A stretch of 64,000 bases of DNA, taken from contig CBDATS010000005.1 in NCBI GenBank assembly GCA_965200245.1, positions 544,001 to 608,000 on the forward strand. The letters are read 5' to 3'. This document shows, piece after piece, positions 1 to 64,000 of this stretch; position 1 is the stretch's first letter; each line of letters starts with the position of its first letter. This DNA is from a bacterium (GTDB lineage Bacteria; UBA8248). Made by a program: the position numbers and the translations under genes. A model generated the notes under the pieces. It was not told the origin of the DNA. It was given only the letters and a program-made list of their open reading frames with translations, and searched no databases.

Positions 1-144
1 GGCGCCGTTCTCGGCAGTATCGTGGTCGGCTTTATCGAAAACTTCGGGACCGCGCTGTTTCCCGAACTCTCCTATTTTGCGCTCTTCGCACCCATGGCCA
101 TCATTCTGGCGATCAAGCCGACCGGCCTGTTCGGAAAGGGCTAG
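1..144 (+). CDS. livH: Branched-chain amino acid ABC permease, C-terminal part (truncated by window edge)
   Basis: Frame 1 reads GAVLGSIVVGFIENFGTALFPELSYFALFAPMAIILAIKPTGLFGKG*, with the LivH-type 'PTGLFG' end; lies directly upstream of livM. Confidence 0.85.
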   Translation, partial: GAVLGSIVVGFIENFGTALFPELSYFALFAPMAIILAIKPTGLFGKG

Positions 145-147
145 GCC

Positions 148-1173
148 TTGGCAGAAAACACGGCGGAAAAAAGAAGGGTACTTATAGTCCTGTGCGTCTT
201 CGTCGCTCTGGGAGTCGTCACGCCGTTTCTAGACCTCTTCATGCAGAGTCTGGTGACGGAGATTCTCGTCTTCGGCATCCTAGCCATGAGTCTCGATCTC
301 CTTTTGGGCTTCACCGGTCTGGCATCTCTCGGGCACGCCGCCTATTTCGGCGTCGCCTCCTACACCACGGCCATCATCATGACCAAGGAAGACTGGACAT
401 GGACCTTCGCCGCTTTCCAGTGGGCGGACTCGCTGGGGCTCGGCCTTTTCTACATCTTTATATTCGGGCTGGTCGTGGCGCTGGCCTTCGCCGCATTCTT
501 CGGGTTTCTGGCGATACGCGCCGTGGGCGTGTATTTTCTGATGATCACCCTCTCCCTCGCCATGGTCATCTGGGGTCTGGCGTACCGCTGGAGCGCCGTG
601 ACGGAAGGCGACAACGGCATCAACGTCTTGGGTAGGCCGTCCCTGTTCGGCATTTCGCTGGAATCAGAAATCCCGTTCTTCTACTTCACGCTCGCGGTGT
701 TTCTCATTTGCCTGGGGCTGATGTACCTGTTCGTGAGAAGCCCTTTCGGAAAAACGCTGGTCGGCATCAGGGAGCGCGAGGCGCGCATGGAAATGCTCGG
801 CTACAACGTCTGGCTGCACAAATACCTCGCGTTCATTTTCGCGGGCGTATTCAGCGGCGTATCGGGCGTGATGTGGACGTTGTTCAACCTTTTTGTGAGT
901 CCGCCGGACATCGAACTCATCACTTCGGCCGAGGCACTCTTCATGGTGGCTCTGGGTGGACCTGCCACCTTGATCGGCCCGGTGATCGGCTCGGCCATCA
1001 TCCGCTCGCTACAGCAGTTCATCAGTATCTACGTGGAGCGCTGGCCGCTGATCCTGGGCGCCATCTACATCACCACTATCATGCTGGGACGCCTGTACGG
1101 CGTCGAGGGGATACTCGGATTGTTCAGCAAGTTCCGTAAACCCGCCGCCCCGCCAGAAACCCAGGAGGGTTGA
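148..1173 (+). CDS. livM: Branched-chain amino acid ABC permease
   Basis: Hydrophobic protein with 'GFTGLASLGHAAYFG', 'GVYFLMITL' and 'SPFGKTLVGIRERE' LivM-type motifs. Confidence 0.9.
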   Translation: MAENTAEKRRVLIVLCVFVALGVVTPFLDLFMQSLVTEILVFGILAMSLDLLLGFTGLASLGHAAYFGVASYTTAIIMTKEDWTWTFAAFQWADSLGLGLFYIFIFGLVVALAFAAFFGFLAIRAVGVYFLMITLSLAMVIWGLAYRWSAVTEGDNGINVLGRPSLFGISLESEIPFFYFTLAVFLICLGLMYLFVRSPFGKTLVGIREREARMEMLGYNVWLHKYLAFIFAGVFSGVSGVMWTLFNLFVSPPDIELITSAEALFMVALGGPATLIGPVIGSAIIRSLQQFISIYVERWPLILGAIYITTIMLGRLYGVEGILGLFSKFRKPAAPPETQEG

Positions 1174-1226
1174 GGATGGCGCGGCACCGCGTTTCTTTAT
1201 CGAGACGAAATCAGGGAGGATAAAAG

Positions 1227-2480
1227 ATGAAACGAAAACTCATCACCATCATTGCAGCACTCGGTATCGTCTTTCCCGCAGGACTCGGCAGTGCCCAGGC
1301 CGCCGAAGTGCGCATCGGGTTCATCGCGCCGATGACGGGCATCTTCGCTCAGATCGGCAAGGACATGAGCAACGGCTTCAAGATGTACCTGGCGCACACG
1401 AAGAACAAGATGGGTCCCCTGGACGTCAAGTTCATCCTCGAGGACTCCACCGGCAAACCGGCCGTGAACGTGCGCAAGGCGCTCAAGCTTATCAAGCGCG
1501 ACAAGGTACACATGTTCATCGGAGGCCTGCTCGCCAGCACCGGGTATGCACTCGCGCCAGTGTCCAACCGGTTCAAGGTACCCTACATCTCACCCGTGCC
1601 GGCGGCGGACGACCTGACCCAGCGCAAGCTCTTCAAGTACTTCCTGCGAAGCGGCTTCACGAGCAGTCAGAACAGCCACCCCCTCGCCGAGTGGGCCTAC
1701 GACCAAGGCTATCGCCGCGTGGTCACCATCGGCGCGGACTACGCGTTCGGCTACGAGACCATAGGTGGCTTTCACAAGGCCTTCGAGGCACGCGGCGGCA
1801 AGATCATCAAGAAGATATGGGCGAAACTAGGCACAAAGGACTTCGGCCCCTATCTGCCGCAAGTCCCCAAGGACGCCGATGCCATCTTCACACTGATGGT
1901 CGGCCCTATGTCCCTGGCTTTCCCGAAGCAGTTCCGCGCCGCGGGGTTCAAGATGCCAATGCTCGGCGGCGTGACGAGCGCGGATGAGTTTATCCTTCCC
2001 AGCATGGGCGATGAGGCGCTCGGCTACGTGACAGCTTCGCAGTACAGCGCCGCTCTCACCACGGACAAGAACAAGGCGTTCGTCAAGGAATATCAGCAGC
2101 GCTACGGGAAAATGGCCTCCTACTACTCGGAGACCTGCTACACCACGGGCCAGTGGATAGACCTTACGCTCAAGAAGATCGGCTACAAGCCGGACAACAC
2201 CGATGCGTTCCTCAAGGCGTTCAAGACCATCCGCATCAACGCCATCAGGGGGCCGCTGTATCTGGACGCATACGGAAACCCGGTGCAGAATAGCTATATC
2301 CGCCGGGTAGCCCGCATGAAAGGCGACCACATGGGTCTGGGCGTGAAACCCAACTCGCTGTGGAACATCGTGATAAAGACCTACCCCGCCGTGGGTCAGT
2401 TCTGGAAGTGGCCGGCAAAGGACTTCCTGAAAGACCCTGTGTATAGCAAGAAGTTTCCACCGTGTCCGCATTGTAAGTAA
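1227..2480 (+). CDS. ABC transporter substrate-binding protein (LivK/Peripla_BP_6 family)
   Basis: Signal peptide, 'IGFIAPMTG' and 'DYAFGYE' motifs; operon context. Confidence 0.9.
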   Translation: MKRKLITIIAALGIVFPAGLGSAQAAEVRIGFIAPMTGIFAQIGKDMSNGFKMYLAHTKNKMGPLDVKFILEDSTGKPAVNVRKALKLIKRDKVHMFIGGLLASTGYALAPVSNRFKVPYISPVPAADDLTQRKLFKYFLRSGFTSSQNSHPLAEWAYDQGYRRVVTIGADYAFGYETIGGFHKAFEARGGKIIKKIWAKLGTKDFGPYLPQVPKDADAIFTLMVGPMSLAFPKQFRAAGFKMPMLGGVTSADEFILPSMGDEALGYVTASQYSAALTTDKNKAFVKEYQQRYGKMASYYSETCYTTGQWIDLTLKKIGYKPDNTDAFLKAFKTIRINAIRGPLYLDAYGNPVQNSYIRRVARMKGDHMGLGVKPNSLWNIVIKTYPAVGQFWKWPAKDFLKDPVYSKKFPPCPHCK

Positions 2481-2491
2481 GTTGCAATTCA

Positions 2492-2523
2492 CCGCCGTCC
2501 GGGTTTTACGGCCCGGGCGGCGG
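2492..2523 (+). other. GC-rich intercistronic hairpin after the binding-protein gene (mRNA stabiliser or attenuator)
   Basis: ccgccgtccggg-N8-cccgggcggcgg inverted repeat with no U-tract. Confidence 0.55.
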
Positions 2524-2558
2524 ATTCGTGCCGGGACCTCCAGAGGAGCATTCGAGTT

Positions 2559-3314
2559 TTGTCGAACGGGCAACCAGGGCTGGAACTGGATGGTGTAACA
2601 AAGCATTTCGGCGGCCTTCACGCCGTCGAGGATGCAAACCTGCTCCTGAACCTCGGCGAGCGGCGGGGAATCCTGGGACCGAACGGTGCGGGCAAAACCA
2701 CGCTGTTTCACCTGATTACGGGGGTGCTTCCACTCACCTCGGGCCGCATCCGCCTGTTCGGACAAGACGTATCCGACTGGCCAATCCACAAGCGCGTGGC
2801 GTTAGGGATGGCGCGTACTTTCCAGATTACCAGCCTGTTTCCCAAGCTCACCGTGCTCGACAATGTTCTTCTCGCTGTGCAGGGCTTGCGGAAGATGAAA
2901 ATGGTGATGCTAAAACCACTCTTCAAGTACAAGGACGTATACGAAAAGGCCGAAAAGCTGCTCAGCGACGTGAACTTCTGGCATTTAAGGAATCATGAGG
3001 TCCGAAACCTCTCCCACGGAGAGCAGCGCCAGCTTGAGATCGTCCTGGCGCTGGCGAGTGACCCGAAAGTCTTGCTTCTTGATGAGCCCTCCGCGGGCCT
3101 GGCCACGGGTGAATCCCACGAAATGGCTGATTTCCTGAAATCGCTCGACCCCGCAATCGCCATTCTCCTCATCGAACACGATCTGGACGTCATATTCGAG
3201 GTGGTCTCCCACATCAGCGTTCTGCACTACGGCGAGGTTCTCGCCGAAGGGCCAAGCGACGACATTCGAAACGACCCCAAAGTGCAGGAAATTTACCTCG
3301 GAAAGGCGGAGTGA
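2559..3314 (+). CDS. livG: ABC transporter ATP-binding protein
   Basis: Walker A GPNGAGKTT, signature LSHGEQR, LLLDEP, IEHD, C-terminal 'VQEIYLG'. Confidence 0.9.
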   Translation: MSNGQPGLELDGVTKHFGGLHAVEDANLLLNLGERRGILGPNGAGKTTLFHLITGVLPLTSGRIRLFGQDVSDWPIHKRVALGMARTFQITSLFPKLTVLDNVLLAVQGLRKMKMVMLKPLFKYKDVYEKAEKLLSDVNFWHLRNHEVRNLSHGEQRQLEIVLALASDPKVLLLDEPSAGLATGESHEMADFLKSLDPAIAILLIEHDLDVIFEVVSHISVLHYGEVLAEGPSDDIRNDPKVQEIYLGKAE

Positions 3315-3315
3315 A

Positions 3316-4026
3316 GTGTCGACCCTGTTATCCGTGAGTGACATCCATACCTATTATGGTGACTCCTACGTCCTCCAGGGCCTGAGTATCCATGTCGACG
3401 AGGGAGAGACACTGGGCATTCTAGGCAGAAACGGCATGGGCAAGACAACACTGATTAACTCGATTATGGGTTTTGTGCCGCCCAGAAGAGGCACCATACA
3501 CTTCCGGGGCGAGGACATCACCACCGCGAACAGCTTCGACATCTCCAGGATGGGAGTTGGCCTTTGCCCGCAGGGGAGGCGCGTGTTCCCGACTCTTTCG
3601 GTGCGCGAAAACCTTCTGGTGGCTCAGCAAGAACACGACGTGGGTTATCGCTGGGATTTCAAGGAGGTCTACGAACTCTTCCCCCGCCTCGGAGAACGGG
3701 CCAATCAGCGGGCGGGTTCACTGTCGGGCGGTGAACAGCAGATGCTGGCCGTGGGCCGCGCACTGATGACCAACCCGACCTGCCTGATCCTGGATGAACC
3801 ATCCGAGGGGCTCGCACCCATGATTATCCAGGACATCGGAAATGCCATTCAGTCGCTCAAGGCCGAAGGACTCGCCGTCGTGCTTGTCGAACAGAACGCC
3901 GCCTTCGCCGTCAAGACGGTGGACAGGGTTTGCGTCATCGCGAACGGGAAGGTCGTCCATGAATCCTTGCCACAGGAATTGTGGGTGAACGAGGAAGTCA
4001 GAAGAAACCACTTGGGAATCGGCTAA
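3316..4026 (+). CDS. livF: ABC transporter ATP-binding protein
   Basis: GRNGMGKTT, 'LFPRLGER', LSGGEQQM, LVEQN. Confidence 0.9.
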   Translation: MSTLLSVSDIHTYYGDSYVLQGLSIHVDEGETLGILGRNGMGKTTLINSIMGFVPPRRGTIHFRGEDITTANSFDISRMGVGLCPQGRRVFPTLSVRENLLVAQQEHDVGYRWDFKEVYELFPRLGERANQRAGSLSGGEQQMLAVGRALMTNPTCLILDEPSEGLAPMIIQDIGNAIQSLKAEGLAVVLVEQNAAFAVKTVDRVCVIANGKVVHESLPQELWVNEEVRRNHLGIG

Positions 4027-4280
4027 AGAAAACTCCCGCGCAACGGCAACACTTCGTAATATTCTTTGGAAAATCACCTTACTCCTAGGCAGCGAAGGAG
4101 TAAGAACCTTAAACTGATATTCACCTCCACGTGGGGAATTGCTCACGCTGACTCAGGTATTGAACACTCCAGCCCTACGCTCCTTACACTTCTAGGCGAG
4201 TCGAGAAACTCTTTCATGGGAGTGATGCAGGTTCCCGTCTTCTGGGGAAAGAAACGCCCAACAAAACCCTTCTAAACTAA

Positions 4281-7200
4281 TCACCCCTTGCCAGTGCGAA
4301 CGTGATTCTCTGCGAGCAGTCGCTTTAGCACCTCGCGTCGGGCAGCGGGGCTGATGGTGTAGCGGACGCGGTCATTCTCGGGAAGGGTCTCGACCTCGTG
4401 GAAGTCATATTCCAAATCGAGATCCTGCCAGCCGTAAGCATCACGGACCGCTAGATCGAGTTCGACATGTAAGCGGCGTAATTCGAGCAAGGCAACAAAA
4501 CCAGCGGTAGCTGTATCGATGTCTTTCTTCGATACCTTGGTGATCATTTCATACGATAGCTTTTGGTCGTGAAATAAGTTGTAGACTTTGGTCAAGCCGA
4601 GCCAGAGAGACTGCATCAGCGCCTTGCGATGTGCATGGTAGATCTCCCCGAGTTCTGCCAAGGCGGAATCTGAGGTCTGCCATAGATCAGATGGCATGGC
4701 AAAGGTGGTAAAGCAGTTTGAAGGTGAATACTGCAGATCTTGTTTCAGACTCATGCTGTATTTGCGCGCCCAGACTTCGTGGAGAGTAGACTGGACTACA
4801 GTGAAAAGATCCCAGCGATCGGTAGTGAAGACATAGCAGTTGTTTAAGAATACGATATTTGTCGGCATGGGCGAGAAGTTCATATGTTTGGTTACTCGAC
4901 CGGTGGCGAAGCAATGGGGCAAGTCACGGATGTTGTCGTAAAGGCTTGAAGCCAACGCGCCAAACTGCCACCATTTCTCGCGCCGTCTCCGCATATTGTC
5001 CCTGTCGCGAATAGGCTTTACCAAAGTCAAAACGCGCTCGTATGGGTCTCGATATCTCTGCGCCCGTTCAAGCGACCAGTCACGGAAGTTTATTATACTG
5101 CGACCAAGCGCCTGTTCCGGATTGTTATTTAGTTCCTTGCCGTTAATTACTTCCATAATGACTTCGTCGTTGCGCGGGTCAAGATCACGCAGTTGATCTG
5201 CCTCGGCGCGAGTTAGCAAGAATCCCTCTCCGAGAAAAACAGAACCTTGGAATATTTGATTTTGGTTATCAGGTAGTTGGTTAGGCTCATGACTTCCTCG
5301 TCTTCCTCGAAGAAGGCATTAATCCGCATTACTGACTGGTTATCGAGCATCCTCATACCTTTCCATTCCCCCTTGTGCACAGCAAGAAGGGATACTACGA
5401 CATTGGCGGCGCCTGGCCATTTCGTGCTACGGACCGCCAAATTTATATGCCCGCCTGCGGCGACAATCTGTTCCAAACCATCCCTCCGGACATCGCCGTC
5501 GACGATGGAATTGGTAGTGATTATCGCAGCGAAACCTCTGTCGTGCAGCAATACATAAATTCGGCGAAGGAAGTAGACTGCCAATTCGCTCAGACCTCTG
5601 GGTGCATAGCGCCACTTCGCCCATTCGCAAAAGGGGTGACCATAGGTGCCACTGAGCGCTTGTCCGCCTAGGTAAGGTGGATTTCCGAGAATACAGTCGA
5701 ACCCGCCCCGCTCCATAACCTCTGGAAACTCCAGAAACCAGTGAAAAAACGCTTATCTCGGCCAATAGAGCGAGCAGCGTTGACGCTCCGTCCCACCAGG
5801 GCTGAGTGGCCACGCCAGTAGCCTCTGAATTCAGCGTCGGTGAGAACTTGTACCTCGTTGCCCGGTATCTTAGGGATAAAGAACTGCGCCACAGGGATGT
5901 TGGCGATTGTCCGCAAGATATCTGCGTTTTCTCCCTGCATGAAGTCGAGGAAAACCTCTTTTTTCGCATCGACTTCGTAGGTTGTCTCTTCGGGGAGGGC
6001 AGACAGGCTTTGCCATTCCTTTAGGACTGTGTCGAAACGACGCCGCATGTCAGGACCAAAATCCAGGATGCCTTGCGCCTGATTTTTCATATCCTCTTTG
6101 TTCTTACTCCGATATGCCGCCGCAACCCTTTTATCGCCACCGGGCAATGTCTTAAAAGCTTCCATTGGCACACCCTGTCTTAGTTCCTCACGGCGCGCGA
6201 AGCCGACGATGGCGTTGCCGCACTTGATGTGATGATCAAGGAAATTCAGAGGCTGCCCCGGAATGTGCGCCTCCAGCCACAGCACCACTTTGCACAGTTC
6301 TACGCCAGTGGATTTAAGTCGACACCGTAAATACAAATACGGATTACGTCGCGAAGGGCGGCACGGTAGGCCGGCGGTGAGGGTTGCTCTTCACCAGTAC
6401 GGATAATCGCAACTTCAGTGGCGATGCGCCGGGCGGCGGCTAGTAAGATGTGCCCCGAGCCACAGCCGATATCAGCGACTCGTAGATCGAGAAGGGCAGC
6501 TTCGGGGTTGTCATTCTTGAGTCGCTCGGTGATCAAGTGATCAAGCGAGTGGCGGATTAGAGGCTGAACTAAGTCATCGGGGGTGTAATGAGAACCTGTG
6601 GCGGCTCTTTGGTCGCCTTGGTCGAGCTCGAGCCGCAGTTCACTCCCCTCACCTACAAACTTCGGCTCGTATTCGAGTAAACCTTCGTAGACGGAGCCAA
6701 ACTCTTCGACACTAAGTGCGGCGTAATTGACACGAATAAGATGGCCGCTGTCCGGGTGCCGGTAGAGCCCAAGGGAACGAAGGCACTTGAGGAGCACACT
6801 GTTGTCAAGGGTACAGCCAGCAAGTGCGCCTAGAGCGTCGGCCGAAAAGAGGTCGCCCGCCAAGGGAGCGATACCGATCCTGGCACCTGGCCCATCTGCC
6901 TCGAAAAGTCGAAAACAAGCTTGTAACGCGAGCCAGAGGTCGTGCCTCCGGGGGTCGGCGAGGAAGCGTTTTTCAGAGAGTCGGCGCAACCGGGAAACGC
7001 TATAGTAATCGCGATAGACGTCACGTTGTTCCTTTCGCGCCTCGCCCGGGAAAACCAAGTCACGCTCTTCGATCACCATCAAAAAGAGCAAACGATAGAT
7101 GAGCCACAGGAGTTGCTGATAATAGTCAACGGGCAACAAATTATCACTGTCAGCAGCTTCGCGTAGAGCCTCGTTTTCAGGATGTGCCAGAAAACCCCTG

Positions 7201-7955
7201 CCAAAGTCGAGAATTGCCTGCTCGACTGCCTTACTGAGCCCTTCACGGATGCGTGCGCCGGAGTCGAGGGAGTCTTGATGGTATCGCTCGATCAAACTCT
7301 CGGCTGCGATGTCGTTGGTCAATGGCAGGCTGGAGGCGTGGAGCAACCGATAGAGAACAGCAAAGTCGGCGAAGAGGCCGTCAGTGAAGATGCGGTCGAG
7401 ATCGAACTCGAGATAGCTCTGTTTGACCAATCGCGAACTGTCGCGGAGCAACCGCAAAACGTGACCGTCAGTAACCAAGCCATAGAGTTGATCGTGGAGG
7501 TTGAGGAACTCCTGAACCAGAGCGTGCGCGGACATGCGGCGGGCAGCGTTGGCAGGCTTCTTATCTAGACCGGCTGGATCACGAACCCCGATGATCTGTA
7601 CCGAGGTGTTCGCCCGGTTTATCACTCGGTGGCTGATGGCGTAGTTTCGCCCATTGAGTTGGGTGCCGCGGGGCTGGTACTCCAGATCGTAGCGAAGGAG
7701 ACCCAGCAGAGGAACTATCCAAAGGTTTCGGGTCTCAGTGGTGGCGTTACTGCCTGGCTTCACCGTCTCCAGCTTCCGCTGGAAGATTCGCCAATAATCT
7801 TGCGCGTCGGCCCATGCGCGGGCGATCTCGTCTTTGACATTGGTGCCGGCGTCGAGTTCGAAATCGGATGGCCGCTGACCGGGGAGTTCCTCGACCTGCC
7901 CAAGGATATCAGGAGAGAGGATAGCTCCTTCGATGCGGATGCTCGGGTAGTTCAC
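4281..7955 (-). pseudogene. Eco57I/type IIG-like N6-adenine DNA methyltransferase (DrmMI/PglX-like), split into four fragments by frameshifts
   Basis: 'TGSHYTP', motif I 'ADIGCGSG' and motif IV 'GNPPY' lie in consecutive ORFs. Single-base deletions near 6300, 5745 and 5290 rejoin the frames as '...NPLA/VELCK', '...[12 protein letters not shown]' and '.../[16 protein letters not shown]'. Confidence 0.85.
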
Positions 7956-10816
7956 GCAGAACCCTCTGGGAGCAGGATGTATATCCCCATCATATCCATG
8001 GGCAGGACGGGATAGACTACTTGGTAACGCTGTTTATCCATCAGCGCACTGAAACGTTCGTGTGCAGCGACCAAGCGTTTGGATTGCTCCTCTGCGAGTT
8101 CGATGAACACTCCATCCAGCCGATCGAGGAGGTTCAGTTCGTTTTCAAGGAAAGCCATACGCGCTTCTGAACTCAGGTTGCTGCTGGCACAGACCTCGCA
8201 CAACAACTTATGTGCCCATTCGTGATCGAGGGACTCTCCGTCTTCTGGAGTGCCTCGCCAGCCCCAGAGTAGCATTTCCTCAGCAACAATCTGGTGGTTT
8301 CCCTTACTTTGTTCGATTACGTTTCGGCATCGGAAGAGCAGCAGTGTGGTTTTAGTCTCGACCTGCTTGGTACGGATGACAGAAGCGCGGGCCGCACGTT
8401 TACTCTCACGATTGACGGTGTTGGCCATGACCAGTTGGCATAACTGTTCAACGAAGCGGTGATTACGGCCGAGATAGTGGTAACCCTCTGGCGTAGGGGA
8501 GTCGAAGCTGATCTTGACGAGTTGTCCCTTTGGCAAAAGGCCATCTAGCTGATGTGGCAGATTGCCAGTTACGATGCCGAATCCCTGCTCCTCAGTGGTA
8601 ACTTGGACGCCGAAGAGGGCGGAGAGTGCGCCAGTCACAAAGTCCTTTACCGCGTTTGGATCGCCGATGGCCTCGTCTACGATGCGCAAGTCTTCTTCGA
8701 TCTCAGACGCCTTTATAGCGTTTTGGGCAAAGATACTGCGTGAGGCTTTTTCACGAGCGACTGCCTCGTCAATCTTCCGCGTTACACTCTCCTTGGCTTC
8801 TGCAGCCTCATCGAATTCACTGAAATCAAAGAGTGTGCCTTGTTGTGGTGTTCTGCGTGTCTGAATGCGGCGGTTGGGGTTTAAGAGCAACGACTGGGTA
8901 ATTGTGTCGATGATGCTCTGCGAATCCTCTGGAAAGGGCACGCTGATACCAGTATCTCGCCTGATTTCGCGCACCTTGCGCAGAAGTACGTCAAGCACGA
9001 TGCTATCAATAGGATTATCGGCGCCGTAAAGGGGACAGGCCTTGACCTCTGGCGCCTGCTGTCCGAAACGGTCGACTCGGCCTTCGCGCTGTTCAAGACG
9101 ATTCGGATTCCATGGCAGGTCGTAGTGGAGGACCGCGGTGAACAACTCCTGCAGGTTTATACCTTCGCTCAAACAATCGGTGGCAATAAGGATGCGAGGA
9201 TGGCTACCAGCCATCCCCTCGATACGCTGTTTACGCAGTTCGTCCGGATCCTCACTGGTGATAACTTGCAGATCCAAGTTCGGATTTTTCTTGGTCAACA
9301 GTGGGGCCAGATGCTCACCCACGTAGTTAGCGGTCGGAATGTAGCGGCAGAATACTACTGGGAAAAAACCGGACGATATCCATTCTTCAAGAACGATGGA
9401 GGCTGCGTAGAGCTTCTGATCGTCGTTGGTTCCGGCAAAGGACTCGAGCCGCTTGGAGAAACTGCGGAGTTGTCGGCGTTGATGATCAGTCCAATCTTCT
9501 AGCTCCACAACCTGGGTGGGTGCGTTATCGGTTTCCATGCCTAATTCCAGATCACCAACCGGATTGAGGTCAGGTTCCTCTTCAACGGACTCCATGTAGC
9601 CATCCTCCGTCTCCACGAGCTTATCAAGACGAGAGGCAAGCATTTTCATCCCGGTTCCTGGGCTCGACATGACGCCGCGAAGCAGGCCAAGCGCCGTCCA
9701 ATAGTGAACTCGTTTTCTCTTCTTCCCGGGGCCTTCTGACACAATCAGTTTGCGGACAAAATTCAACACGTCGTTGAATAGTTCAGCATAAGCAGATGAA
9801 ATGTCGTAGTTCCATTCGACCACATCACGGTTGGGAAAAGGCGTGTCCTCTCCCATCCACTTTTCCACGTCGGCTCGCTTACGTTGTACAAAATGTTTGG
9901 CCAAGTTGCGTCGTTCGGACTGACTGGAATTCGGCAAGTCCAGATTCATGAAGCTGGCATTCAGCAGACCCAGCAAAGAATGGAACTCCTCCGGCTTGCC
10001 ACTGTGGGGAGTCGCCGTGAGCATAATTAGGTGCTTTTCAGGTTTGTCTGCCAGATCACGAAGTAAGTGGTATCGTTGTTGTTGCGATTTGGAAGCGCCT
10101 GCGGGGAGGGCGCAGGTGTGGACTTCGTCGACGATGGCAAGTTCTGGGCATTGCTCGGTGAATACGGCACGACGACTGTCCGCTTTGATGTAGTCTATGC
10201 TGATGATCTGGTAGGGGTAGTAGTCGTATACACTTGTATCTCCTTGGATCATTCGATCCAACCTCGCCTGAGTATTGGAGCGGATGATTACAGCCTCGAT
10301 ACCGAGCTTGGCACGGAGTTCTTGCTGCCATTGGTCACAGAGGTGTGGCAAACAAATAACTGCAAAGCGCTTCACCTGGGCACGCTCAATCATTTCGCGC
10401 ACGATGAGTAGAGCCTCCACGGTCTTGCCTACACCAACGTCATCGGCGATCAGTAGCCGAACGGTGTCCTGCTGCAGAGCCATCACAAGCGGTACGATCT
10501 GATAGGCCCGGGGACGGAAGGAGAGCTTGGCCAAGGCCCGAAACGGACCAGCACCATTGCGAAAAGCCAAGCGGGCGGCGTTATAGAGAAGACGAGCCGT
10601 CGAAATGTCCCCAAGATCCTCAGAGTCGGGAGACGCAAAGTAAGCGTCTTGAGGGACATCGCCCGGTATCTCAAGCGGAAGGTATATTCCAGTAGTCTCT
10701 TCGTCGGAACCGCCCAGTGGCTTAACCATAAGCAAGTCGGGAGTCTCAGACGGCAGAACAACCCACTCGCGGCCGCGGAGTGAAACAAGTTTCCCTGGTT
10801 ATAGCGACGTACTCAT
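7952..10816 (-). pseudogene. SNF2-family helicase (DrmD-like) with a premature TAA at codon 6
   Basis: 'LIADDVGVGKT', DEVH, TATPH and 'LPWNPNRLEQREGRVDR'. The natural ATG at 10816 overlaps the upstream stop (ATGA) and reads MSTSL*PGKLVSLRGREWVVLP in frame with the 927-aa ORF. Confidence 0.8.
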
Positions 10817-13800
10817 CGGACTTTTGCGAAAATATCAGGACGTTTGGCAATCTTGGCAGCAATATCTTCACGATAATGCCAAGTCCAGACCTCATCACCA
10901 CGGGCAATTATCAACTGTCGCTGTTCATTATCGCACTGCTGCACCTCTAGATCATCATGGGGCGTTCCATCGCAGAATACCCAGATCCGAGGTTCGTAGT
11001 AGAAGTCTGGCTGGCAGTAGATCCCAGGTACTCGTTTTTGAGCAGCGTCCGGCAACCGTAGCCCATTCCGGTAAAGGTATTCGATAAAAGTGCGCTCAGT
11101 CGATGAGTTCGGATCCAGATGCTCAAGCATATGTTGATACTGTTCCTCGTAGTCCTTGAAAGCCAAGTTTTTCTGTACCTCGATATCGACAAGTCCGAGT
11201 TTCTTTAGAGCATCCCGAATCAGAAATCGATCAAGTCGCTGATGGTCTCTATGGTTATAATAACTCATGAGATCGTCGTACGATGCCGGAGCCTTGTATT
11301 CATCATCGTCGAACCGACATATTTGCGTAGCAACTTCGATAACCTTTCGGAAAATTGTCACATCTTCGGCAAACTGAGAGAGTATGCCCAGGCTTCCTTC
11401 AGTCGCTTCATAGAGAAGAATATTAGGGCACTCCAGATCACCTATCGAACTTACGCCGATCTCACTCGGTTCTACCTGAAAGACGGTCTCAATCCCCCGC
11501 TTTAAGGCATATTGAAGGGTGATAACGCCGGCGGACTCCAGACCCAAAACCTCAATCGGTTCAATATAAAGGGCATCGGCAATATTGGAGGTCCAAAGTT
11601 TGACAATACGGCATTCCTCGCGTGCACCGGGAATCGGTTCCGGCATTGAGTTGCGCCAGTTGCCCGAAGTCAACTCTATTGGGAAACCTTCGGCCTGGCG
11701 TGAGCGCCACCCTCTATTCACACTGACCAGACGCGCTGCCGGAATGAAACGAAGATTGAGCAGGGGATTCTCGCCCAAGCGAGCTATGACCCGACGAATA
11801 CTCGCGAAATTCCCTCCGTCGACATGAAAAAATGAATCGACTTGATATCCACGAGAGATGCGTTCCTCCTCCTCGCACGTAATGCGGGCTATTTCTTCAC
11901 CCCGCGATTCACTCATCTCCAACAGATCGTGTATGTGTTCTCTGTTTGCGTTGTCGCTCAGATTAAGATCGGAGAAAGGGCACAACTCAAGATCTTGCTG
12001 ATCTCCTATCAGAAAATACCCGGCACGTTTACTGATCTTCGCCTCTGTTAGCGATGATCCTGCGTCTTGGACGACCAACTGCGAAACCTGGAACTTACTC
12101 CCGTTGTGGTAGATGAGATTGAGTGGGCCGAATTCGCGCAAGGCGACAGCACGCGGACGAGAGATATACTCTCCTGAAGTCTCACCAGAGGGCACGAAAA
12201 TCCGTACAGGGAGACGCGTAAAGTTGTAACCTGGGAGAAATCCTTCGGAGGCTAAATAACGATACGGATAAAACTCGCTTAGTTCTAGAGATCCGCCTTG
12301 CTCGTTTCGCAGAAGATTGAGCTGTCGGTTGGCCTGGTCCTGCAACCGCTTATATTTCTTGTATTCTTTGCTTCCCACCTTGAGGCGACCTGACTCGATC
12401 GGTTGGGTTGCACGGGTCAATAGCACCCGAGTGTTCTGAAACATTTTGCGCCAGCGATCCATGGCTTTGTCGAGATTTTCCGCGAGGTTGTTCAGGTTCC
12501 GGTCGATCCAATCGTCGCTATACCATGCATTAGGCATGACTTTCAGATCCTCGGAGAAATCTTTGATCACACTTTGGAAGGTCATCTTAAGTGATTTAAA
12601 TGTCGTAGGTCCAAGCTTAAGTCCTTCGACGATGCTAGGCGAGAGAGGCATAGCTACGTCGCTGTCTGTGACAAGCTGCATTAAAGACGGGCGTTCACCG
12701 CCGCCCGCTTCCATTCCAGGTAGGCCAATTGCGCTGACAGTTAGAGCGTGCAAGTGTGTAAGAAGTAGTTCATGGTTGCACAGGTCAATCCGCGGTGCTT
12801 GCACGACACCTGCTACCAGTTCTGCTTGGCGTTGGAAATAGTGACGGTCATGAGCAGAGAAACCCGAGCAGTAAGTGAACACCTATGCTCCTTGCCCACT
12901 TCTACCTGCTCTGCCAGACCGCTGCACGTAATTTGCTGCATTGGGCGGAGCATTGCGCATGTGAACGACGCTCAGACCACCGATATCCACACCCAGTTCC
13001 ATAGTCGGCGAGCAGAAAAGTGCGCTTATCGATTCACTACGAATCTTGGCTTCGTCGGGAACTTTTTTGGACTCATCAAGATACCATTCTGCTCGAAATC
13101 GGTCTTCGTGGTCTTGTCGTGCGTCAACTCCGAGTTGACCGGTATGATCCGCCGCGACCAACCGTTTGCCGTTAGAAAGATCCAGATTATACATCTCTTG
13201 GAAAAAGGTATTCGGGGTAGGTTTCTGATCCTTGCATGAGCGTCGTTTAATCGGATCCGGCCTGACGGTCTCCCCGTCTCCGGGTTTCCAAAGAATCTTA
13301 TCAATACGGAGCCGATATACTGGTACTTCCTCTTTATTCACATTTTCGGCAATTTCTTCGAAAAGATAGTCGGCGTCTGTCAATTTGCGCATTAATCGCA
13401 GGATGAAGTTACGGTAGAGGTCACCTTGAAGAGTCCCCGGATCGATGTCAGATTGTGCCATAAAGTGCTTGATGTACTTCCCGAGCGAACTCGCGGGACC
13501 CATGCTCTTGTTGGAGAGATGAACCCTCTTATGCAGTGGATCGAGCCGAATGACTGAAGGCGCTGGCAGTTCTTCATCTGCGTCGAGAGTCCACGGCGCC
13601 TTCAGTTGCTCACGGAAGCGTTTCTCGAATTCTTTGAGACGATTAGGACTCAAATAGTTTTTGCTATAGATGGCATATTCGAGGCGGAAATAGTCGAGAA
13701 CTGTGACAATAAACTCGCGACGATCCGTATGGCCTAGGCTGTTTACAAATTCAAGGTCGGCCCAAAACTCGTCTGCAACAACAATCTCATCAATGTCTAG

Positions 13801-15984
13801 GTAGTCGATATCCAGAAGGGCACATTGTTCCAGGTTGGGAAGGACGATGCGCCAACTACGACGAAGATCCGCTAGAGCACGAAAGAGCAGATAATCTTGG
13901 AGAGCTTTATCATACTTCCGCTTAACTGGGGCCAATGTCGGTTCCGAATCACGGTTACCGTAATCACGGAAAGACAAAGATAATGATTTAAAAAGCGCTT
14001 CACCAAGTGTCGCGTAGTTAAGCACACCATCCGTAGCAGTCTGAAGCGCTTGACGGATCCCGGCACGAAGACGAACGACCTTGACGAAATCATTAAAGTG
14101 ACCGGCTTGTAGAGCAGCGTCTTGCCGGTTGTCAGTGAAGCTCAGAAGCTTCTGGTCACGCAGAGACTGTCCGCCGTCTCGCAAACGGTTGAGGGTCAAA
14201 AAAGCCGTGATGGTTGTCCAAGTGCTTCGCCCTTCGTTGCCAAGTTGTGTCAGCTTTGTCCCTTCATTCGCCTTGACGTCATAGAACACACCTCCAGTCG
14301 GGTCGAAGAGGAGTGGGGCTCTCATGAACCAGCCCCGATACTTCATTGATTCTGTATCGGAGAAGTTTCCATATTCGTCGAAGTATAACTTAATAGGAAA
14401 TTGTGCGATTTTTTTTGAATCTGGAACCTTCCTTCCGTTCGCGCGGATCCGTGTCCAGGCTTCCGGCAGGTAGTCGATATCCTGATCCGGATCCCATATC
14501 TCGTCACCGATGATCAGATAGCCATCCGTGGAATCTTCCTCATCATCACCTGCAGCACGAAATTCCCGGGGCTTTAGTTGTCCATCTACCAAGGAAACAC
14601 AGATAAAAGGGTGGCCTGTGGCCCTGCTGAAGACATTGGGGAATATAGGCATGCTATTGTCATCGCGTTTGTAGATACCCGGCTCAAGAGTGATGAACCG
14701 AGCTTCATCTTAGGCGAGCGTCGTGTAAACCGACCCTGTTTGAGCGATGAACTGGTGGAGCTTGTAAGGTAGGATCGTATAGGGTGAGTTATCTTCTTGA
14801 ATACGCTGGTTGACAAAGCTTATCCATTCGAGTGTTGTCTCGAGAGCCAAACGGCTTTTTGCTTCTGGTGCTCCTGAGTCTTCAGCAAGTGTCACGACGA
14901 CATCCCTGAATTCCATAGGCCGACGTCGAAGCAAGCGCCCATCACACACATCAAGCGCAATGCGGTTTTCAAACCAGATTGCCACTGGATGCTTGCGTAG
15001 TTCGTTCTCACTTGCATCAGTATCTATACCTGCGGTTATGGCCGTATGAAGCTCTTGTTTGGAAGGAAGTGCACCTACAGCACCGAGCGACTGAGCCAGT
15101 GTCTCTTCAATAATTTGGGTAGGCTGGAATTGTCGACCGAAGACCTTACTAGCGACACCCGCGACTTCCTCCCGACGTGACTCTACACTATCTGCCGAGA
15201 TCATGGTCGCAGAGGTGCCAATGCAGCAGATCGATTGCTTGCATTGTGACTGGATGCGCCGGATGAGCATGGAAACGTCCGCACCTTGCCTTCCGCGGTA
15301 GGTGTGAAGCTCGTCAAAGACGAGATAACGAAGGTTGTTGAAAATGGCATCTCGGATGGGCCGTTCTTGCATTCGGGTTAGCAGAAGTTCAAGCATCATG
15401 TAATTGGTGAGGAGAACTTGCGGGGGTTCGTTACGAATCCTCTCCCGTCGCTGCTCACTTTCCTGGCCGGTGTACTGCGCAAAGGTAATGGGAAAAGTTT
15501 GTCCTGCGTTCTTTTCGTAATTGCCCTTATAGGTGCTGAATTCGTTCGTTTGCGAGTTAATTAGGGCGTTCATTGGATAAACGATGACCGCCACAACTCC
15601 TTCCGAACGACCATTATCAAGCAAATGATCGAAAATCGTGGCGATATAGGTCAGTGATTTACCTGAACCAGTTCCAGAAGTCACGACAAAATCGGAGCCA
15701 TTTCCCCCTAGTTCAATGGCCTCACGTTGATGGCGATAGAGAGAATATCCATCAAAGATATGGCGAGCGTCATTATGCAGTAATCCTGAGTCAACTACCT
15801 GTTCAACAGTACCAACCTGTTCGTAGGCAGGATTGAATTGCAATAGAGGTTCTGGCCAGAGGCGACCCTCGGAAAGCGACTCTTCGACCTTCTCTGCGAT
15901 TTCTGGGTCGGAAATATTGATAAAACTGCCAATGTATGACGCATAGTCAGCAATAATCTGCTTGTGTGTATCAAAGACATTCAT
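10813..15984 (-). pseudogene. Large SF2 DEAH helicase (~1720 aa) with DUF1998-like domain and C-terminal DUF559/Vsr-like nuclease; two in-frame nonsense codons
   Basis: Three ORFs share one frame: 'SGTGSGKS', DELH and TSAT; 'TMELGVDIG' and 'QRSGRAGR'; 'LLYEATEGSLG' and 'PDFYY..IWVFCDGTPHD'. They are separated only by TAA (14710-14712) and TAG (12883-12885). Confidence 0.85.
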
Positions 15985-16098
15985 AGCTGGGCCCTTAGAA
16001 ATTACACTCGTGTCAGGAGAAAAGAGCATTACATTGTACTACCAACTTTGTAGCGAACACCAACCCCAAGTAATGGTATCGATCTTTACTTGGTTGTG

Positions 16099-17399
16099 TT
16101 TAAACGAGTTCCCCGATGATTTCGTGTTGATTTTGGGTTCAGGCGATTGATTTCATGGGGGATATTGCGGGCGGGAACAGAAATGCCGTTCCCATGTACA
16201 TCGAAACCGTTCCCAACCGGAATTCACCGCCTGCCATCCTGTTGCGCGAAGGATGGCGTGAGGGCGGGAAAGTCAGAAAACGCACGCTGGCCAACCTCCC
16301 GAAATGGCCCCAAAGCAGGACCGACACCCTGCGCCGTCTGCTGCGGAACGAACCCCCTGTTGGTTGGACGATGCCTTCGACATCGTGCGTTCCCGACCCC
16401 ACGGCCATGTCGCCGCAGTGCCCGGCACACTGCGGAAGCCGGGTCTGGAGCGGATCATCGCCCCCGGCGCTCCTGCGCGCGTGACCGCGTGGTGGCGATA
16501 ATCGTCGCCCGGGTACCCGATCCGGGGTCCGGGCCAGCCACTGCCCGGGTCCTGCCAGGGCCACGGCGCGGGATTCGCTGGCCGACACGCTGGATTTGGG
16601 TGCCGTGGACGGGGACGACCTGTATGCGGCCATGGACTGGCTGCCAGCGCGCCAGGAGCGGATCGAACAGAGCCTGGCCCGGCGGCATCTCGAAGAAGGC
16701 GCCCTGCGACCTAACCCCGGTCTGCGTGGAAGGACACCACTGCCCGCTGGCGAAGCGCGGGTATTCGCGCGATGGCAGGAAGGGCAAGGCTGCAGATCGA
16801 ATCCGGGTTGCCGTGCGACCGGGACGGCTGTCCCGGGGCGATGGGTTCGCAGGTCCGGAAGCTGCGGGAACGCTTCGGGCTGTCGAAGGTCGTTCTGGCG
16901 GGAGACCGGGGAATGCGGACCGGGGCGCGTGCGCGCAGGCGGGAGACCCTGCCGGAAGCTACGGAGAAGCTGCCGGAACCCATCGCTGCGGCAACGCGGC
17001 GGGAGAAGCGGCGCCTGAGAGGAAAGACAGGACCGGGCCGCGCGGGTGGGCAGGGTCATCGGCAGGTACAGGGTGGCCAGACATTTCGCGTGGCGGGTCG
17101 ACGCTGGGGGCCGGTTCCACTGCCGGCGCGACGCTCAGAGGTCGCCCAACGCAGGGCCCGGCGCAAACGCACCGACAGGGGCTGGCACGTGCACAGCTTC
17201 CGCACCCTGCTCACCGACCCTGCCACCATCACCCGCAACCGGTCAATGCTTCGCCTGGCCTGCTGACCTGCAGGACGAAGCCTTCCGTCTGCCCGGCGTG
17301 CCGTTGTAGTCCTGTTCCCGGTAACCAATTCCTGATTCATCGAAACAACCAGCATAATCAATGGGATAATCCGTGATAGCCGGGGAACTTCAGTTTAAA
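16099..17399 (+). mobile_element. Degenerate IS1634-family insertion sequence
   Basis: Transposase fragments 'MYIETVPNRNSPPAILLREGWREGGKVRKRTLANL', 'DDLYAAMDWL..RQERIEQSLARRHL', 'KRGYSRDG' and 'HSFRTLL' in shifting frames. Imperfect terminal inverted repeats tttaaacgagttccccg (16099-16115) and cggggaacttcagtttaaa (17381-17399). Confidence 0.8.
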
Positions 17400-17599
17400 A
17401 TAAAGGGAATGATTAGGAATTGTTCACCTACTCGGTTGCTTAATTCCCATTCTCTAGAGGGTCATCTTATAAGTGCTTTATAGCACGTTATATTGGTGCG
17501 TTAACTTTGGTTATCTATTCAATTAAAATCCATTGAATCAAGAACTTGTGAGAGTCTTGGCGGAATTCCCTCTCACCATTTCCACCAACAAGACAAATC

Positions 17600-18445
17600 T
17601 TACGCATCGATCATGGTGAGGGCAGCTCCTCGGGTTCCCATACCTTGTCGCACCCCCATTTTTTCAGCTACTCCATTCATACATGAAATGACACCATCTT
17701 CCCAAGTACTCATCACATCGCCAATACGTGCAGTCATGGTTCCGACCGCAGCCACTGCGATCCCCGCTCCCGCCAGATAGGGAAAAGAAGCGATGCCCGA
17801 ATCATCTTTTCCCCGGCCTGCGTCATTCGCAATTACCCCCTTCAGATTGAGCTTCAAGACATGAGGAACAAGAGTAAGTCCGCAGTGCGAGGCTTGGATG
17901 AAAACATCTCGGGGTCTCTGCTCATTAACAGAACGCAAGACGGGAATTCCCCACGAAGCGCGTATATTGCCGTTAGGAAAATGGCCTAATTCATAAATTC
18001 TATCATCAAGACTCTCCTCGACAACCACTTTCCGGCCCACTTCGGCATTCATCAAACAAATCGAGGCTTTGGCAACGGGCTGGCCAATTTCAACACCTAG
18101 ATCACGGGCCGCTCGATTCGCATGGCCGACTTCGCCTTGATAAACGGATTCACCCACTGCAAGTCTGGCCGACATTGTCTCACACGCCATTGCAGGAATA
18201 TTGTACTCTTGTGCCAAGCGCAGGCCGCTGATACCCGCATCATCCTTCCCAACTCCCGCTGCATGGGCGACGATTGCCCTTGCACCCAGGCGCATCGCCC
18301 AGGCAATCGTCATGCGCGCCGCGTAAGAACCCGAGATAAGCACGTCATTTTTTCCGGCCTTTTCGTCAAAATACGTCATCGAATCCGCCGAAATTATGCG
18401 GCCACGCGCGTCTTCGTAATGAATAATATGTTCATCTGTCGTCAT
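17600..18445 (-). CDS. Hypothetical protein with an internally duplicated domain
   Basis: Two copies of a repeat: 'HAAGVGKDDAGISG...TMSARL' and 'NDAGRGKDDSGIAS...TMTARI'. Start chosen at ATG 18445. Confidence 0.75.
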   Translation of the reverse strand: MTTDEHIIHYEDARGRIISADSMTYFDEKAGKNDVLISGSYAARMTIAWAMRLGARAIVAHAAGVGKDDAGISGLRLAQEYNIPAMACETMSARLAVGESVYQGEVGHANRAARDLGVEIGQPVAKASICLMNAEVGRKVVVEESLDDRIYELGHFPNGNIRASWGIPVLRSVNEQRPRDVFIQASHCGLTLVPHVLKLNLKGVIANDAGRGKDDSGIASFPYLAGAGIAVAAVGTMTARIGDVMSTWEDGVISCMNGVAEKMGVRQGMGTRGAALTMIDA

Positions 18446-18501
18446 CAGATTCTCAATGAGAAAGTATGAAATAAAATGGTTGTAATACAGGTATTTCAAG
18501 T

Positions 18502-18536
18502 AAAAAGAATCGCCCGGTTGAAGTATCAACCGGGCG
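18502..18536 (-). terminator. Rho-independent terminator
   Basis: Perfect 11-bp stem cgcccggttga/tcaaccgggcg followed by a T-rich tract on the minus strand. Confidence 0.75.
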
Positions 18537-18560
18537 TTGAATCATTTGCTCTCTTGGGCC

Positions 18561-18728
18561 TTAGTACTCAGCAGGAGCAATGCCCCCTTCACCGTCACTC
18601 AAAAAGGAAATTTCATCACCTACATCGTCTTCAGACGCATCGTATGCCAAATCCGATGGCAATATATCTCCAGATTCAGCAAAAAACTCTTCATCCAATA
18701 CAACTACGCTACCCGTAAATTCGAGCAT
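18561..18728 (-). CDS. Small, highly acidic hypothetical protein (55 aa)
   Basis: GAGGA upstream of the ATG; same strand as neighbours; terminator 25 nt downstream; 16 D/E and no K/R/H. Confidence 0.5.
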   Translation of the reverse strand: MLEFTGSVVVLDEEFFAESGDILPSDLAYDASEDDVGDEISFLSDGEGGIAPAEY

Positions 18729-18886
18729 TTCTTCCTCACCCACGGGCAGTTTGATTAACCCCGAAATTCCTACAGGGGCTCACAAAGGGCGAAAGTATAC
18801 AATAATTTGCAAAACAAAAAAAGTGATACTTTTTTCAAGGCCGTCCGAAGTGTATTCGCCTGAAATATCTCAAGCAAGCGAAATGC

Positions 18887-19552
18887 TTACGCCATGTCTT
18901 TCGCCTGGAATTCGATTCGTCCTCCAGGAGGTTCCACCACCAAGTGAAGCGCCTCCGCCAGCCTGCCGGAAAGGTGCCACATACCACAAATAAAAGTGAG
19001 TTCCACAATCTGCCTATTGGAAAAGTATTTTTTCATCTCACTAAAAGCAAAATCGTTTTTCTTTGCGGTGAATTTCGACACTTCATCCGCCCACCGAATG
19101 ACAGCTTTTTCTTTTTCATCGAACAAATCGCTGTCTTTCCAATCATCGCTTTCTAACAGACTGATTTGCTCTTGTGTAAGTCCCAGGGCTCGACCGAGCT
19201 CCACGTTGTGCCCAATTCAGTTGTTACATTCAGTTAATATTGCCGTTTTGACGATGACGAGCTCCATGAGCCGTATGTAATCGGACTCTGTTTTCAATCG
19301 ATTCGTCCGAAGCTTTTGGTCAAGCAGCATCCACCCTTCCACCGTGGGGGGTGAATTTCCCAAGAGCTGCAGAAATCGTGGGACAGTGCCCCACATTCGC
19401 TTCGACCAATCATAGAGCGGAACGAGTTCCTCCGTGAGTTCTTCAGGTATGTTATCCGGATCAACGAAAGGCAACCTTGGCAGGGGACACGCCATCATCT
19501 CTTCGGTTACACCCAAATTATCTGGCAAACTCGTTGCTTTATCTATGGTCAT
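18887..19552 (-). CDS. AhpD/carboxymuconolactone decarboxylase-family selenoprotein (CxxU)
   Basis: The 117-aa and 105-aa ORFs are in frame across TGA 19217-19219, reading 'ELVIVKTAILTEC-N-N-U-IGHNVELGRALG'. RBS GAGGAG precedes ATG 19552; a hairpin follows the UGA. Confidence 0.85.
19186..19202 (-). promoter_or_regulatory. Putative SECIS hairpin of the AhpD-like gene
   Basis: GG(A)GCUC-GGUC-GAGCCC; the loop starts with G about 21 nt 3' of the UGA. Confidence 0.5.
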
Positions 19553-19581
19553 TGGGTTCTCCTCTAACAAGACTGTTGTGA

Positions 19582-21831
19582 TTATGCGCTGCTCAGCACC
19601 AGAGCCTCACGAATGTGGTGCGGGCCGACAGGCAATGAAAAGACCGGGACTCCGACAGCGTCCTGAATAGCATTTACTATGGCAGCCGCGGTCGCCACTA
19701 TGGGAGGTTCACCCACACCCCGCATCCCATAAGGCGTGCCCTCGGCCGGATTATCATATAAAACAGCTTTCAAGTCTGGCATATCCATGCTGGTAGGGAT
19801 CAGATATTCGTGGAAGGTATCACCGTGCAAATTTCCATCCGGGCGCCTAGGCTGCTCTTCCATAAGTGCCAATCCGAGCCCCTGTATCATGGCACCTTCA
19901 ATCTGTCCCACGACAGACAATGGATTGATGGCGAATCCAACATCCTGCACACATATAAGCCGCAATACCTTGATCTCGCCTAGTTCGGGGTTCACTGCCA
20001 CGTCCGCTATCTGCCCTGTATGAATCGGACATGGGGGCGGTTTTACGCTTTCGCCTTGCCCAATCAGAAATCCCTGAATTTCAGGCGCCGCCTTGGCCAC
20101 CTGCGAAAGAGCCAAGGCGCGCTCGGGCGCCGAAGCCACTTTGACTTGCCCATCTTCCAAAACCAGATCATCCGCAGCAGCCTCTAGTTTGACACTCGCC
20201 ACATTTAAAATTTTATTACGCAAATCCCGCGCAGCACTCAAAGTGGCCATTCCCACCGCACGCGTAGCCTTACTACCAGATGCAGCCGATGATTCAGGAA
20301 CCGAATCTGTATCACCGTTCGTATAGCGCACCTCATCCAAACTGACACCTAGCTCCTCGGCCGCCAACTGGCACACCGAAGTACTCATACCTGTAAGGTT
20401 CACCGTTCCGGCCACCACTTGAACAGTGCCATCTTGATTCAGACGTACTGTACAACTGGACGCTTCTCCCGGCCCGGGCCAATATCCACAAGCTATTCCA
20501 CGGCCAAGTCTCCAGCCTTCACCCTCAAGCTCACCATTTACTTCGATAGGCTGCCCCCATTTCCCCTCAATGGCGGTCGAGTCCAGAACACTGCGCATGG
20601 ATGGATTCTGCTCGCTGCCAGCCAAGGTTCTATCTCCTGACCGAAGCGAGTTGATCCGCCTTATCTCAAGAGGATCAATCCCCATCTCACGCGCGATGAT
20701 GTCCATCTGCACTTCTGTGGCGAAGTGATATTGTGGCCCGCTGGGAGCACGAACGGGGCCACAAACGGGCCCATTCGTATACACTGTGCAGGCGCGAATT
20801 CTGACGTTGGGAATACGATATGAGGACGAACCCATGAGCATCTTGCTGCTACACTGGAATGGCGCACCTCGACCATACGCCCCGTGATCCATGGTGACGT
20901 CGAGTTCCCTCGCTACAAACGTGCCGTCATTTTTCACCGCCGTGCGTATTGTGATGAAATGAGGGTGCCTTGGATTCACGCCAACATGATCTTCTTCCCG
21001 GGTCATCTCCATGCGCACCGCCCGGTCCGTTTTCAAAGACAACAGAGCGGCTATATGCTCGTAAGTGCTCTTCAGTTTTGCGCCAAATCCACCCCCGATT
21101 TCCGTAGGGATAACACGAACTTGTGTCGCCGCAAGCCCAAGCGCCTCAGCCACGTCCGCTCGAATTGCCCAGGCATCCTGCGTGGTAGTCCAGATCGTGA
21201 CCTTCCCGTCTGCACTGGCTTCGGCGATGCAGGCATGGGGCTCAATATAACCGGCATGCACGAATGGGGTCGTGAAAGTGTGCTCAAAAATGCGGTCCGC
21301 CTCTTGGTATCCAGCGTCGACATCTCCGATCTCTCTTTCAAATTCAGCTATGATGTTCTTGTCGGCATTCGGCCCTAGCCCCAAGTCTCGCCAATTTTCA
21401 TGAACCACAGGGCCTTTGCCGGCCCTGCTATCCAAACCATTCACTACCGGCTCCAAAACTTCATAGTTTACCCGAATCAACTCAATAGCCGCTTGAGCTG
21501 CATCCATATCCTCAGCAGCCACGGCAGCCACAGGTTCTCCGCCGTACCGGACAAAACCATCCTGCGCAAACCAACTCTGATCTTTTATGTTCGCTCCGAA
21601 TCGAATACGAGGAGCATCATCGCGTGTCAATACAGCGCGAACACCGGGAACCTTGCGTGCTTCGGACACATCTACGTTTTTCACTTTTGCATATGGATGG
21701 GGGCTGCCCAAGACCAGCCCGATGAGCGCGCGGCTCGCTGGAACATCCGCCGCATACTTGGCACTTCCAGCCACTTTATCCAGAGCATCAATTCGGACAT
21801 GCCCAAAACCAGCTACATTATAGTCTGTCAT
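19582..21831 (-). CDS. Xanthine dehydrogenase-family molybdopterin-binding (large) subunit
   Basis: 'RIDALDKVAGSAKYAAD', 'IGGGFGAK', 'VRAPSGPQ', 'GQIEGAMIQGLG' and 'GVGEPP'. Confidence 0.9.
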   Translation of the reverse strand: MTDYNVAGFGHVRIDALDKVAGSAKYAADVPASRALIGLVLGSPHPYAKVKNVDVSEARKVPGVRAVLTRDDAPRIRFGANIKDQSWFAQDGFVRYGGEPVAAVAAEDMDAAQAAIELIRVNYEVLEPVVNGLDSRAGKGPVVHENWRDLGLGPNADKNIIAEFEREIGDVDAGYQEADRIFEHTFTTPFVHAGYIEPHACIAEASADGKVTIWTTTQDAWAIRADVAEALGLAATQVRVIPTEIGGGFGAKLKSTYEHIAALLSLKTDRAVRMEMTREEDHVGVNPRHPHFITIRTAVKNDGTFVARELDVTMDHGAYGRGAPFQCSSKMLMGSSSYRIPNVRIRACTVYTNGPVCGPVRAPSGPQYHFATEVQMDIIAREMGIDPLEIRRINSLRSGDRTLAGSEQNPSMRSVLDSTAIEGKWGQPIEVNGELEGEGWRLGRGIACGYWPGPGEASSCTVRLNQDGTVQVVAGTVNLTGMSTSVCQLAAEELGVSLDEVRYTNGDTDSVPESSAASGSKATRAVGMATLSAARDLRNKILNVASVKLEAAADDLVLEDGQVKVASAPERALALSQVAKAAPEIQGFLIGQGESVKPPPCPIHTGQIADVAVNPELGEIKVLRLICVQDVGFAINPLSVVGQIEGAMIQGLGLALMEEQPRRPDGNLHGDTFHEYLIPTSMDMPDLKAVLYDNPAEGTPYGMRGVGEPPIVATAAAIVNAIQDAVGVPVFSLPVGPHHIREALVLSSA

Positions 21832-21928
21832 TTCCACCTCAAAGAAAATTTGACTTAGCCCGCAGTTCACATGAACCCACCATCAATTTCCACTCCCGAA
21901 GCACGGCAGGAAATTCATCACCATCCGT

Positions 21929-22330
21929 TTACTCAGGAACACCCGAAGGTTTGACACCATGCGAAGCTCGAATTCTCGTTTTGATATTTCCCCTCACATT
22001 GAAGTCACCCTCAACCCACACCCATTTTGGAACACAAACCTCGACCAAGTCATCAAGTATCGTGTTGACCACCTGTTCATGGAAAATTTCCCGGTCCCTG
22101 TAATTATTGATGTAGAGCTTCAAGGATTTCAACTCCACAATCTTATCTCCGGGGACGTATTTGATATGGATGGTGGCAAAGTCGGGAAAATTGCTGATTG
22201 GGCAAAGACACGTGAATTCGGGAATGCTGAAATCGACAACATAATCCCGCTGCCCCGATGGATTGGGAACAGCTTCCAGCTTAGCCTCTGAGATCATCTT
22301 CGCACCATACTTCATCTCGTCTTGAGACAT
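21929..22330 (-). CDS. queF: NADPH-dependent 7-cyano-7-deazaguanine (preQ0) reductase
   Basis: 'PEFTCLCP...PDFA', QueF motif 'VELKSLKLY', 'FHE' and 'FNVRGNI'. Confidence 0.92.
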
Positions 22331-22335
22331 TTTCG

Positions 22336-23436
22336 TTATTCTCCAGGGGTCAGATTCACCAGCAGCGCGCCGTCCTTTCGGGCCACAAACGTATCGTGCG
22401 CTTCTTGGTAATTCTTCAAGGGGAACTGATGAGTAATGTACGGTTCCACCTTCATTCTGCCTGCATGAATGAGCGCCAACACTTCATCCCCACAATTTGG
22501 GTTCGCCCTAACGCCGAAAATATCCATTTCCTCGAGCACAACACGTTTCCATGCCATATCAGGAATGTTCTCGGGGATACCGGTGATAGCGACTCGCGCG
22601 CCTTTGCCCCCACAGTCCACACTCCACTTGAAGCTATCCGTGGTTCCAGCCGTCTCCAGCACCACGTTGGCTTTCCTCCCGTCTGTCATTTCCTCGATAC
22701 GCTCTGGCACGCCACCGTCTCGATAGTTGACAACTTCAGCATCTTGCTCTTCTAAAATCGCGAGTCTCCTGCCGCCACCCACGACAATCACGCGACCTGC
22801 TCCCATCGCCTTTGAAGATTCATAGGCGAAAACGCCGATGGGACCTGACCCTAATATCACTACCGTGTCACCAGGGTTGATTCCCGCGCGCTTCGCCGTC
22901 CACAGACCACAACCAGCCGGATCCACGGCGGAACCATGCTCAAAAGACATTCCTTTTGGCATTTTGTGTAACGCGCGTATATTATTGACGACATATTCCG
23001 CATATGAGCCTTGCGTAATATGTCCATATTGCCTATGGCCCGTAATTGTATTCCCATAATTATAGCAGAGATTGTAGCGTCCGATCAGACACATGCGACA
23101 TGCTCCACATCCAGCATGACTCGTCCCCGCAACAGCATCCCCCATCTCAAGGCCGAATCCTTCGGTCATCGGTCCCATGGCTACTATTCTGCCAGCCCAT
23201 TCATGTCCCAAGATGGCCGGAAGCTGGGGCGGCCAGTTGGGTAGATGTCCGCCTTTGATGATTTCGATGTCTGTCCCGCAAATCGTGGTGCACTCTACTT
23301 TTACGAGCACTTCCCCGATGCCTGGATCAGGAACGGGGACGGATTGAATCTCCAGATTTTCAGGCGCGATCATCATGACCGCTTCCATCATGTCTCCTAT
23401 CTCTTCACCGTAGCGCACTTCAAATTGTGAGGACAT
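22336..23436 (-). CDS. Zinc-dependent alcohol dehydrogenase (MDR family)
   Basis: 'ICGTD', 'GHEWAG', 'CGACRMC...C' and 'GSGPIG'. Confidence 0.9.
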
Positions 23437-23552
23437 AACGAGTTCTCCTATACCCACGTATCTTGCGGATGAATGTTTAAAATGAATGCATATTATTTCA
23501 GAGACTGGCTACATACGTCGCCGCAAGTTATTCAAAAAAAGTTGTGAATTTG

Positions 23553-26500
23553 CTATACGTTCATTTCTCCTTTATACGTTGAATGTACATCTACTTCTTC
23601 TCTAGCAAGCCATTCGCCCGTCCATATACGCCACCAAAATCGACCCACATCGTTTCCTATCAATGACATGACGGGAACCAGAACAAGAGTTATCCCCGTG
23701 GCAAAAAGGAGCCCGAAACACAAACTAATAGCCATGGGTATCAAGAATTGCGCCTGAAAGCTTTTCTCGAACAACATCGGCCCCAACCCTGCCGCGGTAG
23801 TCATTGTTGTTATAACGATCGCTCTCCATCTCGCGACACCAGCCTGCTGGAGTGCATCTTCTATTGGCATTCCGTTTTTGATACTCCGATTTGCGAAATC
23901 CAGAAGTACCAGAGAGTCATTCACCACAACACCGGTAAGCGCCAAAATACCCATCATACTCAATATGGTAATATCGAATCCCATGACGATATGTCCCCAA
24001 ATGGCGCCTACGATACCAAACGGAATGGCACTCATCACGATAAAGGGCTGAAAATAGCTTCTGAACAGCGTGGCCAAAATCACAAAAATGCCGGCAAGCG
24101 CAAGCGTAAAGCCACGAAACAAACTGCCGAATGACTCCTGCGTCTCTTTTGCCTGACCCTCAAATCTAACTCCTACTCCGGTATAACGGTTCGGAAGTCT
24201 TAGGAAGAAATTCGCATTCAGGTCGTTTAGAACCTCAGTGGGATTTGCTCGGTCCCGATCGAGCTCAGCCGTTACGTTAATCACCCTGGACCTGGCAACA
24301 CGCCTGATTTCATCAAGTCCTTGAGCCATCTCGACTTCCGCCACTTCATGGAAAGGGATTTCGGCCCCTGATGACGTTCTGACTCTCATTTTTCTGATGT
24401 CCTCGAGAGAGCGCCTCTCCTCGGGCGGATAGCGAAGTGTGACCTTCACATCATCTCTGCCACGTTGAAGACGCAGGACTTCCAGCCCGAAAAAGCGTGC
24501 GCGCAACTGACGCCCCAAGTCTTCAAGGCTCACGCCCAGTATCCGGGCCTGTGGCTTCAATGATGTTCGGATTTCAAGCTTTCCGGGCCTGAAGTCATCT
24601 TGAATATCAAATATACCGGGATATCTTTCTAGCTCCCGCTTGAACTCCGTGGCTACACTTTTCAACGCCTCAATGTCATCACCATAGAACTGTACATCGA
24701 TAGGTTTGCCACCGGGCGGGCCAGCTCGTCCAGAGCCGAAAGTAAGGCTCATTATATCTGGAATTTTCCCTGTTTTTTCGCGCCAGCGGTTTGTGATTTC
24801 CTCCCCATTTATTCCCCTGGCTTCCGAGGGCAGCAACTCCACAATCACGTGCGCCATATGGCTTCCCGCCTCGACACGTTCACGGGTTTGGCCATATTGC
24901 TGGCCCAACGTCGTAAATATATTTTTCACGATTGGCTCACCCGTTTTCGAACGAAAAACCTCATCAAGAGCAATTGCTGCCCGTTCAATCCTTTGCGACG
25001 CGTTTTTCGTTTGCTGAATCGGAGTTCCCAATGGGAACAGAATCCTGGCTTCCACCCAATCGGAATCGAATTTTGGAAAATACAAAAATCTCACATGCCC
25101 ACCCACGACCAAACCTACCGTCACCATAAAAACCACCAAAGCCAGAGAGATAACCAGATATCTGGCGCTGAGGCAAAATCCCAGAATCGGCGCATATATT
25201 TGATGGATAAGCCAGTTGATTGCTCTATCGATGGCGTTCCTGACGCGCGCAGATATTCCACCCGTCTTGGGTGGTCGCACCCAATGCCCCAAATGAGCTG
25301 GCAGAACAAATAACGACTCTACAAGAGATGCGATTAACGCGGCGATGATAGCCGCCGGAATCACCGCCATGAATTTCCCGGCAGTTCCCTCTACCATCAG
25401 CAAGGGAACGAAAGCCACAATGGATGTCACGATAGTGGCAATAACCGGCAAAATTATTTCATAAGTGCCATCAATAGCAGCTTGAACGCGATTCTTCCCT
25501 CTTTCCATGTGAGAATAGATATTTTCAGCCACTACAATTGCGTCGTCCACCAGTATTCCCAAAACCATGATGAAGGCGAACATTGAAAGCATGTTGAGAG
25601 TACCGCCAGAGAAACTCAAGAAACCCAATGCCGTCATCAGGGAGACAGGGATTCCCATAGCGACCCAAAAGGAAAGACGTATATTCAAGAACAGCCACAT
25701 GGAAATAAAAACCAAACAGAGTCCAACACGCCCATTTCTCATTAAAAGATCGAGTCGATCTCGTATCAAACGCGAGGTGTCCGACCAATGGACCAAATTC
25801 AACCCTTCGGGCAATTCCTCGCGCTTTCTCTCAACGTATTCAATAGCTGCCTTGGAAATCGAAAGCGCATCTTCCTCATCGGTACGATACACTGTGATGA
25901 GCCCGGCCGGCTTCCCATTGAACCGGCCTGTTCTATCACTGTCTTCAAAAGCGTCGACCACACGAGCAATATCGCCAAGTCTCAAGACGGCACCGTCTTG
26001 TTGGGTGAGTATTTCCAGGCGCTCGAATTCCAGACCCGTGTAACGCTTCCCCATCGTCCTGATTCTAATTCTTCGCTCCGGAGAACGGATATCCCCACCC
26101 GAGAGTTCCAGTACGTTCTTGCGAATAATATTTCTGACTCGCTCAAAAGTGAGCCCATAACGGCGCAACATCTCCTCTGAAACCTCGATTGAAATTTCCC
26201 AATCTCTCAAGCCACTCAAAACCACTTTGGATATGTTTGGCATATCCAGCAATTCATCTTTGATTTCCATGGCTTTTCGCTTCAGGATTTCTTCCGAAAC
26301 ATTGCCAAACAAAGAGATATCAACTACCTGAAGTATCTGTTTAACTTCCGCAACGATGGGCTTTTCTATGCCCGCGGGTAATGTGGTGATGCGGCCGATT
26401 TCATTTCTGATGTCTTCCATCAAATCTCGGGAATTCTTGATCCAAGTATGTAGTTCCACCCCAATTTCACATCGACCCTCATAAGCAATCGAAGTGATTT

Positions 26501-26738
26501 TTTTTACCCCCTCTACACCGGTCAAGGCTTCTTCGATTTTGATGCAAACTCCCTCTTCTACCTCTACAGGACTCGCACCTTCCCACGAAATATTGACGCT
26601 GACTCGCTCAAGGGCGAATTGAGGGAACAGTTCGCTGCGGATTTGAAAAATGGCGATAACACCGATAACCAACATTATCGCCATCATAAGATTGGCGAAA
26701 ACAGAATGACTTGTAGACCAAGTCAGAATTTGCTTCAT
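23553..26738 (-). CDS. RND efflux transporter permease (AcrB/AcrD/AcrF family)
   Basis: 1061 aa; 'GILVDDAIVVAEN' and 'GVVVNDSLVL'; two transmembrane blocks. Confidence 0.92.
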   Translation of the reverse strand: MKQILTWSTSHSVFANLMMAIMLVIGVIAIFQIRSELFPQFALERVSVNISWEGASPVEVEEGVCIKIEEALTGVEGVKKITSIAYEGRCEIGVELHTWIKNSRDLMEDIRNEIGRITTLPAGIEKPIVAEVKQILQVVDISLFGNVSEEILKRKAMEIKDELLDMPNISKVVLSGLRDWEISIEVSEEMLRRYGLTFERVRNIIRKNVLELSGGDIRSPERRIRIRTMGKRYTGLEFERLEILTQQDGAVLRLGDIARVVDAFEDSDRTGRFNGKPAGLITVYRTDEEDALSISKAAIEYVERKREELPEGLNLVHWSDTSRLIRDRLDLLMRNGRVGLCLVFISMWLFLNIRLSFWVAMGIPVSLMTALGFLSFSGGTLNMLSMFAFIMVLGILVDDAIVVAENIYSHMERGKNRVQAAIDGTYEIILPVIATIVTSIVAFVPLLMVEGTAGKFMAVIPAAIIAALIASLVESLFVLPAHLGHWVRPPKTGGISARVRNAIDRAINWLIHQIYAPILGFCLSARYLVISLALVVFMVTVGLVVGGHVRFLYFPKFDSDWVEARILFPLGTPIQQTKNASQRIERAAIALDEVFRSKTGEPIVKNIFTTLGQQYGQTRERVEAGSHMAHVIVELLPSEARGINGEEITNRWREKTGKIPDIMSLTFGSGRAGPPGGKPIDVQFYGDDIEALKSVATEFKRELERYPGIFDIQDDFRPGKLEIRTSLKPQARILGVSLEDLGRQLRARFFGLEVLRLQRGRDDVKVTLRYPPEERRSLEDIRKMRVRTSSGAEIPFHEVAEVEMAQGLDEIRRVARSRVINVTAELDRDRANPTEVLNDLNANFFLRLPNRYTGVGVRFEGQAKETQESFGSLFRGFTLALAGIFVILATLFRSYFQPFIVMSAIPFGIVGAIWGHIVMGFDITILSMMGILALTGVVVNDSLVLLDFANRSIKNGMPIEDALQQAGVARWRAIVITTMTTAAGLGPMLFEKSFQAQFLIPMAISLCFGLLFATGITLVLVPVMSLIGNDVGRFWWRIWTGEWLAREEVDVHSTYKGEMNV

Positions 26739-28060
26739 TTCACAGGAGCACCGGGAGCAACCCCATTTTGCTCGCTAAGCTTCATGCCAGAAACGGGCTC
26801 GGGAATCGAGGAAAGAATGATACGGGCGTTTTCACTTATTCCACTCCTGATAACGACGCCATCCTGATCTTTTCGAACGACTTCAACCTTCTGGATTCTC
26901 AGTTTACCCTCGTCCAGCAAATACACATGATCCTGCCTGCGTAACGCAGCCCACGGAATGACATACACATCGGGTACTGTGACGCCTTCGATTTTCACCT
27001 CAACAAACATCCCAACGAAAAGGGGAGGATGCTCTCCCGGTACCCAGTTTTTCATTGGCTCAGGAATTTCAACAACGAGCGTGAGCGCGCGCGTAGACTC
27101 ATCAAGCCCGGAATCCACGAGGGAAACTCGTCCTTTCCATTCTATCTTTTTCCCATACTGACTCCAGGATACCTTGGCAGCAGGGAAAAAAGGCTTGACC
27201 TCTTCCTGGCTGCGGGGAAAGGACACCTCACGAATACGACGAAACGCCCAACGCACATCCTCAACCGGCAGTGAGACAGGAACTTCGAGCACCGAAACAT
27301 CATAGATTTTGCCAACGGATTTGCCCGCACTAGCGAAATCCCCCACATCCAAACTCGTTTCTCGCACGCGAGCATCAAAAGGAGCCACGATTTTGGTGCG
27401 AGACAATTGCAGGAATGCTCTCTTGAGCTCCGACCGGACCGCATCCAGGGCTGCGCGTTTCTGCCTCAACTGAACGGGCAGTAGCGCCAGAATGTTTTTG
27501 ATGGACTGAACCGTTCTTTCTTGTCTGAGAAAATTTTGCTGGGATTGATCGTATTGGCCAGAGGAAATAACGCCTTGTCTTTGTAATCTTTCGTTGCGTT
27601 CCATTTCCTGAGCAACCAACTCCATATGGCGCTCGGCGATTTCTAGATCGGCCTGGTGATTCTTCTCCTCTTGCTTTAACTGTGCAATATTGGCTTGGAG
27701 TTGCGCAATTTCCGCTTTGCGGCGCTCGATAGCGATTTTGAAATCTGCGGAGTCAATTTGAAAAAGCATATCTCCTTTTTTGATGAAGCCGCCGGTCCTG
27801 AAACTAGGAGACCGCTCGATTACTTTCCCAGACACTTCAGGCACTATGGAAAGTTCCGTCTTAGGCCGAACGGTTCCGAACCCCTTCACCCAAAAGGTTT
27901 TATCCTGTTTCTTCAAGAGCATGGTCCTGACGAATCTCCGCGACTCAGAAACAGTCAAAACATCGGGTTTTGGTCGATTCTGAATTAGCTGTCTTGTAAT
28001 TACAGTTCCAGCCACCAAAACTACGATGGCCAGAACGACAAATACTTTTTGACGAGACAT
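26735..28060 (-). CDS. RND efflux periplasmic adaptor (membrane fusion protein)
   Basis: N-terminal TM segment, 'PEVSGKV', coiled coil and 'TKIVAPFD'; overlaps the RND start. Confidence 0.9.
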   Translation of the reverse strand: MSRQKVFVVLAIVVLVAGTVITRQLIQNRPKPDVLTVSESRRFVRTMLLKKQDKTFWVKGFGTVRPKTELSIVPEVSGKVIERSPSFRTGGFIKKGDMLFQIDSADFKIAIERRKAEIAQLQANIAQLKQEEKNHQADLEIAERHMELVAQEMERNERLQRQGVISSGQYDQSQQNFLRQERTVQSIKNILALLPVQLRQKRAALDAVRSELKRAFLQLSRTKIVAPFDARVRETSLDVGDFASAGKSVGKIYDVSVLEVPVSLPVEDVRWAFRRIREVSFPRSQEEVKPFFPAAKVSWSQYGKKIEWKGRVSLVDSGLDESTRALTLVVEIPEPMKNWVPGEHPPLFVGMFVEVKIEGVTVPDVYVIPWAALRRQDHVYLLDEGKLRIQKVEVVRKDQDGVVIRSGISENARIILSSIPEPVSGMKLSEQNGVAPGAPVK

Positions 28061-28213
28061 AATATGGTCAGCCTCTCCTCTCTAAGCGGTCATGAAGTGA
28101 GCCAAGAAATAAAATTTCAGGCGGGAACTATTCCGTCTGGAATCGAGCGATCCTCCTGCCTGCTTGTTCCTTGTCCACACCATCAATGAAACTCACATCG
28201 GCGTCCGCGTCTG

Positions 28214-28509
28214 CAGACAGGGAATCACCTCATTGAGCCGTTTCATCTTCTTTCGATACGAAGGCAACAACTCCGAGCGGAAACATCCACCCGAACCAAG
28301 CCGATTCCCTTCCATTTCTACTGTGAAGCCAAAGAAGCATTGCGAACCACAGTGTGACATCCCCATGTGTCACGCCGCGCGGCCTCACCCCCTCCTGAAA
28401 GCCTCCCACGCCGCCTCCACGGTCTGCCGGAGGAAGCCCTGCGCCCCACGGTCCTCAATTCATCTCGAAAGGCCGGATTCGTAAAGAATATCATCGTATA
28501 TTCTTTCAT
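28214..28509 (-). pseudogene. N-terminal remnant of an IS256-family transposase
   Basis: Fragments across frames: 'FRDEL', 'RGAQGFLRQTVEAAWEAF', 'VVRNASL..GIGLVRVDV' and 'FRSELLPSYRKKMKRLNEVIPCL'. GGAGG RBS before the ATG. Confidence 0.6.
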
Positions 28510-28631
28510 GGGGACTCACCTCCTCTCTGCTGAATGACTGGGCTTCCAACAACCCCATCTCAGCAACAGCGCCCCGTCTTCTCCTATTCAGCCCTTACAC
28601 CAAATCTGACAGCAACGAAATGGAAACCAAA

Positions 28632-29000
28632 ATGCACGAATATATCATCTGCTTCAGCGACAACTTGAAAATCGCCGTACACCTTTTCAGTCTGCCCGGC
28701 CAATGGTTCGTCTCGGCTCGGGAATATCTGTGTAACAGGATACAGCGGAAGAAAGAACTTGACCACAATCGACATGCCCGTCACTTGAGTAAAGCCATTT
28801 TTTCACCCTCGCGCCTGATTGTCGAGGTTACGCTGTCATTGCAGGCGCTCGCGGACGTCACCCCCACTGGAACAGGCCAATAGGATGCCTACGATAAAAT
28901 CACTTACCTGAAAACAGTTGAAGGCGTCGATCCCGAACAGATCGGCCTGTAAGGTACAGGTTTTGGCGGGGCGCACGCCATTTGGGTAACGGCAGGCGGC
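28632..29000 (+). pseudogene. Alpha/beta-hydrolase remnant
   Basis: 'FSDNLKIAVHLF', 'TGYSGRKNLTTIDMP', 'PDCRGY' and 'DAYDKITYLKTVEGVDPEQIGL*GTGFGGAHAIW', broken by frameshifts and stops. Confidence 0.65.
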
Positions 29001-29174
29001 GCTGATATGTGAGTTGTAGTGAACGAAGCACGTCATGCCCATCCACTATTCGAGCCTACCCCAACTCACGGGAACGCCCGAGGCGTTCATTCAGGAGCTG
29101 CGCAAGTGCGGTCTCAATACGGAGAGCATCGACTTGAAGTCAGGAGAAAACGCAACCATCTAATTTCGCTTCTG

Positions 29175-29618
29175 TTACGCGCCGGGTCTCTCGATGAGTT
29201 CGAGTGTGTTGCCGTCCGGATCCTCGACGTAGACAACGTACCCACCCTTGTTGGGGCCTTGGGTGACGGGCACGGGTGGAGAGACAAACTTCACCCCACG
29301 GGGCGCGAGTGTCTCGTACATCCCTTTGAGATCATTGACATTGTATGCGATATGCGCGCTGCCCACGTTGTTCGTGGCGGTATCTATCTTGACGCCGGGT
29401 GCGCCGACATACTCCACGAGTTCGATATGGTAGTCCACACCCCGGACGTAGATGATGCGAAGGTCGGCACCCGGGATACCAGTCACCTTCTCGCTATAAT
29501 CCTGGGGTCGAGTCTCGTCCGAAACGATAGTAAAACCAAGCATTTCGCAGTACCATTTTGCTATCGCAGAAGCGTCAGAGACCGTAAAACTCGTATGGTT
29601 GATACTCACAAGACCCAT
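29175..29618 (-). CDS. VOC (glyoxalase-like) family protein
   Basis: 'INHTSFTVSD', 'IELVEY', 'HIAYNV' and 'EDPDGNTLELIE'; GGAGG RBS. Confidence 0.88.
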   Translation of the reverse strand: MGLVSINHTSFTVSDASAIAKWYCEMLGFTIVSDETRPQDYSEKVTGIPGADLRIIYVRGVDYHIELVEYVGAPGVKIDTATNNVGSAHIAYNVNDLKGMYETLAPRGVKFVSPPVPVTQGPNKGGYVVYVEDPDGNTLELIERPGA

Positions 29619-29975
29619 CTTGTGCCTCCTTTAAAGCTATCGGTTCGGGAACGCATTCCCCCTGTTTCCGCCGTTTTCAAAGACGCAATTATGGCATAGC
29701 GAGGTGTCCAAATTTCAGAAAAACATCGTGAATTCATCTGAATTTATCGAGGTCGATCGCAGCACCAGAGTGACCACCAAGAAAGGAAATTCAGGGAATT
29801 ATAAACAAAAACATACCAAAGATACCCGAGTTTTTCGCACTGCCAGAGTATCCGTCCCCTCCCCGGCAAATCAGGCGCGTATTCATTGGTTCCGCCGGGG
29901 CGGGGTGACGGCGCACTTCATTTTCGCTACAAATGCTCCCTGTTGTCTCTTCTATTTCCTTTTCGGGCGGACGGT

Positions 29976-31394
29976 ATGATGGCGTATCTGAGCGCGGCGG
30001 CGAACGTGCTCGTTCATGTTCCCGATCTGGTTCGCTACGGCTCGAAACCCTGGCGCGAAGCTCAAGGAAAAGAGCAAGCACCGGGCAGCGAGTTCGTCGG
30101 GTTGCGCTCTTTCAAAGATGCGCTCAGCTACCCACCGAACCAAGCGTTCATCGGTAATATCACGCCAGAGAAAATGAATGACATTCCCTCTCCTTGGTAC
30201 GAGAATCCCCTGCTAGACGCCTCGCACGAAAGCCCCTTTGGGGAAATCCTACCACAGAGTGCCTTCTACACCCTTATTGAGGCGGCGGATCAGTTCGGGC
30301 TAATAATGCTTGATAAGGAACGTATTGATTCAGGCGTTGTGAACTCTGAATCCGCCGCCGCTCTTCTCGATAGAGAAAAACCTGCCAAGGAATACAAGCG
30401 AGAAGAGATTTCAGAACGTATCGAGCGTGGAGAGGCCTTGCCGCTTTTCGTGGCCAGCGAACTCCTTGGGTGCGTTCGCCGCGATCATGACGCGGACGAA
30501 TCCTTGGACGCACGTATTCTTCTGGAGAACCTCGCGGCCAAGGCCAGCGGCGCTTACGCCTTAAGCCGTCTGCTCACGCAGGAGAGCATCGCGCCGGAAC
30601 AGATAGAGTACGTCATCAGTTGCTCGGAAGAGGCGGTAGGGGACCGATACAATCGCGGCGGTGGCAATCTCGCCAAGACCATCGCCGAGATGGCGGGCTG
30701 CGTGAATGCAGCGGGCGTGGACGTCAAGTCTTTCTGCGCGGCGCCTGTCAATGCGCTCGTTCACGCTGCAGCCTTGATCGAGGCGGAGGTCGTTGAGAAC
30801 GCCGTCGTCGTAGGCGGCGGCTCCATGGCGAAACTCGGCATGAAGGCCTACTTCCATCTCGAAAAGGGAGTACCCGTGCTGGAAGACGTATTAGGCGGAT
30901 TGGCGTTTTTTCTCACGAAAAATTCGGGCGATGGTCCTCGGGTGAATCTCGAAATCTCGGGACGCCACGTGATGGGCAAGCCTTCCACGCCCCAAGGACT
31001 TGCGGAGGCGCTCGTGCGCGACCCACTGGCCCGCGCCAGGCGCAAGCTGACGAGCGTCGATAAGTACGCCGTCGAACTGCATAACCCAGAAATCATGCTG
31101 CCCGCCGGTGCGGGAGACGTCGCTGCCGCGAACTATAGAATGCTGGCCGCCTTGGCAGTTATGGGCGGGGAAATCGAACGCGAGGAAATTCCGGGTTTCA
31201 TCAAAACCCACGGGATGCGCGGATTTGCGCCCACACAGGGACACATCCCCGCCGGCGTTCCCTTTCTCGGGCACGCGCTTGAGAGGATGCGAACAGGCGC
31301 GCTTGTGAGTACAATGGTTGTAGCCAAAGGGAGTCTGTTTCTGGGCCGGATGTCCCGCCAGGCCGACGGGGCTTCAGTGCTGTTGGAAACGTGA
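29976..31394 (+). CDS. grdC: Glycine/sarcosine/betaine reductase component C, beta subunit
   Basis: '[12 protein letters not shown]', '[10 protein letters not shown]', '[16 protein letters not shown]', 'FCAAP', 'ELHNPEI', '[10 protein letters not shown]' and 'KGSLFLGRM'. Confidence 0.88.
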
Positions 31395-31426
31395 TTCGTC
31401 TGTTTATCCGCAGGCGGAGGATACTA

Positions 31427-31879
31427 ATGTTTGAGGGCAAAAAGGTGATCGCGTTGGGCGAGCGCGACGGCGTTCCCGGCCCGCTTATCGCGGAATGCCT
31501 CAAGGCAGCGGGTGCAGAGGTCGTGTTCGAAAAGACGGAGTGTTTCGTCTGAACCTCCGCGGGTGCCATGGACCTGGAGAACCAGACCACTATCAAATCG
31601 ATCGCGGATGAAATCGGGGTGGATAATCTGATAGTGGTGGTGGGAATACCCGGTGAAGGCCTTCGGCTCGTAGTCGAAACGCTGACCACCGGGGACCCGA
31701 GTTGGGCCGGGCCCCTGGCGGGAGTTCAGTTGGGGCTCCCCGTGTTCCACATCCTTGAGGAAAAGGTGCGGACCCTTATTCCCGAGGATGTGTACACCGA
31801 GAAACTGCTCATGATGGAAATGGTGCTCGATCTGACGCAGATAGAGAGCGATCTGGCTTCTATGCGAGCGGCGGGCTAG
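31427..31879 (+). CDS. grdA: Glycine/sarcosine/betaine reductase selenoprotein A (150 aa, Sec42)
   Basis: GGAGG RBS; reads [19 protein letters not shown]...TECFV-U(TGA 31550-31552)[11 protein letters not shown]; also '[21 protein letters not shown]'. Confidence 0.93.
31555..31579 (+). promoter_or_regulatory. Putative SECIS hairpin of grdA
   Basis: Bulged stem-loop CUCC..GGGU..C-CAUG-GACCUGGAG immediately 3' of the UGA. Confidence 0.4.
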
Positions 31880-31889
31880 GGGGGCGATC

Positions 31890-33173
31890 ATGTCCATGCG
31901 ACTGGAGATGGGTATTTTTCCCGTCTCAAAAATCATTGTCGGAAAGCGCTTCGCGTATAAAGAAGAGACGCTCACCGTGGACGCGGATGAGCTTCGAGAA
32001 ATCGCTCTGGAAGCTGGCGACCTTAAGAGCGTGAGCTTTCACGCGGGCATGCCGGGCGAATCGGCACGAATAACGAACGTATTGGACTCCGTCGAGCCCC
32101 TCTACAAAGTGAGCGGGTACTCATGTGCCTTTCCAGGATTCATGGGCCCCTCCAAGACCGCGGGCGAAGGCCGCACCCACAAACTCGCTGGGATGTGCGT
32201 CATCAGTTCCACGCATTTCCTAGGGCCCATGACGGGCATCATGAGCTTTCGCGAAGGGATTATCGACATGTGCGGCCCTGGCACAATTCATTGTACGAAT
32301 TCAGAGACCGCGAATCTCGTCGCCTGCTACGAACCGCTGGAAGGCACCTCGAACGAAGCACACGATGACGCCGTACGTCTTGCAACACTCAAAATAGCCT
32401 CCCGGCTGGCCGAACACACGAAGGATATAGAGCCCACGCGGGTCGAGACGTTCGAACTCGCAGATGTCGACCCCGCTCTTCCTCGCGTCGTTTATGTCGA
32501 TCAGATCATGCACCAAGCTTCCATGGTGCAGACTTTCATGTACGGCAAGAACTTTGGGGATTCACTCCCCACCCTCATTCATCCGAACGAGATGCTCGAC
32601 GGCGCGGTCGTTGGAGCGAATTACAAGACGCAGCAGAAGGCACCGACCTACCTCCATTGCAACAAGCCGCTCATATACGAACTCTACCGCCGCCACGGAG
32701 CGGATATCAATTTCACAGGAATGATCATTACACGCGGCCACCACGACAACCAAGCCCTTAAGGAACGCTCGGCGCAATACGTGGCCAAGCTCGCAACGCT
32801 CCTAAAGGCCGACGGCGCGGTTCTCGCCTTCGAGGGTGGCGGCAATTCCACGGTGGACTATTGGCTCACCGTCCAAGCACTCGAGCAGATGGGTGTACGT
32901 GCTGTGCCTATCATCTACGAGGTGGGCCGGCCAGGCTCGGGCGAATTCCCGCTCGTCTTTCACGTGCCGGAAGCCGACTCTATCATCTCCAAGGGCATGC
33001 AGGGGGAGCGCATCGCCGCCCCGGCAGTGGAGCGTGTCATCGGCTCGGAAATCGTTGATTTCTATAACGGCAGGAGCTACAACGTCCGCGAAGCGTTCAC
33101 CCTGTCAGACAGCGACTACTACGCAAACGAGTGGGCGCGGGACATCAACCACATGATTGGCAAGGCGTATTGA
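31890..33173 (+). CDS. Reductase component B alpha/beta proprotein (GrdE/GrdG/GrdI family)
   Basis: 'PGESARIT', 'GEGRTHKL', 'EGIIDMCGPG', 'PTLIHPNEMLDGAVV', 'KERSAQY' and 'EGGGN'. Confidence 0.85.
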   Translation: MSMRLEMGIFPVSKIIVGKRFAYKEETLTVDADELREIALEAGDLKSVSFHAGMPGESARITNVLDSVEPLYKVSGYSCAFPGFMGPSKTAGEGRTHKLAGMCVISSTHFLGPMTGIMSFREGIIDMCGPGTIHCTNSETANLVACYEPLEGTSNEAHDDAVRLATLKIASRLAEHTKDIEPTRVETFELADVDPALPRVVYVDQIMHQASMVQTFMYGKNFGDSLPTLIHPNEMLDGAVVGANYKTQQKAPTYLHCNKPLIYELYRRHGADINFTGMIITRGHHDNQALKERSAQYVAKLATLLKADGAVLAFEGGGNSTVDYWLTVQALEQMGVRAVPIIYEVGRPGSGEFPLVFHVPEADSIISKGMQGERIAAPAVERVIGSEIVDFYNGRSYNVREAFTLSDSDYYANEWARDINHMIGKAY

Positions 33174-33335
33174 GGGCAGGAAGGTCAATATGAGCATGCG
33201 TGAGAAGATGGAAGGCCGGGAGTCGTTGACAAGACAACCGCGTATGGTGCGAAAATACCGAAACACAACAGAAACCGTGAATATCAATTGCATATATAAA
33301 ATGGCTTTGGGTGAATTCATCCCTTGAGGCGAGAC

Positions 33336-34652
33336 ATGAGCACTAAATTTCGGGTCGTTCACTATTTGAACCAGTTCTTCGCTGGAGTGGGGGGCGAGGA
33401 TAGGAGCGATCATCCTGCCTCCGTCCTGCCCGGCCCCGTCGGCCCCGGCGTATTACTCGACAAGATATTAAAGGAGGAGGCTGAAGTCGTCGCCACGGTC
33501 TTTGCGGGCGATGGCCATTTTGCCGAAAACGAGGCGTCCTGCGCCACAGCAGCGTTCGCACTCATCAAGGAGCACTCACCCGATCTCCTTATCGCAGGCC
33601 CCGCCTTCAACGCCGGGCGCTACGGGCTCGCCTGCTCCGCCATCTGCCAATCAGCACAAGAGGCGGGCCTTCCCGTCGTCACCGCCATGCACCCGGAGAA
33701 TCCTGGTTTTCCCGCCGCAGGATTCGGTGTTCACACCGTTCCCACCACAGACTCTGCCATCGGCATGGAGGAAGCCCTTGAGGCCGTCGCCCGCCTGGGG
33801 CTCAAGCTCGTCCGGGGTGAGAAGATCGGAAGCGCCGCAGACGAAGGCTATCTCCCGCGCGGTATTCGCTATAACGAAATCGCCGAGTTCCCGGCCTCGC
33901 GACGCGCCGTCGATATGGTCCTGAAGAAAATCCGGGGCGAACCCTACCAGAGCGAACTCGATGTTCCCGTCCTTGAAGAGATAGTGCCTCCAGAACCCGT
34001 TGCCGATCTCAAAAGGGCCCGAATCGCCATCGTATCAGAGGGCGGTATGGTGCCTCCCGACAATCCTGATCGCTTTTCCGGATCGAGAAATGAAAACTGG
34101 GCCACGTATTCCCTGGAAGGAAAAGACGCCCTGCCGGGCGGTGCGTTCATCTCGATACACGGCGGCTTCAACACCGTGTTCGTGAACGAGGAGCCCGACC
34201 GCATGCTCGCCGTCGACGCCTTTCGCAGGCTCGAGAACGAGGGTGAGATCGCAGCGCTCCACGATGATTTCCTGAGTACTTGCGGCAACGGCGGCGCCTT
34301 CACCACCATGGACGGCATCGGCCGAGCCTGGGCCGCAGAATTGAAGAAGGCCGGGGTGGAGGGCGTCGTTCTCCCCGCCACGTGAGGAACCGGCACGCGC
34401 AGCGGGGCTGCGCTGGCGAAAGCTTTGGAAAGAGAGGGCATTCCTACCGTCATTGTCACCTGTCTGCCCGATGTGGCGCGTGACATCGGGGTTAACCGGA
34501 TCGTCAACAACCGCGCCGGGCACTTCCATCATCCTTTTGGCGATCCGTCCCGGACCCCCGAGGCCGAGCGAGAATGGCGCCTGGGCGCGGCTCGCGCGGC
34601 CGTCTCGACGCTTACCAAAACAGTGGACGGCCCCACGGTATTCGAGTACTAG
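33336..34652 (+). CDS. grdB: Reductase selenoprotein B (GrdB/GrdF/GrdH family, 438 aa)
   Basis: 'VVHYLNQFFAGVGGED', 'GPAFNAGRYGLAC' and 'HPENPG'. An in-frame TGA at 34383-34385 joins it to 'GTGTRSGAALAKALEREGIP...HPFGDP'. Confidence 0.9.
34397..34413 (+). promoter_or_regulatory. Putative SECIS hairpin of grdB
   Basis: Perfect 7-bp stem GCGCAGC-GGG-GCUGCGC beginning 11 nt after the UGA. Confidence 0.65.
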
Positions 34653-34805
34653 GCAAAATACTACGACGCCCGGCACGAGCAGCACACAGGAGAGCCGCTT
34701 TGTCAGACAAGACGGCAATCAGGTGAGTCGTGATTTCCGAAAACCATTTCCTGTCAGTCGGCAAGCGTCGGCAAGCCGTGATCGCTCCTCCCGAACCATC
34801 CCGCT

Positions 34806-35786
34806 TTATACCGTCACCCCCAGCGCTTTTTTTGCGGCGTCGACGACGTTGGTGACGTTGGGGAGCACGAAGTCCTCAAGACGGGGCTCGAAGGGAATGG
34901 GCGCGTCCAGGGCGGCCACGCGGCCAATGGGGGCGTCGAGATAATCGAAGGCTTCCTCCTGAACGGCTGCTGATATCTCCGAACCCACGCCACTTCTCAG
35001 GTGACCTTCCTCTACGATAATGCAGCGGTTCGTTTTCCGAACCGATTCAGCGAGCGTCCCCGTATCGAGCGGGGCGATCGTCCTGGGGTCGACGACTTCG
35101 GCACTGATGCCTTCCTTTTCGAGTTCATCCGCCGCCGCCAGGCAGTTGTGCACCTGATAGCCCACGCCGATGAGGGTGATGTCACTGCCCTCCCGCTTCA
35201 CGTCGGCCTGGCCGAAAGGGATCAGGTATTCCCATTTGGGCACACGGCCCTTGATCTTGTAGAGCATCTTGTGCTCCACGACGAGCACGGGGTTGCCGTC
35301 GCGGATCGCCGTGCGCATCAGGCCCTTGGCGTCCGCAGGGTCGCTCGGCACTGCCACCCTGATCCCCGGAATCTGCATGAACCAGGCCTCCAGGCACTGG
35401 CTATGCGTGGGGCCGTACTGCACGCCGCCGCCGCCGGGGGTGCGCACGACGAGAGGCACGCTCAACTGCCCGCCCAGCATATAACGCAGCTTGGCTGCCT
35501 GGTTAATGAGTGGGTCCATCGCCAGCATGATGAAGTCCATGAACATGATCTCGACGACGGGCCGGTAGCCCGCCATGGCGGCGCCCACGCCTGCACCCAC
35601 GATCCCGAGTTCACTGATGGGCGTGTCACGTACCCGGTCTTTCCCGAATCTGTCCGCCAGCCCCTTCGTCACACCGAAGACGTAGGCCAGTTCCACATCC
35701 TCGCCCATCACGATGACGCGCTCGTCGCGCTCCATTTCTTCGTGATGGACTTCGTTCAACGCATCCACAAAAGTGATTTCTCGCAT
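34806..35786 (-). CDS. TPP-dependent acetoin/2-oxoacid dehydrogenase E1 beta subunit
   Basis: 'MGEDV', 'DTPISELG', 'PVVEIMFMDF', 'HSQCLEAW' and 'DYLDAPI'. True start is MREITF at 35786. Confidence 0.9.
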   Translation of the reverse strand: MREITFVDALNEVHHEEMERDERVIVMGEDVELAYVFGVTKGLADRFGKDRVRDTPISELGIVGAGVGAAMAGYRPVVEIMFMDFIMLAMDPLINQAAKLRYMLGGQLSVPLVVRTPGGGGVQYGPTHSQCLEAWFMQIPGIRVAVPSDPADAKGLMRTAIRDGNPVLVVEHKMLYKIKGRVPKWEYLIPFGQADVKREGSDITLIGVGYQVHNCLAAADELEKEGISAEVVDPRTIAPLDTGTLAESVRKTNRCIIVEEGHLRSGVGSEISAAVQEEAFDYLDAPIGRVAALDAPIPFEPRLEDFVLPNVTNVVDAAKKALGVTV

Positions 35787-35839
35787 GTCACCTTTCTCCA
35801 GTTTTTCCTGAATGGCACCGCGCCGGGGGACGGGAGCCA

Positions 35840-36829
35840 TCAGGCGTATACGTCCTCGAGCGCAGATTCGAGCGTGGCTTCCGGACTCTGCTCCGCAAAC
35901 GCGATGGCGTCGTGGAGTTCCCTGTCCACGGCCTTGAGGTGCGCTTTCTTCTGCGCTTCCGTGAGTTTCAGCATATCCGCCGCAATCGTCAGCGGATCGC
36001 GCTTTCTCCATTCGTCCACCTCTTCTTTCGTGCGGTAGGGACCGAACTGGGGATCGCCACGCGAGTGTCCGAAAAAGCGGTAGGTCTTCGCCTCGATGAG
36101 GCTCGGACCTCCTCCCTCGCGCGCCCTTCGCACCGACTCGGCGGTCGCCTCGTAGACGGCCACCACGTCCATGCCGTCCACCGTCACGCCGGGGGCGTTG
36201 TAGCCCTGCGCGCGCACGCTGATGTCCTTCACGGCGGTGGATCGCTCGACGTGATAGCTTACCGCATAGTGGTTGTTCTCGCAGAAGAAGATGACCGGCA
36301 GTTTCCAGATCGCGCACAGGTTCATCGACTCGTGAAAACTGCCCTGGTTCGAGGCGCCGTCGCCGAAGAAGACTACCGCCACGCGCCCCAGGCCTTCCAG
36401 CTGATAGGCGAGACCCATGCCCGTAGCCATCGGCATGTTTGCCCCCACGATGGAGTGCGCGCCGTAGTGGCCCTTCGAGATGTCGGCGATGTGCATGGAA
36501 CCGCCCCGCGCCTTGCAGAGGCCGGTGGACTTGCCGAGAAGCTCGGCCATCATCTCGGGCATCCGGGTACCCTTGGCGATGGAGTGTCCATGGCCCCGGT
36601 GGGTGGTCAGGATGGCGTCGTCCTCGCCCAGCGCCGCGCAGACGCCGACCGAGCACGCCTCCTGCCCGATGCTCACGTGAACCGCCCCCTTCACCTGCCC
36701 CGCCATGAAAAACTCGTCCGTCTTCTCTTCGAAGCGGCGGATGCGCAGCATGTTGCGGTACATCGCGTTCAAGTCTTTTTTCGTCAGCCTTTTCGGCTTC
36801 GTTGACCTTCTTCTCGTCCTGGTGGCCAC
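35840..36829 (-). CDS. TPP-dependent acetoin/2-oxoacid dehydrogenase E1 alpha subunit
   Basis: 'THRGHGH', 'RGGSMH', TPP motif 'GDGASNQG...ENN' and 'TYRFFGHS'. Confidence 0.9.
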   Translation of the reverse strand: MATRTRRRSTKPKRLTKKDLNAMYRNMLRIRRFEEKTDEFFMAGQVKGAVHVSIGQEACSVGVCAALGEDDAILTTHRGHGHSIAKGTRMPEMMAELLGKSTGLCKARGGSMHIADISKGHYGAHSIVGANMPMATGMGLAYQLEGLGRVAVVFFGDGASNQGSFHESMNLCAIWKLPVIFFCENNHYAVSYHVERSTAVKDISVRAQGYNAPGVTVDGMDVVAVYEATAESVRRAREGGGPSLIEAKTYRFFGHSRGDPQFGPYRTKEEVDEWRKRDPLTIAADMLKLTEAQKKAHLKAVDRELHDAIAFAEQSPEATLESALEDVYA

Positions 36830-36954
36830 GGCCTCCTCCTCCCGGCGACTTCATCACAATGCAGTTGTTGAAATATCACGAAAAAATGATTTCCAGAACT
36901 TCAGGAGTACCACATGGGGCGGTGACGGTCCAATCAGAGCGCGCCGGATGAGGC

Positions 36955-37629
36955 TCAGTCGGGATTCGCTGCGTAGCGCAGAAACAACTCATCCCCTTCC
37001 TGCCTGATCTCCACAAGCGTAAGGCCCAAAAATTCACCTGAGCGAAAGCCCGATCCGTCCATGAGTGTCGGAGCGGATGCTCCTCCCGCCAGCCAAGGAG
37101 TGAGCGTCACGTGAAATTCGTCAATATAACGGGCGAACTCCCATATCAACACCCCCCCTCCTTCGAGAAGCACCCGCCTCACCCCCTGCTCCGAGAGATA
37201 GGCCAGCACCTGGACAGCGAGAGCACCCGCTTCATCCAGAAAAACGATTTGCGCCCCCTCGGTGTGGACTTTTTTGAGGTGTCGCGCACCTTCCGGCGTC
37301 GTGAATATGAGTCGTTCAACCTCATCCGCGGAAAACCATGGGAGTTGATCGGGGAAAACGCCGCTTTTCGTGATCAACGCGTTCGTCGGATGCGGCGGCA
37401 GACCGCGTTCCGTGCGGTCGCGGACGAGGGATTCTTTGCGAACTCTAGCGGGATGGCGCGCAGCCCGGAGCGTCTCGCCGCCCCACACCACGATGTCAGC
37501 ACCGGCTCTTAGACGGTCCATCTCCAAGCGGTCCGCTCCCGTGCCCAGCGAGAAATCCTTGCGATCATGGCTCGCGATTTTCCCGTCGAGCGTCATAGCT
37601 AGATTCGTGTATACGAAGGGTTTGTCCAT
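36955..37629 (-). CDS. RibD C-terminal/dihydrofolate reductase-like protein
   Basis: 'AMTLDGKIA', 'VLLEGGG' and 'APTLMDG'. Confidence 0.85.
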   Translation of the reverse strand: MDKPFVYTNLAMTLDGKIASHDRKDFSLGTGADRLEMDRLRAGADIVVWGGETLRAARHPARVRKESLVRDRTERGLPPHPTNALITKSGVFPDQLPWFSADEVERLIFTTPEGARHLKKVHTEGAQIVFLDEAGALAVQVLAYLSEQGVRRVLLEGGGVLIWEFARYIDEFHVTLTPWLAGGASAPTLMDGSGFRSGEFLGLTLVEIRQEGDELFLRYAANPD

Positions 37630-37737
37630 GAAAATTCTCACTCAAGGTTGTGATTCGCCCGTATAAGGCAGTAAAGTTCCCTATCATCTCGTCTTCATGA
37701 AAACGGACATTCCTCAGGCATAAGGAGAGAAAAGACC

Positions 37738-38388
37738 ATGGGAGAATTCGACCAAAGGGTAGACCTTCCCGCTCTCGATTTCCAAAAGCTCAACATCGGC
37801 CCTTACAGCAACAATGTATACGTGCTCACATGCAAGGCGACGAAAGAATGCGTCATCATTGACACCTCCTATTCCGCCGAGCCGATTCTCGCTGCATGTG
37901 AAGGCGCGACACCGAAATACATTCTACAGACCCATTGCCACGGCGACCACATCGACGCGCTCGACGAGGTGCGCAGCCGCACAGGCGCATCCCTGGGCCA
38001 GCACGCCGAGGACGCACGGGAATTCGGCATCAACCCCGATTTCACCATCGCGGACGGCGAAGAGATAACTTTTGGTGAGATCACCCTCAAGGCCATCCAC
38101 ACACCCGGCCACTGCAAGGGCATGCTGATGTTCTATTTTCCGAGGCACTGCGTCTGCGGAGATACTATTTTCCCCGGTGGTCCAGGCAAGACCTGGAATC
38201 ACGAACAACTGCTCACATCGCTCGACTCCATCGAAAACAAGGTGTTTGCCCTGCCGGATGCTACGGTTCTCTACCCCGGCCACGGGGCAAACAGTACCGT
38301 CGCGCAGAGTAAGGAGGAAGTCGCCGGATTCCGGGCTGCAGGCAGGCCGAGGCCGGATGAATTCGGCGACGTGACTTGGGATAGCTAG
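37738..38388 (+). CDS. MBL-fold metallo-hydrolase
   Basis: 'THCHGDH', 'HTPGH', 'GDTIF' and 'YPGHG'. Confidence 0.9.
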   Translation: MGEFDQRVDLPALDFQKLNIGPYSNNVYVLTCKATKECVIIDTSYSAEPILAACEGATPKYILQTHCHGDHIDALDEVRSRTGASLGQHAEDAREFGINPDFTIADGEEITFGEITLKAIHTPGHCKGMLMFYFPRHCVCGDTIFPGGPGKTWNHEQLLTSLDSIENKVFALPDATVLYPGHGANSTVAQSKEEVAGFRAAGRPRPDEFGDVTWDS

Positions 38389-38471
38389 ACAATATAACAC
38401 AGCCGGATGAACCCGGCGCTCGCGATTGCTTCGCGCGGCTTGGAACGACTAATTGAGATAGGGGTCATACA

Positions 38472-38864
38472 ATGATTTCAGCCAGCATTGCATTCGATCA
38501 CGTGCACGTCATCAGCAAAGATCCCGAGGAGAGCGTGAACTGGTTCGTCGAGAACCTGGGGGGAGAGCGCGGCGAGGGCGTCATATTCAAGGGAGCGCCA
38601 CAGGTTCCGGTGAAATTCAACGGTGCCACTGTTATCGTTCGCGGTGAAAGAACGGGCGAGAGCGCAGGCGAGAAGAGCGGCCTCGAATGGGGGACGGATC
38701 ATTTCGCCTTCGTGGTCTCGGGTGATTTCGACGCCTACTGCGAGGACCTAAAGAAGAAAGGCGTGAAATTCACCGTGGAGCCAGTGCAATTCAACCCGAA
38801 GACTCGCATCGCATTCATTGAGGCACCCGATGGCGTCAGCATCGAACTGCTGCAGAGAACTTAA
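38472..38864 (+). CDS. VOC family protein
   Basis: 'FDHVHV', 'DHFAF' and 'FIEAPDGVSIELL'. Confidence 0.88.
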   Translation: MISASIAFDHVHVISKDPEESVNWFVENLGGERGEGVIFKGAPQVPVKFNGATVIVRGERTGESAGEKSGLEWGTDHFAFVVSGDFDAYCEDLKKKGVKFTVEPVQFNPKTRIAFIEAPDGVSIELLQRT

Positions 38865-38901
38865 TGTTGAAGGATTCATCCGCACTGAACGGTGATCCGC
38901 G

Positions 38902-39969
38902 TTGAAAAGAAATGGTTTTCACCTTGCGCGAATCGCAGCATTATGTCTGCTGATAGTTGTGTTCGGCTGGACGGCCGCTCTGATTTCGCATGCCCAAAAC
39001 ACGCGCGCGCAGGAAGAATTACCCCCGGAGCCACCTCTTGGCCTCGACGACATACCCGTGCCCGAGAACAACCCCATGACGCAGCCCAAAATCGAACTCG
39101 GAAGATTGCTCTACTTCGAGAAACGCTTCTCCGGCGACGGGAAGGTCTCCTGTGCGACATGCCACATGCCCCGGCGCGGATTCTCGAACGCACGCCAGTA
39201 TGGAATCGGCTTCGACGGCAGGCTCACGCTCAGGAACGTGCCCACCGTCATCAATGCCGCCTATAACGAGTCCCAGTTCTGGGACGGGCGCGCTGGCAGC
39301 CTTGAGGAACAGGCTAAAGGACCGATTCTCCACCCGAGCGAGATGGCCTCTAGCGAGGAGAAAATCGTCCGCACACTTGAGGCAATACCCAAATACCGCC
39401 AAAGGTTCAAAGAGGCGTTTGGGGGCTCCGACATCAATCTCGAACGCGTGGCGCAGGCCATCGCCACATTCGAGCGCACCCTGATCTCGGGAAATTCCCC
39501 TTTCGACCGATGGAAATACGGAGACGACCAATCCGCGCTCCCTTCCCGGGCACTAAAGGGTTTCGAGGTCTTCAAAACCAGGGGCAAGTGCGTGAAATGC
39601 CATCTCGTCGATGAATTCAGTGCGCCCTTCACGGACAATAAGTTCCACAATCTAGGCGTAGGTATGGACAAGAAGACCCTGGAGATCGGACGAGAGAGGA
39701 TCACCCAAAAAATCAGGGATCGGGGGAAATTCAAAACACCCACGCTTCGACACATCACACAGACGGCGCCCTACATGCATGACGGCCGCTTCGCCACACT
39801 GGAAGAGGTGGTCGATTTCTATGACAAGGGAGGCCACCCGAACCCCAATCTCGACCCGGACATTAAACCTCTCAATCTCACAAAGACCGAGAAAGAGAAC
39901 CTTATTGCTTTCATGGGCACGCTCACGGGTGACCTCCCCGAAGTCAAGGTACCCGAGTTGCCGAAGTAA
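38902..39969 (+). CDS. Di-haem cytochrome c peroxidase/MauG-family protein
   Basis: Signal peptide; CATCH and CVKCH haem motifs; 'QFWDGRA' and 'FKTPTLR..TAPYMHDG'. Confidence 0.9.
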   Translation: MKRNGFHLARIAALCLLIVVFGWTAALISHAQNTRAQEELPPEPPLGLDDIPVPENNPMTQPKIELGRLLYFEKRFSGDGKVSCATCHMPRRGFSNARQYGIGFDGRLTLRNVPTVINAAYNESQFWDGRAGSLEEQAKGPILHPSEMASSEEKIVRTLEAIPKYRQRFKEAFGGSDINLERVAQAIATFERTLISGNSPFDRWKYGDDQSALPSRALKGFEVFKTRGKCVKCHLVDEFSAPFTDNKFHNLGVGMDKKTLEIGRERITQKIRDRGKFKTPTLRHITQTAPYMHDGRFATLEEVVDFYDKGGHPNPNLDPDIKPLNLTKTEKENLIAFMGTLTGDLPEVKVPELPK

Positions 39970-40043
39970 GGCTTTTTCGGCAAACTTATTTTCGCAACCA
40001 CCCGAGACGATTGGAGAGTTCAAGGACCTCCCGCATGACACAC

Positions 40044-40754
40044 ATGAAAAAACCATTCTCCCTCGCGCTTGCAGGAGTTTTATCTTTCCTCCTCACGCCC
40101 CCTACCTTATATGCAGCGGATGTGGACGACGGGAAATCCATTTTCCAAAACAAAAACTGCGGAAGTTGCCATACCTTGAAAGGCCCTGAAACCAGGATAC
40201 CCCCACCTTCGCGTCACGGCATAAAGGGTCCCACGCTCTGGTATGCGGGCAGCAAATTCCAACCTGGTTTTCTGGTGAAATGGCTCGCAAAACCGGAGCC
40301 TTTTCGGGGCGTCATCTACGAAACCATGAAGCGGGGCAAATACTCGCACCCCGTCCTCCCAAAGGAAGAGGCACCGGAGGTAGCAGCATATCTCGAAAGC
40401 CTGAAAGATCCCGAAATGCCCGTAGGTGTCGTTGTGCGCTGGAAGAAAATCCCAAGAAAGGTACTCCGGCGTGCGAGGATTTTGTTTCAGAAAAAACAAC
40501 CCTGCTATTCATGCCATATGGTCTCGATACGTAAAACGGTCTACCGGACGCGCATCAAGGTGGGCGGCCACAGCGCACCCAATTTCATAGAGGCGGGCCA
40601 CAGGCTGAACCCCGATTACATCGTGGCCTTTCTGAAAAAACCGGAACGCTACAACCCCAACGGCAGAATGCCCGTATATGGAGACAAGGCGTTCACGAAA
40701 CTGAGCGAAAAGGATTTCATCGCGCTCGCCGCCTATATTGCGAGCTTCAAGTGA
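40044..40754 (+). CDS. Di-haem c-type cytochrome
   Basis: Signal peptide; CGSCH and CYSCH. Confidence 0.85.
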   Translation: MKKPFSLALAGVLSFLLTPPTLYAADVDDGKSIFQNKNCGSCHTLKGPETRIPPPSRHGIKGPTLWYAGSKFQPGFLVKWLAKPEPFRGVIYETMKRGKYSHPVLPKEEAPEVAAYLESLKDPEMPVGVVVRWKKIPRKVLRRARILFQKKQPCYSCHMVSIRKTVYRTRIKVGGHSAPNFIEAGHRLNPDYIVAFLKKPERYNPNGRMPVYGDKAFTKLSEKDFIALAAYIASFK

Positions 40755-41176
40755 AATTTCTTTCCCTATCAACAACACTCTTACTCGCTCTCGTTACGTC
40801 GACCGTGGGCACTCCCCTCACAGGTGCTCAAGAACCCACAAGCCGTGTGAGCGCGCAAGAGAATTTCGGCTGGTACTGCATTCAGTGCCACGGCCCCAAG
40901 GGAGACGGCAAGGGAGTCAACAATACCAAGAAACTGCCCGTGAGTCCCCGTAATCTTACCGACGGCAAGGACATGGCCCAGTTCTCGGATGAAGACATGG
41001 TGCGTACCATCACCCACGGAGGCGGGGCGAGCGATCTCTCCCCCATCATGCCACCGTGGGGCAATGTGTTTACAAAACAAGAGATTCGTGATTTGGTGGC
41101 CTTGATACGCAAGATGTGCAACTGCCGCTTCGATCCCAAGGCGAATGAGGCATTTTTGAAACGACAAAGCCGCTAG
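40751..41176 (+). CDS. Mono-haem c-type cytochrome
   Basis: Signal peptide; CIQCH; distal 'MPPWG'; start overlaps the upstream stop. Confidence 0.85.
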   Translation: MKFLSLSTTLLLALVTSTVGTPLTGAQEPTSRVSAQENFGWYCIQCHGPKGDGKGVNNTKKLPVSPRNLTDGKDMAQFSDEDMVRTITHGGGASDLSPIMPPWGNVFTKQEIRDLVALIRKMCNCRFDPKANEAFLKRQSR

Positions 41177-41187
41177 GTTCCCCAGCT

Positions 41188-42153
41188 ATGCGCAAGATTC
41201 TCATCACGCTCGCCATACTATTGCTCTCTGTTCCCGCTCCTGTCCTTGCAGCGGGGGAACGGATTCTCGTCACGAATACGCGCGACGGCACACTGAGCGT
41301 CATCTCGCGCGATACGCACGAGGTCATCAAGACGATTCCCGCGGGCAGAAAGGCGAACCGCCTCTCTCTGGCACCTGATGGGCGCCACGCCTATATTATC
41401 AACGACGGCAGCGCCTTCGTGCGCATCTTCGACACGCATACGCTCAAGTTCGTCCGCCGTGTACGCGCGGGGCGCGACCCATACAACCTCGCGTTCACGC
41501 CCGACGGCGCGCTCGCCTATTTCGTGAATACCTATTCGGACAATGTGACGATCCTCGACGTCACAGCACTCAAGATCATCGGCCTAATCAAGCACGGGGG
41601 AAACAATCCGGTGAACATCAAGCTAAGTCCCGATGGCCGCTATGCCTTCGTGGCGAACGAGTTGAGCGAGGATGTCTCCGTCATCGATCTCAAGACGAAA
41701 AAACCGATCAAGCAGATAGAGGCAGGCCACTACATTGAGGGCATCGACGTGACACGCGACGGTAAGCGGCTCTATATCATGAATGGAGAGCGGCATTCCT
41801 ACAGCGTGGTCGACTTGGACACATTCGAAATCATCCGGATCATCAAACTCTCCGGCGAGCCGCACGATGCCCTAATCACGCCGGACGGGAAATTCCTTTA
41901 TGTCACCCTCCCGCACAGGAACCGGGTGTCGGTCTTTTCGCTCCCCACGCAAAAGCGCGTCGCCAACGTGAGGCAGGGGATTCGGCCCGACCTCATCGCC
42001 TTCACGCCAGACGGTGCGCTCGCCTATGTAACGAATAGGGATTCGAAAGAATTGTTCGTGATGGACGCCAAAACACACCGAAACATCCAGAAAATCCGCG
42101 TGGGAAACGGCGCGCACGGTGTACTCGTAGTGCCTGCCCCACCTACGAATTAA
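41188..42153 (+). CDS. Secreted YVTN/YncE-like beta-propeller protein
   Basis: Signal peptide; repeated 'TPDG..AYVTN....VSVID' blades. Confidence 0.85.
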   Translation: MRKILITLAILLLSVPAPVLAAGERILVTNTRDGTLSVISRDTHEVIKTIPAGRKANRLSLAPDGRHAYIINDGSAFVRIFDTHTLKFVRRVRAGRDPYNLAFTPDGALAYFVNTYSDNVTILDVTALKIIGLIKHGGNNPVNIKLSPDGRYAFVANELSEDVSVIDLKTKKPIKQIEAGHYIEGIDVTRDGKRLYIMNGERHSYSVVDLDTFEIIRIIKLSGEPHDALITPDGKFLYVTLPHRNRVSVFSLPTQKRVANVRQGIRPDLIAFTPDGALAYVTNRDSKELFVMDAKTHRNIQKIRVGNGAHGVLVVPAPPTN

Positions 42154-42613
42154 GGCTTCCGCTTCATTAACGGCGCAAGTTACTTTTTGTCTTCGTGCAT
42201 CATATGCGGGATGCGACTCCCACTCCCGAATAACTTCCCCAGGAGGGAAAAATGGCGCAGTCGAAGTACTGACGCTCTAGTTTCGGCCACGCACCCCTTG
42301 ATTTCGCTCCTAATAGTCGTCGGACGATGCCTGCTTATCTGGTACGAACTGAAACTGATGCAGTGTGGAACCGATAGAAGAGAAACAAAAAAGCACACAG
42401 TTGCACGAACGAACAATTGCTGCATTGAATTAACCGCCACCGAGAAGCGATAAGAACTCTGGAAACCTTGATCGAAAAGAACGTCGCAGTGAGCGAAGAG
42501 AAAGGTCGCCGCTTTGCCTGATTTCCTCGGCATTCCCTATAGGGTCACGAACCTTTGTCGATGGAAAACTCACTTGCCCTCACAGGCCAGTGTGTCGTAC
42601 GACTCCGGCGGTC

Positions 42614-43498
42614 TTAATAACCCTCGCCTGTGGCACAGCGAAAGCCGATTTTGTTGTTCGTATAATCGGGAGAGCGGTGGTAGCGGTTGTGGGCCGTAGC
42701 CCAAGCGACAGGGCTGCCCCAGGACGCGCCGCGCACGACTCGCGTTTTCCCCTTCGCGGGGCCGTGCGGGTCGCGCTCGGCCATTTTCCTATAAGCTTGC
42801 GAACGATAGCGGTCGGCCACCCATTCCCAGACGTTGCCGGACATATCAAGCGCGCCAAAGGGGCTTGCGCCTTTCGGGAAACGGCCCACGGGTGCTACAC
42901 CGGGGAATCCATCCTTGCCTCCCTTCAGGTTGGCTCTCATCGCCTCGCGCATCTTGCCCCAAGGGTAGCGCCTCCCGTCTCCGCCGCGTGCCGCGCGCTC
43001 CCATTCCGCCTCTGTTGGCAAGCGCCTACCCGCCCACCGACAATAAGCTTCCGCATCGACCCAACTCACGTGAGAGACGGGTTGCGTTGGTATAGTTTTC
43101 CAACTCGATTTCGATCCCTCGGGTCGTTGCCAGTCCGCGCCCTTCGTCTTTCGCCAACTGCCCTTCCCCTTCCTGAGGGAAGCATCCCAAGTCCAGGACC
43201 ATTTCCGTTTCTCGGCCGTCGTTTTGTATCCAGTCTGTGCGACGAAGTTCGCGAAGCGCTCAGCCGTCGCTTCCTCCCGGTCGATCCAGAAACCCGAGAC
43301 GAAGATTTTCCGTGGCGGGCGTTCGTCCTTATCGCCCGATTTATCCCCCATCACGAACCACCCAGATGGAACGTACACAAGCGTCGCGCCGTCAAAGCCG
43401 GACACTCTCTGCTTGACCTGTTGCGCCTCTACAAACGAACCGGTGATACCCAGGAAATTGGTTAGGATCAGACAAACAAGAAATCGTGGGGGAAACAT
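42614..43498 (-). CDS. Formylglycine-generating-enzyme-like (SUMF1/EgtB/PvdO) domain protein
   Basis: 'RLPTEAEWERAARG', 'DMSGNVWEWV' and 'IGFRCA'; signal peptide. Confidence 0.88.
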   Translation of the reverse strand: MFPPRFLVCLILTNFLGITGSFVEAQQVKQRVSGFDGATLVYVPSGWFVMGDKSGDKDERPPRKIFVSGFWIDREEATAERFANFVAQTGYKTTAEKRKWSWTWDASLRKGKGSWRKTKGADWQRPEGSKSSWKTIPTQPVSHVSWVDAEAYCRWAGRRLPTEAEWERAARGGDGRRYPWGKMREAMRANLKGGKDGFPGVAPVGRFPKGASPFGALDMSGNVWEWVADRYRSQAYRKMAERDPHGPAKGKTRVVRGASWGSPVAWATAHNRYHRSPDYTNNKIGFRCATGEGY

Positions 43499-43565
43499 AC
43501 GCGCTCTTATTTCCTTGTTACTGGCGATGAAGAGCGAATCGAAAACACCCGAGACAAACGAAAAG

Positions 43566-43994
43566 CTAGTCCCTCAGCGGGTCTCTTGGGTCGTCCACGA
43601 ACGTCGTGCCCGCTGCTTCCTTGTTAGGCATCGCTCCGTAGGTGAATATCAACTCCGCCGGCTCGTCCACGCTCGGATTCTCCTGGCCGTGAATGCAGCC
43701 GCAGGGAAAATAGACGAAGTGGCCGACGGGAACCACTTTTCTCTCAATCTCCTCCCCCTCTTTCCAGTAGATGTTGATAGGGCCTTTCACCACATAAATT
43801 GTGGTATCGCAGTTCTTGTGATAGTGCAGCGCATTGCGGCCTCCAGGGGGGATGATGGTCCTTCCCATCGTGATGGTATCTGTTCCCGTTGTTTCCCGGT
43901 TCACACCCCAGCGGATGTCATAGGGCGGTTCATAGGCCTTATCCTCGTCTATGTCGAGAGAATTTACGACTTGCGGTATCGGCAGATCCGCCAT
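43566..43994 (-). CDS. Cupin-domain protein
   Basis: 'IPPGGRNALHYH' and 'YFPCGCIHG'; GGAGG RBS. Confidence 0.85.
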   Translation of the reverse strand: MADLPIPQVVNSLDIDEDKAYEPPYDIRWGVNRETTGTDTITMGRTIIPPGGRNALHYHKNCDTTIYVVKGPINIYWKEGEEIERKVVPVGHFVYFPCGCIHGQENPSVDEPAELIFTYGAMPNKEAAGTTFVDDPRDPLRD

Positions 43995-44038
43995 GTGCTC
44001 ACCTCCATAAATGTGGGCAAACCCAGATTGTTCCCACC

Positions 44039-45265
44039 CTATCCCTCGGGTGAAGTCGTCCAGGATACGATGTCCTTCTCTCTCAAGTCCTCGAGTTCCT
44101 CGGCCCCCATGCCGAGCAAATCGCCCAACACCTCTCTCGTGTGCTCTCCCAAGTAGGGCGCACGCTTATACTTTATCTCCGTGCCCGGCAACGTGATGGG
44201 CGGAGCCAAGAGCTTTATCTTTCCCGCCGCGGGGTGATCCACCTCCACAATCATGTTGCGCGCGAGAGTTTGAGGATCTTCCATTGCCTGTGTCACGGTG
44301 TTCACTGGCGCGAAAGGCACGTGTCCCTGGAGCAGAACGGTCCACTCCGCGTTCGTTTTCCCCCGGAACGCACGTTCAAGGATATCAAGCAGAGCCTCGC
44401 GGTTCTCGAAGCGATCCTGGGCCATCCTGAAGCGCGGGTCTTCGGCGAGTTCCGGCATGTCCATGCGGTCGACGAGAATGGGAAAGAAACTCTGCTTGAG
44501 GCAAAGCACACTTATCCACCCGTCTTTGGTCTCGAAATTCTGCGCGGGCACCATAGAGGGATGCGCGCTGTGGGAGAATTTCTGTGGCGTATAGCCGCAG
44601 TTGAGCGTCCAGGTAGCCATGTAGGCAAGTTGCACCAAGGCACCGTCCATCAGCGCCACGTCAACATCCCTCCCCCTTCCGGTTCGGTTCGCCTCCCAGA
44701 GCGCGGCCAAAAGGCCGACGAGCGATATGAAACCGCCCGAAAAATCCACGAAGCTCACACCCGCCTTGGTGGGGGGGCCGTCAGGCTCCCCTGCCAGGTA
44801 CATGATGCCCGTATATGCTTGCATGAGGTAGTCATAGGCTGGCTCACCAGCTCTGGGACCCGTCATCCCGTATCCCGAAAGGAAACAGCACACAATCTTC
44901 TCGTTGTAGGGGCTTAAGTGCTTGTACGTGATTTCGAGTTTCTCGGGCGCCGTGCCCCTGCAATTCGCATAGAGCGCATCCGCTTTGGGGACGAGCCTGC
45001 GCAGTATCGCTTTGCCCTCTGGCGTGCGAATCCGGAGCGCGACGCTTTTCTTGTTGCGGTTTAAAGACTGGAAATAATAGCTGTCGTTATTCGGAAGTGA
45101 ATAAGGGGGGACAGGCCGTGCAGAATCGCCACCCACGGCGTGATCCTCTATCTTGATGATTTCCGCCCCCATGTCCGCCAACAGTTGCGAGGCCAGCGGT
45201 CCCGCGCCAAACTGCTCCACCGCCAGTATCCGAAGTCCCTCCAGCGGTAGTTGACCGTCCATCAA
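44039..45265 (-). CDS. CoA-transferase family III (CaiB/BaiF)
   Basis: 'AGPLASQLLADMGAEIIKIE', 'LNRNKKSV' and 'APYLGEHT'. Confidence 0.92.
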   Translation of the reverse strand: MMDGQLPLEGLRILAVEQFGAGPLASQLLADMGAEIIKIEDHAVGGDSARPVPPYSLPNNDSYYFQSLNRNKKSVALRIRTPEGKAILRRLVPKADALYANCRGTAPEKLEITYKHLSPYNEKIVCCFLSGYGMTGPRAGEPAYDYLMQAYTGIMYLAGEPDGPPTKAGVSFVDFSGGFISLVGLLAALWEANRTGRGRDVDVALMDGALVQLAYMATWTLNCGYTPQKFSHSAHPSMVPAQNFETKDGWISVLCLKQSFFPILVDRMDMPELAEDPRFRMAQDRFENREALLDILERAFRGKTNAEWTVLLQGHVPFAPVNTVTQAMEDPQTLARNMIVEVDHPAAGKIKLLAPPITLPGTEIKYKRAPYLGEHTREVLGDLLGMGAEELEDLREKDIVSWTTSPEG

Positions 45266-45529
45266 TCAAACCCTTTCCCGAATTTCCGACCGAGCAGTTC
45301 ACGCTGCCACGCAGTACGAACCCTTAGTAATATCAACGCTTTCGAGCCCAAGTACGTTCATCTTCATTCCTGAGCACAATGAGGGTATTACAAAACGTGG
45401 TGAAAGTATATTTGCGGTTTCTATTGCGCCGCGTATTTTGCTACAGTTTGCTTTGTATCGACTTGATCTTCAGTTTTCAATTCACCCGAAAGGCTGAGTC
45501 TTTCATCATTTCAGGGAATACATTTATTT

Positions 45530-46276
45530 ATGGTCACTAAAATATCGATTCAAAACTTAAGAAAAATCTATGATACCCCCGAAAGGCGGGTTCATGCCTT
45601 GGAAGGTGTGAACCTCGACATCGAGGACGGCGAGTTCATTTGCTTCGTGGGGCTTTCAGGCTGCGGAAAGACGACGTTGCTCAACATGTTGGCGGGTTTC
45701 GTCGAAATCACCGCGGGGACAATTACTATGGACGGAAAGCCACTCACACAGGACTACGACAAAGGCGTCGTCTTCCAGGAATACGCCCTCTTCCCGTGGC
45801 GCACAGCTAGGCAGAACGTGGAATACGGCCTTGAGATCAGAAACGTGCCCGAGGGGGAGCGCAAAAGAATCGCATTAGACTTCTTACGCCTCGTTCGCCT
45901 CGAGGAGTTTGCAGAATTTTACCCCCACAGCCTCTCGGGTGGCATGCGCCAGCGTGTAGCGGTGGCGAGAGCCATGGCGTTCGACCCGCAAATTCTCCTG
46001 ATGGACGAACCTTTCGGAGCGCTCGACGCCCAGACGCGCGAAGAGTTACAAGAATTGACCGTCGACGTATGGCAGAAAACGAAAAAAACGATTCTCTATG
46101 TCACACACAACCTGAGCGAAGCCGTCTACCTTGGGAACCGGATCGTGATTTTCGTTCCGAATCCGGGAAGGATCCGCGAGATCGTGAAGGTGGATCTGCC
46201 CAGACCCAGGGATGACCTCGCACCCGAGTTCATCAAACTACAACGAAGAGTCAACGATTTGATTCGCGATTTTTAG
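45530..46276 (+). CDS. Nitrate/sulfonate/taurine-type ABC ATP-binding protein
   Basis: GLSGCGKTT, 'VFQEYALFPW', LSGGMRQR and 'DEPFGALD'. Confidence 0.9.
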   Translation: MVTKISIQNLRKIYDTPERRVHALEGVNLDIEDGEFICFVGLSGCGKTTLLNMLAGFVEITAGTITMDGKPLTQDYDKGVVFQEYALFPWRTARQNVEYGLEIRNVPEGERKRIALDFLRLVRLEEFAEFYPHSLSGGMRQRVAVARAMAFDPQILLMDEPFGALDAQTREELQELTVDVWQKTKKTILYVTHNLSEAVYLGNRIVIFVPNPGRIREIVKVDLPRPRDDLAPEFIKLQRRVNDLIRDF

Positions 46277-46289
46277 AGAGGAATTTTCC

Positions 46290-47213
46290 ATGCAGACATC
46301 CCAGGCAGCATCCGCTCCGCCGTCGCTGGATGAGAAGAAAAAAGTGAAATCGTCTCTCTTGGTGAAGCTGAGACCTATTTACCCGTTCATCGTCATCCTC
46401 GCCATCTGGCAGGTCGCAGCCATGCAGGCCAGAGGCAACCAAGGAAGGCTCTTCCCGACCGTGGACGCGATTGCCTACCGGGCTTGGGAACTCATTACGG
46501 ACCCCCTGTTCCGGGAACTGGCTGAAAACCCGAACCTCGACCTCATGGGTCAATTCTGGAAACTCCTGGAGAGTCCGATACTCCTCCACACACTAAACAC
46601 AGCGTGGCGACTACCGTTCTCGTTCTTCATCGCCGCTATCGTCGGCACCATCGTGGGCATTCTGATGGGCCGCTTCGCCTTCTGGGAATCGTTCTTCGTC
46701 CCTCTTCTCTCGGTGCTACTGCCGATTCCGGCCATTGCGTGGACACCTATCGTTGTCATCTGGTCGGGTTTGGGGAACAAGACGGTCATTGTCATCACCG
46801 CTTTTGCTTCGTTCCTGCCTATCGCCATGGCTGTCTGGACAGGAGTGAAAACCGTGAACCCAGTATGGATACGCGCGGCCCAGTCGATGAACGCGGACAA
46901 GATGACGATTTTCCGTACCGTCGTACTGCCCGGTTCACTGCCGATGATTCTTAGCGGCATGCGCATCGGCTTGGCACGCGCTTGGCGCGCTGGCGTCGGC
47001 GCCGAGGCGTTCGCGGGCATCCGCTGGGGACTTTCGGCCGGAATCTTCGACGCGCAGGAATACCTCGACATTGCGTTCATGATGGTCGCTCTCGGCGTTC
47101 TCGGCCTGTTTGGCTTCGTTCTGGAGAAAGCGCTCTTCCAGCCCATCGAAAGCCGCACCGTAATTCGCTGGGGGATGATGGAAGCGATGGGCGCGCAGGA
47201 CAAGAAGGTCTAA
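46290..47213 (+). CDS. Nitrate/sulfonate/taurine-type ABC permease
   Basis: 'PIPAIAWTP' and EAA-like 'RAAQSMNA..IFRTVVLPGSLP'. Confidence 0.9.
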   Translation: MQTSQAASAPPSLDEKKKVKSSLLVKLRPIYPFIVILAIWQVAAMQARGNQGRLFPTVDAIAYRAWELITDPLFRELAENPNLDLMGQFWKLLESPILLHTLNTAWRLPFSFFIAAIVGTIVGILMGRFAFWESFFVPLLSVLLPIPAIAWTPIVVIWSGLGNKTVIVITAFASFLPIAMAVWTGVKTVNPVWIRAAQSMNADKMTIFRTVVLPGSLPMILSGMRIGLARAWRAGVGAEAFAGIRWGLSAGIFDAQEYLDIAFMMVALGVLGLFGFVLEKALFQPIESRTVIRWGMMEAMGAQDKKV

Positions 47214-47239
47214 CCAAATAAATTTCAAATTACCAGGAG

Positions 47240-47268
47240 CCGGGGGTGCGTTGCGTACCCCCGGTTTT
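47240..47268 (+). terminator. Rho-independent terminator
   Basis: ccgggggtgcg-ttg-cgtacccccgg followed by tttt, 27 nt after the permease stop. Confidence 0.7.
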
Positions 47269-47414
47269 CGTGCAGAAAGATGATTTCCTACACGCGTTAC
47301 TGCCGTTATATTTTTGGGGAACCCTACGGCGTGAACTAGAGACAGCATAAAGAAACAGGGATCAAGAGAAGAGGCATCCTGCAAATGCAGGATTGAACCA
47401 AAAAACCGACTCAA

Positions 47415-47480
47415 GAACAAGAAACCCCCGGGAGTTTCGCGCCCCGGGGGGGGGGGGGGGTTCGTGCTTTTTCTTGTTCG
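47415..47480 (-). terminator. Terminator hairpin containing a G15 tract
   Basis: cccccggg...cccggggg stem flanked by gaacaagaaa / tttcttgttc, directly after the binding-protein stop. Confidence 0.55.
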
Positions 47481-47484
47481 TTGA

Positions 47485-48474
47485 CTAGTTGTAGCCGATA
47501 TCTTTCGCGGCCTTACGTAGGATGGAGTCATCCAGCCAAGGAATCTTCGTGAAGTCGGGGCGGCTCTTGATCCAGCCGAGCTTAATCTGCTTGTCGCCCA
47601 TGTCGTTCAGGTAGTTCTTTACCCGATCGGTAAGGAAAACCTCGGTCTTGAGCTTCTTGAGAGCCTTGAGCGTCGTGCTCACCTTGGCCTTGTCGCCCAC
47701 CTCGTTCAGCGCCTTGGTGTAAACCTTCGCATATTTCTTGGGGTCGTTTTTCAGCAACTGGTGCGCCTTCAGCCAGCCCTTGAAGTACTTGTAGATCATA
47801 TCGGGGTGCTTCTTGATGGTTTGGGGGTTGCCCACATGCATCATGCTCGTGTTGTCGTATTTACAAAGATCCTCAAGGTAGCGCACTATGCCCTTCTCAC
47901 GGGCGATTTCACCTTGCGGTTCACCGATCATAGCCGCTTGAGCGGCGCCGGACACCAAAGCTGCAATGCGCTCGGTAGTGCGGACGCTCAGAAGAGGGAA
48001 GTCCGAACTCTTGAGGCCATAAGCGGGAATGACGTAGGACTGGAAAGCAAAATCCGTGCTCGTACCCTTCTTGTTGGCGAATACCGAACCCTTGAGGTCC
48101 TTCAGGCTCTTCGCTTTCGAATTCGCGGGCACGATGATGTTGATAGCGGCGCAGATGTTCGCCGTCACTCCGATGGCCGTTATTTTGGCACCCTTGGATA
48201 TAGCCGTGGTGAAGGGCGAGAAACCCGTGGTACCAGTATCCAGGTTGTTCTGAATAATGGCATTGCGCATCAGCTTGCCCTGTTTGAAGTGGCCGATCGA
48301 ATACTTGAGGCCTTCTTTTTTCCAGTAGCCCATGCGGTCGGCGAGGATTTCATAAGAACCCCACATGCCACGGTGCGCGCCGACACGCAACGAAGCCGAA
48401 TCGGCGGGCGTGGCCACTACGAACGTGCTTGCCACAAACGCGGCGGCCAATACAAAACCAACAAACCTTTTCAT
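47485..48474 (-). CDS. ABC substrate-binding protein (SsuA/TauA/NMT1-like)
   Basis: Signal peptide, 'SLKDLKG..FANKKGTSTDF'; GGAGG RBS. Confidence 0.88.
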   Translation of the reverse strand: MKRFVGFVLAAAFVASTFVVATPADSASLRVGAHRGMWGSYEILADRMGYWKKEGLKYSIGHFKQGKLMRNAIIQNNLDTGTTGFSPFTTAISKGAKITAIGVTANICAAINIIVPANSKAKSLKDLKGSVFANKKGTSTDFAFQSYVIPAYGLKSSDFPLLSVRTTERIAALVSGAAQAAMIGEPQGEIAREKGIVRYLEDLCKYDNTSMMHVGNPQTIKKHPDMIYKYFKGWLKAHQLLKNDPKKYAKVYTKALNEVGDKAKVSTTLKALKKLKTEVFLTDRVKNYLNDMGDKQIKLGWIKSRPDFTKIPWLDDSILRKAAKDIGYN

Positions 48475-48728
48475 GCCTGTTCCTCCTTCAAGTGAATGAA
48501 AACTGCCATAGTAAAACTAAAATATTACGGAAAAACGCAAGATCTTCGGAGCAGGAATTCTCACTATGACGGAAACCTATACCAGCGGTTCAAAGCCTCC
48601 TCTCAAGCTGTGAAAAGAGATAACCTGCCCAAAATGAACTCCGTTTTCACGTAACCATGAGATTATTATACAACATGCGCAGAGAATACAACATGCAAGG
48701 AGGTTGTTCCGTTGCCTCTTCTGCGTCG

Positions 48729-49320
48729 TCAGGTTGTAGCCGATGTCTTTCGCGGCCTTGCGGAGGATGGAGTCACCCAGTCAATGGAAATTCATGAAGT
48801 CGGGGCAACTCTTGCTCCAGCCGATCTTGCTCTGCTTGTCGTCCATGTCATTCAGATAGTCCTTTACCCTGTTCGACAAGAAGAACTCGGAGTTGATCTT
48901 TTTCACGACCTTTAGAGTGGTGCTTACCCTAGCCTTGTCGCTCACCTCGTTCTGCACCTTGGTGCAGGCCTTAGCGTCGCTAATAAGTAACAGATGAGTC
49001 TTCAGCCAGCCCCTGAAATTCTTCCAGAAGAGTTCGGTGTGCTTCTTGATCGCCTGTGGATTGCGGATTGCCCACGCGCATCATGCTCGTGTTGTCGTAC
49101 CTGAAGAGAACCCGGGAATAATGAACCTGTCTCATGAGCGATTTCACCCGGTGGGTCGCCGACCGTGGCTACCTTGGCGGCGCCGGACATCAGCGTGGCA
49201 ATGCGCTTGGTGACGCAGACCGCTCAAGAGCGGGAAGTTCGATCTCCCGATGCCAAGCGCGGGAACGACGGAGTACAGGAAGACAAAATCCGTGCTCGCG
49301 CCCTATCTTGTTGGCGAACA
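48729..49320 (-). pseudogene. Decayed tandem copy of the 3' part of the 47485-48474 binding-protein gene
   Basis: Colinear nucleotide similarity, e.g. gttgtagccgat[a/g]tctttcgcggcctt, gcatcatgctcgtgttgtcgta and aaaatccgtgctcg; many indels and no intact ORF. Confidence 0.85.
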
Positions 49321-49384
49321 AGGGTAGTTTGTCCATTTCGTCGAATGGCTTTTTGGGATATGGAAAATTCCGGGCGCAATAATA

Positions 49385-49462
49385 TGGCGGGGCTGACGGG
49401 ACTCGAACCCGCGATCTCTGGCTTGACAGGCCAGCGCGATAACCAATCTTCGCTACAGCCCC
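49385..49462 (-). tRNA. tRNA-Asp(GTC)
   Basis: Cloverleaf: acceptor GGGGCTG/CAGCCCC, anticodon arm CTGGC-CTGTCAA-GCCAG, T-loop TTCGAGT, G73 and encoded CCA. Confidence 0.96.
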
Positions 49463-49580
49463 CATGGGAATACCGCCCGAAGGATGTCGGTTTATAGCTT
49501 GCTCTCGGGTCGGAAGTCAACACGAAAAAACTACGTTCCACTTCAAAAGTACACCGAAATTCCATAGAGTGAATCTTCGC

Positions 49581-50657
49581 TCAATCCAGTATCGAACCAA
49601 GAGATTCCCCCTCCGCGAGCCGCACCACCCCGTTCTCGGTTATAAGGGCGTCCACGAAACGAGCAGGCGTCACGTCGAACGCGGGGTTGAAGACGCGCAC
49701 ATCCTCAGGCGCGACACTCACGCCGCCGAAGGATCGGACCTCCTCCTCGGGGCGCTCTTCAATGGGAATGTCCTCCCCCCCTTTCGCCTCGTTGTCAATG
49801 GTGCTCGTCGGCGCCGCCACGTAGAAGGGAACACCGTGCTCCCTAGCGAGCACAGCGAGGCTATAGGTACCAATTTTGTTGGCGAAGTCGCCGTTTGCGG
49901 CCACGCGGTCGGCGCCCACGACAATCGCGTCTATCTTGTCCAGACGCATACAGTGCGCGGCCATGCTGTCTGTGATGAGCACGACGGGAATGCCATCGCG
50001 GCTCAACTCCCAGGCGGTTAGGCGCGCTCCCTGCAGAAAGGGTCTGGTTTCGTCCACATAGACTTCCCGTACCCGTCCATCCCGGAACCCGCTGCGAATC
50101 ACCCCGCCTGCCGTGCCGTAGCCTGCGGTCGCCAACACACCCGCGTTACAATGTGTAAGAACGCTACTCCCTTCCAGTAGCAAAGCGGCGCCCAAATCGC
50201 CTATCCGGCGACAAATTGCAGCATCTTCCTCGTGCATCACTTTGGCCAAGCGAAGGAGTTCTTCAGCTAGCGTTTCGGGCGCGGAGTCACATTTATCGAC
50301 GTGTGCCATTATTTTTTCAATCGCCCAGAAGAGGTTCACCGCCGTGGGGCGTGTGGCGGCGAGCAACCGCACCGCCCGTTCGAGTGCCTCATGCTGCGCA
50401 TCGGCACCCAAACCCGCATGACGGGCAGCAGCCAGGGCAATGCCGTAGCCCGCCGCTATCCCGATGGCGGGCGCGCCTCGTACCGCCATGCTCCTGATGG
50501 CTTCGACCACCTCATCTTCCGTGCGGCACTCGAGATACGTCTCCTCACGGGGCAGTTTCCGCTGATCAAGCAAAACAAGCGCATCGTCTCGAAACGCAAT
50601 ATGGTGAAAGTTTCCCTTAGTCTCTTTTTGCCCGTTCATTCCAGTCCTCTCATTCAT
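49581..50657 (-). CDS. mtnA: S-methyl-5-thioribose-1-phosphate isomerase
   Basis: 'VRGAPAIG', 'RPTAVNLFWA', 'LTHCNAG', 'DETRPFLQGARLTAWEL' and 'NPAFDVTP'. Confidence 0.95.
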   Translation of the reverse strand: MNERTGMNGQKETKGNFHHIAFRDDALVLLDQRKLPREETYLECRTEDEVVEAIRSMAVRGAPAIGIAAGYGIALAAARHAGLGADAQHEALERAVRLLAATRPTAVNLFWAIEKIMAHVDKCDSAPETLAEELLRLAKVMHEEDAAICRRIGDLGAALLLEGSSVLTHCNAGVLATAGYGTAGGVIRSGFRDGRVREVYVDETRPFLQGARLTAWELSRDGIPVVLITDSMAAHCMRLDKIDAIVVGADRVAANGDFANKIGTYSLAVLAREHGVPFYVAAPTSTIDNEAKGGEDIPIEERPEEEVRSFGGVSVAPEDVRVFNPAFDVTPARFVDALITENGVVRLAEGESLGSILD

Positions 50658-50699
50658 TACTTCATAAGAGCGAACGCCTCCTGTGCCACCACGTTCAGG

Positions 50700-50960
50700 A
50701 TGTCATTTACCTCATTAATAACTCAACCTAAAGATTTCCACGCGTTTTTGCGCAAGTCCGCGTCTCTGGCAATCCGTATGACGCTCGTTGGTATTTTCGT
50801 TGTCCGGGTAGCAACTCGATGTACTACTAGTTGGCAGCGCCGTCAGCCGCACCCTGAGGGTGCCGTCTCGCACTCCACTGATTTCCATTTTGAATGAGTT
50901 CGACTGGGGACCCAAACCTCAATGCTGGATCGGTTTGCCTCCTCGCGGAGGCCGATTACG
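50700..50960 (-). pseudogene. Degraded DUF167 (YggU-like) gene
   Basis: 'IEVWV/..QSNSFKMEISGVRDGTLRVRLTALP' resembles DUF167; expected position after yggT-divIVA; frameshifted. Confidence 0.6.
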
Positions 50961-51540
50961 ACGCATCACTCTCTGCTTTCTGGTTCAACGTAATGACGTT
51001 TTCGCTTTCTTTATCGGGGGCGTCTTCACTTTGTTCATCCATGAGGCTGTTGAGGTCGACTCCCATTCGGACGCCCTGGATTTCCAGAGTTCGAATCTGA
51101 GAGAGTAACGTATCGTAAATATCCGCCAGAATCTTCTCCCTTCCCTCCGTCAACTCCGTAATTTCCCCGCGCAGCTTTTCGACGTCTTTTTCGGCTTGCG
51201 CGCTAATCCTGTCGGCCTCTGCGTTAGCCTTCTCGACGATCTGCCCGGCTTCGGTTTCCGCTTTCTCCACCAGTTCGCCAGACCTCACCGTAGCTTGGTC
51301 CCTGAGTTCATTCACGGAGATGAGGATTTTCTGCAGATTGGCATGCTCTCCCCTCAGGCGATTGTACTGCTCGAACAAGTCCTTGCATTGCAGGCTAAGT
51401 TGTTCGTTCTTCCGTTCTAACTCATCCAGGGAATCGGCCACCTTAAACAGGAAAGTATCAACTTCGATACGGTCGTAACCCCGTATCTTACTTGAAAAAC
51501 TATGTCCCCGAACCTCGTTGCCAGTATACTTCATCTCCAC
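50956..51540 (-). CDS. divIVA: DivIVA-domain protein
   Basis: 'FSSKIRGYDRIEVDTFL' followed by a coiled coil. Confidence 0.85.
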   Translation of the reverse strand: MEMKYTGNEVRGHSFSSKIRGYDRIEVDTFLFKVADSLDELERKNEQLSLQCKDLFEQYNRLRGEHANLQKILISVNELRDQATVRSGELVEKAETEAGQIVEKANAEADRISAQAEKDVEKLRGEITELTEGREKILADIYDTLLSQIRTLEIQGVRMGVDLNSLMDEQSEDAPDKESENVITLNQKAESDAS

Positions 51541-51555
51541 CGCCCTAGGTGAAAA

Positions 51556-51858
51556 TCATCGCAACATGTTCGCCAGATCAAAGATACTTTGAACCAGGAA
51601 GCTTTGCAAAAAGAAGATGATCAACAACAATACTATCGGGCTCGCGTCAATGCCCCCAATATCAGGCATCCGGTAGCGTACGGGAGCCAGTATCGGCTCC
51701 GTCAGGCGGTATAGTATCTGGACTATCGGATTGTAGGGATCAGGGTTCACCCACGACAGGAGCGCACGAATGATGATGATCCAGATGTAGATAGTGAGCA
51801 GATAGCTGAGAATCACGCCAATTCCGTACATGAAATTCGATATCAGGAACACCGCCAC
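51556..51858 (-). CDS. yggT: YggT family membrane protein
   Basis: 'RALLSWVNPDPYNPIVQILYRLTEP' and 'GGIDASP'. Confidence 0.92.
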   Translation of the reverse strand: MAVFLISNFMYGIGVILSYLLTIYIWIIIIRALLSWVNPDPYNPIVQILYRLTEPILAPVRYRMPDIGGIDASPIVLLLIIFFLQSFLVQSIFDLANMLR

Positions 51859-51876
51859 CCCCTCTGAAGAATCAGC

Positions 51877-52683
51877 CTAGCCACGACCTAGCTCCTCACT
51901 CCGGCGAGCGGCATCGTACACGGCGTTCATAACAGCGGAGCGGAGCCCCCCGCGTTCAAGCGCGTACAAACCGGCGATGGTCGTTCCTCCGGGTGATGTC
52001 ACCATGTCTTTCAAACGGCCCGGATGCTCGCCCGTCTCAAGCAGCATCCGCGCGGAACCTAGAACGGTTTGGGCTGCTAGCAGCACCGCCTTCTCACGCG
52101 GCAGGCCGACCCTCACCCCACCGTCGGAAAGCGCCTCAATGAACTGAAAGACGTACGCAGGCCCGCTGCCCGATAAGCCCGTCACGGCATCCATGAGTGA
52201 TTCAGGCACAACTACCGCCTTGCCCACGGATTCGAGAAGCTCTGTCGCCTGCAGTAAATCCGCTTCCGATGCCCCGCCACCTGCAGACAACCCCGCAGCA
52301 CCTTCTCCTACGAGGGCAGGCGTATTCGGCATCACACGGATAATGCGCGCCTCATCACCCAAAATTACCGTAAAACGGCTTGTAGGCACACCTGCGACGA
52401 CAGAAATTAAGAGTGGGTGGTGCGCCAAGGTGTCTTTCAGCCCATTCAGAACAACGTCAAGCACCTGCGGCTTCACGGCAATCACGACCTTTTGCGCCTC
52501 GGGGACTGCCTCCGTCCCATTAGACACCACGCGAAACCCAGACGTTCTCCCCAGATATTCGGCGCGCTCGACCAGAGGCTCCGCGATGACGATATCTTCG
52601 ACTTTCGCATAAGCGGAGTTCACCATGCCCAAGGCGAGCGCTTCGCCCATGTTGCCGCCGCCGACTATGAGGATTTCCGACAT
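51877..52683 (-). CDS. proC: Pyrroline-5-carboxylate reductase
   Basis: 'GGGNMG', 'AVKPQ', 'RVMPNTP', 'SGSGPAY' and 'VTSPGGTT'. Confidence 0.95.
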   Translation of the reverse strand: MSEILIVGGGNMGEALALGMVNSAYAKVEDIVIAEPLVERAEYLGRTSGFRVVSNGTEAVPEAQKVVIAVKPQVLDVVLNGLKDTLAHHPLLISVVAGVPTSRFTVILGDEARIIRVMPNTPALVGEGAAGLSAGGGASEADLLQATELLESVGKAVVVPESLMDAVTGLSGSGPAYVFQFIEALSDGGVRVGLPREKAVLLAAQTVLGSARMLLETGEHPGRLKDMVTSPGGTTIAGLYALERGGLRSAVMNAVYDAARRSEELGRG

Positions 52684-52775
52684 TGAGAAAAACCTTCCGT
52701 ATCCAGAATCAGAATCACTCCGACCACCAGAGCCGTTCCATCCTACTGAAACCGTCACCCCGATTCAAATTCCGC

Positions 52776-53483
52776 TCAGTTCGCTCCCCTTGGTCCGAAA
52801 ATAGCCGTGCCGATACGTACGAGCGTCGCTCCCTCGGCTATCGCGACTTCAAAATCGTTCGACATACCCATCGACAACTCCCGAACACTCGAAAAGCTCG
52901 CGTCCAACGCTTCATCCCGCAATTTTCTCAACAACCTGAAATGCGGGCGGCTCTCCTCTGCCTCCCGACCCAGGGGAGGGATGCACATCAATCCGATCAC
53001 ACGCAGGGCTTCCAGCACGGACGTCTCTTTAATCAGCGTCAGCGTATCAGAGGGAGCGACACCACCCTTTTGGGCTTCTTCACCGGTGTTCACCTGAATG
53101 AATACTTCGAGCGGGCCTTTCCCCACCCCCATCACACGCTTGTTCAACTCTTGTGCCAAGGCGAGCGAATCGAGCGATTCCACCACGTCAAACAACCCGG
53201 GCATGGCGCGGGCCTTGTTTCTTTGCAAACTGCCGATAAGATGCCACTTTGCTTTCTTAGCCATTTCAGGGTCTATTTCGTCCTTCTTACGCTGGGCTTC
53301 CTGCGCCCTGTTCTCGCCGATGATTTCGACGCCCGCCTCGATAGCCTCGACGACACGATCGGGTGGCTGGGTCTTGCTCACGGCAAGAATACGGATTTCA
53401 TCCGGATTCCGGCCCGAGACGCCAGCAGATTCCGTTACGCGCTCCTTTACCATTTCGTACCGCCGCCCGATTTCGCTCACCAC
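52776..53483 (-). CDS. yggS: PLP homeostasis protein
   Basis: 'AVSKT', 'GENRAQE', 'HLIGSLQRNK' and 'LSMGMSND...VRIGTAIFG'. Confidence 0.95.
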   Translation of the reverse strand: MVSEIGRRYEMVKERVTESAGVSGRNPDEIRILAVSKTQPPDRVVEAIEAGVEIIGENRAQEAQRKKDEIDPEMAKKAKWHLIGSLQRNKARAMPGLFDVVESLDSLALAQELNKRVMGVGKGPLEVFIQVNTGEEAQKGGVAPSDTLTLIKETSVLEALRVIGLMCIPPLGREAEESRPHFRLLRKLRDEALDASFSSVRELSMGMSNDFEVAIAEGATLVRIGTAIFGPRGAN

Positions 53484-53490
53484 ATACCTC

Positions 53491-54288
53491 TCACACTGTT
53501 ATCCATATCGTCGAGAGCAGTCGCCCGGTGAGGGGACCTTCGCGGCGATAGGAGAAAAATCTCGATGATTCAGAAAACGTGCACGGCCCTAGCGCTCCGA
53601 TCCGGTCTTCGGGAATCCCTGCCGAGATCAACTGGAGTCTCGCCGCCAGGGGAAGGTCCAACAACCATTTGTCCTGTCCTAAGGGGGCTGAGAAATCTCT
53701 CCAGTTCGGGTACCTCTTGCGAAACGGGGGAAGGCACTCCTTGCCCACCTCGTATTGCTCCCCTGAAATGGCGGGGCCGAGAGCGGCTCGCATGTCCAAC
53801 GGGTCGCAGCCGTATTCCTCCCGCATCCGCTCAATGGTCGTCGGCAAAACACCGCATGCGACCCCTTTGCGTCCCGCATGCACGGCGGCGACGGCCTTTT
53901 TGCGGGCGTCCGCGATAAGTACGGGAAGGCAATCTGCCGTCTGAACCGCCACTCCCAGACCCTTGGCGTTCGTGATCAGGGCGTCGCCGCAGACTCTTCT
54001 ATCCGGGGAAACCCGCTCGGCTACGACAACGGCGCACCCGTGCACTTGCTTTACTTCCACCAAACGCCCTGCCGGAAAGCCGGCGGCTTCAAAAAAACGC
54101 CTTCTGTTCTCCGCTACGTTTTCTGGAACCTCTCCCTTAGCATGCCCGAGGTTCAGTGAGCGAAACAGGCCATCGCTTACCCCGCCTCTGCGGGTGCTGA
54201 ATCCATGGCGCAGGAAGCGGAGTTCTTCGAGCAGGGGCGAGCCGAGAAATTCGACGCCGCCAGACTCATGGCGATCCAAAGAATTCAT
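53491..54288 (-). CDS. pgeF: Peptidoglycan editing factor / YfiH laccase-domain protein
   Basis: 'FSTRRGGVS', 'QVHG', 'TADCLPV', 'HAG' and 'FFSYRR'. Confidence 0.92.
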   Translation of the reverse strand: MNSLDRHESGGVEFLGSPLLEELRFLRHGFSTRRGGVSDGLFRSLNLGHAKGEVPENVAENRRRFFEAAGFPAGRLVEVKQVHGCAVVVAERVSPDRRVCGDALITNAKGLGVAVQTADCLPVLIADARKKAVAAVHAGRKGVACGVLPTTIERMREEYGCDPLDMRAALGPAISGEQYEVGKECLPPFRKRYPNWRDFSAPLGQDKWLLDLPLAARLQLISAGIPEDRIGALGPCTFSESSRFFSYRREGPLTGRLLSTIWITV

Positions 54289-54355
54289 CCGAAACCCATC
54301 CCGGACGACGGGAAATCAATCAAGAATGTCTTCATACGCTCCTTGCACGGCACCC

Positions 54356-54384
54356 ATTATAAAGAGAGGCACATGACACCACAA
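54356..54384 (-). promoter_or_regulatory. Putative sigma70 promoter for pgeF-yggS-proC
   Basis: TTGTGG-N17-TATAAT on the minus strand, about 70 nt upstream of pgeF. Confidence 0.45.
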
Positions 54385-54416
54385 GAAACGGGCCCTCCCG
54401 CACGAGAAAGGTGGGG

Positions 54417-54440
54417 CTGGGGGAGAATATTCTCCCCCAG
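54417..54440. repeat. Perfect 24-bp palindrome downstream of ftsZ
   Basis: ctgggggagaatattctcccccag. Confidence 0.8.
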
Positions 54441-54507
54441 TCGCGTCCATGGGGAATGCGTCGTTAGCCCAAAGAGAGGTCCTCCCAGCCTAGCGACGAC
54501 AGGGGGG

Positions 54508-55656
54508 TCAGTCAACCTGCCTGCGCAGGAAGGTAGGCACGTCCAGATCGTCATCCTCCAGATTGTCCGTAACTCCGGATGAAGCCCCATTGTTCTTCAT
54601 CCGGATATACGCGGGAACCGAGATTTTTCCGCCCACGGTGCCCGTGGCTTCCGATTCCAGCGGTGGCACTTCACGAATCGATTCCCGCCCGAATCCCGTC
54701 GCAATGACGGTCACGCGAATCTGGTTGTCCAGGTTCGCGTCAATCACCGAACCGAATATGATGTTGGCCTCTTGGTGCGCTTTTTCATGGACGAGTTCGC
54801 ACGCCTCGTTCACTTCATAGAGCGAAAGATCCGCACCGCCACTAATGTTTATGAGCACGCCCCGGGAACCCTCGATAGTCCCCTCCTCAAGCAGCGGGCT
54901 GTTGATGGCGTTTTGCGCGGCAATGACGGCGCGATTTTCTCCCTGACCTGTACCGCTCCCCATGAGTGCCTTGCCACCCATATCGCGCATGATGGTGCGT
55001 ACATCGGCGAAATCAAGATTAATGAGGCCGGGGGTTGTTATGAGGTCAGCGATTCCCTTGCACGCATGCAACAATACGTTGTTCGCCTTCTCGAAGGCTT
55101 CAGTCATCGGCGTAGACCGCTCGACCATGCCCAGGAGACGCTGGTTAGGGATAGTGATGAGCGTGTTTACAGCATCGCGCAATTCCTCGATCCCCTCCTC
55201 TGCCTGTTTCATCCGTCGCGGCCCTTCGAATCCAAACGGTTTGGTGACGACGCCTACCGTCAGCACGCCCGCTTCTTTCGCGATGCGTGCGATGACGGGC
55301 GCGGCACCCGTGCCCGTGCCGCCACCCATGCCTGCGGTAACGAACACCATCTCGAGGTTTTGCATGAATTCCAAGAGAACTTCTGTATCCTCCAGGGCTG
55401 CCTTCCTGCCGACTTCGGGGTTACCGCCAGCTCCCAATCCGCCCGTCAACTCATGGCCGATCTGAATTTTCTCGGTCGCGATAGAACGCTCCAGTACCTG
55501 GGCGTCCGTGTTGGCAGCTACGAACTGAACACCCTCCATACCCGCCGCGATCATGGTATTGACAGCGTTGCCGCCGCCTCCTCCTACGCCGACTACCGCG
55601 ATTCTCGCGCTGCACGGCGCCTCCTGTTCCAGTGTGAAAAATGTTGAATCACTCAT
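54508..55656 (-). CDS. ftsZ: Cell division protein FtsZ
   Basis: '[10 protein letters not shown]', 'GMGGGTGTG', 'NLDFADV' and C-terminal 'DVPTFLR'. Confidence 0.98.
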
Positions 55657-55701
55657 TGTCCCCCCTTCGATCCTGGAAAGCGCCACCGCCTTCCCTTACA
55701 A

Positions 55702-56943
55702 TCATTTGAAAACGCTGGCCAAAACATGGCGGATTTTTTGTGTCGTTTGGCGAATTGGGCCATGCGCCGCCCCGTTCGTTAGTCCACGGCGCCTCGGGAT
55801 GCCAGATTTCATGGCGTAAATCACAAGGCCCACGGCGGTGGAGTACATCGGTCCATTGACCATATCCACCAGCCCACTAATGCCGCCGGGAACGCCCAGC
55901 CTCACCGGAAGCTGCAGCACGTTTTCGGCGAGTTCATCGGAACCCTCGATAATGCTCGCCCCTCCCGTGAGCACGACGCCTGCAGGTAATAGATCCTCCA
56001 TACCGCTTTTCTGTATCTCGCGGCGGATAAGTGTCAGTATCTCTTCCATACGGGGTTCAATAATTTCTGCGAGCATCTGCCGGCTCAGTAGACGCGGCTG
56101 GCGTCCGCCCACACTGGGTACCTCGATCTCCTCATCGTTCGATATCCGGGTTGCCAAGGCACAACCATGTTCCTGCTTGATTTGCTCAGCCTGGTAATCC
56201 GGCGTCCTAAGCCCTATCGCCATGTCCCTCGTGATATGGCTGCCACCCACGGGGACGACGGCCGAATAGCGCAGCGCTCCCCCGCTAACGACGGCGACAT
56301 CCGATGTGCCACTTCCGATATCCACTATTGCTACGCCCAGATCTCGCTCATCATCGCTCAGAGCCGCCAGCGAGGAAGCGAAAGGCTGAAGCACCAGTCG
56401 TTCTACAACCAAGCCTGCCCGCTTAACGCTATGAGTAATGTTCTGAATCGCGGGGATGGACCCCGTCACCACGTGGACCTTGCATTCCAGGCGAACGCCA
56501 GCCATACCCGCAGGCTCAGTGACACCCTCCTGATCGTCCACGATGTATTCTTGCGGCAGCACGTGGATGATTTCGTGATCTGCCGGCATCGTGACGGCGC
56601 GCGCTTGCTCGACAACACGATCGATATCCTCTTGCGTCACAATCTTGTTCTTGATGGCTACGATACCATTGGTGTTGAAGCTACGGATGTGGCCACCAGC
56701 CACGCCCACGTATGCGGAGCGAATGGGCGAACCGCTGATGAATTCCGCTTCACTCACCGCCGTTTGGACTGACTCCACCGTCTGGTCGATGTTCACCACA
56801 AAGCCCCGGTTGAGTCCTTTCGAGGCGGTTTTACCCAGCCCCACGATTTCCAAGGATCCGTCCTCGTTCACCTCGGCCACGACCACACAGATTTTCGATG
56901 TGCCGATGTCCAAACCCACCAGCACGTCGTTCTGTTTGCTCAT
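55702..56943 (-). CDS. ftsA: Cell division protein FtsA
   Basis: 'GLDIGTSK', 'HVLPQEY', 'DIGSGTSD' and 'YSTAVGL'; start at MSKQ. Confidence 0.96.
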   Translation of the reverse strand: MSKQNDVLVGLDIGTSKICVVVAEVNEDGSLEIVGLGKTASKGLNRGFVVNIDQTVESVQTAVSEAEFISGSPIRSAYVGVAGGHIRSFNTNGIVAIKNKIVTQEDIDRVVEQARAVTMPADHEIIHVLPQEYIVDDQEGVTEPAGMAGVRLECKVHVVTGSIPAIQNITHSVKRAGLVVERLVLQPFASSLAALSDDERDLGVAIVDIGSGTSDVAVVSGGALRYSAVVPVGGSHITRDMAIGLRTPDYQAEQIKQEHGCALATRISNDEEIEVPSVGGRQPRLLSRQMLAEIIEPRMEEILTLIRREIQKSGMEDLLPAGVVLTGGASIIEGSDELAENVLQLPVRLGVPGGISGLVDMVNGPMYSTAVGLVIYAMKSGIPRRRGLTNGAAHGPIRQTTQKIRHVLASVFK

Positions 56944-57854
56944 CCTTTCTTCCCTCCATCCTTTGTGAGTGGCCGAACGATAACCCTGTCGGGAAATCTC
57001 AAATCGAACTGCAGGCCGCCCGCTCCGAGTTCTTTCTGCCGGAGAACATCGTCCGCAACGGCCCGAAGCCGTCCGGCCTGGCTCTCCATTTTCTCTGCAC
57101 TGACCATAAGTTCCACCTTGCTCTCCGGGGCGCGAAGCCGCAGCTGATCCGGGCTGGAATTTCGGACGGCAATGCACTCGCCTCGTATTACCGGAGAATC
57201 CTGGAATAAATGGGCTGCCTCTATGGAGCGAGCCAGCCGCGGGTCGCGAATAACATCTCCTGGCCGCCAGCGACGCGAAGCGAATCCCTCAACCACGGGC
57301 AAGCATCCGGCGACTGACGCCAAAGATTTGCCAAGCACGACGCCCTCCTCATCCACCATGAGGGTTTCACCACCCATGATGTACGCGACGGGCTTGCGTT
57401 CGATGATGTTGACTTCGAGGAAATGGGGCGGACGCATGCGCACGCTCGCCCGTTTTATCCACAGATGGGCGGCCACGCGCGCGCGTATGGCCGCCAAATC
57501 GGCGTCGAATAAGTTCATACCCGGCTCGACACTCATGAGTTTCACGATTTCCTCGGTGCGAAGCGCCCGCTGTCCCTTCACCTCCACCTTACTCAGTTCG
57601 AAATGGCGACTGCTTTTCGCCCATTGGACCGCATGTCCACCCAAAAGAAGCACCTCCACGAAAACCAAAATCCCGATCGCGGGCCATAGCCAGTTTCCGC
57701 CTGTCCTCTCCTTACGCTGTAGTCTGACGCTTTTAGGGGCATTCGGTTCGATGTCTACCTCACGGAGCCCGTGATGTTCGGCCACTTGTGCTAGATTCAG
57801 GACGACTTCCCGGCTTCCGTCTTTCCCTCCCCATCTGAATGATAAACGCCTCAC
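56940..57854 (-). CDS. ftsQ: Cell division protein FtsQ/DivIB
   Basis: Single TM segment, POTRA-like region, 'ERKP' and C-terminal 'DLRF'; synteny. Confidence 0.85.
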   Translation of the reverse strand: MRRLSFRWGGKDGSREVVLNLAQVAEHHGLREVDIEPNAPKSVRLQRKERTGGNWLWPAIGILVFVEVLLLGGHAVQWAKSSRHFELSKVEVKGQRALRTEEIVKLMSVEPGMNLFDADLAAIRARVAAHLWIKRASVRMRPPHFLEVNIIERKPVAYIMGGETLMVDEEGVVLGKSLASVAGCLPVVEGFASRRWRPGDVIRDPRLARSIEAAHLFQDSPVIRGECIAVRNSSPDQLRLRAPESKVELMVSAEKMESQAGRLRAVADDVLRQKELGAGGLQFDLRFPDRVIVRPLTKDGGKKG

Positions 57855-58804
57855 GCCGGATCCTCCCCAATGATGTTCAACTCCAGGATCAACTCAATGC
57901 CCCTTTTCTGAAAAATTACCCCTTTCACCTCATCAATGAGCGCCAGAACGTCCACTGCCGTTGCACCGCCGAGGTTCACCATGAAATTCCCATGCACTTC
58001 GCTCACTTGCGCACCGCCAATGCACATACCCTTAAGGTCCGCCGATTCGATGAGCATGCCCGCGCGCTCACCGGGCGGATTCTTGAAAATGGAACCCGCA
58101 CATGGCACGCCCCAGGGCTGGCGCTCCCGCCTTTGAACAGCGCTTCGCCTCAATTGCTCCCTCAATGCGCCAGCGTCCGCAGGCCGCAGCGAAAAACGAA
58201 CGGAGAACACGATGCCCGGTACGGGCAACTCGGCCTTCCGATACGAGAAGCAAATATCTTTCGCGGGGAGCCGCTCGGGAGCACCTTCACCCAGAGGCAT
58301 CCAGCGAATGCTCTCTACGGAGTCTTCGATATAAGATTCAGCGGTTCCTGCGTTCATGGCCATCGCGCCGCCCACGGTGCCGGGAACCCCAGCCAGACAT
58401 TCGGTTCCCGCCCAGCCACGCTCAGCGGCGAAGCGCACCACCGCCGGAATCTTCTCTCCCGCGCCCGCATCGAGCAGTACATGCTCTTCGTTCTCCTCGA
58501 CCACTTCGATTCCCCGGAAACCCTTCGCAAAAGCAATAACTACCCCGCGAACGCCTCCGTCACGCACCAAGGTGTTGGCGCCTCCGCCCAGAACCGTCAT
58601 CTGCAATGCTTCGCTCCGGCATCTCTCGACCAATGCCACGAGCTCGTCTTCCGTCGCGGGCAGCGCGAGAGCGTCCGCCGGACCACCCACCTGGAATGTT
58701 GTGTAGGCAGCCAACATTTCACCGAAAAGTATCTCGCAATCGAGACCCTTCAGTTTCTCCGCCACCTCAAGCGCCATAACTTCCTCCGCTAACCCGATGT
58801 TCAT
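57851..58804 (-). CDS. murB: UDP-N-acetylenolpyruvoylglucosamine reductase
   Basis: 'TTFQVGGPA', 'GVPGTVGGA..MNAG', 'AGSIFKNP' and 'HGNF'. Confidence 0.96.
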   Translation of the reverse strand: MNIGLAEEVMALEVAEKLKGLDCEILFGEMLAAYTTFQVGGPADALALPATEDELVALVERCRSEALQMTVLGGGANTLVRDGGVRGVVIAFAKGFRGIEVVEENEEHVLLDAGAGEKIPAVVRFAAERGWAGTECLAGVPGTVGGAMAMNAGTAESYIEDSVESIRWMPLGEGAPERLPAKDICFSYRKAELPVPGIVFSVRFSLRPADAGALREQLRRSAVQRRERQPWGVPCAGSIFKNPPGERAGMLIESADLKGMCIGGAQVSEVHGNFMVNLGGATAVDVLALIDEVKGVIFQKRGIELILELNIIGEDPA

Positions 58805-60231
58805 ACCGCTTCCTCGGATTTTTCGTCTCTGGCTTCCAGTTTAGCGATCAACTCCCGACTCACTTTCCAGACGTCACCTGCACCAAGCGTGAGAACGATG
58901 TCGCCACTTCTCGCCTCCTCGAACAGGCGATTCACAGCCTCTTCCAAGCCACCTGTCGCCTCGCAGTTCTTGTGACCGTGCGCCCTGATGCCTTCGGCGA
59001 GTTTTGCAGAACTGACTCCATCGATGGGCGCTTCGCCCGCGGCGTATATAGGCGCGACGAGCACCCTGTCGGCATCGTAAAAAGCAGTGTGGAAGGCTTC
59101 TTCGAGGTGATGCGTTCTCGTGTATCGGTGCGGCTGAAACAATACCACCAGGCGGTTTTCTGGCCATGCCTCGCGGACGGCGCGGAGCGTGACCTTGATC
59201 TCTTGGGGGTGATGCCCGTAGTCGTCGAAAATCGTGACGCCAGATTTTTCGCCGATCTGTTCCAGGCGGCGGCCGATCCCATCGAATTCGTAAAGTCCTC
59301 TTTGGATGTCCGCGAAGGAAACGTCGAACTCCATTGAGACGGCGGCGGCGGCCAGGGCATTGTACGCGTTATGGCGTCCAGGCATGGTCAATTGTATCTC
59401 GCCGAGGCGTTCCCCCCTTTTTTTTACGCCGAAAACCGCTTGGCCGTTCTCGTAGCGGAAATCCTCTCCTATATAATCTGCCTGGGTACCAAAGCCATAG
59501 GTGACAAACTGCTTCTCCACGTGGGGAATGAATTCCTGAATCGCTGGATGATCCAAGCACAAGACCGAGAAGCCGTAGAAGGGCACCTTGTTCACGAATT
59601 CCAAGAACGCGGTCTTGATGGCATCGTAATTCTCATAAAAATCAAGATGCTCCTCGTCGATGTTTGTCACGATCGCAATCGTGGGAGTCAGCCGCAAGAA
59701 CGTGCCGTCGCTCTCGTCAGCTTCCGCCACCAGATACTCTCCCTCGCCCATTCGTGCGTTCGATCCCAAGGCATTGATGCGCCCGCCTACGACCACCGTG
59801 GGGTCAAGGCCGCTGGCTGCCAGAACCGCCGCGATGAATGACGTAGTGGTCGTCTTGCCGTGCGTGCCCGCGACGCCGATGCTGTATTTCATGCGCATAA
59901 GTTCGGCCAACATCTCCGCACGCCTTATGACGGGGATTTTCCGTCGCCTCGCTTCGGCAACTTCCACGTTAACGGCCGTAACCGCCGAGCTGTAAACCAA
60001 AACGTCAGCTCCAGCCACGTTCTCCGCCTTGTGGCCCAGCACCACCCGGGCGCCTAAGCCCCGAAGTCGGAAAATCGCCTCGTTGCTCGTGATGTCCGAG
60101 CCGCTGATCTCATAACCCAGGTTCAGCAAGACCTCGGCGATGCCGCACATGCCCGTGCCGCCGATGCCCACGAAATGAACACGCCTTGAGTGCCTGAACA
60201 TAGCGTGCTTGGTGTATGGTCTTGCTATCAC
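58801..60231 (-). CDS. murC: UDP-N-acetylmuramate--L-alanine ligase
   Basis: 'HFVGIGGTGM', 'GTHGKTTT', 'EADESD', 'DDYGHHP' and 'FQPHRY'. Confidence 0.97.
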   Translation of the reverse strand: MIARPYTKHAMFRHSRRVHFVGIGGTGMCGIAEVLLNLGYEISGSDITSNEAIFRLRGLGARVVLGHKAENVAGADVLVYSSAVTAVNVEVAEARRRKIPVIRRAEMLAELMRMKYSIGVAGTHGKTTTTSFIAAVLAASGLDPTVVVGGRINALGSNARMGEGEYLVAEADESDGTFLRLTPTIAIVTNIDEEHLDFYENYDAIKTAFLEFVNKVPFYGFSVLCLDHPAIQEFIPHVEKQFVTYGFGTQADYIGEDFRYENGQAVFGVKKRGERLGEIQLTMPGRHNAYNALAAAAVSMEFDVSFADIQRGLYEFDGIGRRLEQIGEKSGVTIFDDYGHHPQEIKVTLRAVREAWPENRLVVLFQPHRYTRTHHLEEAFHTAFYDADRVLVAPIYAAGEAPIDGVSSAKLAEGIRAHGHKNCEATGGLEEAVNRLFEEARSGDIVLTLGAGDVWKVSRELIAKLEARDEKSEEAV

Positions 60232-60250
60232 TTCAGGGATCCTTTCCTCA

Positions 60251-61336
60251 TCACGCAGCCTTCACCTGTTGACGGCACAAAGCAGCCACAGCTTCAGAGG
60301 CACTCGCGCGGGCGAGTGATTTCGTCCGCTTCGACATGGAGACGAGCTTTCCCCGTTCCGCTTCGTATTCAAGCCAGATGTCCGCAAGAACACGGCCGTT
60401 CAAGTCTTCTTGAAGAATCATCCGCGCCGCATCGCGTTCGGCGAGATAACGCGCGTTCGCTTCCTGATGCCCATGAGTGGCACTTGGCAATGGAATCAAC
60501 ACAGCAGGCAACGCCATCGCGGACAACTCTGCCACGCTCACCGCGCCCGCGCGCGAACAACACACCTGCGCCCAGCGATAACGATCAGCCATATCGTACA
60601 GATAAGGCGCCACGTGCGCCTGCGCGCCTGCCACTTCATAAGCCGCACGCACACGGGGGAAATCTGCCTCTCCCGTCTGATGCACGAACCGTATTTTTTC
60701 GAGCGCGTCTCCAAGTAGGGGTAGCGCCTCCATAACCGCCTCGTTGATGGCCCGCGCCCCCTGGCTCCCACCAAAGATGAGCACCTTCAAGGGGCCATCC
60801 CAGGAACCTTCACCGCGCTCGAAACTTTCCGAAAACTCGCTCCTGAGCGGCAGTCCCGTCTCGACGATTTTTCCGCGAGCGAAGCCTTCGTCGTGCACAG
60901 GCAATCCCACGGCTACACTGGACGCAAAGCGCGACAGCAAACGATTTGCCACACCGGGAATCACGTTTTGTTCGATCAGGACAATCGGCCTATTCCAAAG
61001 TCCGGCCGCTGCGACCAAGGGAACGCTGGAGTAGCCACCCAACCCCAAAACGACGTGGGGACGAAAGCGCCTGAGGATTCCCATCGCTTGACAGACTCCA
61101 TAGCTCATCATGGCGAGAGCCCCGATTTTCTGGCCCCGGGAACGCCCCAGAACACCTGCCGAGGCAATCGCTTGAAACGGCAGATTCTCGCGTGGCAAAA
61201 CCCTGGCCTCAATCCCGCGGGCAGCTCCCACGAACAGAACCTCGTTTGAGTTGTCTTCCGCCAGCCAAGCCCTTGCCACCGCAATGCCCGGATAGAGGTG
61301 TCCGCCCGTGCCGCCACCCGCGACGAGAAGTCTCAT
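60251..61336 (-). CDS. murG: Lipid II GlcNAc transferase
   Basis: 'GGGTGGH', 'EQN..PG' and 'GGSQGA'. Confidence 0.96.
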   Translation of the reverse strand: MRLLVAGGGTGGHLYPGIAVARAWLAEDNSNEVLFVGAARGIEARVLPRENLPFQAIASAGVLGRSRGQKIGALAMMSYGVCQAMGILRRFRPHVVLGLGGYSSVPLVAAAGLWNRPIVLIEQNVIPGVANRLLSRFASSVAVGLPVHDEGFARGKIVETGLPLRSEFSESFERGEGSWDGPLKVLIFGGSQGARAINEAVMEALPLLGDALEKIRFVHQTGEADFPRVRAAYEVAGAQAHVAPYLYDMADRYRWAQVCCSRAGAVSVAELSAMALPAVLIPLPSATHGHQEANARYLAERDAARMILQEDLNGRVLADIWLEYEAERGKLVSMSKRTKSLARASASEAVAALCRQQVKAA

Positions 61337-62520
61337 GTGCGTATCCTCCTGCGGAGAACCGCCTTCCGCTCGCGCGGCAACAAACCTTCCGCCGCGTCAA
61401 TCGGACTGCCCGATCCGGATGGCTTGGGTGCCTGATTCGATAATTCGATGGAAATCAACAATCCCAAAGAGATGAGCGTAAACACCAAAGACGATCCGCC
61501 CAGACTGATTAGGGGCAGCGGTATGCCCGTAGTGGGCAGAAGACCCGTCGCCACCGCCATGTTCAGGAAACCCTGTGCTACAACCAGAAAAGTCAGGCCC
61601 GCCGCCATCAGGGCAGTGAAGGAATTCTCACAGCGCATGGCAATTTGAAAGCCGCGCCAGAGCAGGACTACGAAGGCCGCCGCAACGCACAAGGCACCGA
61701 TAAGCCCCATTTCTTCGCCCACAACAGCGTAGATGAAATCCGTATGGGGCTCGGGCAGATAGAAGAGTTTTTGCTTGCCCTCGCCCAGGCCGAGTCCCGC
61801 GAGTCCGCCCCGCGCGACCGCCAACTGCGACTGGATGAGTTGATAGCCCGCCCCTTTCGCCGCAGAGAAAGGGTCCCAAAAAGCAAATATCCGCTTCATG
61901 CGCCAAGGCGCAAAAATCACCATACCGAGCAGGACGCTCCCCGTAGTGAATGCACAAACACCTAGGTGGAGCGGTCTCGCACCCGCTAGAAACAACAAAA
62001 CGCCAACCACAGCGGCGACCAGAGTCGCCGTGCCTAAATCCGGCTGTAGCAGGATGAGAACGAGAATTATTCCTGAGAAACCAACCGGAGGCAGAAATCC
62101 GAAGAGCCAATCGTTCAAGCTCTCGCCCTTGAGCGCCAGGAAGTGCGCCATAAAGATCACCAGCCCTACCTTCGCAGCTTCGGCTGGCTGAAACGATGTG
62201 GAACCCAGCATCAGCCACCGTTGCGCGCCGCCCGCCTCTCTTCCGATTCCTGGCGCTAACACCAACAGTAGCAACAAAATAGAGGCGAACATCAAAGGGT
62301 ATGCGATTTTCCGCAGGCGGAGAGGATCCGTTTTGGAAATCGCCAGCATACAGGCGAAGCCCAAGACGGCCCATAACACATGGCGCTTCACGAAATAATA
62401 TGCATCGCCATACTTGTCGAGTGCAAGAATATGGCTCGCGCTGAACACCATGACGACGCCGAAGGCCACGAGTCCAAGCGAGATGAAAAAGATGACAGGG
62501 TCGATGCGTTTGCGAATCAA
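61333..62520 (-). CDS. ftsW: SEDS peptidoglycan polymerase FtsW
   Basis: 'QRW', 'FQPAE', 'QPDLG', 'YLPEPHTDF' and 'PTTGIPLP'. Confidence 0.95.
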   Translation of the reverse strand: MIRKRIDPVIFFISLGLVAFGVVMVFSASHILALDKYGDAYYFVKRHVLWAVLGFACMLAISKTDPLRLRKIAYPLMFASILLLLLVLAPGIGREAGGAQRWLMLGSTSFQPAEAAKVGLVIFMAHFLALKGESLNDWLFGFLPPVGFSGIILVLILLQPDLGTATLVAAVVGVLLFLAGARPLHLGVCAFTTGSVLLGMVIFAPWRMKRIFAFWDPFSAAKGAGYQLIQSQLAVARGGLAGLGLGEGKQKLFYLPEPHTDFIYAVVGEEMGLIGALCVAAAFVVLLWRGFQIAMRCENSFTALMAAGLTFLVVAQGFLNMAVATGLLPTTGIPLPLISLGGSSLVFTLISLGLLISIELSNQAPKPSGSGSPIDAAEGLLPRERKAVLRRRIRT

Positions 62521-63914
62521 CTCTCATCCCTCCACATCAACTCCTGTGCCATTCGGCGGAAGATGTCGCCCCGATGGGCGTAATCGCGAAACTGATCGAA
62601 ACTCGAACAAGCGGGCGAGAGGAGAACCGTATCGCCTGCTTTCGCTTCTTCATGCGCGATACGGACGGCTTCATCCAGCCTTGTTGCATAAATAATCGGC
62701 GCGCACCCATCAAAAAACCGGCCGAAACGCTCCGCCGCCTCGCCGATGAGGAACATTCGCCGGACCTTCTTCTCCACTACGGTGCGCAAGGGCGCGAGGT
62801 CGCTGCCCTTATCCACGCCCCCAGCGATGAGAAGCACATCTCCCGGCACGCTCTTCAGACTCATCGCCGTGGCACCTACGTTCGTACCCTTGGAATCGTT
62901 CACCCAGCGAACACCCTCCGCTTCGCCGACAACCTCCATACGGTGGGGCAGACCCTTGAAACTGCGAGCCACACTCGCCATCGCACCTGAGTCCACGCCC
63001 AGAAAACGCGCCGCCGCGCACGCGGCCAGAAAATTATCGAGATTATGAAAACCGGAAACCAAAAGCTCATCCACGCCGCAAACGTGCGTCGAAACGGCAC
63101 CGTCGGACAAGAACACCTCTCTGCTCTCGATGTAAGCACCCCGGCTGACACGCCCTTTCCGGCTGAATGCCAAGACGCTCTGTGCGCCGGGCGTCATGTA
63201 GCGCGCCGCCAGAGGATTGTCGGCATTCAGAACCTTGGCGTCCCCTTCCCCTTGATTGGCGAACAACCTCGCCTTTAGATCGGCATATTCATAGATATCC
63301 GGATGCCTATCGAGATGATCAGGCGTCACGTTGGTCATCACGGCCACTTTTGGCTTGATGGTAGGCGCCCATTCGAGTTGAAAGCTACTCACCTCGCCGA
63401 CAATGAAATCGGCCTCGTCTCCTTCGGCTTCAACCACCTCGACGAGCGCACGTCCGATATTTCCGCCCACCGGCGCGCAAAAACCACCTTCCTCCAGAAT
63501 TCGTCCGAGCATCGTCGTGACCGTCGTCTTCCCGTTCGTTCCGGTGACGGCGACGATGGGTGCGGAACAAAGCCTACAGGCTAGTTCCACCTCGCCAATC
63601 ACTTCAGCACCCGACGCCTTCGCCAGCGCGATGTAGCGATTCGTCGCAGGTATCCCAGGGCTTACCACCAACAGGTCGCACTCCTTAAAACGCGCCTCGT
63701 CGTGGCCGCCTAGTTCAAGCACCACGCCTGAAGGCAAATGATCGGCCAAGCCTGGAATCTCATCCAGGTCCGTAGCCACCACCTTCGCGCCCAGACGCAC
63801 AAGGGCACCCGCCGCGGCGATTCCACTCTTGGCCATTCCCATGACGAGCGCTCGCCGCGCAGGCAACGCTTCTATCCATGCCGTGGCTTTTTCGTCCAAA
63901 ACCAGATTCCTCAT
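62517..63914 (-). CDS. murD: UDP-N-acetylmuramoyl-L-alanine--D-glutamate ligase
   Basis: 'TGTNGKTT', 'EVSSFQL', 'DHLDRH', 'NDSKGTN' and 'LSPACSSFD'; ATG overlaps the mraY stop. Confidence 0.96.
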   Translation of the reverse strand: MRNLVLDEKATAWIEALPARRALVMGMAKSGIAAAGALVRLGAKVVATDLDEIPGLADHLPSGVVLELGGHDEARFKECDLLVVSPGIPATNRYIALAKASGAEVIGEVELACRLCSAPIVAVTGTNGKTTVTTMLGRILEEGGFCAPVGGNIGRALVEVVEAEGDEADFIVGEVSSFQLEWAPTIKPKVAVMTNVTPDHLDRHPDIYEYADLKARLFANQGEGDAKVLNADNPLAARYMTPGAQSVLAFSRKGRVSRGAYIESREVFLSDGAVSTHVCGVDELLVSGFHNLDNFLAACAAARFLGVDSGAMASVARSFKGLPHRMEVVGEAEGVRWVNDSKGTNVGATAMSLKSVPGDVLLIAGGVDKGSDLAPLRTVVEKKVRRMFLIGEAAERFGRFFDGCAPIIYATRLDEAVRIAHEEAKAGDTVLLSPACSSFDQFRDYAHRGDIFRRMAQELMWRDES

Positions 63915-64000
63915 CTCAGTTTCAGCGTCGCCAAACTCATCAGGGCTAAAACAACCGCCACTATCCAAAAACGGACTGTCACCTTGGGTTCGGACCAACC
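63911..64000 (-). CDS. mraY: Phospho-N-acetylmuramoyl-pentapeptide transferase, C-terminal end (partial)
   Basis: Reads GWSEPKVTVRFWIVAVVLALMSLATLKLR*. Confidence 0.9.
   Translation of the reverse strand, partial: GWSEPKVTVRFWIVAVVLALMSLATLKLR

Follow-up and report, generated by a model that had tools for sequence, protein, structure and literature searches.

A conserved Grd-type selenoprotein cluster without grdD that probably acts on a substrate other than glycine or betaine

Results

Four Grd-type genes and two in-frame TGA codons

The window, by which we mean the whole 64-kb stretch of DNA analysed here, contains four co-oriented genes on the + strand (29976-34652) whose products match profiles for a GrdC-like protein, GrdA, a GrdE-like protein and a GrdB-like protein, in the order C-A-E-B. 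An in-frame TGA occurs in both grdA and grdB. The gene coordinates and order given in a preliminary description of this DNA were all recovered, as were the borders that it assigned to the cluster, a divergent VOC gene on one side and convergent E1 genes on the other.

29175-29618, - strand: VOC/glyoxalase gene, divergent to the cluster
29976-31394, + strand: grdC-like gene, component C beta (472 aa; NCBIfam NF040746 and Pfam DUF5940)
31427-31879, + strand: grdA, selenoprotein A (NF040748 and Pfam GRDA; CxxU motif CFVUTSAG)
31550-31552, + strand: in-frame TGA of grdA, read as Sec (U43 by P0002 numbering, inside CFVUTSAG)
31569-31589, + strand: small, weak hairpin 3' of the grdA TGA (z -0.8; consensus -4.95 kcal/mol)
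31890-33173, + strand: grdE-like gene, non-seleno subunit of component B (427 aa; Pfam Gly_reductase, 351 bits)
33174-33335, + strand: E-B spacer, 162 nt
33336-34652, + strand: grdB-like gene, selenoprotein B (438 aa; TIGR01918 and Pfam GRDB)
34383-34385, + strand: in-frame TGA of the grdB-like gene, read as Sec350
34392-34417, + strand: SECIS-like hairpin 3' of the grdB TGA (-22.1 kcal/mol, z -2.0, covariation)
34806-35801, - strand: E1 beta gene, convergent to the cluster
35840-36829, - strand: E1 alpha gene, convergent to the cluster

Both TGA codons had been described as followed by hairpins. The codons stood up to analysis and so did the grdB hairpin, but the grdA hairpin is weak. The grdB hairpin is real: across 20 related sequences, 98% of the cells of its 10 pairs are paired, three pairs have changed on both sides, and the observed covariation score was reached by 0 of 500 shuffles. 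The grdA hairpin is indistinguishable from chance by folding alone; 40 of 200 shuffles fold equally well, and the weak consensus in the list above was computed from 23 sequences. The grdA TGA is nonetheless best read as Sec on the strength of its universally conserved CxxU motif, which is kept with the TGA in 23/23 clade sequences, and not on the hairpin.

The cluster is conserved as a unit

Twenty-three related loci, labelled Nitrospinota, Nitrospinaceae or Tectomicrobia, were compared with the window. Twenty show C-A-E-B, and the other three, cut by contig ends, are consistent with it; the four-gene order is thus kept, without grdD or trx, in every relative that can be judged. Purifying selection acts on all four genes, which are intact and conserved: every reading frame is open in the window and the 20 relatives, and dN/dS is 0.06-0.18 for each gene in four pairwise comparisons. 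The host had been thought not to be clostridial, and the nearest named relatives of its FtsZ are indeed from Nitrospinota and Nitrospinaceae MAGs.

Flanking genes vary even between the closest relatives, which suggests that the cluster stands alone as a unit. The VOC and E1 genes are not kept beside it in the relatives and form no part of it. The neighbours of the cluster in relatives include no conserved transporter or accessory gene that would suggest a substrate.

Both subunits of component B have changed active sites

The cluster shares with the glycine reductase of Acetoanaerobium noterae its four protein families, Sec in A and B, the CxxU motif of GrdA and a FabH-like GrdC with its conserved Cys. 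It differs in gene order, the reference reading GrdX-TrxB-TrxA-GrdE-GrdA-GrdB-GrdC-GrdD and the window cluster having no GrdD, GrdX, TrxA or TrxB. Identity to A. noterae is 39.3% for the B subunit (GrdB) and 33% for the E subunit (GrdE).

Altered active sites had been proposed for both component B subunits, and both are borne out. In A. noterae GrdE the pyruvoyl-forming Cys lies in SGNC, whereas our alignment places Tyr245 at this position of the window E subunit (motif GANY-KTQQK), and Tyr is found there in 24/24 clade E sequences. Because Tyr245 occupies the site, the E subunit cannot form a pyruvoyl group from Cys. GrdI, the corresponding subunit of the betaine reductase of Enterococcus gilvus (pCR1A), also lacks the Cys and has Phe instead; in both cases the replacement implies a substrate that would need no Schiff base. 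The window B subunit keeps Sec350, but its motif, P-A-T-U350-G-T-G353-T-R-S356-G, no longer contains the STUG Ser or either Cys downstream of Sec (ATUGTGTRSG, against STUGTCTRCG in A. noterae GrdB and E. gilvus GrdH). UGTGTRSG is present in 22 of 23 clade B genes, a count that leaves out L021, where the gene meets a contig end; the exception, L015, diverges after UGTG. Clade B subunits also carry Cys316, in STCGNGG.

The component B subunits fall outside the characterized reductases

GrdA passes its equivalog cut-off (NF040748, 198.3 bits against 130), as does the GrdC-like protein (reduct_C_beta, NF040746, 576.8 against 450). The B subunit matches the general models TIGR01918 (417.8 bits against 65.45) and Pfam GRDB (397.5 bits), and stays below the equivalog cut-offs for GrdB (387.6 against 602.2), GrdF (415.8 against 800) and GrdH (353.9 against 775), which the reference proteins of A. 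noterae and E. gilvus pass for their own models. Scores of the E subunit are likewise below the cut-offs for GrdG (253.7 against 780) and FarE (131 against 675). D-proline reductase, represented by PrdA/PrdB from a Terrisporobacter petrolearius plasmid, is distantly related within the same selenoprotein B/proprotein superfamily; PrdB, a protein of about 240 aa, needs neither GrdA nor GrdC to work, and the window proteins score far below the PrdB (84.3 against 300) and PrdA (28.5 against 700) cut-offs.

Trees rooted on PrdA/PrdB agree with these scores. In the B tree (53 rows) a 46-row clade (support 97) excludes the references and contains a 22-row clade (support 100) to which the window belongs. 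In the E tree (61 rows) the glycine, sarcosine and betaine reductase references, GrdI among them, lie outside the window's clades (supports 99). Neither subunit nests in a characterized glycine, sarcosine or betaine reductase clade.

A short-tailed GrdC and no GrdD nearby

The cluster had been described as lacking grdD, thioredoxin and transporter genes. Searching the 64-kb window with tblastn of reference proteins, Pfam scans of 29 + 28 + 8 ORFs and ARAGORN, we found no GrdD (Pfam FA_synthesis, a PlsX-like family), thioredoxin, thioredoxin reductase, sel gene or BCCT transporter; ARAGORN returned only a tRNA-Asp. In the 23 clade loci nothing within 10 kb of the cluster matched GrdD, Trx, TrxB or BCCT, and no FA_synthesis gene was present among the scanned flanking ORFs. 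The E. gilvus cluster, by comparison, reads trxB-trx-grdA-grdC-grdD-grdI-grdH-BCCT. Absence of trx from the cluster means little, since thioredoxin systems are housekeeping genes. GrdD is the subunit by which acetyl phosphate is normally formed, and its Cys359 is said to have a catalytic role.

The GrdC-like protein has Cys254 at the nucleophile position, in SFCAAP, and ends 12 residues past a ten-residue stretch, without the C-terminal tail of GrdCs associated with GrdD, that of glycine reductase included. In an alignment, 12-17 residues follow KGSLFLGRM in 26/26 GrdCs without an adjacent GrdD, whereas 5/5 GrdD-associated GrdCs have a tail of 46-49 residues or a fused GrdD, these 26 and 5 proteins not being independent but coming from about 6 and about 4 lineages. 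On this evidence we regard the GrdD-less GrdCs as a distinct short-tailed class. C-D fusion proteins gave 416 matches, of which the best shares only 50% identity with the window GrdC; no match is named Nitrospinota.

The modelled GrdC fold (pLDDT 67.7, pTM 0.76) is a FabH/OleA-like thiolase, with OleA, FabH and PqsBC, all acyl-Cys enzymes, as closest matches. A homodimer model scored 0.92, against 0.00 for the best of three controls, with at least 76% of contacts agreeing between runs and partner pLDDT of at least 88. Among proteins solved as one-chain pairs, 20 of 30 reach this mark, as does 1 of 23 solved as single chains; these counts apply only roughly to GrdC because a self-made alignment was used. 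The pass may mirror likeness to solved KAS III-type dimers, and it does not discriminate between readings because a canonical GrdC would probably also be modelled as a homodimer.

Discussion

The cluster, which belongs to an uncultured marine bacterial lineage, resembles glycine and betaine reductases but probably acts on a different substrate. We tentatively favour a self-contained Grd-type reductase that would use a non-amine X-CH2-COO- compound without GrdD-type formation of acetyl phosphate. The E-B pair would bind this compound, and X would depart without a Schiff base as Sec350 attacks the alpha carbon. Possible leaving groups are a quaternary onium, by analogy with betaine-type compounds, and a halide, by analogy with the fluoroacetate reductase reaction. 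The carboxymethyl group would then move to the Sec of GrdA, whose CxxU pair would close to a Se-S bond while Cys254 of GrdC takes up the two-carbon unit in the form of an acetyl thioester. Because the cluster has no PlsX-like GrdD to phosphorolyse the thioester, the acetyl group would leave as acetate or acetyl-CoA, or via a housekeeping enzyme, and not as acetyl phosphate. GrdA may be re-reduced by a housekeeping thiol system.

A different substrate or mechanism had been suggested previously from the altered active sites together with the missing genes. The changed sites themselves and the placement of both subunits outside the references favour that suggestion, but the losses are not unprecedented, since GrdI lacks the pyruvoyl Cys and FarEB is reported with both losses (PMC10838667). 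Moreover, GrdD-less GrdCs also accompany B subunits that keep CxxC (L029, L052), so absence of GrdD and alteration of the B site are independent traits.

It is also conceivable, though we consider it unlikely, that the cluster encodes a canonical Grd enzyme, such as an ordinary betaine reductase, with grdD, trxA and trxB elsewhere and acetyl phosphate formed as usual. An E subunit without the pyruvoyl Cys has its parallel in E. gilvus GrdI, and GrdA and GrdC pass their equivalog cut-offs. Grd genes can also be dispersed: sister-clade E-B pairs in Burkholderiales (L025) and in a Binatia group (L037-L042, L046) are without an A or C gene in the surrounding 10 kb, and in L052 an A-C pair lies 6 kb from E-B. 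Since Grd parts can be encoded apart in this way, a distant grdD is possible. The B subunit, however, scores less than half the GrdH cut-off and has lost the Ser and Cys residues that E. gilvus GrdH keeps, and GrdH and GrdI both fall outside the window's clades. The lack of a BCCT gene near any of the 23 clade loci and the short tail of the window GrdC also argue against a canonical enzyme.

Somewhat less probable still is a haloacetate reductive dehalogenase that works like FarEB with its own GrdA and GrdC. In PMC10838667, FarB of the Cloacibacillus porcorum FarACEB system is described as lacking CxxC after Sec and FarE as lacking the pyruvoyl Cys residues, the same two losses that we find in the window B and E subunits. 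According to the same paper, fluoroacetate needs no Schiff base, and proteins A and C are predicted to take over the carboxymethyl selenoether. Yet the FarE model gives the window E subunit a score of 131, lower than the 200.6 of the glycine-type GrdE of A. noterae. The far operon, as described there, includes a transporter gene and a radical SAM gene and relies on the host for GrdA, GrdC and GrdD. The window cluster, in contrast, encodes GrdA and GrdC itself, and neither a farA-type antiporter nor a farC-type radical SAM gene adjoins it or recurs among the neighbours of relatives.

A Grd operon that lost grdD and is now decaying or without function is a very improbable reading of the cluster: the missing grdD, the lost catalytic Cys residues, extra DNA between the E and B genes of some relatives and a B gene in L015 that leaves the family sequence directly after Sec would all fit decay, but the four frames are intact and under purifying selection, the two TGA codons persist, as does the grdB hairpin, with compensatory changes, and the altered motifs are in turn invariant throughout the clade. 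The extra DNA amounts to 0.4-2.5 kb in the E-B spacer of six relatives, and the spacer ORFs with a Pfam match encode a DNA-methylase-like protein in L004 and a PIN-domain protein in L009.

A conserved grdC-grdA-grdE-grdB cluster

Gene models obtained with TGA translated as selenocysteine (Sec) resolve four co-oriented genes in the order C-A-E-B, separated by 32, 10 and 162 nt:

29976-31394, + strand: grdC-like gene, 472 aa; NCBIfam NF040746, 576.8 bits (cut-off 450)
31427-31879, + strand: grdA, with a TGA at 31550-31552 in the motif CFVUTSAG; 198.3 bits (NCBIfam cut-off 130)
31890-33173, + strand: grdE-like gene, 427 aa; Pfam Gly_reductase, 351
33336-34652, + strand: grdB-like gene, 438 aa, with a TGA at 34383-34385; TIGR01918, 417.8 (cut-off 65.45); Pfam GRDB, 397.5

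Pfam agrees on the four families, including GRDA for GrdA (198.3 bits), and the A-, B- and E-type proteins exceed curated subfamily or Pfam cut-offs of the Grd superfamily. GrdC and GrdA exceed the cut-offs of NCBIfam equivalog models; GrdC (component C beta) of canonical glycine reductase is thus present. Among the B-type NCBIfam models, the B-like protein passes solely the broad subfamily TIGR01918. The preliminary description had placed these four genes between a divergent VOC gene and convergent E1 genes. This observation is confirmed by the gene calls and family matches, with the VOC gene divergent upstream and genes for E1 beta and E1 alpha convergent downstream. Values of dN/dS from 0.06 to 0.18 in four pairwise comparisons show purifying selection on each of the four genes. 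Between 29000 and 36000, a scan at E values up to 1 returned no Rfam family, riboswitches included, and promoter and terminator scans gave counts not above those of shuffled sequence.

A genome scan with a four-sequence alignment as query gave 61 loci, 23 of which are relatives labelled Nitrospinota, Nitrospinaceae or Tectomicrobia (hereafter clade loci). The C-A-E-B order, with neither grdD nor trx nearby, is found in 20 of these 23; the other three, truncated at contig ends, are compatible with it. Flanking genes vary even between the closest relatives, and the cluster is therefore a self-contained module, with the VOC and E1 genes of the window as bystanders. We considered the window neighbours (VOC, E1, RND and others) as functional partners and rejected them, since they do not lie beside the cluster in relatives. 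Recurrent neighbours in relatives are themselves variable (SDR, putative cyclase, MmgE/PrpD, multicopper oxidase, acyl-CoA dehydrogenase), and no neighbour gene indicates a substrate. Neither a common transporter nor a substitute for GrdD flanks the sister-clade E-B pairs or the other GrdD-less clusters.

The spacer between the E and B genes is 162 nt in the window (33174-33335), and six relatives (L003, L004, L009, L011, L012 and L022) have an additional 0.4-2.5 kb of DNA there. Spacer ORFs with a Pfam match are a DNA-methylase-like gene in L004 and a PIN-domain gene in L009; L004 and L011 have a common ORF pair, of which the DNA-methylase-like ORF is one. In one subclade, represented by L017 and L019, a two-subunit CoA transferase (Pfam CoA_trans) lies directly 3' of the grdB-like gene, followed by an M20 peptidase and a PLP enzyme. 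This CoA transferase, not present in the window, would fit activation of released acetate.

Selenocysteine codons

Both GrdA (CxxU) and selenoprotein B carry a TGA-encoded Sec. Every one of the 23 clade B genes examined retains the TGA (the window plus 22 loci; the B gene of L021, truncated by a contig end, was left out of the B motif and TGA counts). A hairpin 3' of the grdB TGA (34392-34417) folds at -22.1 kcal/mol (z -2.0). Across 20 related sequences it comprises 10 pairs, with 98% of cells paired and both-side changes in three pairs, and its covariation score was equalled by none of 500 shuffles. The preliminary description had assigned downstream hairpins to both UGA codons. Both in-frame TGAs and the grdB hairpin stand, but the hairpin 3' of the grdA TGA is weak (z -0.8; consensus -4.95 kcal/mol over 23 sequences). 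Reading the grdA TGA as Sec is therefore based on the conserved CxxU motif, which retains the TGA in 23/23 clade sequences.

In one relative, L015, the grdB-like gene leaves the family sequence right after the Sec codon (UGTGRATPKRGAD; 6384-6443) and the hairpin is absent; a frameshift, an assembly error or pseudogene formation could explain this departure. Elsewhere in the window, a 227-aa frame on the minus strand (18887-19570) has a CMD/AhpD-like domain (Pfam, 23.3 bits) spanning an in-frame TGA at 19217-19219. Its motif, ECNNUIGH, is a CxxU version of the AhpD CxxC site, and the frame may be a third selenoprotein gene of the window; the fold 3' of its TGA is no better than shuffles (z +1.38).

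Altered active sites in both subunits of component B

Alignments bear out the earlier claim that both subunits of component B are altered. Tyr245 of the E subunit aligns with the pyruvoyl-forming Cys of SGNC in GrdE of Acetoanaerobium noterae, and a Tyr occupies this column in 24/24 clade E sequences. No E-like gene from the 61 fetched loci, a set biased because it was gathered with patterns from the window's own family, has Cys in this column, and one (L027_E1) has Ser. The B subunit reads ATUGTGTRSG where reference B proteins read STUGTCTRCG (UxxCxxC). The window-type motif is found in 22 of 23 clade B genes examined, with L015 differing after UGTG, and intermediate motifs with one Cys lost are found in other phyla.

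Clade B subunits typically carry a Cys at position 316 (STCGNGG), which does not strictly co-vary with loss of CxxC. We considered Cys316 as a relocated resolving thiol, an idea that does not hold generally: neither Cys316 nor CxxC is present in the Binatia group, L030 or L049, and two GrdD-containing loci, L033 and L050, have Cys in this column as well as CxxC.

The two losses have precedents. Fluoroacetate reductase (Far) of Cloacibacillus porcorum is described as having a B subunit without CxxC and an E subunit without the pyruvoyl Cys residues, and fluoroacetate as being unable to form a Schiff base (PMC10838667). The active-site changes suggest that the leaving group of the substrate is an intrinsically good one.

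Relation to characterised Grd-family enzymes

The reference clusters are listed below.

Reference clusters, drawn from annotated records
Acetoanaerobium noterae (L002, glycine type): grdX-trxB-trxA-grdE-grdA-grdB-grdC-grdD; GrdB 945.7 bits
Enterococcus gilvus pCR1A (L001, betaine type): trxB-trx-grdA-grdC-grdD-grdI-grdH-BCCT; GrdH 798.2 bits
Peptoclostridium acidaminophilum (L064, sarcosine type): grdG-grdF
Photobacterium sp. DA100 (L066): complete set including grdD
Terrisporobacter petrolearius (L065, D-proline type): prdA-prdB

Canonical glycine reductase, which forms acetyl phosphate and draws on thioredoxin as its reductant, shares GrdC with the cluster, but differs in its pyruvoyl-forming Cys, its UxxCxxC motif and its GrdD, which was not found beside or fused to the window GrdC. 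The GrdB model TIGR01917 was missed (387.6 against a cut-off of 602.2), whereas GrdB of A. noterae scores 945.7. Also missed were the models for sarcosine GrdF and GrdG (NF040794, 415.8 against 800; NF040793, 253.7 against 780), betaine GrdH (NF040795, 353.9 against 775; E. gilvus GrdH, 798.2), FarE (NF053623, 131 bits against 675) and D-proline PrdB and PrdA (TIGR04483, 84.3 against 300; TIGR04480, 28.5 against 700). Betaine GrdI is alike in having no pyruvoyl-forming Cys, with Phe in GrdI and Tyr in the window E. FarEB is alike in both losses, the Far state being taken from the published description rather than from an aligned sequence. The farA antiporter and farC radical SAM genes of the Far operon are neither beside the window cluster nor among the recurrent neighbours of its relatives.

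Phylogenetic trees, built by a quick method with SH-aLRT support alone, agree with these scores. The B tree has 53 rows, after exclusion of those below 400 aa and of an odd 595-aa row from L032. A 46-row clade (support 97) excludes GrdH of E. gilvus, GrdF and GrdB and contains a 22-row clade with Nitrospinota and Tectomicrobia labels (support 100), to which the window belongs; this smaller clade is sister first to a Burkholderiales MAG and then to the Binatia group. The E tree (61 rows; 10/24 clade rows retained, rows shorter than 380 aa excluded) is concordant, with supports of 99 and 96. Across the two trees, GrdF and GrdG of P. acidaminophilum fall outside the window's clade. Among 50%-identity cluster representatives, the nearest other cluster is 47% identical. 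The missed equivalog cut-offs and the position of the reference proteins in both trees set the component B subunits outside the characterised clades. By sequence, component B is a distinct, uncharacterised Grd-family lineage that lacks CxxC and is predicted to have no pyruvoyl group.

Absence of GrdD from the cluster and a short GrdC tail

GrdD, assigned to the PlsX-like FA_synthesis family, follows GrdC directly or is fused to it in 5/5 reference or D-containing loci; its Cys359 reportedly has a role in acetyl phosphate formation. Searches for GrdD gave no match anywhere in the 64-kb window, nor up to 10 kb from the cluster in the 23 clade loci, and none of the flanking ORFs scanned is an FA_synthesis gene. 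Likewise, tblastn gave no match for Trx, TrxB, GrdX or BCCT within 10 kb in the 23 clade loci; the same search did detect these genes in reference loci and in L029, L033 and L050. The claim that the cluster is without grdD, thioredoxin and a BCCT transporter therefore holds, while the missing trx is in itself uninformative.

The sequence of GrdC itself differs with the presence of GrdD. The tail after KGSLFLGRM is 12-17 residues long in 26/26 GrdCs without an adjacent GrdD, and 46-49 residues, or continues into a fused GrdD, in 5/5 GrdCs with one; these counts are not independent, as they come from about six and four lineages, respectively. A short tail would provide a simple marker, readable from sequence, to tell Grd clusters without GrdD from those that have it. 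Outside the clade, loci from Blastocatellia, Chloroflexia, Dehalococcoidia and Methylomirabilota also have GrdC beside GrdA and no GrdD. The sister-clade E-B pairs have no A or C gene nearby, and Grd genes can therefore be dispersed. By gene content, the cluster belongs to what appears to be a recurrent GrdD-less architecture.

C-D fusions were found in a Bacillota MAG and a Spirochaetales MAG; in L033 (13320-15848) and L050 (12174-14690) the fused protein is about 840 aa (Pfam FA_synthesis and DUF5940). A search for longer GrdC relatives returned 416 such fusions among database proteins, the best 50% identical to the window GrdC; those with names are mostly from Bacillota, Treponema and Cloacimonadota.

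Two other arrangements were seen among the fetched loci. In two GrdD-less Chloroflexia loci (L034, 8781-17494; L051, about 8971-17660), the order alcohol dehydrogenase, E, B, C, A, aldehyde dehydrogenase, F420-type oxidoreductase, luciferase-like monooxygenase is kept in both. Six Dehalococcoidia loci (L054, L057, L058, L060, L061 and L062; about 6200-17100 in each) carry GrdE-like genes in twos or threes, arranged in tandem or fused, without GrdB, GrdA or GrdC. These are flanked by four family III CoA-transferase genes, with no selenoprotein partner nearby.

Sequence searches found no solved structure for the C, E-like or B-like proteins. A model of GrdC (pLDDT 67.7, pTM 0.76) matches the acyl-Cys enzymes OleA, FabH and PqsBC, and Cys254 is invariant in the alignment. 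The homodimer model scores 0.92 (best control 0.00), with at least 76% contact agreement between runs and pLDDT of at least 88; the mark for this score was reached by 20/30 proteins solved as one-chain pairs and 1/23 solved as single chains, counts that are only rough here, GrdC having been modelled with a custom alignment. The dimer result may simply reflect likeness to solved KAS III dimers, and the model does not separate GrdD-less from canonical GrdCs.

Discussion

In amino-acid-fermenting anaerobes, Grd enzymes provide the textbook example of how selenium-dependent reductive cleavage is coupled to substrate-level phosphorylation. Here, a conserved and selected cluster without the phosphorylating subunit is found in a lineage outside the fermenters. 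These features, together with the listing of 54 selenoprotein genes for a genome that bears the isolate name of a relative (PMC13326102), suggest chemistry adapted to another substrate and another acetyl fate, and the preliminary interpretation of a reductase with a different substrate or mechanism is partly supported. Most likely, the cluster cleaves a non-amine X-CH2-COO- compound reductively via GrdA and GrdC, without GrdD-type phosphorolysis; we infer both this substrate and what becomes of the acetyl group. The case is weakened by the dispersal of Grd genes seen with the sister-clade E-B pairs, by the lack of a neighbour gene that indicates a substrate, and by L029 and L052, in which a GrdD-less GrdC occurs alongside B subunits that retain CxxC.

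A broader and more doubtful reading, which we offer tentatively, joins these elements. C-A-E-B would be the first recognised GrdD-less class of Grd-type selenoenzymes, distributed across a number of non-fermentative phyla (Nitrospinota-labelled MAGs, Tectomicrobia, Chloroflexota, Acidobacteriota and Methylomirabilota). An E-B pair without pyruvoyl or CxxC would cleave a non-amine X-CH2-COO- compound new to the family, such as a sulfonium, arsonium or halogenated acetate, and a FabH-like GrdC homodimer would free the two-carbon unit as acetyl-CoA or acetate, not acetyl phosphate. On this reading, the purpose of the chemistry would be assimilation or detoxification and not ATP synthesis by fermentation. 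No description of this architecture was found in the literature searched, including for Nitrospinota with glycine reductase or GrdB. With four genes, the cluster is a compact system in which to look for a new substrate of the family, and would also test GrdC acting alone.

As had been proposed, the host is not clostridial. The nearest named GrdB-like proteins (85-55% identity) come from MAGs labelled Nitrospinae or Nitrospinota, and the nearest named relatives of the window FtsZ (73-78% identity) are from MAGs labelled likewise; the cluster therefore resides in its native lineage. The window also carries a dcw cell-division cluster, c-type cytochrome genes and an RND pump. A genome bearing the isolate name of L015 is listed in BSepDB under GTDB phylum UBA8248 with 54 selenoprotein genes (PMC13326102). 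Further upstream in the window, a minus-strand gene run of lower GC (4281-16029; 0.50-0.53) encodes an MmeI-type methylase with target-recognition pieces, an SNF2-type helicase, an MrfA Zn-binding-domain protein and DEAD-box helicases, and looks like a defence island.

Follow-up and report, generated by a model that had tools for sequence, protein, structure and literature searches.

A predicted selenocysteine in a conserved but uncharacterised branch of the glycine reductase family

In the glycine reductase family, the sequence around selenocysteine (Sec, U) is S-T-U-G-T-C-T-R-C-G-A in GrdF of Peptoclostridium acidaminophilum, in GrdB of Acetoanaerobium noterae, in the annotated GrdH of Enterococcus gilvus and in a copy from Photobacterium. 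The UxxCxxC motif within this stretch has been treated as required in genome papers, and one paper handled a GrdB lacking it as a pseudogene (PMC6778437). GrdB has also been described as functional only under anaerobic conditions (bioRxiv 10.1101/2022.07.06.499078). In the related D-proline reductase, PrdB is a Sec protein of half the size (242 aa) that keeps the cysteine at U+3 and already has serine in place of the second one (U-G-T-C-H-R-S in Terrisporobacter); its partner PrdA is a pyruvoyl proprotein.

A Sec subunit of this type without the following cysteines is already in print. In the fluoroacetate reductase of Cloacibacillus porcorum (PMC10838667), CxxC is missing from FarB and the pyruvoyl cysteines are missing from its partner FarE, as they are from GrdI. 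No Schiff base is possible in that system, and a direct attack of Sec on carbon has been proposed. Far uses the ordinary GrdA, GrdC and GrdD of its host, a strict anaerobe.

Here we describe a four-gene cassette, in the order grdC-grdA-grdE'-grdB', from a metagenome-assembled genome that is 95.8% complete with 8.1% contamination. Coordinates are those of the window, the whole stretch of 64,000 nucleotides that was analysed.

29886..31394, + strand: grdC-like gene (component C beta); NF040746 576 bits against a cut-off of 450, residues 35-501
31427..31879, + strand: grdA, encoding selenoprotein A; here too a TGA lies in frame, at 31550-31552
31890..33173, + strand: grdE-like gene of non-pyruvoyl type, 427 aa; PF09338 351 bits
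33336..34652, + strand: grdB-like selenoprotein gene, 438 aa in a single open frame with TGA read as U

The true grdC start is probably about 30 codons inside its open reading frame, and the thiolase-like FCA[AG]P cysteine region of the product aligns with that of GrdC from E. gilvus and A. noterae. GrdA, with its TGA read as U, contains C-F-V-U-T-S-A-G-A-M-D, so that CxxU is intact; PF04723 and NF040748 match the part downstream of the TGA. The cassette order is kept in every sufficiently long locus from L034 to L053, with varying flanking genes. Genes for an RND efflux pair and for PDH E1, along with a glyoxalase-fold ORF, neighbour the cassette in the window.

The locus shares with GrdB/GrdE and GrdF/GrdG of P. 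acidaminophilum and Acetoanaerobium the fold family, the positions of Sec and of the hairpin behind it, a GrdE-type partner and the CxxU of GrdA. It differs from them in sequence (40-43% identity), in having UxxGxxS rather than UxxCxxC and N-Y rather than N-C in the partner, in its gene order C-A-E-B, and in that no trxA or trxB lies in the cluster and GrdD was not found.

The selenocysteine codon and its conservation

The apparent stop codon inside grdB' is predicted to encode selenocysteine, and the branch of the family to which the gene belongs is conserved and uncharacterised. The codon lies in the DNA context GCC ACG TGA GGA ACC GGC ACG CGC AGC GGG GCT, and with TGA read as U the protein runs VVLPAT-U-GTGTRSGAALA at this point.

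34383..34385, + strand: UGA, selenocysteine 350, in the same alignment column as Sec of GrdB, GrdF and GrdH
34392..34403, + strand: Gly353 (GGC, 34392-34394) and Ser356 (AGC, 34401-34403), in place of the two textbook cysteines
34397..34413, + strand: SECIS hairpin with a 7-bp stem and a GGG loop, its 5' arm including the Ser356 codon

The arms of the hairpin are GCGCAGC (34397-34403) and GCTGCGC (34407-34413), beginning 11 nt past the UGA, and the 60-nt fold has an MFE of -22.1 kcal/mol (z = -2.0). Across 23 sequences analysed with RNAalifold, no pair of the stem is broken, and compensatory changes occur at two pairs, in 6 and 9 sequences. The genome contains selA, selB and tRNA-Sec. The in-frame TGA with its A-T-U-G-T-G-T-R-S-G-A context, the placement of the hairpin, the UxxCxxC reading of characterised proteins, the single base that separates each of GGC and AGC from TGC, and the intactness of both the SECIS and the rest of the gene had all been put forward in a sequence-only reading of this DNA, and each is borne out by the present data.

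Membership of GrdB' in the superfamily is clear from its scores against TIGR01918 (417.8 bits, cut-off 65.45) and PF07355 (397.5 bits, cut-off 22), from the in-frame UGA at the Sec column followed by a SECIS hairpin, and from the adjoining gene for a GrdE/PrdA-family partner, a pairing that is kept in relatives. Scores against the more specific profiles all fall below cut-off: 387.6 bits for the GrdB equivalog TIGR01917 (cut-off 602.2), 415.8 bits for the sarcosine reductase GrdF (NF040794, cut-off 800), 353.9 bits for the betaine reductase GrdH (NF040795, cut-off 775) and 84.3 bits, over the C-terminal half only, for PrdB (TIGR04483, cut-off 300). Structure comparisons were uninformative as to function. 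A sequence search of solved structures gave no match for GrdB' or GrdE'; an AlphaFold2 model of GrdB' (pLDDT 88.2) matched only periplasmic-binding-protein-like two-domain folds in a Foldseek search of the PDB (TM about 0.2), and VIA-align matched the N-terminal domain only, to generic flavodoxin/receiver-like folds (Z about 10-11).

Could the gene instead be decaying in one strain, carry a sequencing error, or genuinely end at the UGA? Gene callers end nearly all homologues at residue 349, and a protein search returned mostly products of that length; its full-length matches were canonical proteins in which TGA had been translated as W or G, along with a single Cys homologue. One relative (G045, L078) diverges from the family right after codon 353, and the pseudogene treatment in PMC6778437 would favour the same view. 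Against it, 29 of 30 orthologues in 51 genomes of the phylum share exactly this motif, at 59-87% identity, while the Gly353 codon varies synonymously among GGC, GGT, GGA and GGG. Furthermore, the 88 codons downstream of the UGA are in frame and conserved among orthologues, the SECIS covaries, the sequence is identical in independent DNA contigs, and the Sec machinery of the genome is complete. We regard decay, error or termination as very improbable and already contradicted by these data.

Neither of the outcomes that the sequence-only reading named as refuting it, UxxCxxC kept by all close homologues or termination at the UGA, is seen in these data. The loss of both helix cysteines is fixed across a whole deep clade. 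All 30 distinct U..G..S proteins taken from genomes group together in a single clade (SH-aLRT 99), and the U..G..S proteins again form a single clade (24 rows, SH-like 89) when metagenome rows are added to the tree. Gly353 and Ser356 are invariant in all 24 U..G..S alignment rows, and the form fixed in the clade is U-G-[T/S]-G-T-R-S-G-A. Since a conserved branch has replaced both neighbouring cysteines, the gene appears to encode a different enzyme type rather than a decaying one. UxxGxxS is not the only such variant: S, G or D is common at both positions in environmental homologues. Of 80 metagenome loci, which form a biased sample, 77 had a readable Sec site, and 23 of these had UxxCxxC; the others were S, G or D variants. 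Textbook-type sites are thus a minority of environmental homologues in this biased sample, and a large set of uncharacterised selenoenzymes is marked out. Among the matches listed in our literature search, no paper dealt with the U..G..S clade, with Grd genes of Nitrospinota or with those of sponge symbionts. For annotation, genes of this kind should not be ended at the UGA, nor be given glycine reductase or betaine reductase names.

Metatranscriptome contigs from two libraries of one study span parts of grdA, grdE' and grdB', with DNA carry-over possible; that study may itself be where the present DNA comes from. One metatranscriptome contig starts at 34304 and reads across the UGA, which is weak RNA evidence.

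The partner subunit and the chemistry that it suggests

The partner of GrdB' also departs from the canonical type, at the pyruvoyl site.

32622..32624, + strand: Tyr245 codon (TAC) of GrdE', aligned with the pyruvoyl-forming Cys of GrdE and GrdG

In the alignment, G-A-N-Y-K of GrdE' stands opposite S-G-N-C-V of the pyruvoyl type. Hence, the Asn-Cys self-cleavage site that marks the partner in a glycine reductase appears to be replaced by N-Y-K. Scores of GrdE' against the GrdG profile (254 bits, cut-off 780) and the FarE profile NF053623 (131 bits, cut-off 675) are below cut-off. The site reads N-Y in 48 of 48 U..G..S loci that contain it, several of them the same genome fetched twice, and in 113 of the best 120 GrdE' homologues; within the U..G..S clade the partner always reads N-Y-K/R. 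N-C occurs solely with U..C..C (15 loci) or U..D..C (one locus). The cysteine-free Sec site is stably conserved, and the partner subunit has changed to match it.

Two stricter versions of this pattern were considered and rejected. Tyrosine at the GrdE site is not specific to the Gly variant, since Tyr or Phe also occurs at the pyruvoyl position beside cysteine-containing GrdB proteins (L023, L026, L093 and L101, with Phe in GrdI), which rules out strict exclusivity of Gly353 and Tyr245. A strict tie to aerobes is ruled out by N-Y-K GrdE' homologues labelled Desulfobaccales, Thermodesulfobacteriota and Dehalococcoidia.

GrdC and GrdD together make up the component C that forms acetyl phosphate. 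In the genome of the window GrdC is present, and GrdD (NF040747) gave only a weak match, to a plsX-like gene (20.5 bits, E 2.4e-4, cut-off 350), and none was found at E<=1e-20 in 41 relatives, a family search of metagenome-assembled genomes that had no positive control. The same tblastn approach does recover GrdD beside GrdC in clostridial-type loci. The search for acetate kinase (ackA) and phosphotransacetylase (pta) gave no match either, whereas its controls matched in 9 and 10 of 14 genomes. The sequence-only reading had suggested a redox chemistry different from that of the canonical enzyme. Different chemistry is indeed likely on sequence grounds, because the partner also lacks the pyruvoyl-forming Cys and GrdD was not found.

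What might this enzyme do? We consider it somewhat probable that grdB' encodes the Sec subunit of a non-canonical glycine-reductase-type enzyme, built from the products of the grdC-grdA-grdE'-grdB' cassette and working as follows. The substrate would be bound without a Schiff base, and hence would be neither glycine nor sarcosine. By analogy with the proposal for FarB/FarE, Sec350 would attack the alpha-carbon of a substituted carboxylate with a good leaving group, and the selenoether product would be handed to the Sec of GrdA. The GrdA Cys and a thioredoxin-type reductant would then resolve the selenoether, passing the acyl group to GrdC, from which it would be released in a form other than acetyl phosphate. 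With resolution and reduction occurring in trans, the two helix cysteines would be dispensable. No transporter or thioredoxin gene adjoins the cassette in the window, which counts against this explanation.

Far is a close precedent for such a mechanism: in both systems the cysteines after Sec are missing from one subunit and the pyruvoyl cysteines from the other. Unlike in Far, GrdC and GrdA belong to the cassette itself, GrdD was not found, the genome carries a haem-copper oxidase, and no antiporter (farA) or radical-SAM (farC) gene adjoins the cassette. The low FarE profile score and the lack of farA- and farC-like genes argue that the cassette is not a Far orthologue.

A betaine-type reductase, acting on a quaternary amine and pyruvoyl-free like GrdH/GrdI, has to be weighed against the proposed enzyme. 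In E. gilvus the N-C site is likewise missing from GrdI, which reads S-F where GrdE' reads N-Y, and GrdI is not a proprotein according to PMC10838667. Betaine is plentiful in marine animals, the same DNA occurs in runs labelled sponge metagenome, and "betaine reductase" is the JGI label on some homologues. However, GrdH retains UxxCxxC (U-G-T-C-T-R-C) and groups with GrdB and GrdF apart from the U..G..S clade, and GrdB' reaches less than half the cut-off of the GrdH profile (354 against 775 bits). GrdD is present in betaine clusters but was not found here. A BCCT/Opu-type transporter follows grdH and grdF in reference loci, with the BCCT transporter inside the reference grdH/grdI cluster, and none adjoins the present cassette; the transporters linked to a sister UGSG sub-clade are of the TctABC carboxylate type (L168, L146). 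We therefore consider a betaine-type reductase improbable.

A broader version of the proposed Sec-dependent carboxylate reductase can be put forward tentatively. U..G..S GrdB' and N-Y-K GrdE' may together form a class of selenium-dependent reductases in its own right, whose members also function in oxygen-respiring bacteria, with tyrosine at the pyruvoyl place, Sec without helix cysteines, and cleavage of a C-X bond in a substituted carboxylate. The substrate could be, for instance, a haloacetate or an onium compound of the sponge or marine habitat. In such a class the acyl group would pass to GrdC without acetyl phosphate, and the function would hence be detoxification or carbon assimilation rather than fermentative ATP synthesis. 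The genome in which this cysteine-free site occurs does encode a haem-copper oxidase.

Clade-specific residues around the Sec loop

The sequence-only reading had also described the active site as Sec-only. This part of the claim is unproven: the clade has conserved residues of its own at the ends of the strands that flank the Sec loop in the model.

34281..34283, + strand: Cys316 codon; present in 20 of 24 of the clade, the last residue of the modelled strand 311-316
34461..34463, + strand: Cys376 codon, clade-specific; 23 of 24, directly after strand 371-375 in the model
34527..34529, + strand: His398 codon, clade-specific; 23 of 24, Pro in most canonical proteins

According to the model, Cys376, His398 and Cys316 probably lie beside Sec. 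Resolution in trans could thus be wrong, and these residues may be stand-ins for the lost cysteines. With Cys376, His398 and Cys316 conserved in the clade, and Cys100 near-universal in the family, a relocated resolving cysteine is possible: the usual selenenylsulfide would form and be resolved within protein B by Cys376 (with His398) or by Cys316, the thiol coming from neighbouring loops and not from the Sec helix. We think this less probable than resolution by GrdA. The three residues are rare or absent at those columns in other motif groups, and the lone protein without Cys376 (L146) also lacks His398 and has Cys401 instead. In the model, Cys316, Sec350 (after strand 343-347) and Cys376 sit at successive strand ends of one alpha/beta domain. 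The proximity of the three strands is, however, suggested by topology, and Cys316 is Thr in one U..G..S sub-clade. Moreover, a separate U..S..S clade has Ser at both 316 and 376, and hence manages without either cysteine. Gly353, Ser356, Cys376 and His398 of GrdB', together with Tyr245 of GrdE', are the candidate key residues.

A glutaredoxin domain with CxxC is fused to one GrdE' of the N-Y-R type, an arrangement that fits a reductant acting in trans.

Gene structure, selenocysteine codon and SECIS element

A sequence-only reading of this DNA had described a GrdB with UxxGxxS in place of UxxCxxC, a 7-bp hairpin beginning 11 nt after the UGA, and an otherwise intact gene and SECIS. The window reads GCC ACG TGA GGA ACC GGC ACG CGC AGC GGG GCT with the TGA at 34383-34385, and translation of 33336-34652 with TGA as selenocysteine (Sec, U) yields one open 438-aa protein, GrdB', with U350 in ...VVLPAT-U-GTGTRSGAALA.... 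The motif was therefore read correctly. The hairpin is also present, and a 60-nt fold gives -22.1 kcal/mol (z = -2.0). The relevant features are:

29886-31394, grdC, upstream of grdA
31427-31879, grdA, upstream of grdE', with its own UGA and the C-F-V-U motif kept
31890-33173, grdE', the GrdE-family gene upstream of grdB'
32622-32624, codon of Tyr245 of GrdE', in G-A-N-Y-K opposite S-G-N-C
34397-34413, SECIS hairpin of grdB', GCGCAGC/GGG/GCTGCGC, 7 bp, beginning 11 nt past the UGA

The textbook motif was likewise given accurately: S-T-U-G-T-C-T-R-C-G-A stands in Peptoclostridium acidaminophilum GrdF, Acetoanaerobium noterae GrdB, Enterococcus gilvus GrdH (as annotated) and a copy from Photobacterium. 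These references have U-G-T-C-T-R-C, GrdB' has U-G-T-G-T-R-S. PrdB of Terrisporobacter (U-G-T-C-H-R-S) shares Ser at Sec+6 with GrdB' but has Cys at Sec+3.

Could the motif reflect a decaying gene? Thirty of the 51 genomes examined from the phylum have a GrdB' orthologue (59–87% identity, one TGA each), and 29 of the 30 read U-G-T-G-T-R-S-G-A, so close homologues have not kept UxxCxxC. Third codon positions vary, with Gly353 encoded by GGC, GGT, GGA or GGG. RNAalifold predicts the same 7-bp stem for 23 U..G..S sequences (named by the residues at Sec+3 and Sec+6) with no pair broken. Compensation is seen at two pairs: U-A or A-U replaces G-C in 6 sequences, and U-A replaces C-G in 9. The conserved motif, varying third positions and compensatory stem changes contradict decay of the gene, and we regard decay or termination at the UGA as highly improbable. 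The gene and SECIS are intact, as the initial reading held, and the U..G..S variant is real and conserved. The thirtieth orthologue resembles the family up to U-G-T-G (codon 353) and then departs from it in all frames, ~150 nt before the end of the locus; since the likeness stops directly past codon 353, this copy is either broken or chimerically assembled.

The Ser356 codon is invariably AGC and lies within the 5ʹ arm of the stem, where its pairing partner is the GCU of Ala358. In the canonical clade this position is UGC, and the opposite arm carries a matching change. A switch between Ser and Cys would thus also need a change on the opposite arm, so the SECIS stem holds this codon in place.

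Family placement and spread of the variant

GrdB' belongs to the selenoprotein B superfamily (TIGR01918, 418 bits with a cut-off of 65; PF07355, 397 bits). Its scores are far under the curated cut-offs for GrdB (388 vs 602), GrdF (416 vs 800) and GrdH (354 vs 775), and on one or more of the features tested for each it does not qualify as GrdB, GrdF, GrdH, PrdB or Far. A paralogue with U-G-S-G-T-R-S-G-A, 48% identical, occurs in three genomes of the genus, and a third type, U-G-T-S-T-R-S-G-A, in five genomes of the family. In an IQ-TREE phylogeny of 51 distinct full-length proteins, which omitted duplicates and four rows shorter than 420 aa, one branch (SH-aLRT 99) sets all 30 U..G..S rows apart, and U..S..S forms a separate clade (100). 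FastTree, applied to 107 rows from which short or duplicate rows and 13 near-identical ones of the same genus had been removed, again recovered a single U..G..S clade (SH-like 89), whose 24 rows split into four deep sub-lineages.

A metagenome scan with the family alignment confirmed 587 relatives; the best 80 were kept, which biases the sample towards the query. The site could be read in 77 of the 80; three loci end before it.

Motif variants among the 77 readable metagenome loci (sample biased towards the query)
UxxCxxC, 23
UxxSxxS, 19
UxxSxxC, 18
UxxGxxS, 8
UxxGxxC, 5
UxxDxxC, 3
UxxCxxG, 1

Full-length public "GrdB" entries (P0053-P0110) read S-T-W-G-T-C-T-R-C, with G instead of W in one; their Sec codon had been read with a code in which TGA means Trp or Gly. 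One entry, P0094, is a true Cys homologue (C-G-T-G-T-R-C). The genome containing the window has three more weak matches to the GrdB/PrdB superfamily, each with one in-frame TGA (C8:245140-245523, C4:784917-785270 and C4:1532238-1532771). Two of these read U-P-L-C-N-R-S and U-G-L-C-N-R-S, the UxxCxxS pattern of PrdB, and on this sequence pattern they are probably small PrdB-like selenoproteins.

The partner subunit and the active site

At the pyruvoyl-yielding site, A. noterae GrdE and P. acidaminophilum GrdG both have S-G-N-C; GrdE' has N-Y. All 48 U..G..S loci that include the partner site have N-Y, several genomes being counted twice among them. Partners are visible in four U..G..C loci and carry H-Y, T-Y, N-Y and A-Y, and N-C is confined to partners of U..C..C (15 loci) and U..D..C (1 locus). 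N-Y occurs in 113 of the 120 best GrdE' homologues of the protein collection, whose labels include Chloroflexi, Dehalococcoidia, Burkholderiales, Thermodesulfobacteriota and Desulfobaccales. A search of the whole library gave 985 matches at E<=0.001; the best 150 representatives at 50% clustering comprise N-C (6), N-Y-[KR] (10), other x-Y (43), x-F (10), other residues (54) and no anchor motif (27). Tyr or Phe at this site is not exclusive to the Gly variant, as Phe occurs in GrdI, and Tyr accompanies cysteine-containing GrdB proteins in L023, L026, L093 and L101. In P0206 (534 aa), an N-terminal glutaredoxin domain with CxxC is fused to an N-Y-R GrdE-like protein.

Is the active site Sec-only, as initially proposed? 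Both helix cysteines are gone across the clade, but other residues are conserved in it: Cys376 and His398, each in 23 of 24 U..G..S rows, and Cys316 in 20 of 24. Other motif groups mostly have Thr/Ala/Ser, Pro/Thr/Val and Val/Ser/Thr at 376, 398 and 316, respectively; Cys100 and His275 are near-universal across the family. The one U..G..S row without Cys376, L146, is also without His398 and carries Cys401. In an AlphaFold2 model (32-row alignment, pLDDT 88.2), U350 lies between strand 343-347 and helix 351-366, a topology that would correspond to the usual redox-motif position at a helix N-terminus. Cys316 ends strand 311-316 and Cys376 directly follows strand 371-375; Cys316, Sec350 and Cys376 stand at the ends of consecutive strands in a single alpha/beta domain and may therefore lie close together. 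The main alternative to a Sec-only site is a relocated resolving cysteine, Cys376 with His398, which these conservation patterns and the joint loss in L146 make possible, if somewhat doubtful.

In clostridial glycine reductase, studied by Andreesen and co-workers, glycine is bound as a Schiff base by the GrdE pyruvoyl group and then attacked at its alpha-carbon by the Sec of GrdB. The resulting carboxymethyl-selenoether passes to the Sec of GrdA and is resolved by a GrdA Cys, and GrdC/D produce acetyl phosphate. We lean towards a different route for GrdB', most like that of the fluoroacetate reductase pair FarB/FarE. The enzyme would require no Schiff base; Sec350 would attack an alpha-substituted carboxylate bearing a good leaving group, the group would be handed over to GrdA, and GrdC would free the acyl group in a form other than acetyl phosphate. 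We propose this because FarB also lacks the helix cysteines and FarE, like GrdI, the pyruvoyl cysteines (PMC10838667), and because the GrdB cysteines are described as shielding Sec from oxidation (PMC6778437 and PMC10838667). Gene structure, conservation and the paired changes in the two subunits are observed, but every chemical step of this route is inferred. A betaine-type reductase is unlikely: GrdI is also without N-C, having Phe at the partner site, but GrdH keeps UxxCxxC.

Top-ranked literature matches yielded nothing on a U..G..S clade, Grd genes in Nitrospinota or Grd-bearing sponge symbionts. New here are the separate deep U..G..S clade, its constant pairing with N-Y-K/R in GrdE' wherever the partner site is visible, the clade-specific Cys376 and His398, the Ser codon fixed in the SECIS stem, and a first tally of motif variants.

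The cassette and its genome

The order grdC-grdA-grdE'-grdB' is kept in every sufficiently long locus among L034-L053, the related loci compared; flanking genes are not common to them. The genome (95.8% complete, 8.1% contamination) encodes adjacent selA and selB, a tRNA-Sec (75.9 bits) and haem-copper oxidase subunit I, and the same DNA as the window occurs in runs labelled sponge metagenome. For GrdD (NF040747), the genome's sole match is weak (20.5 bits, E 2.4e-4), on a plsX-like gene that is also the only one picked by PF02504. A search of 41 relatives, in which no control genome was positive either, gave no GrdD match at E<=1e-20. With E. gilvus GrdD as the tblastn query, GrdD was found directly past GrdC in three reference loci (L064-L066) and five metagenome loci, four with the canonical motif and one with U..G..C. 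ackA and pta were not found in the genome (controls positive in 9 and 10 of 14 genomes). Together, the failure to find ackA, pta and GrdD argues against acetyl phosphate as the product.

The U-G-S-G paralogue lies in a cluster (L168, G022:C1:1198000-1214000) of iclR, grdC, grdE', grdB', tctC, tctB and tctA, with no grdA seen between grdC and grdE'; its GrdA is probably supplied by the main cassette. L146, of the UGSG sister sub-clade, also has a neighbouring TctC gene.

The grdE'-grdB' spacer is 163 bp in the window vs inserts of 0.7–2.5 kb in sister genomes (L035, L041-L045; for example L044:3476-6000 and L043:4155-6000). A PIN-domain ORF lies in the inserts, along with fragments of a DNA methylase and of an IS1595-like transposase, and the spacer resembles a hot spot for insertions within an operon. 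Just upstream of grdC is an ORF of the glyoxalase/bleomycin-resistance fold (29175-29618, minus strand); a longer plus-strand ORF that overlaps it (29019-29699) has no family match and is probably spurious.
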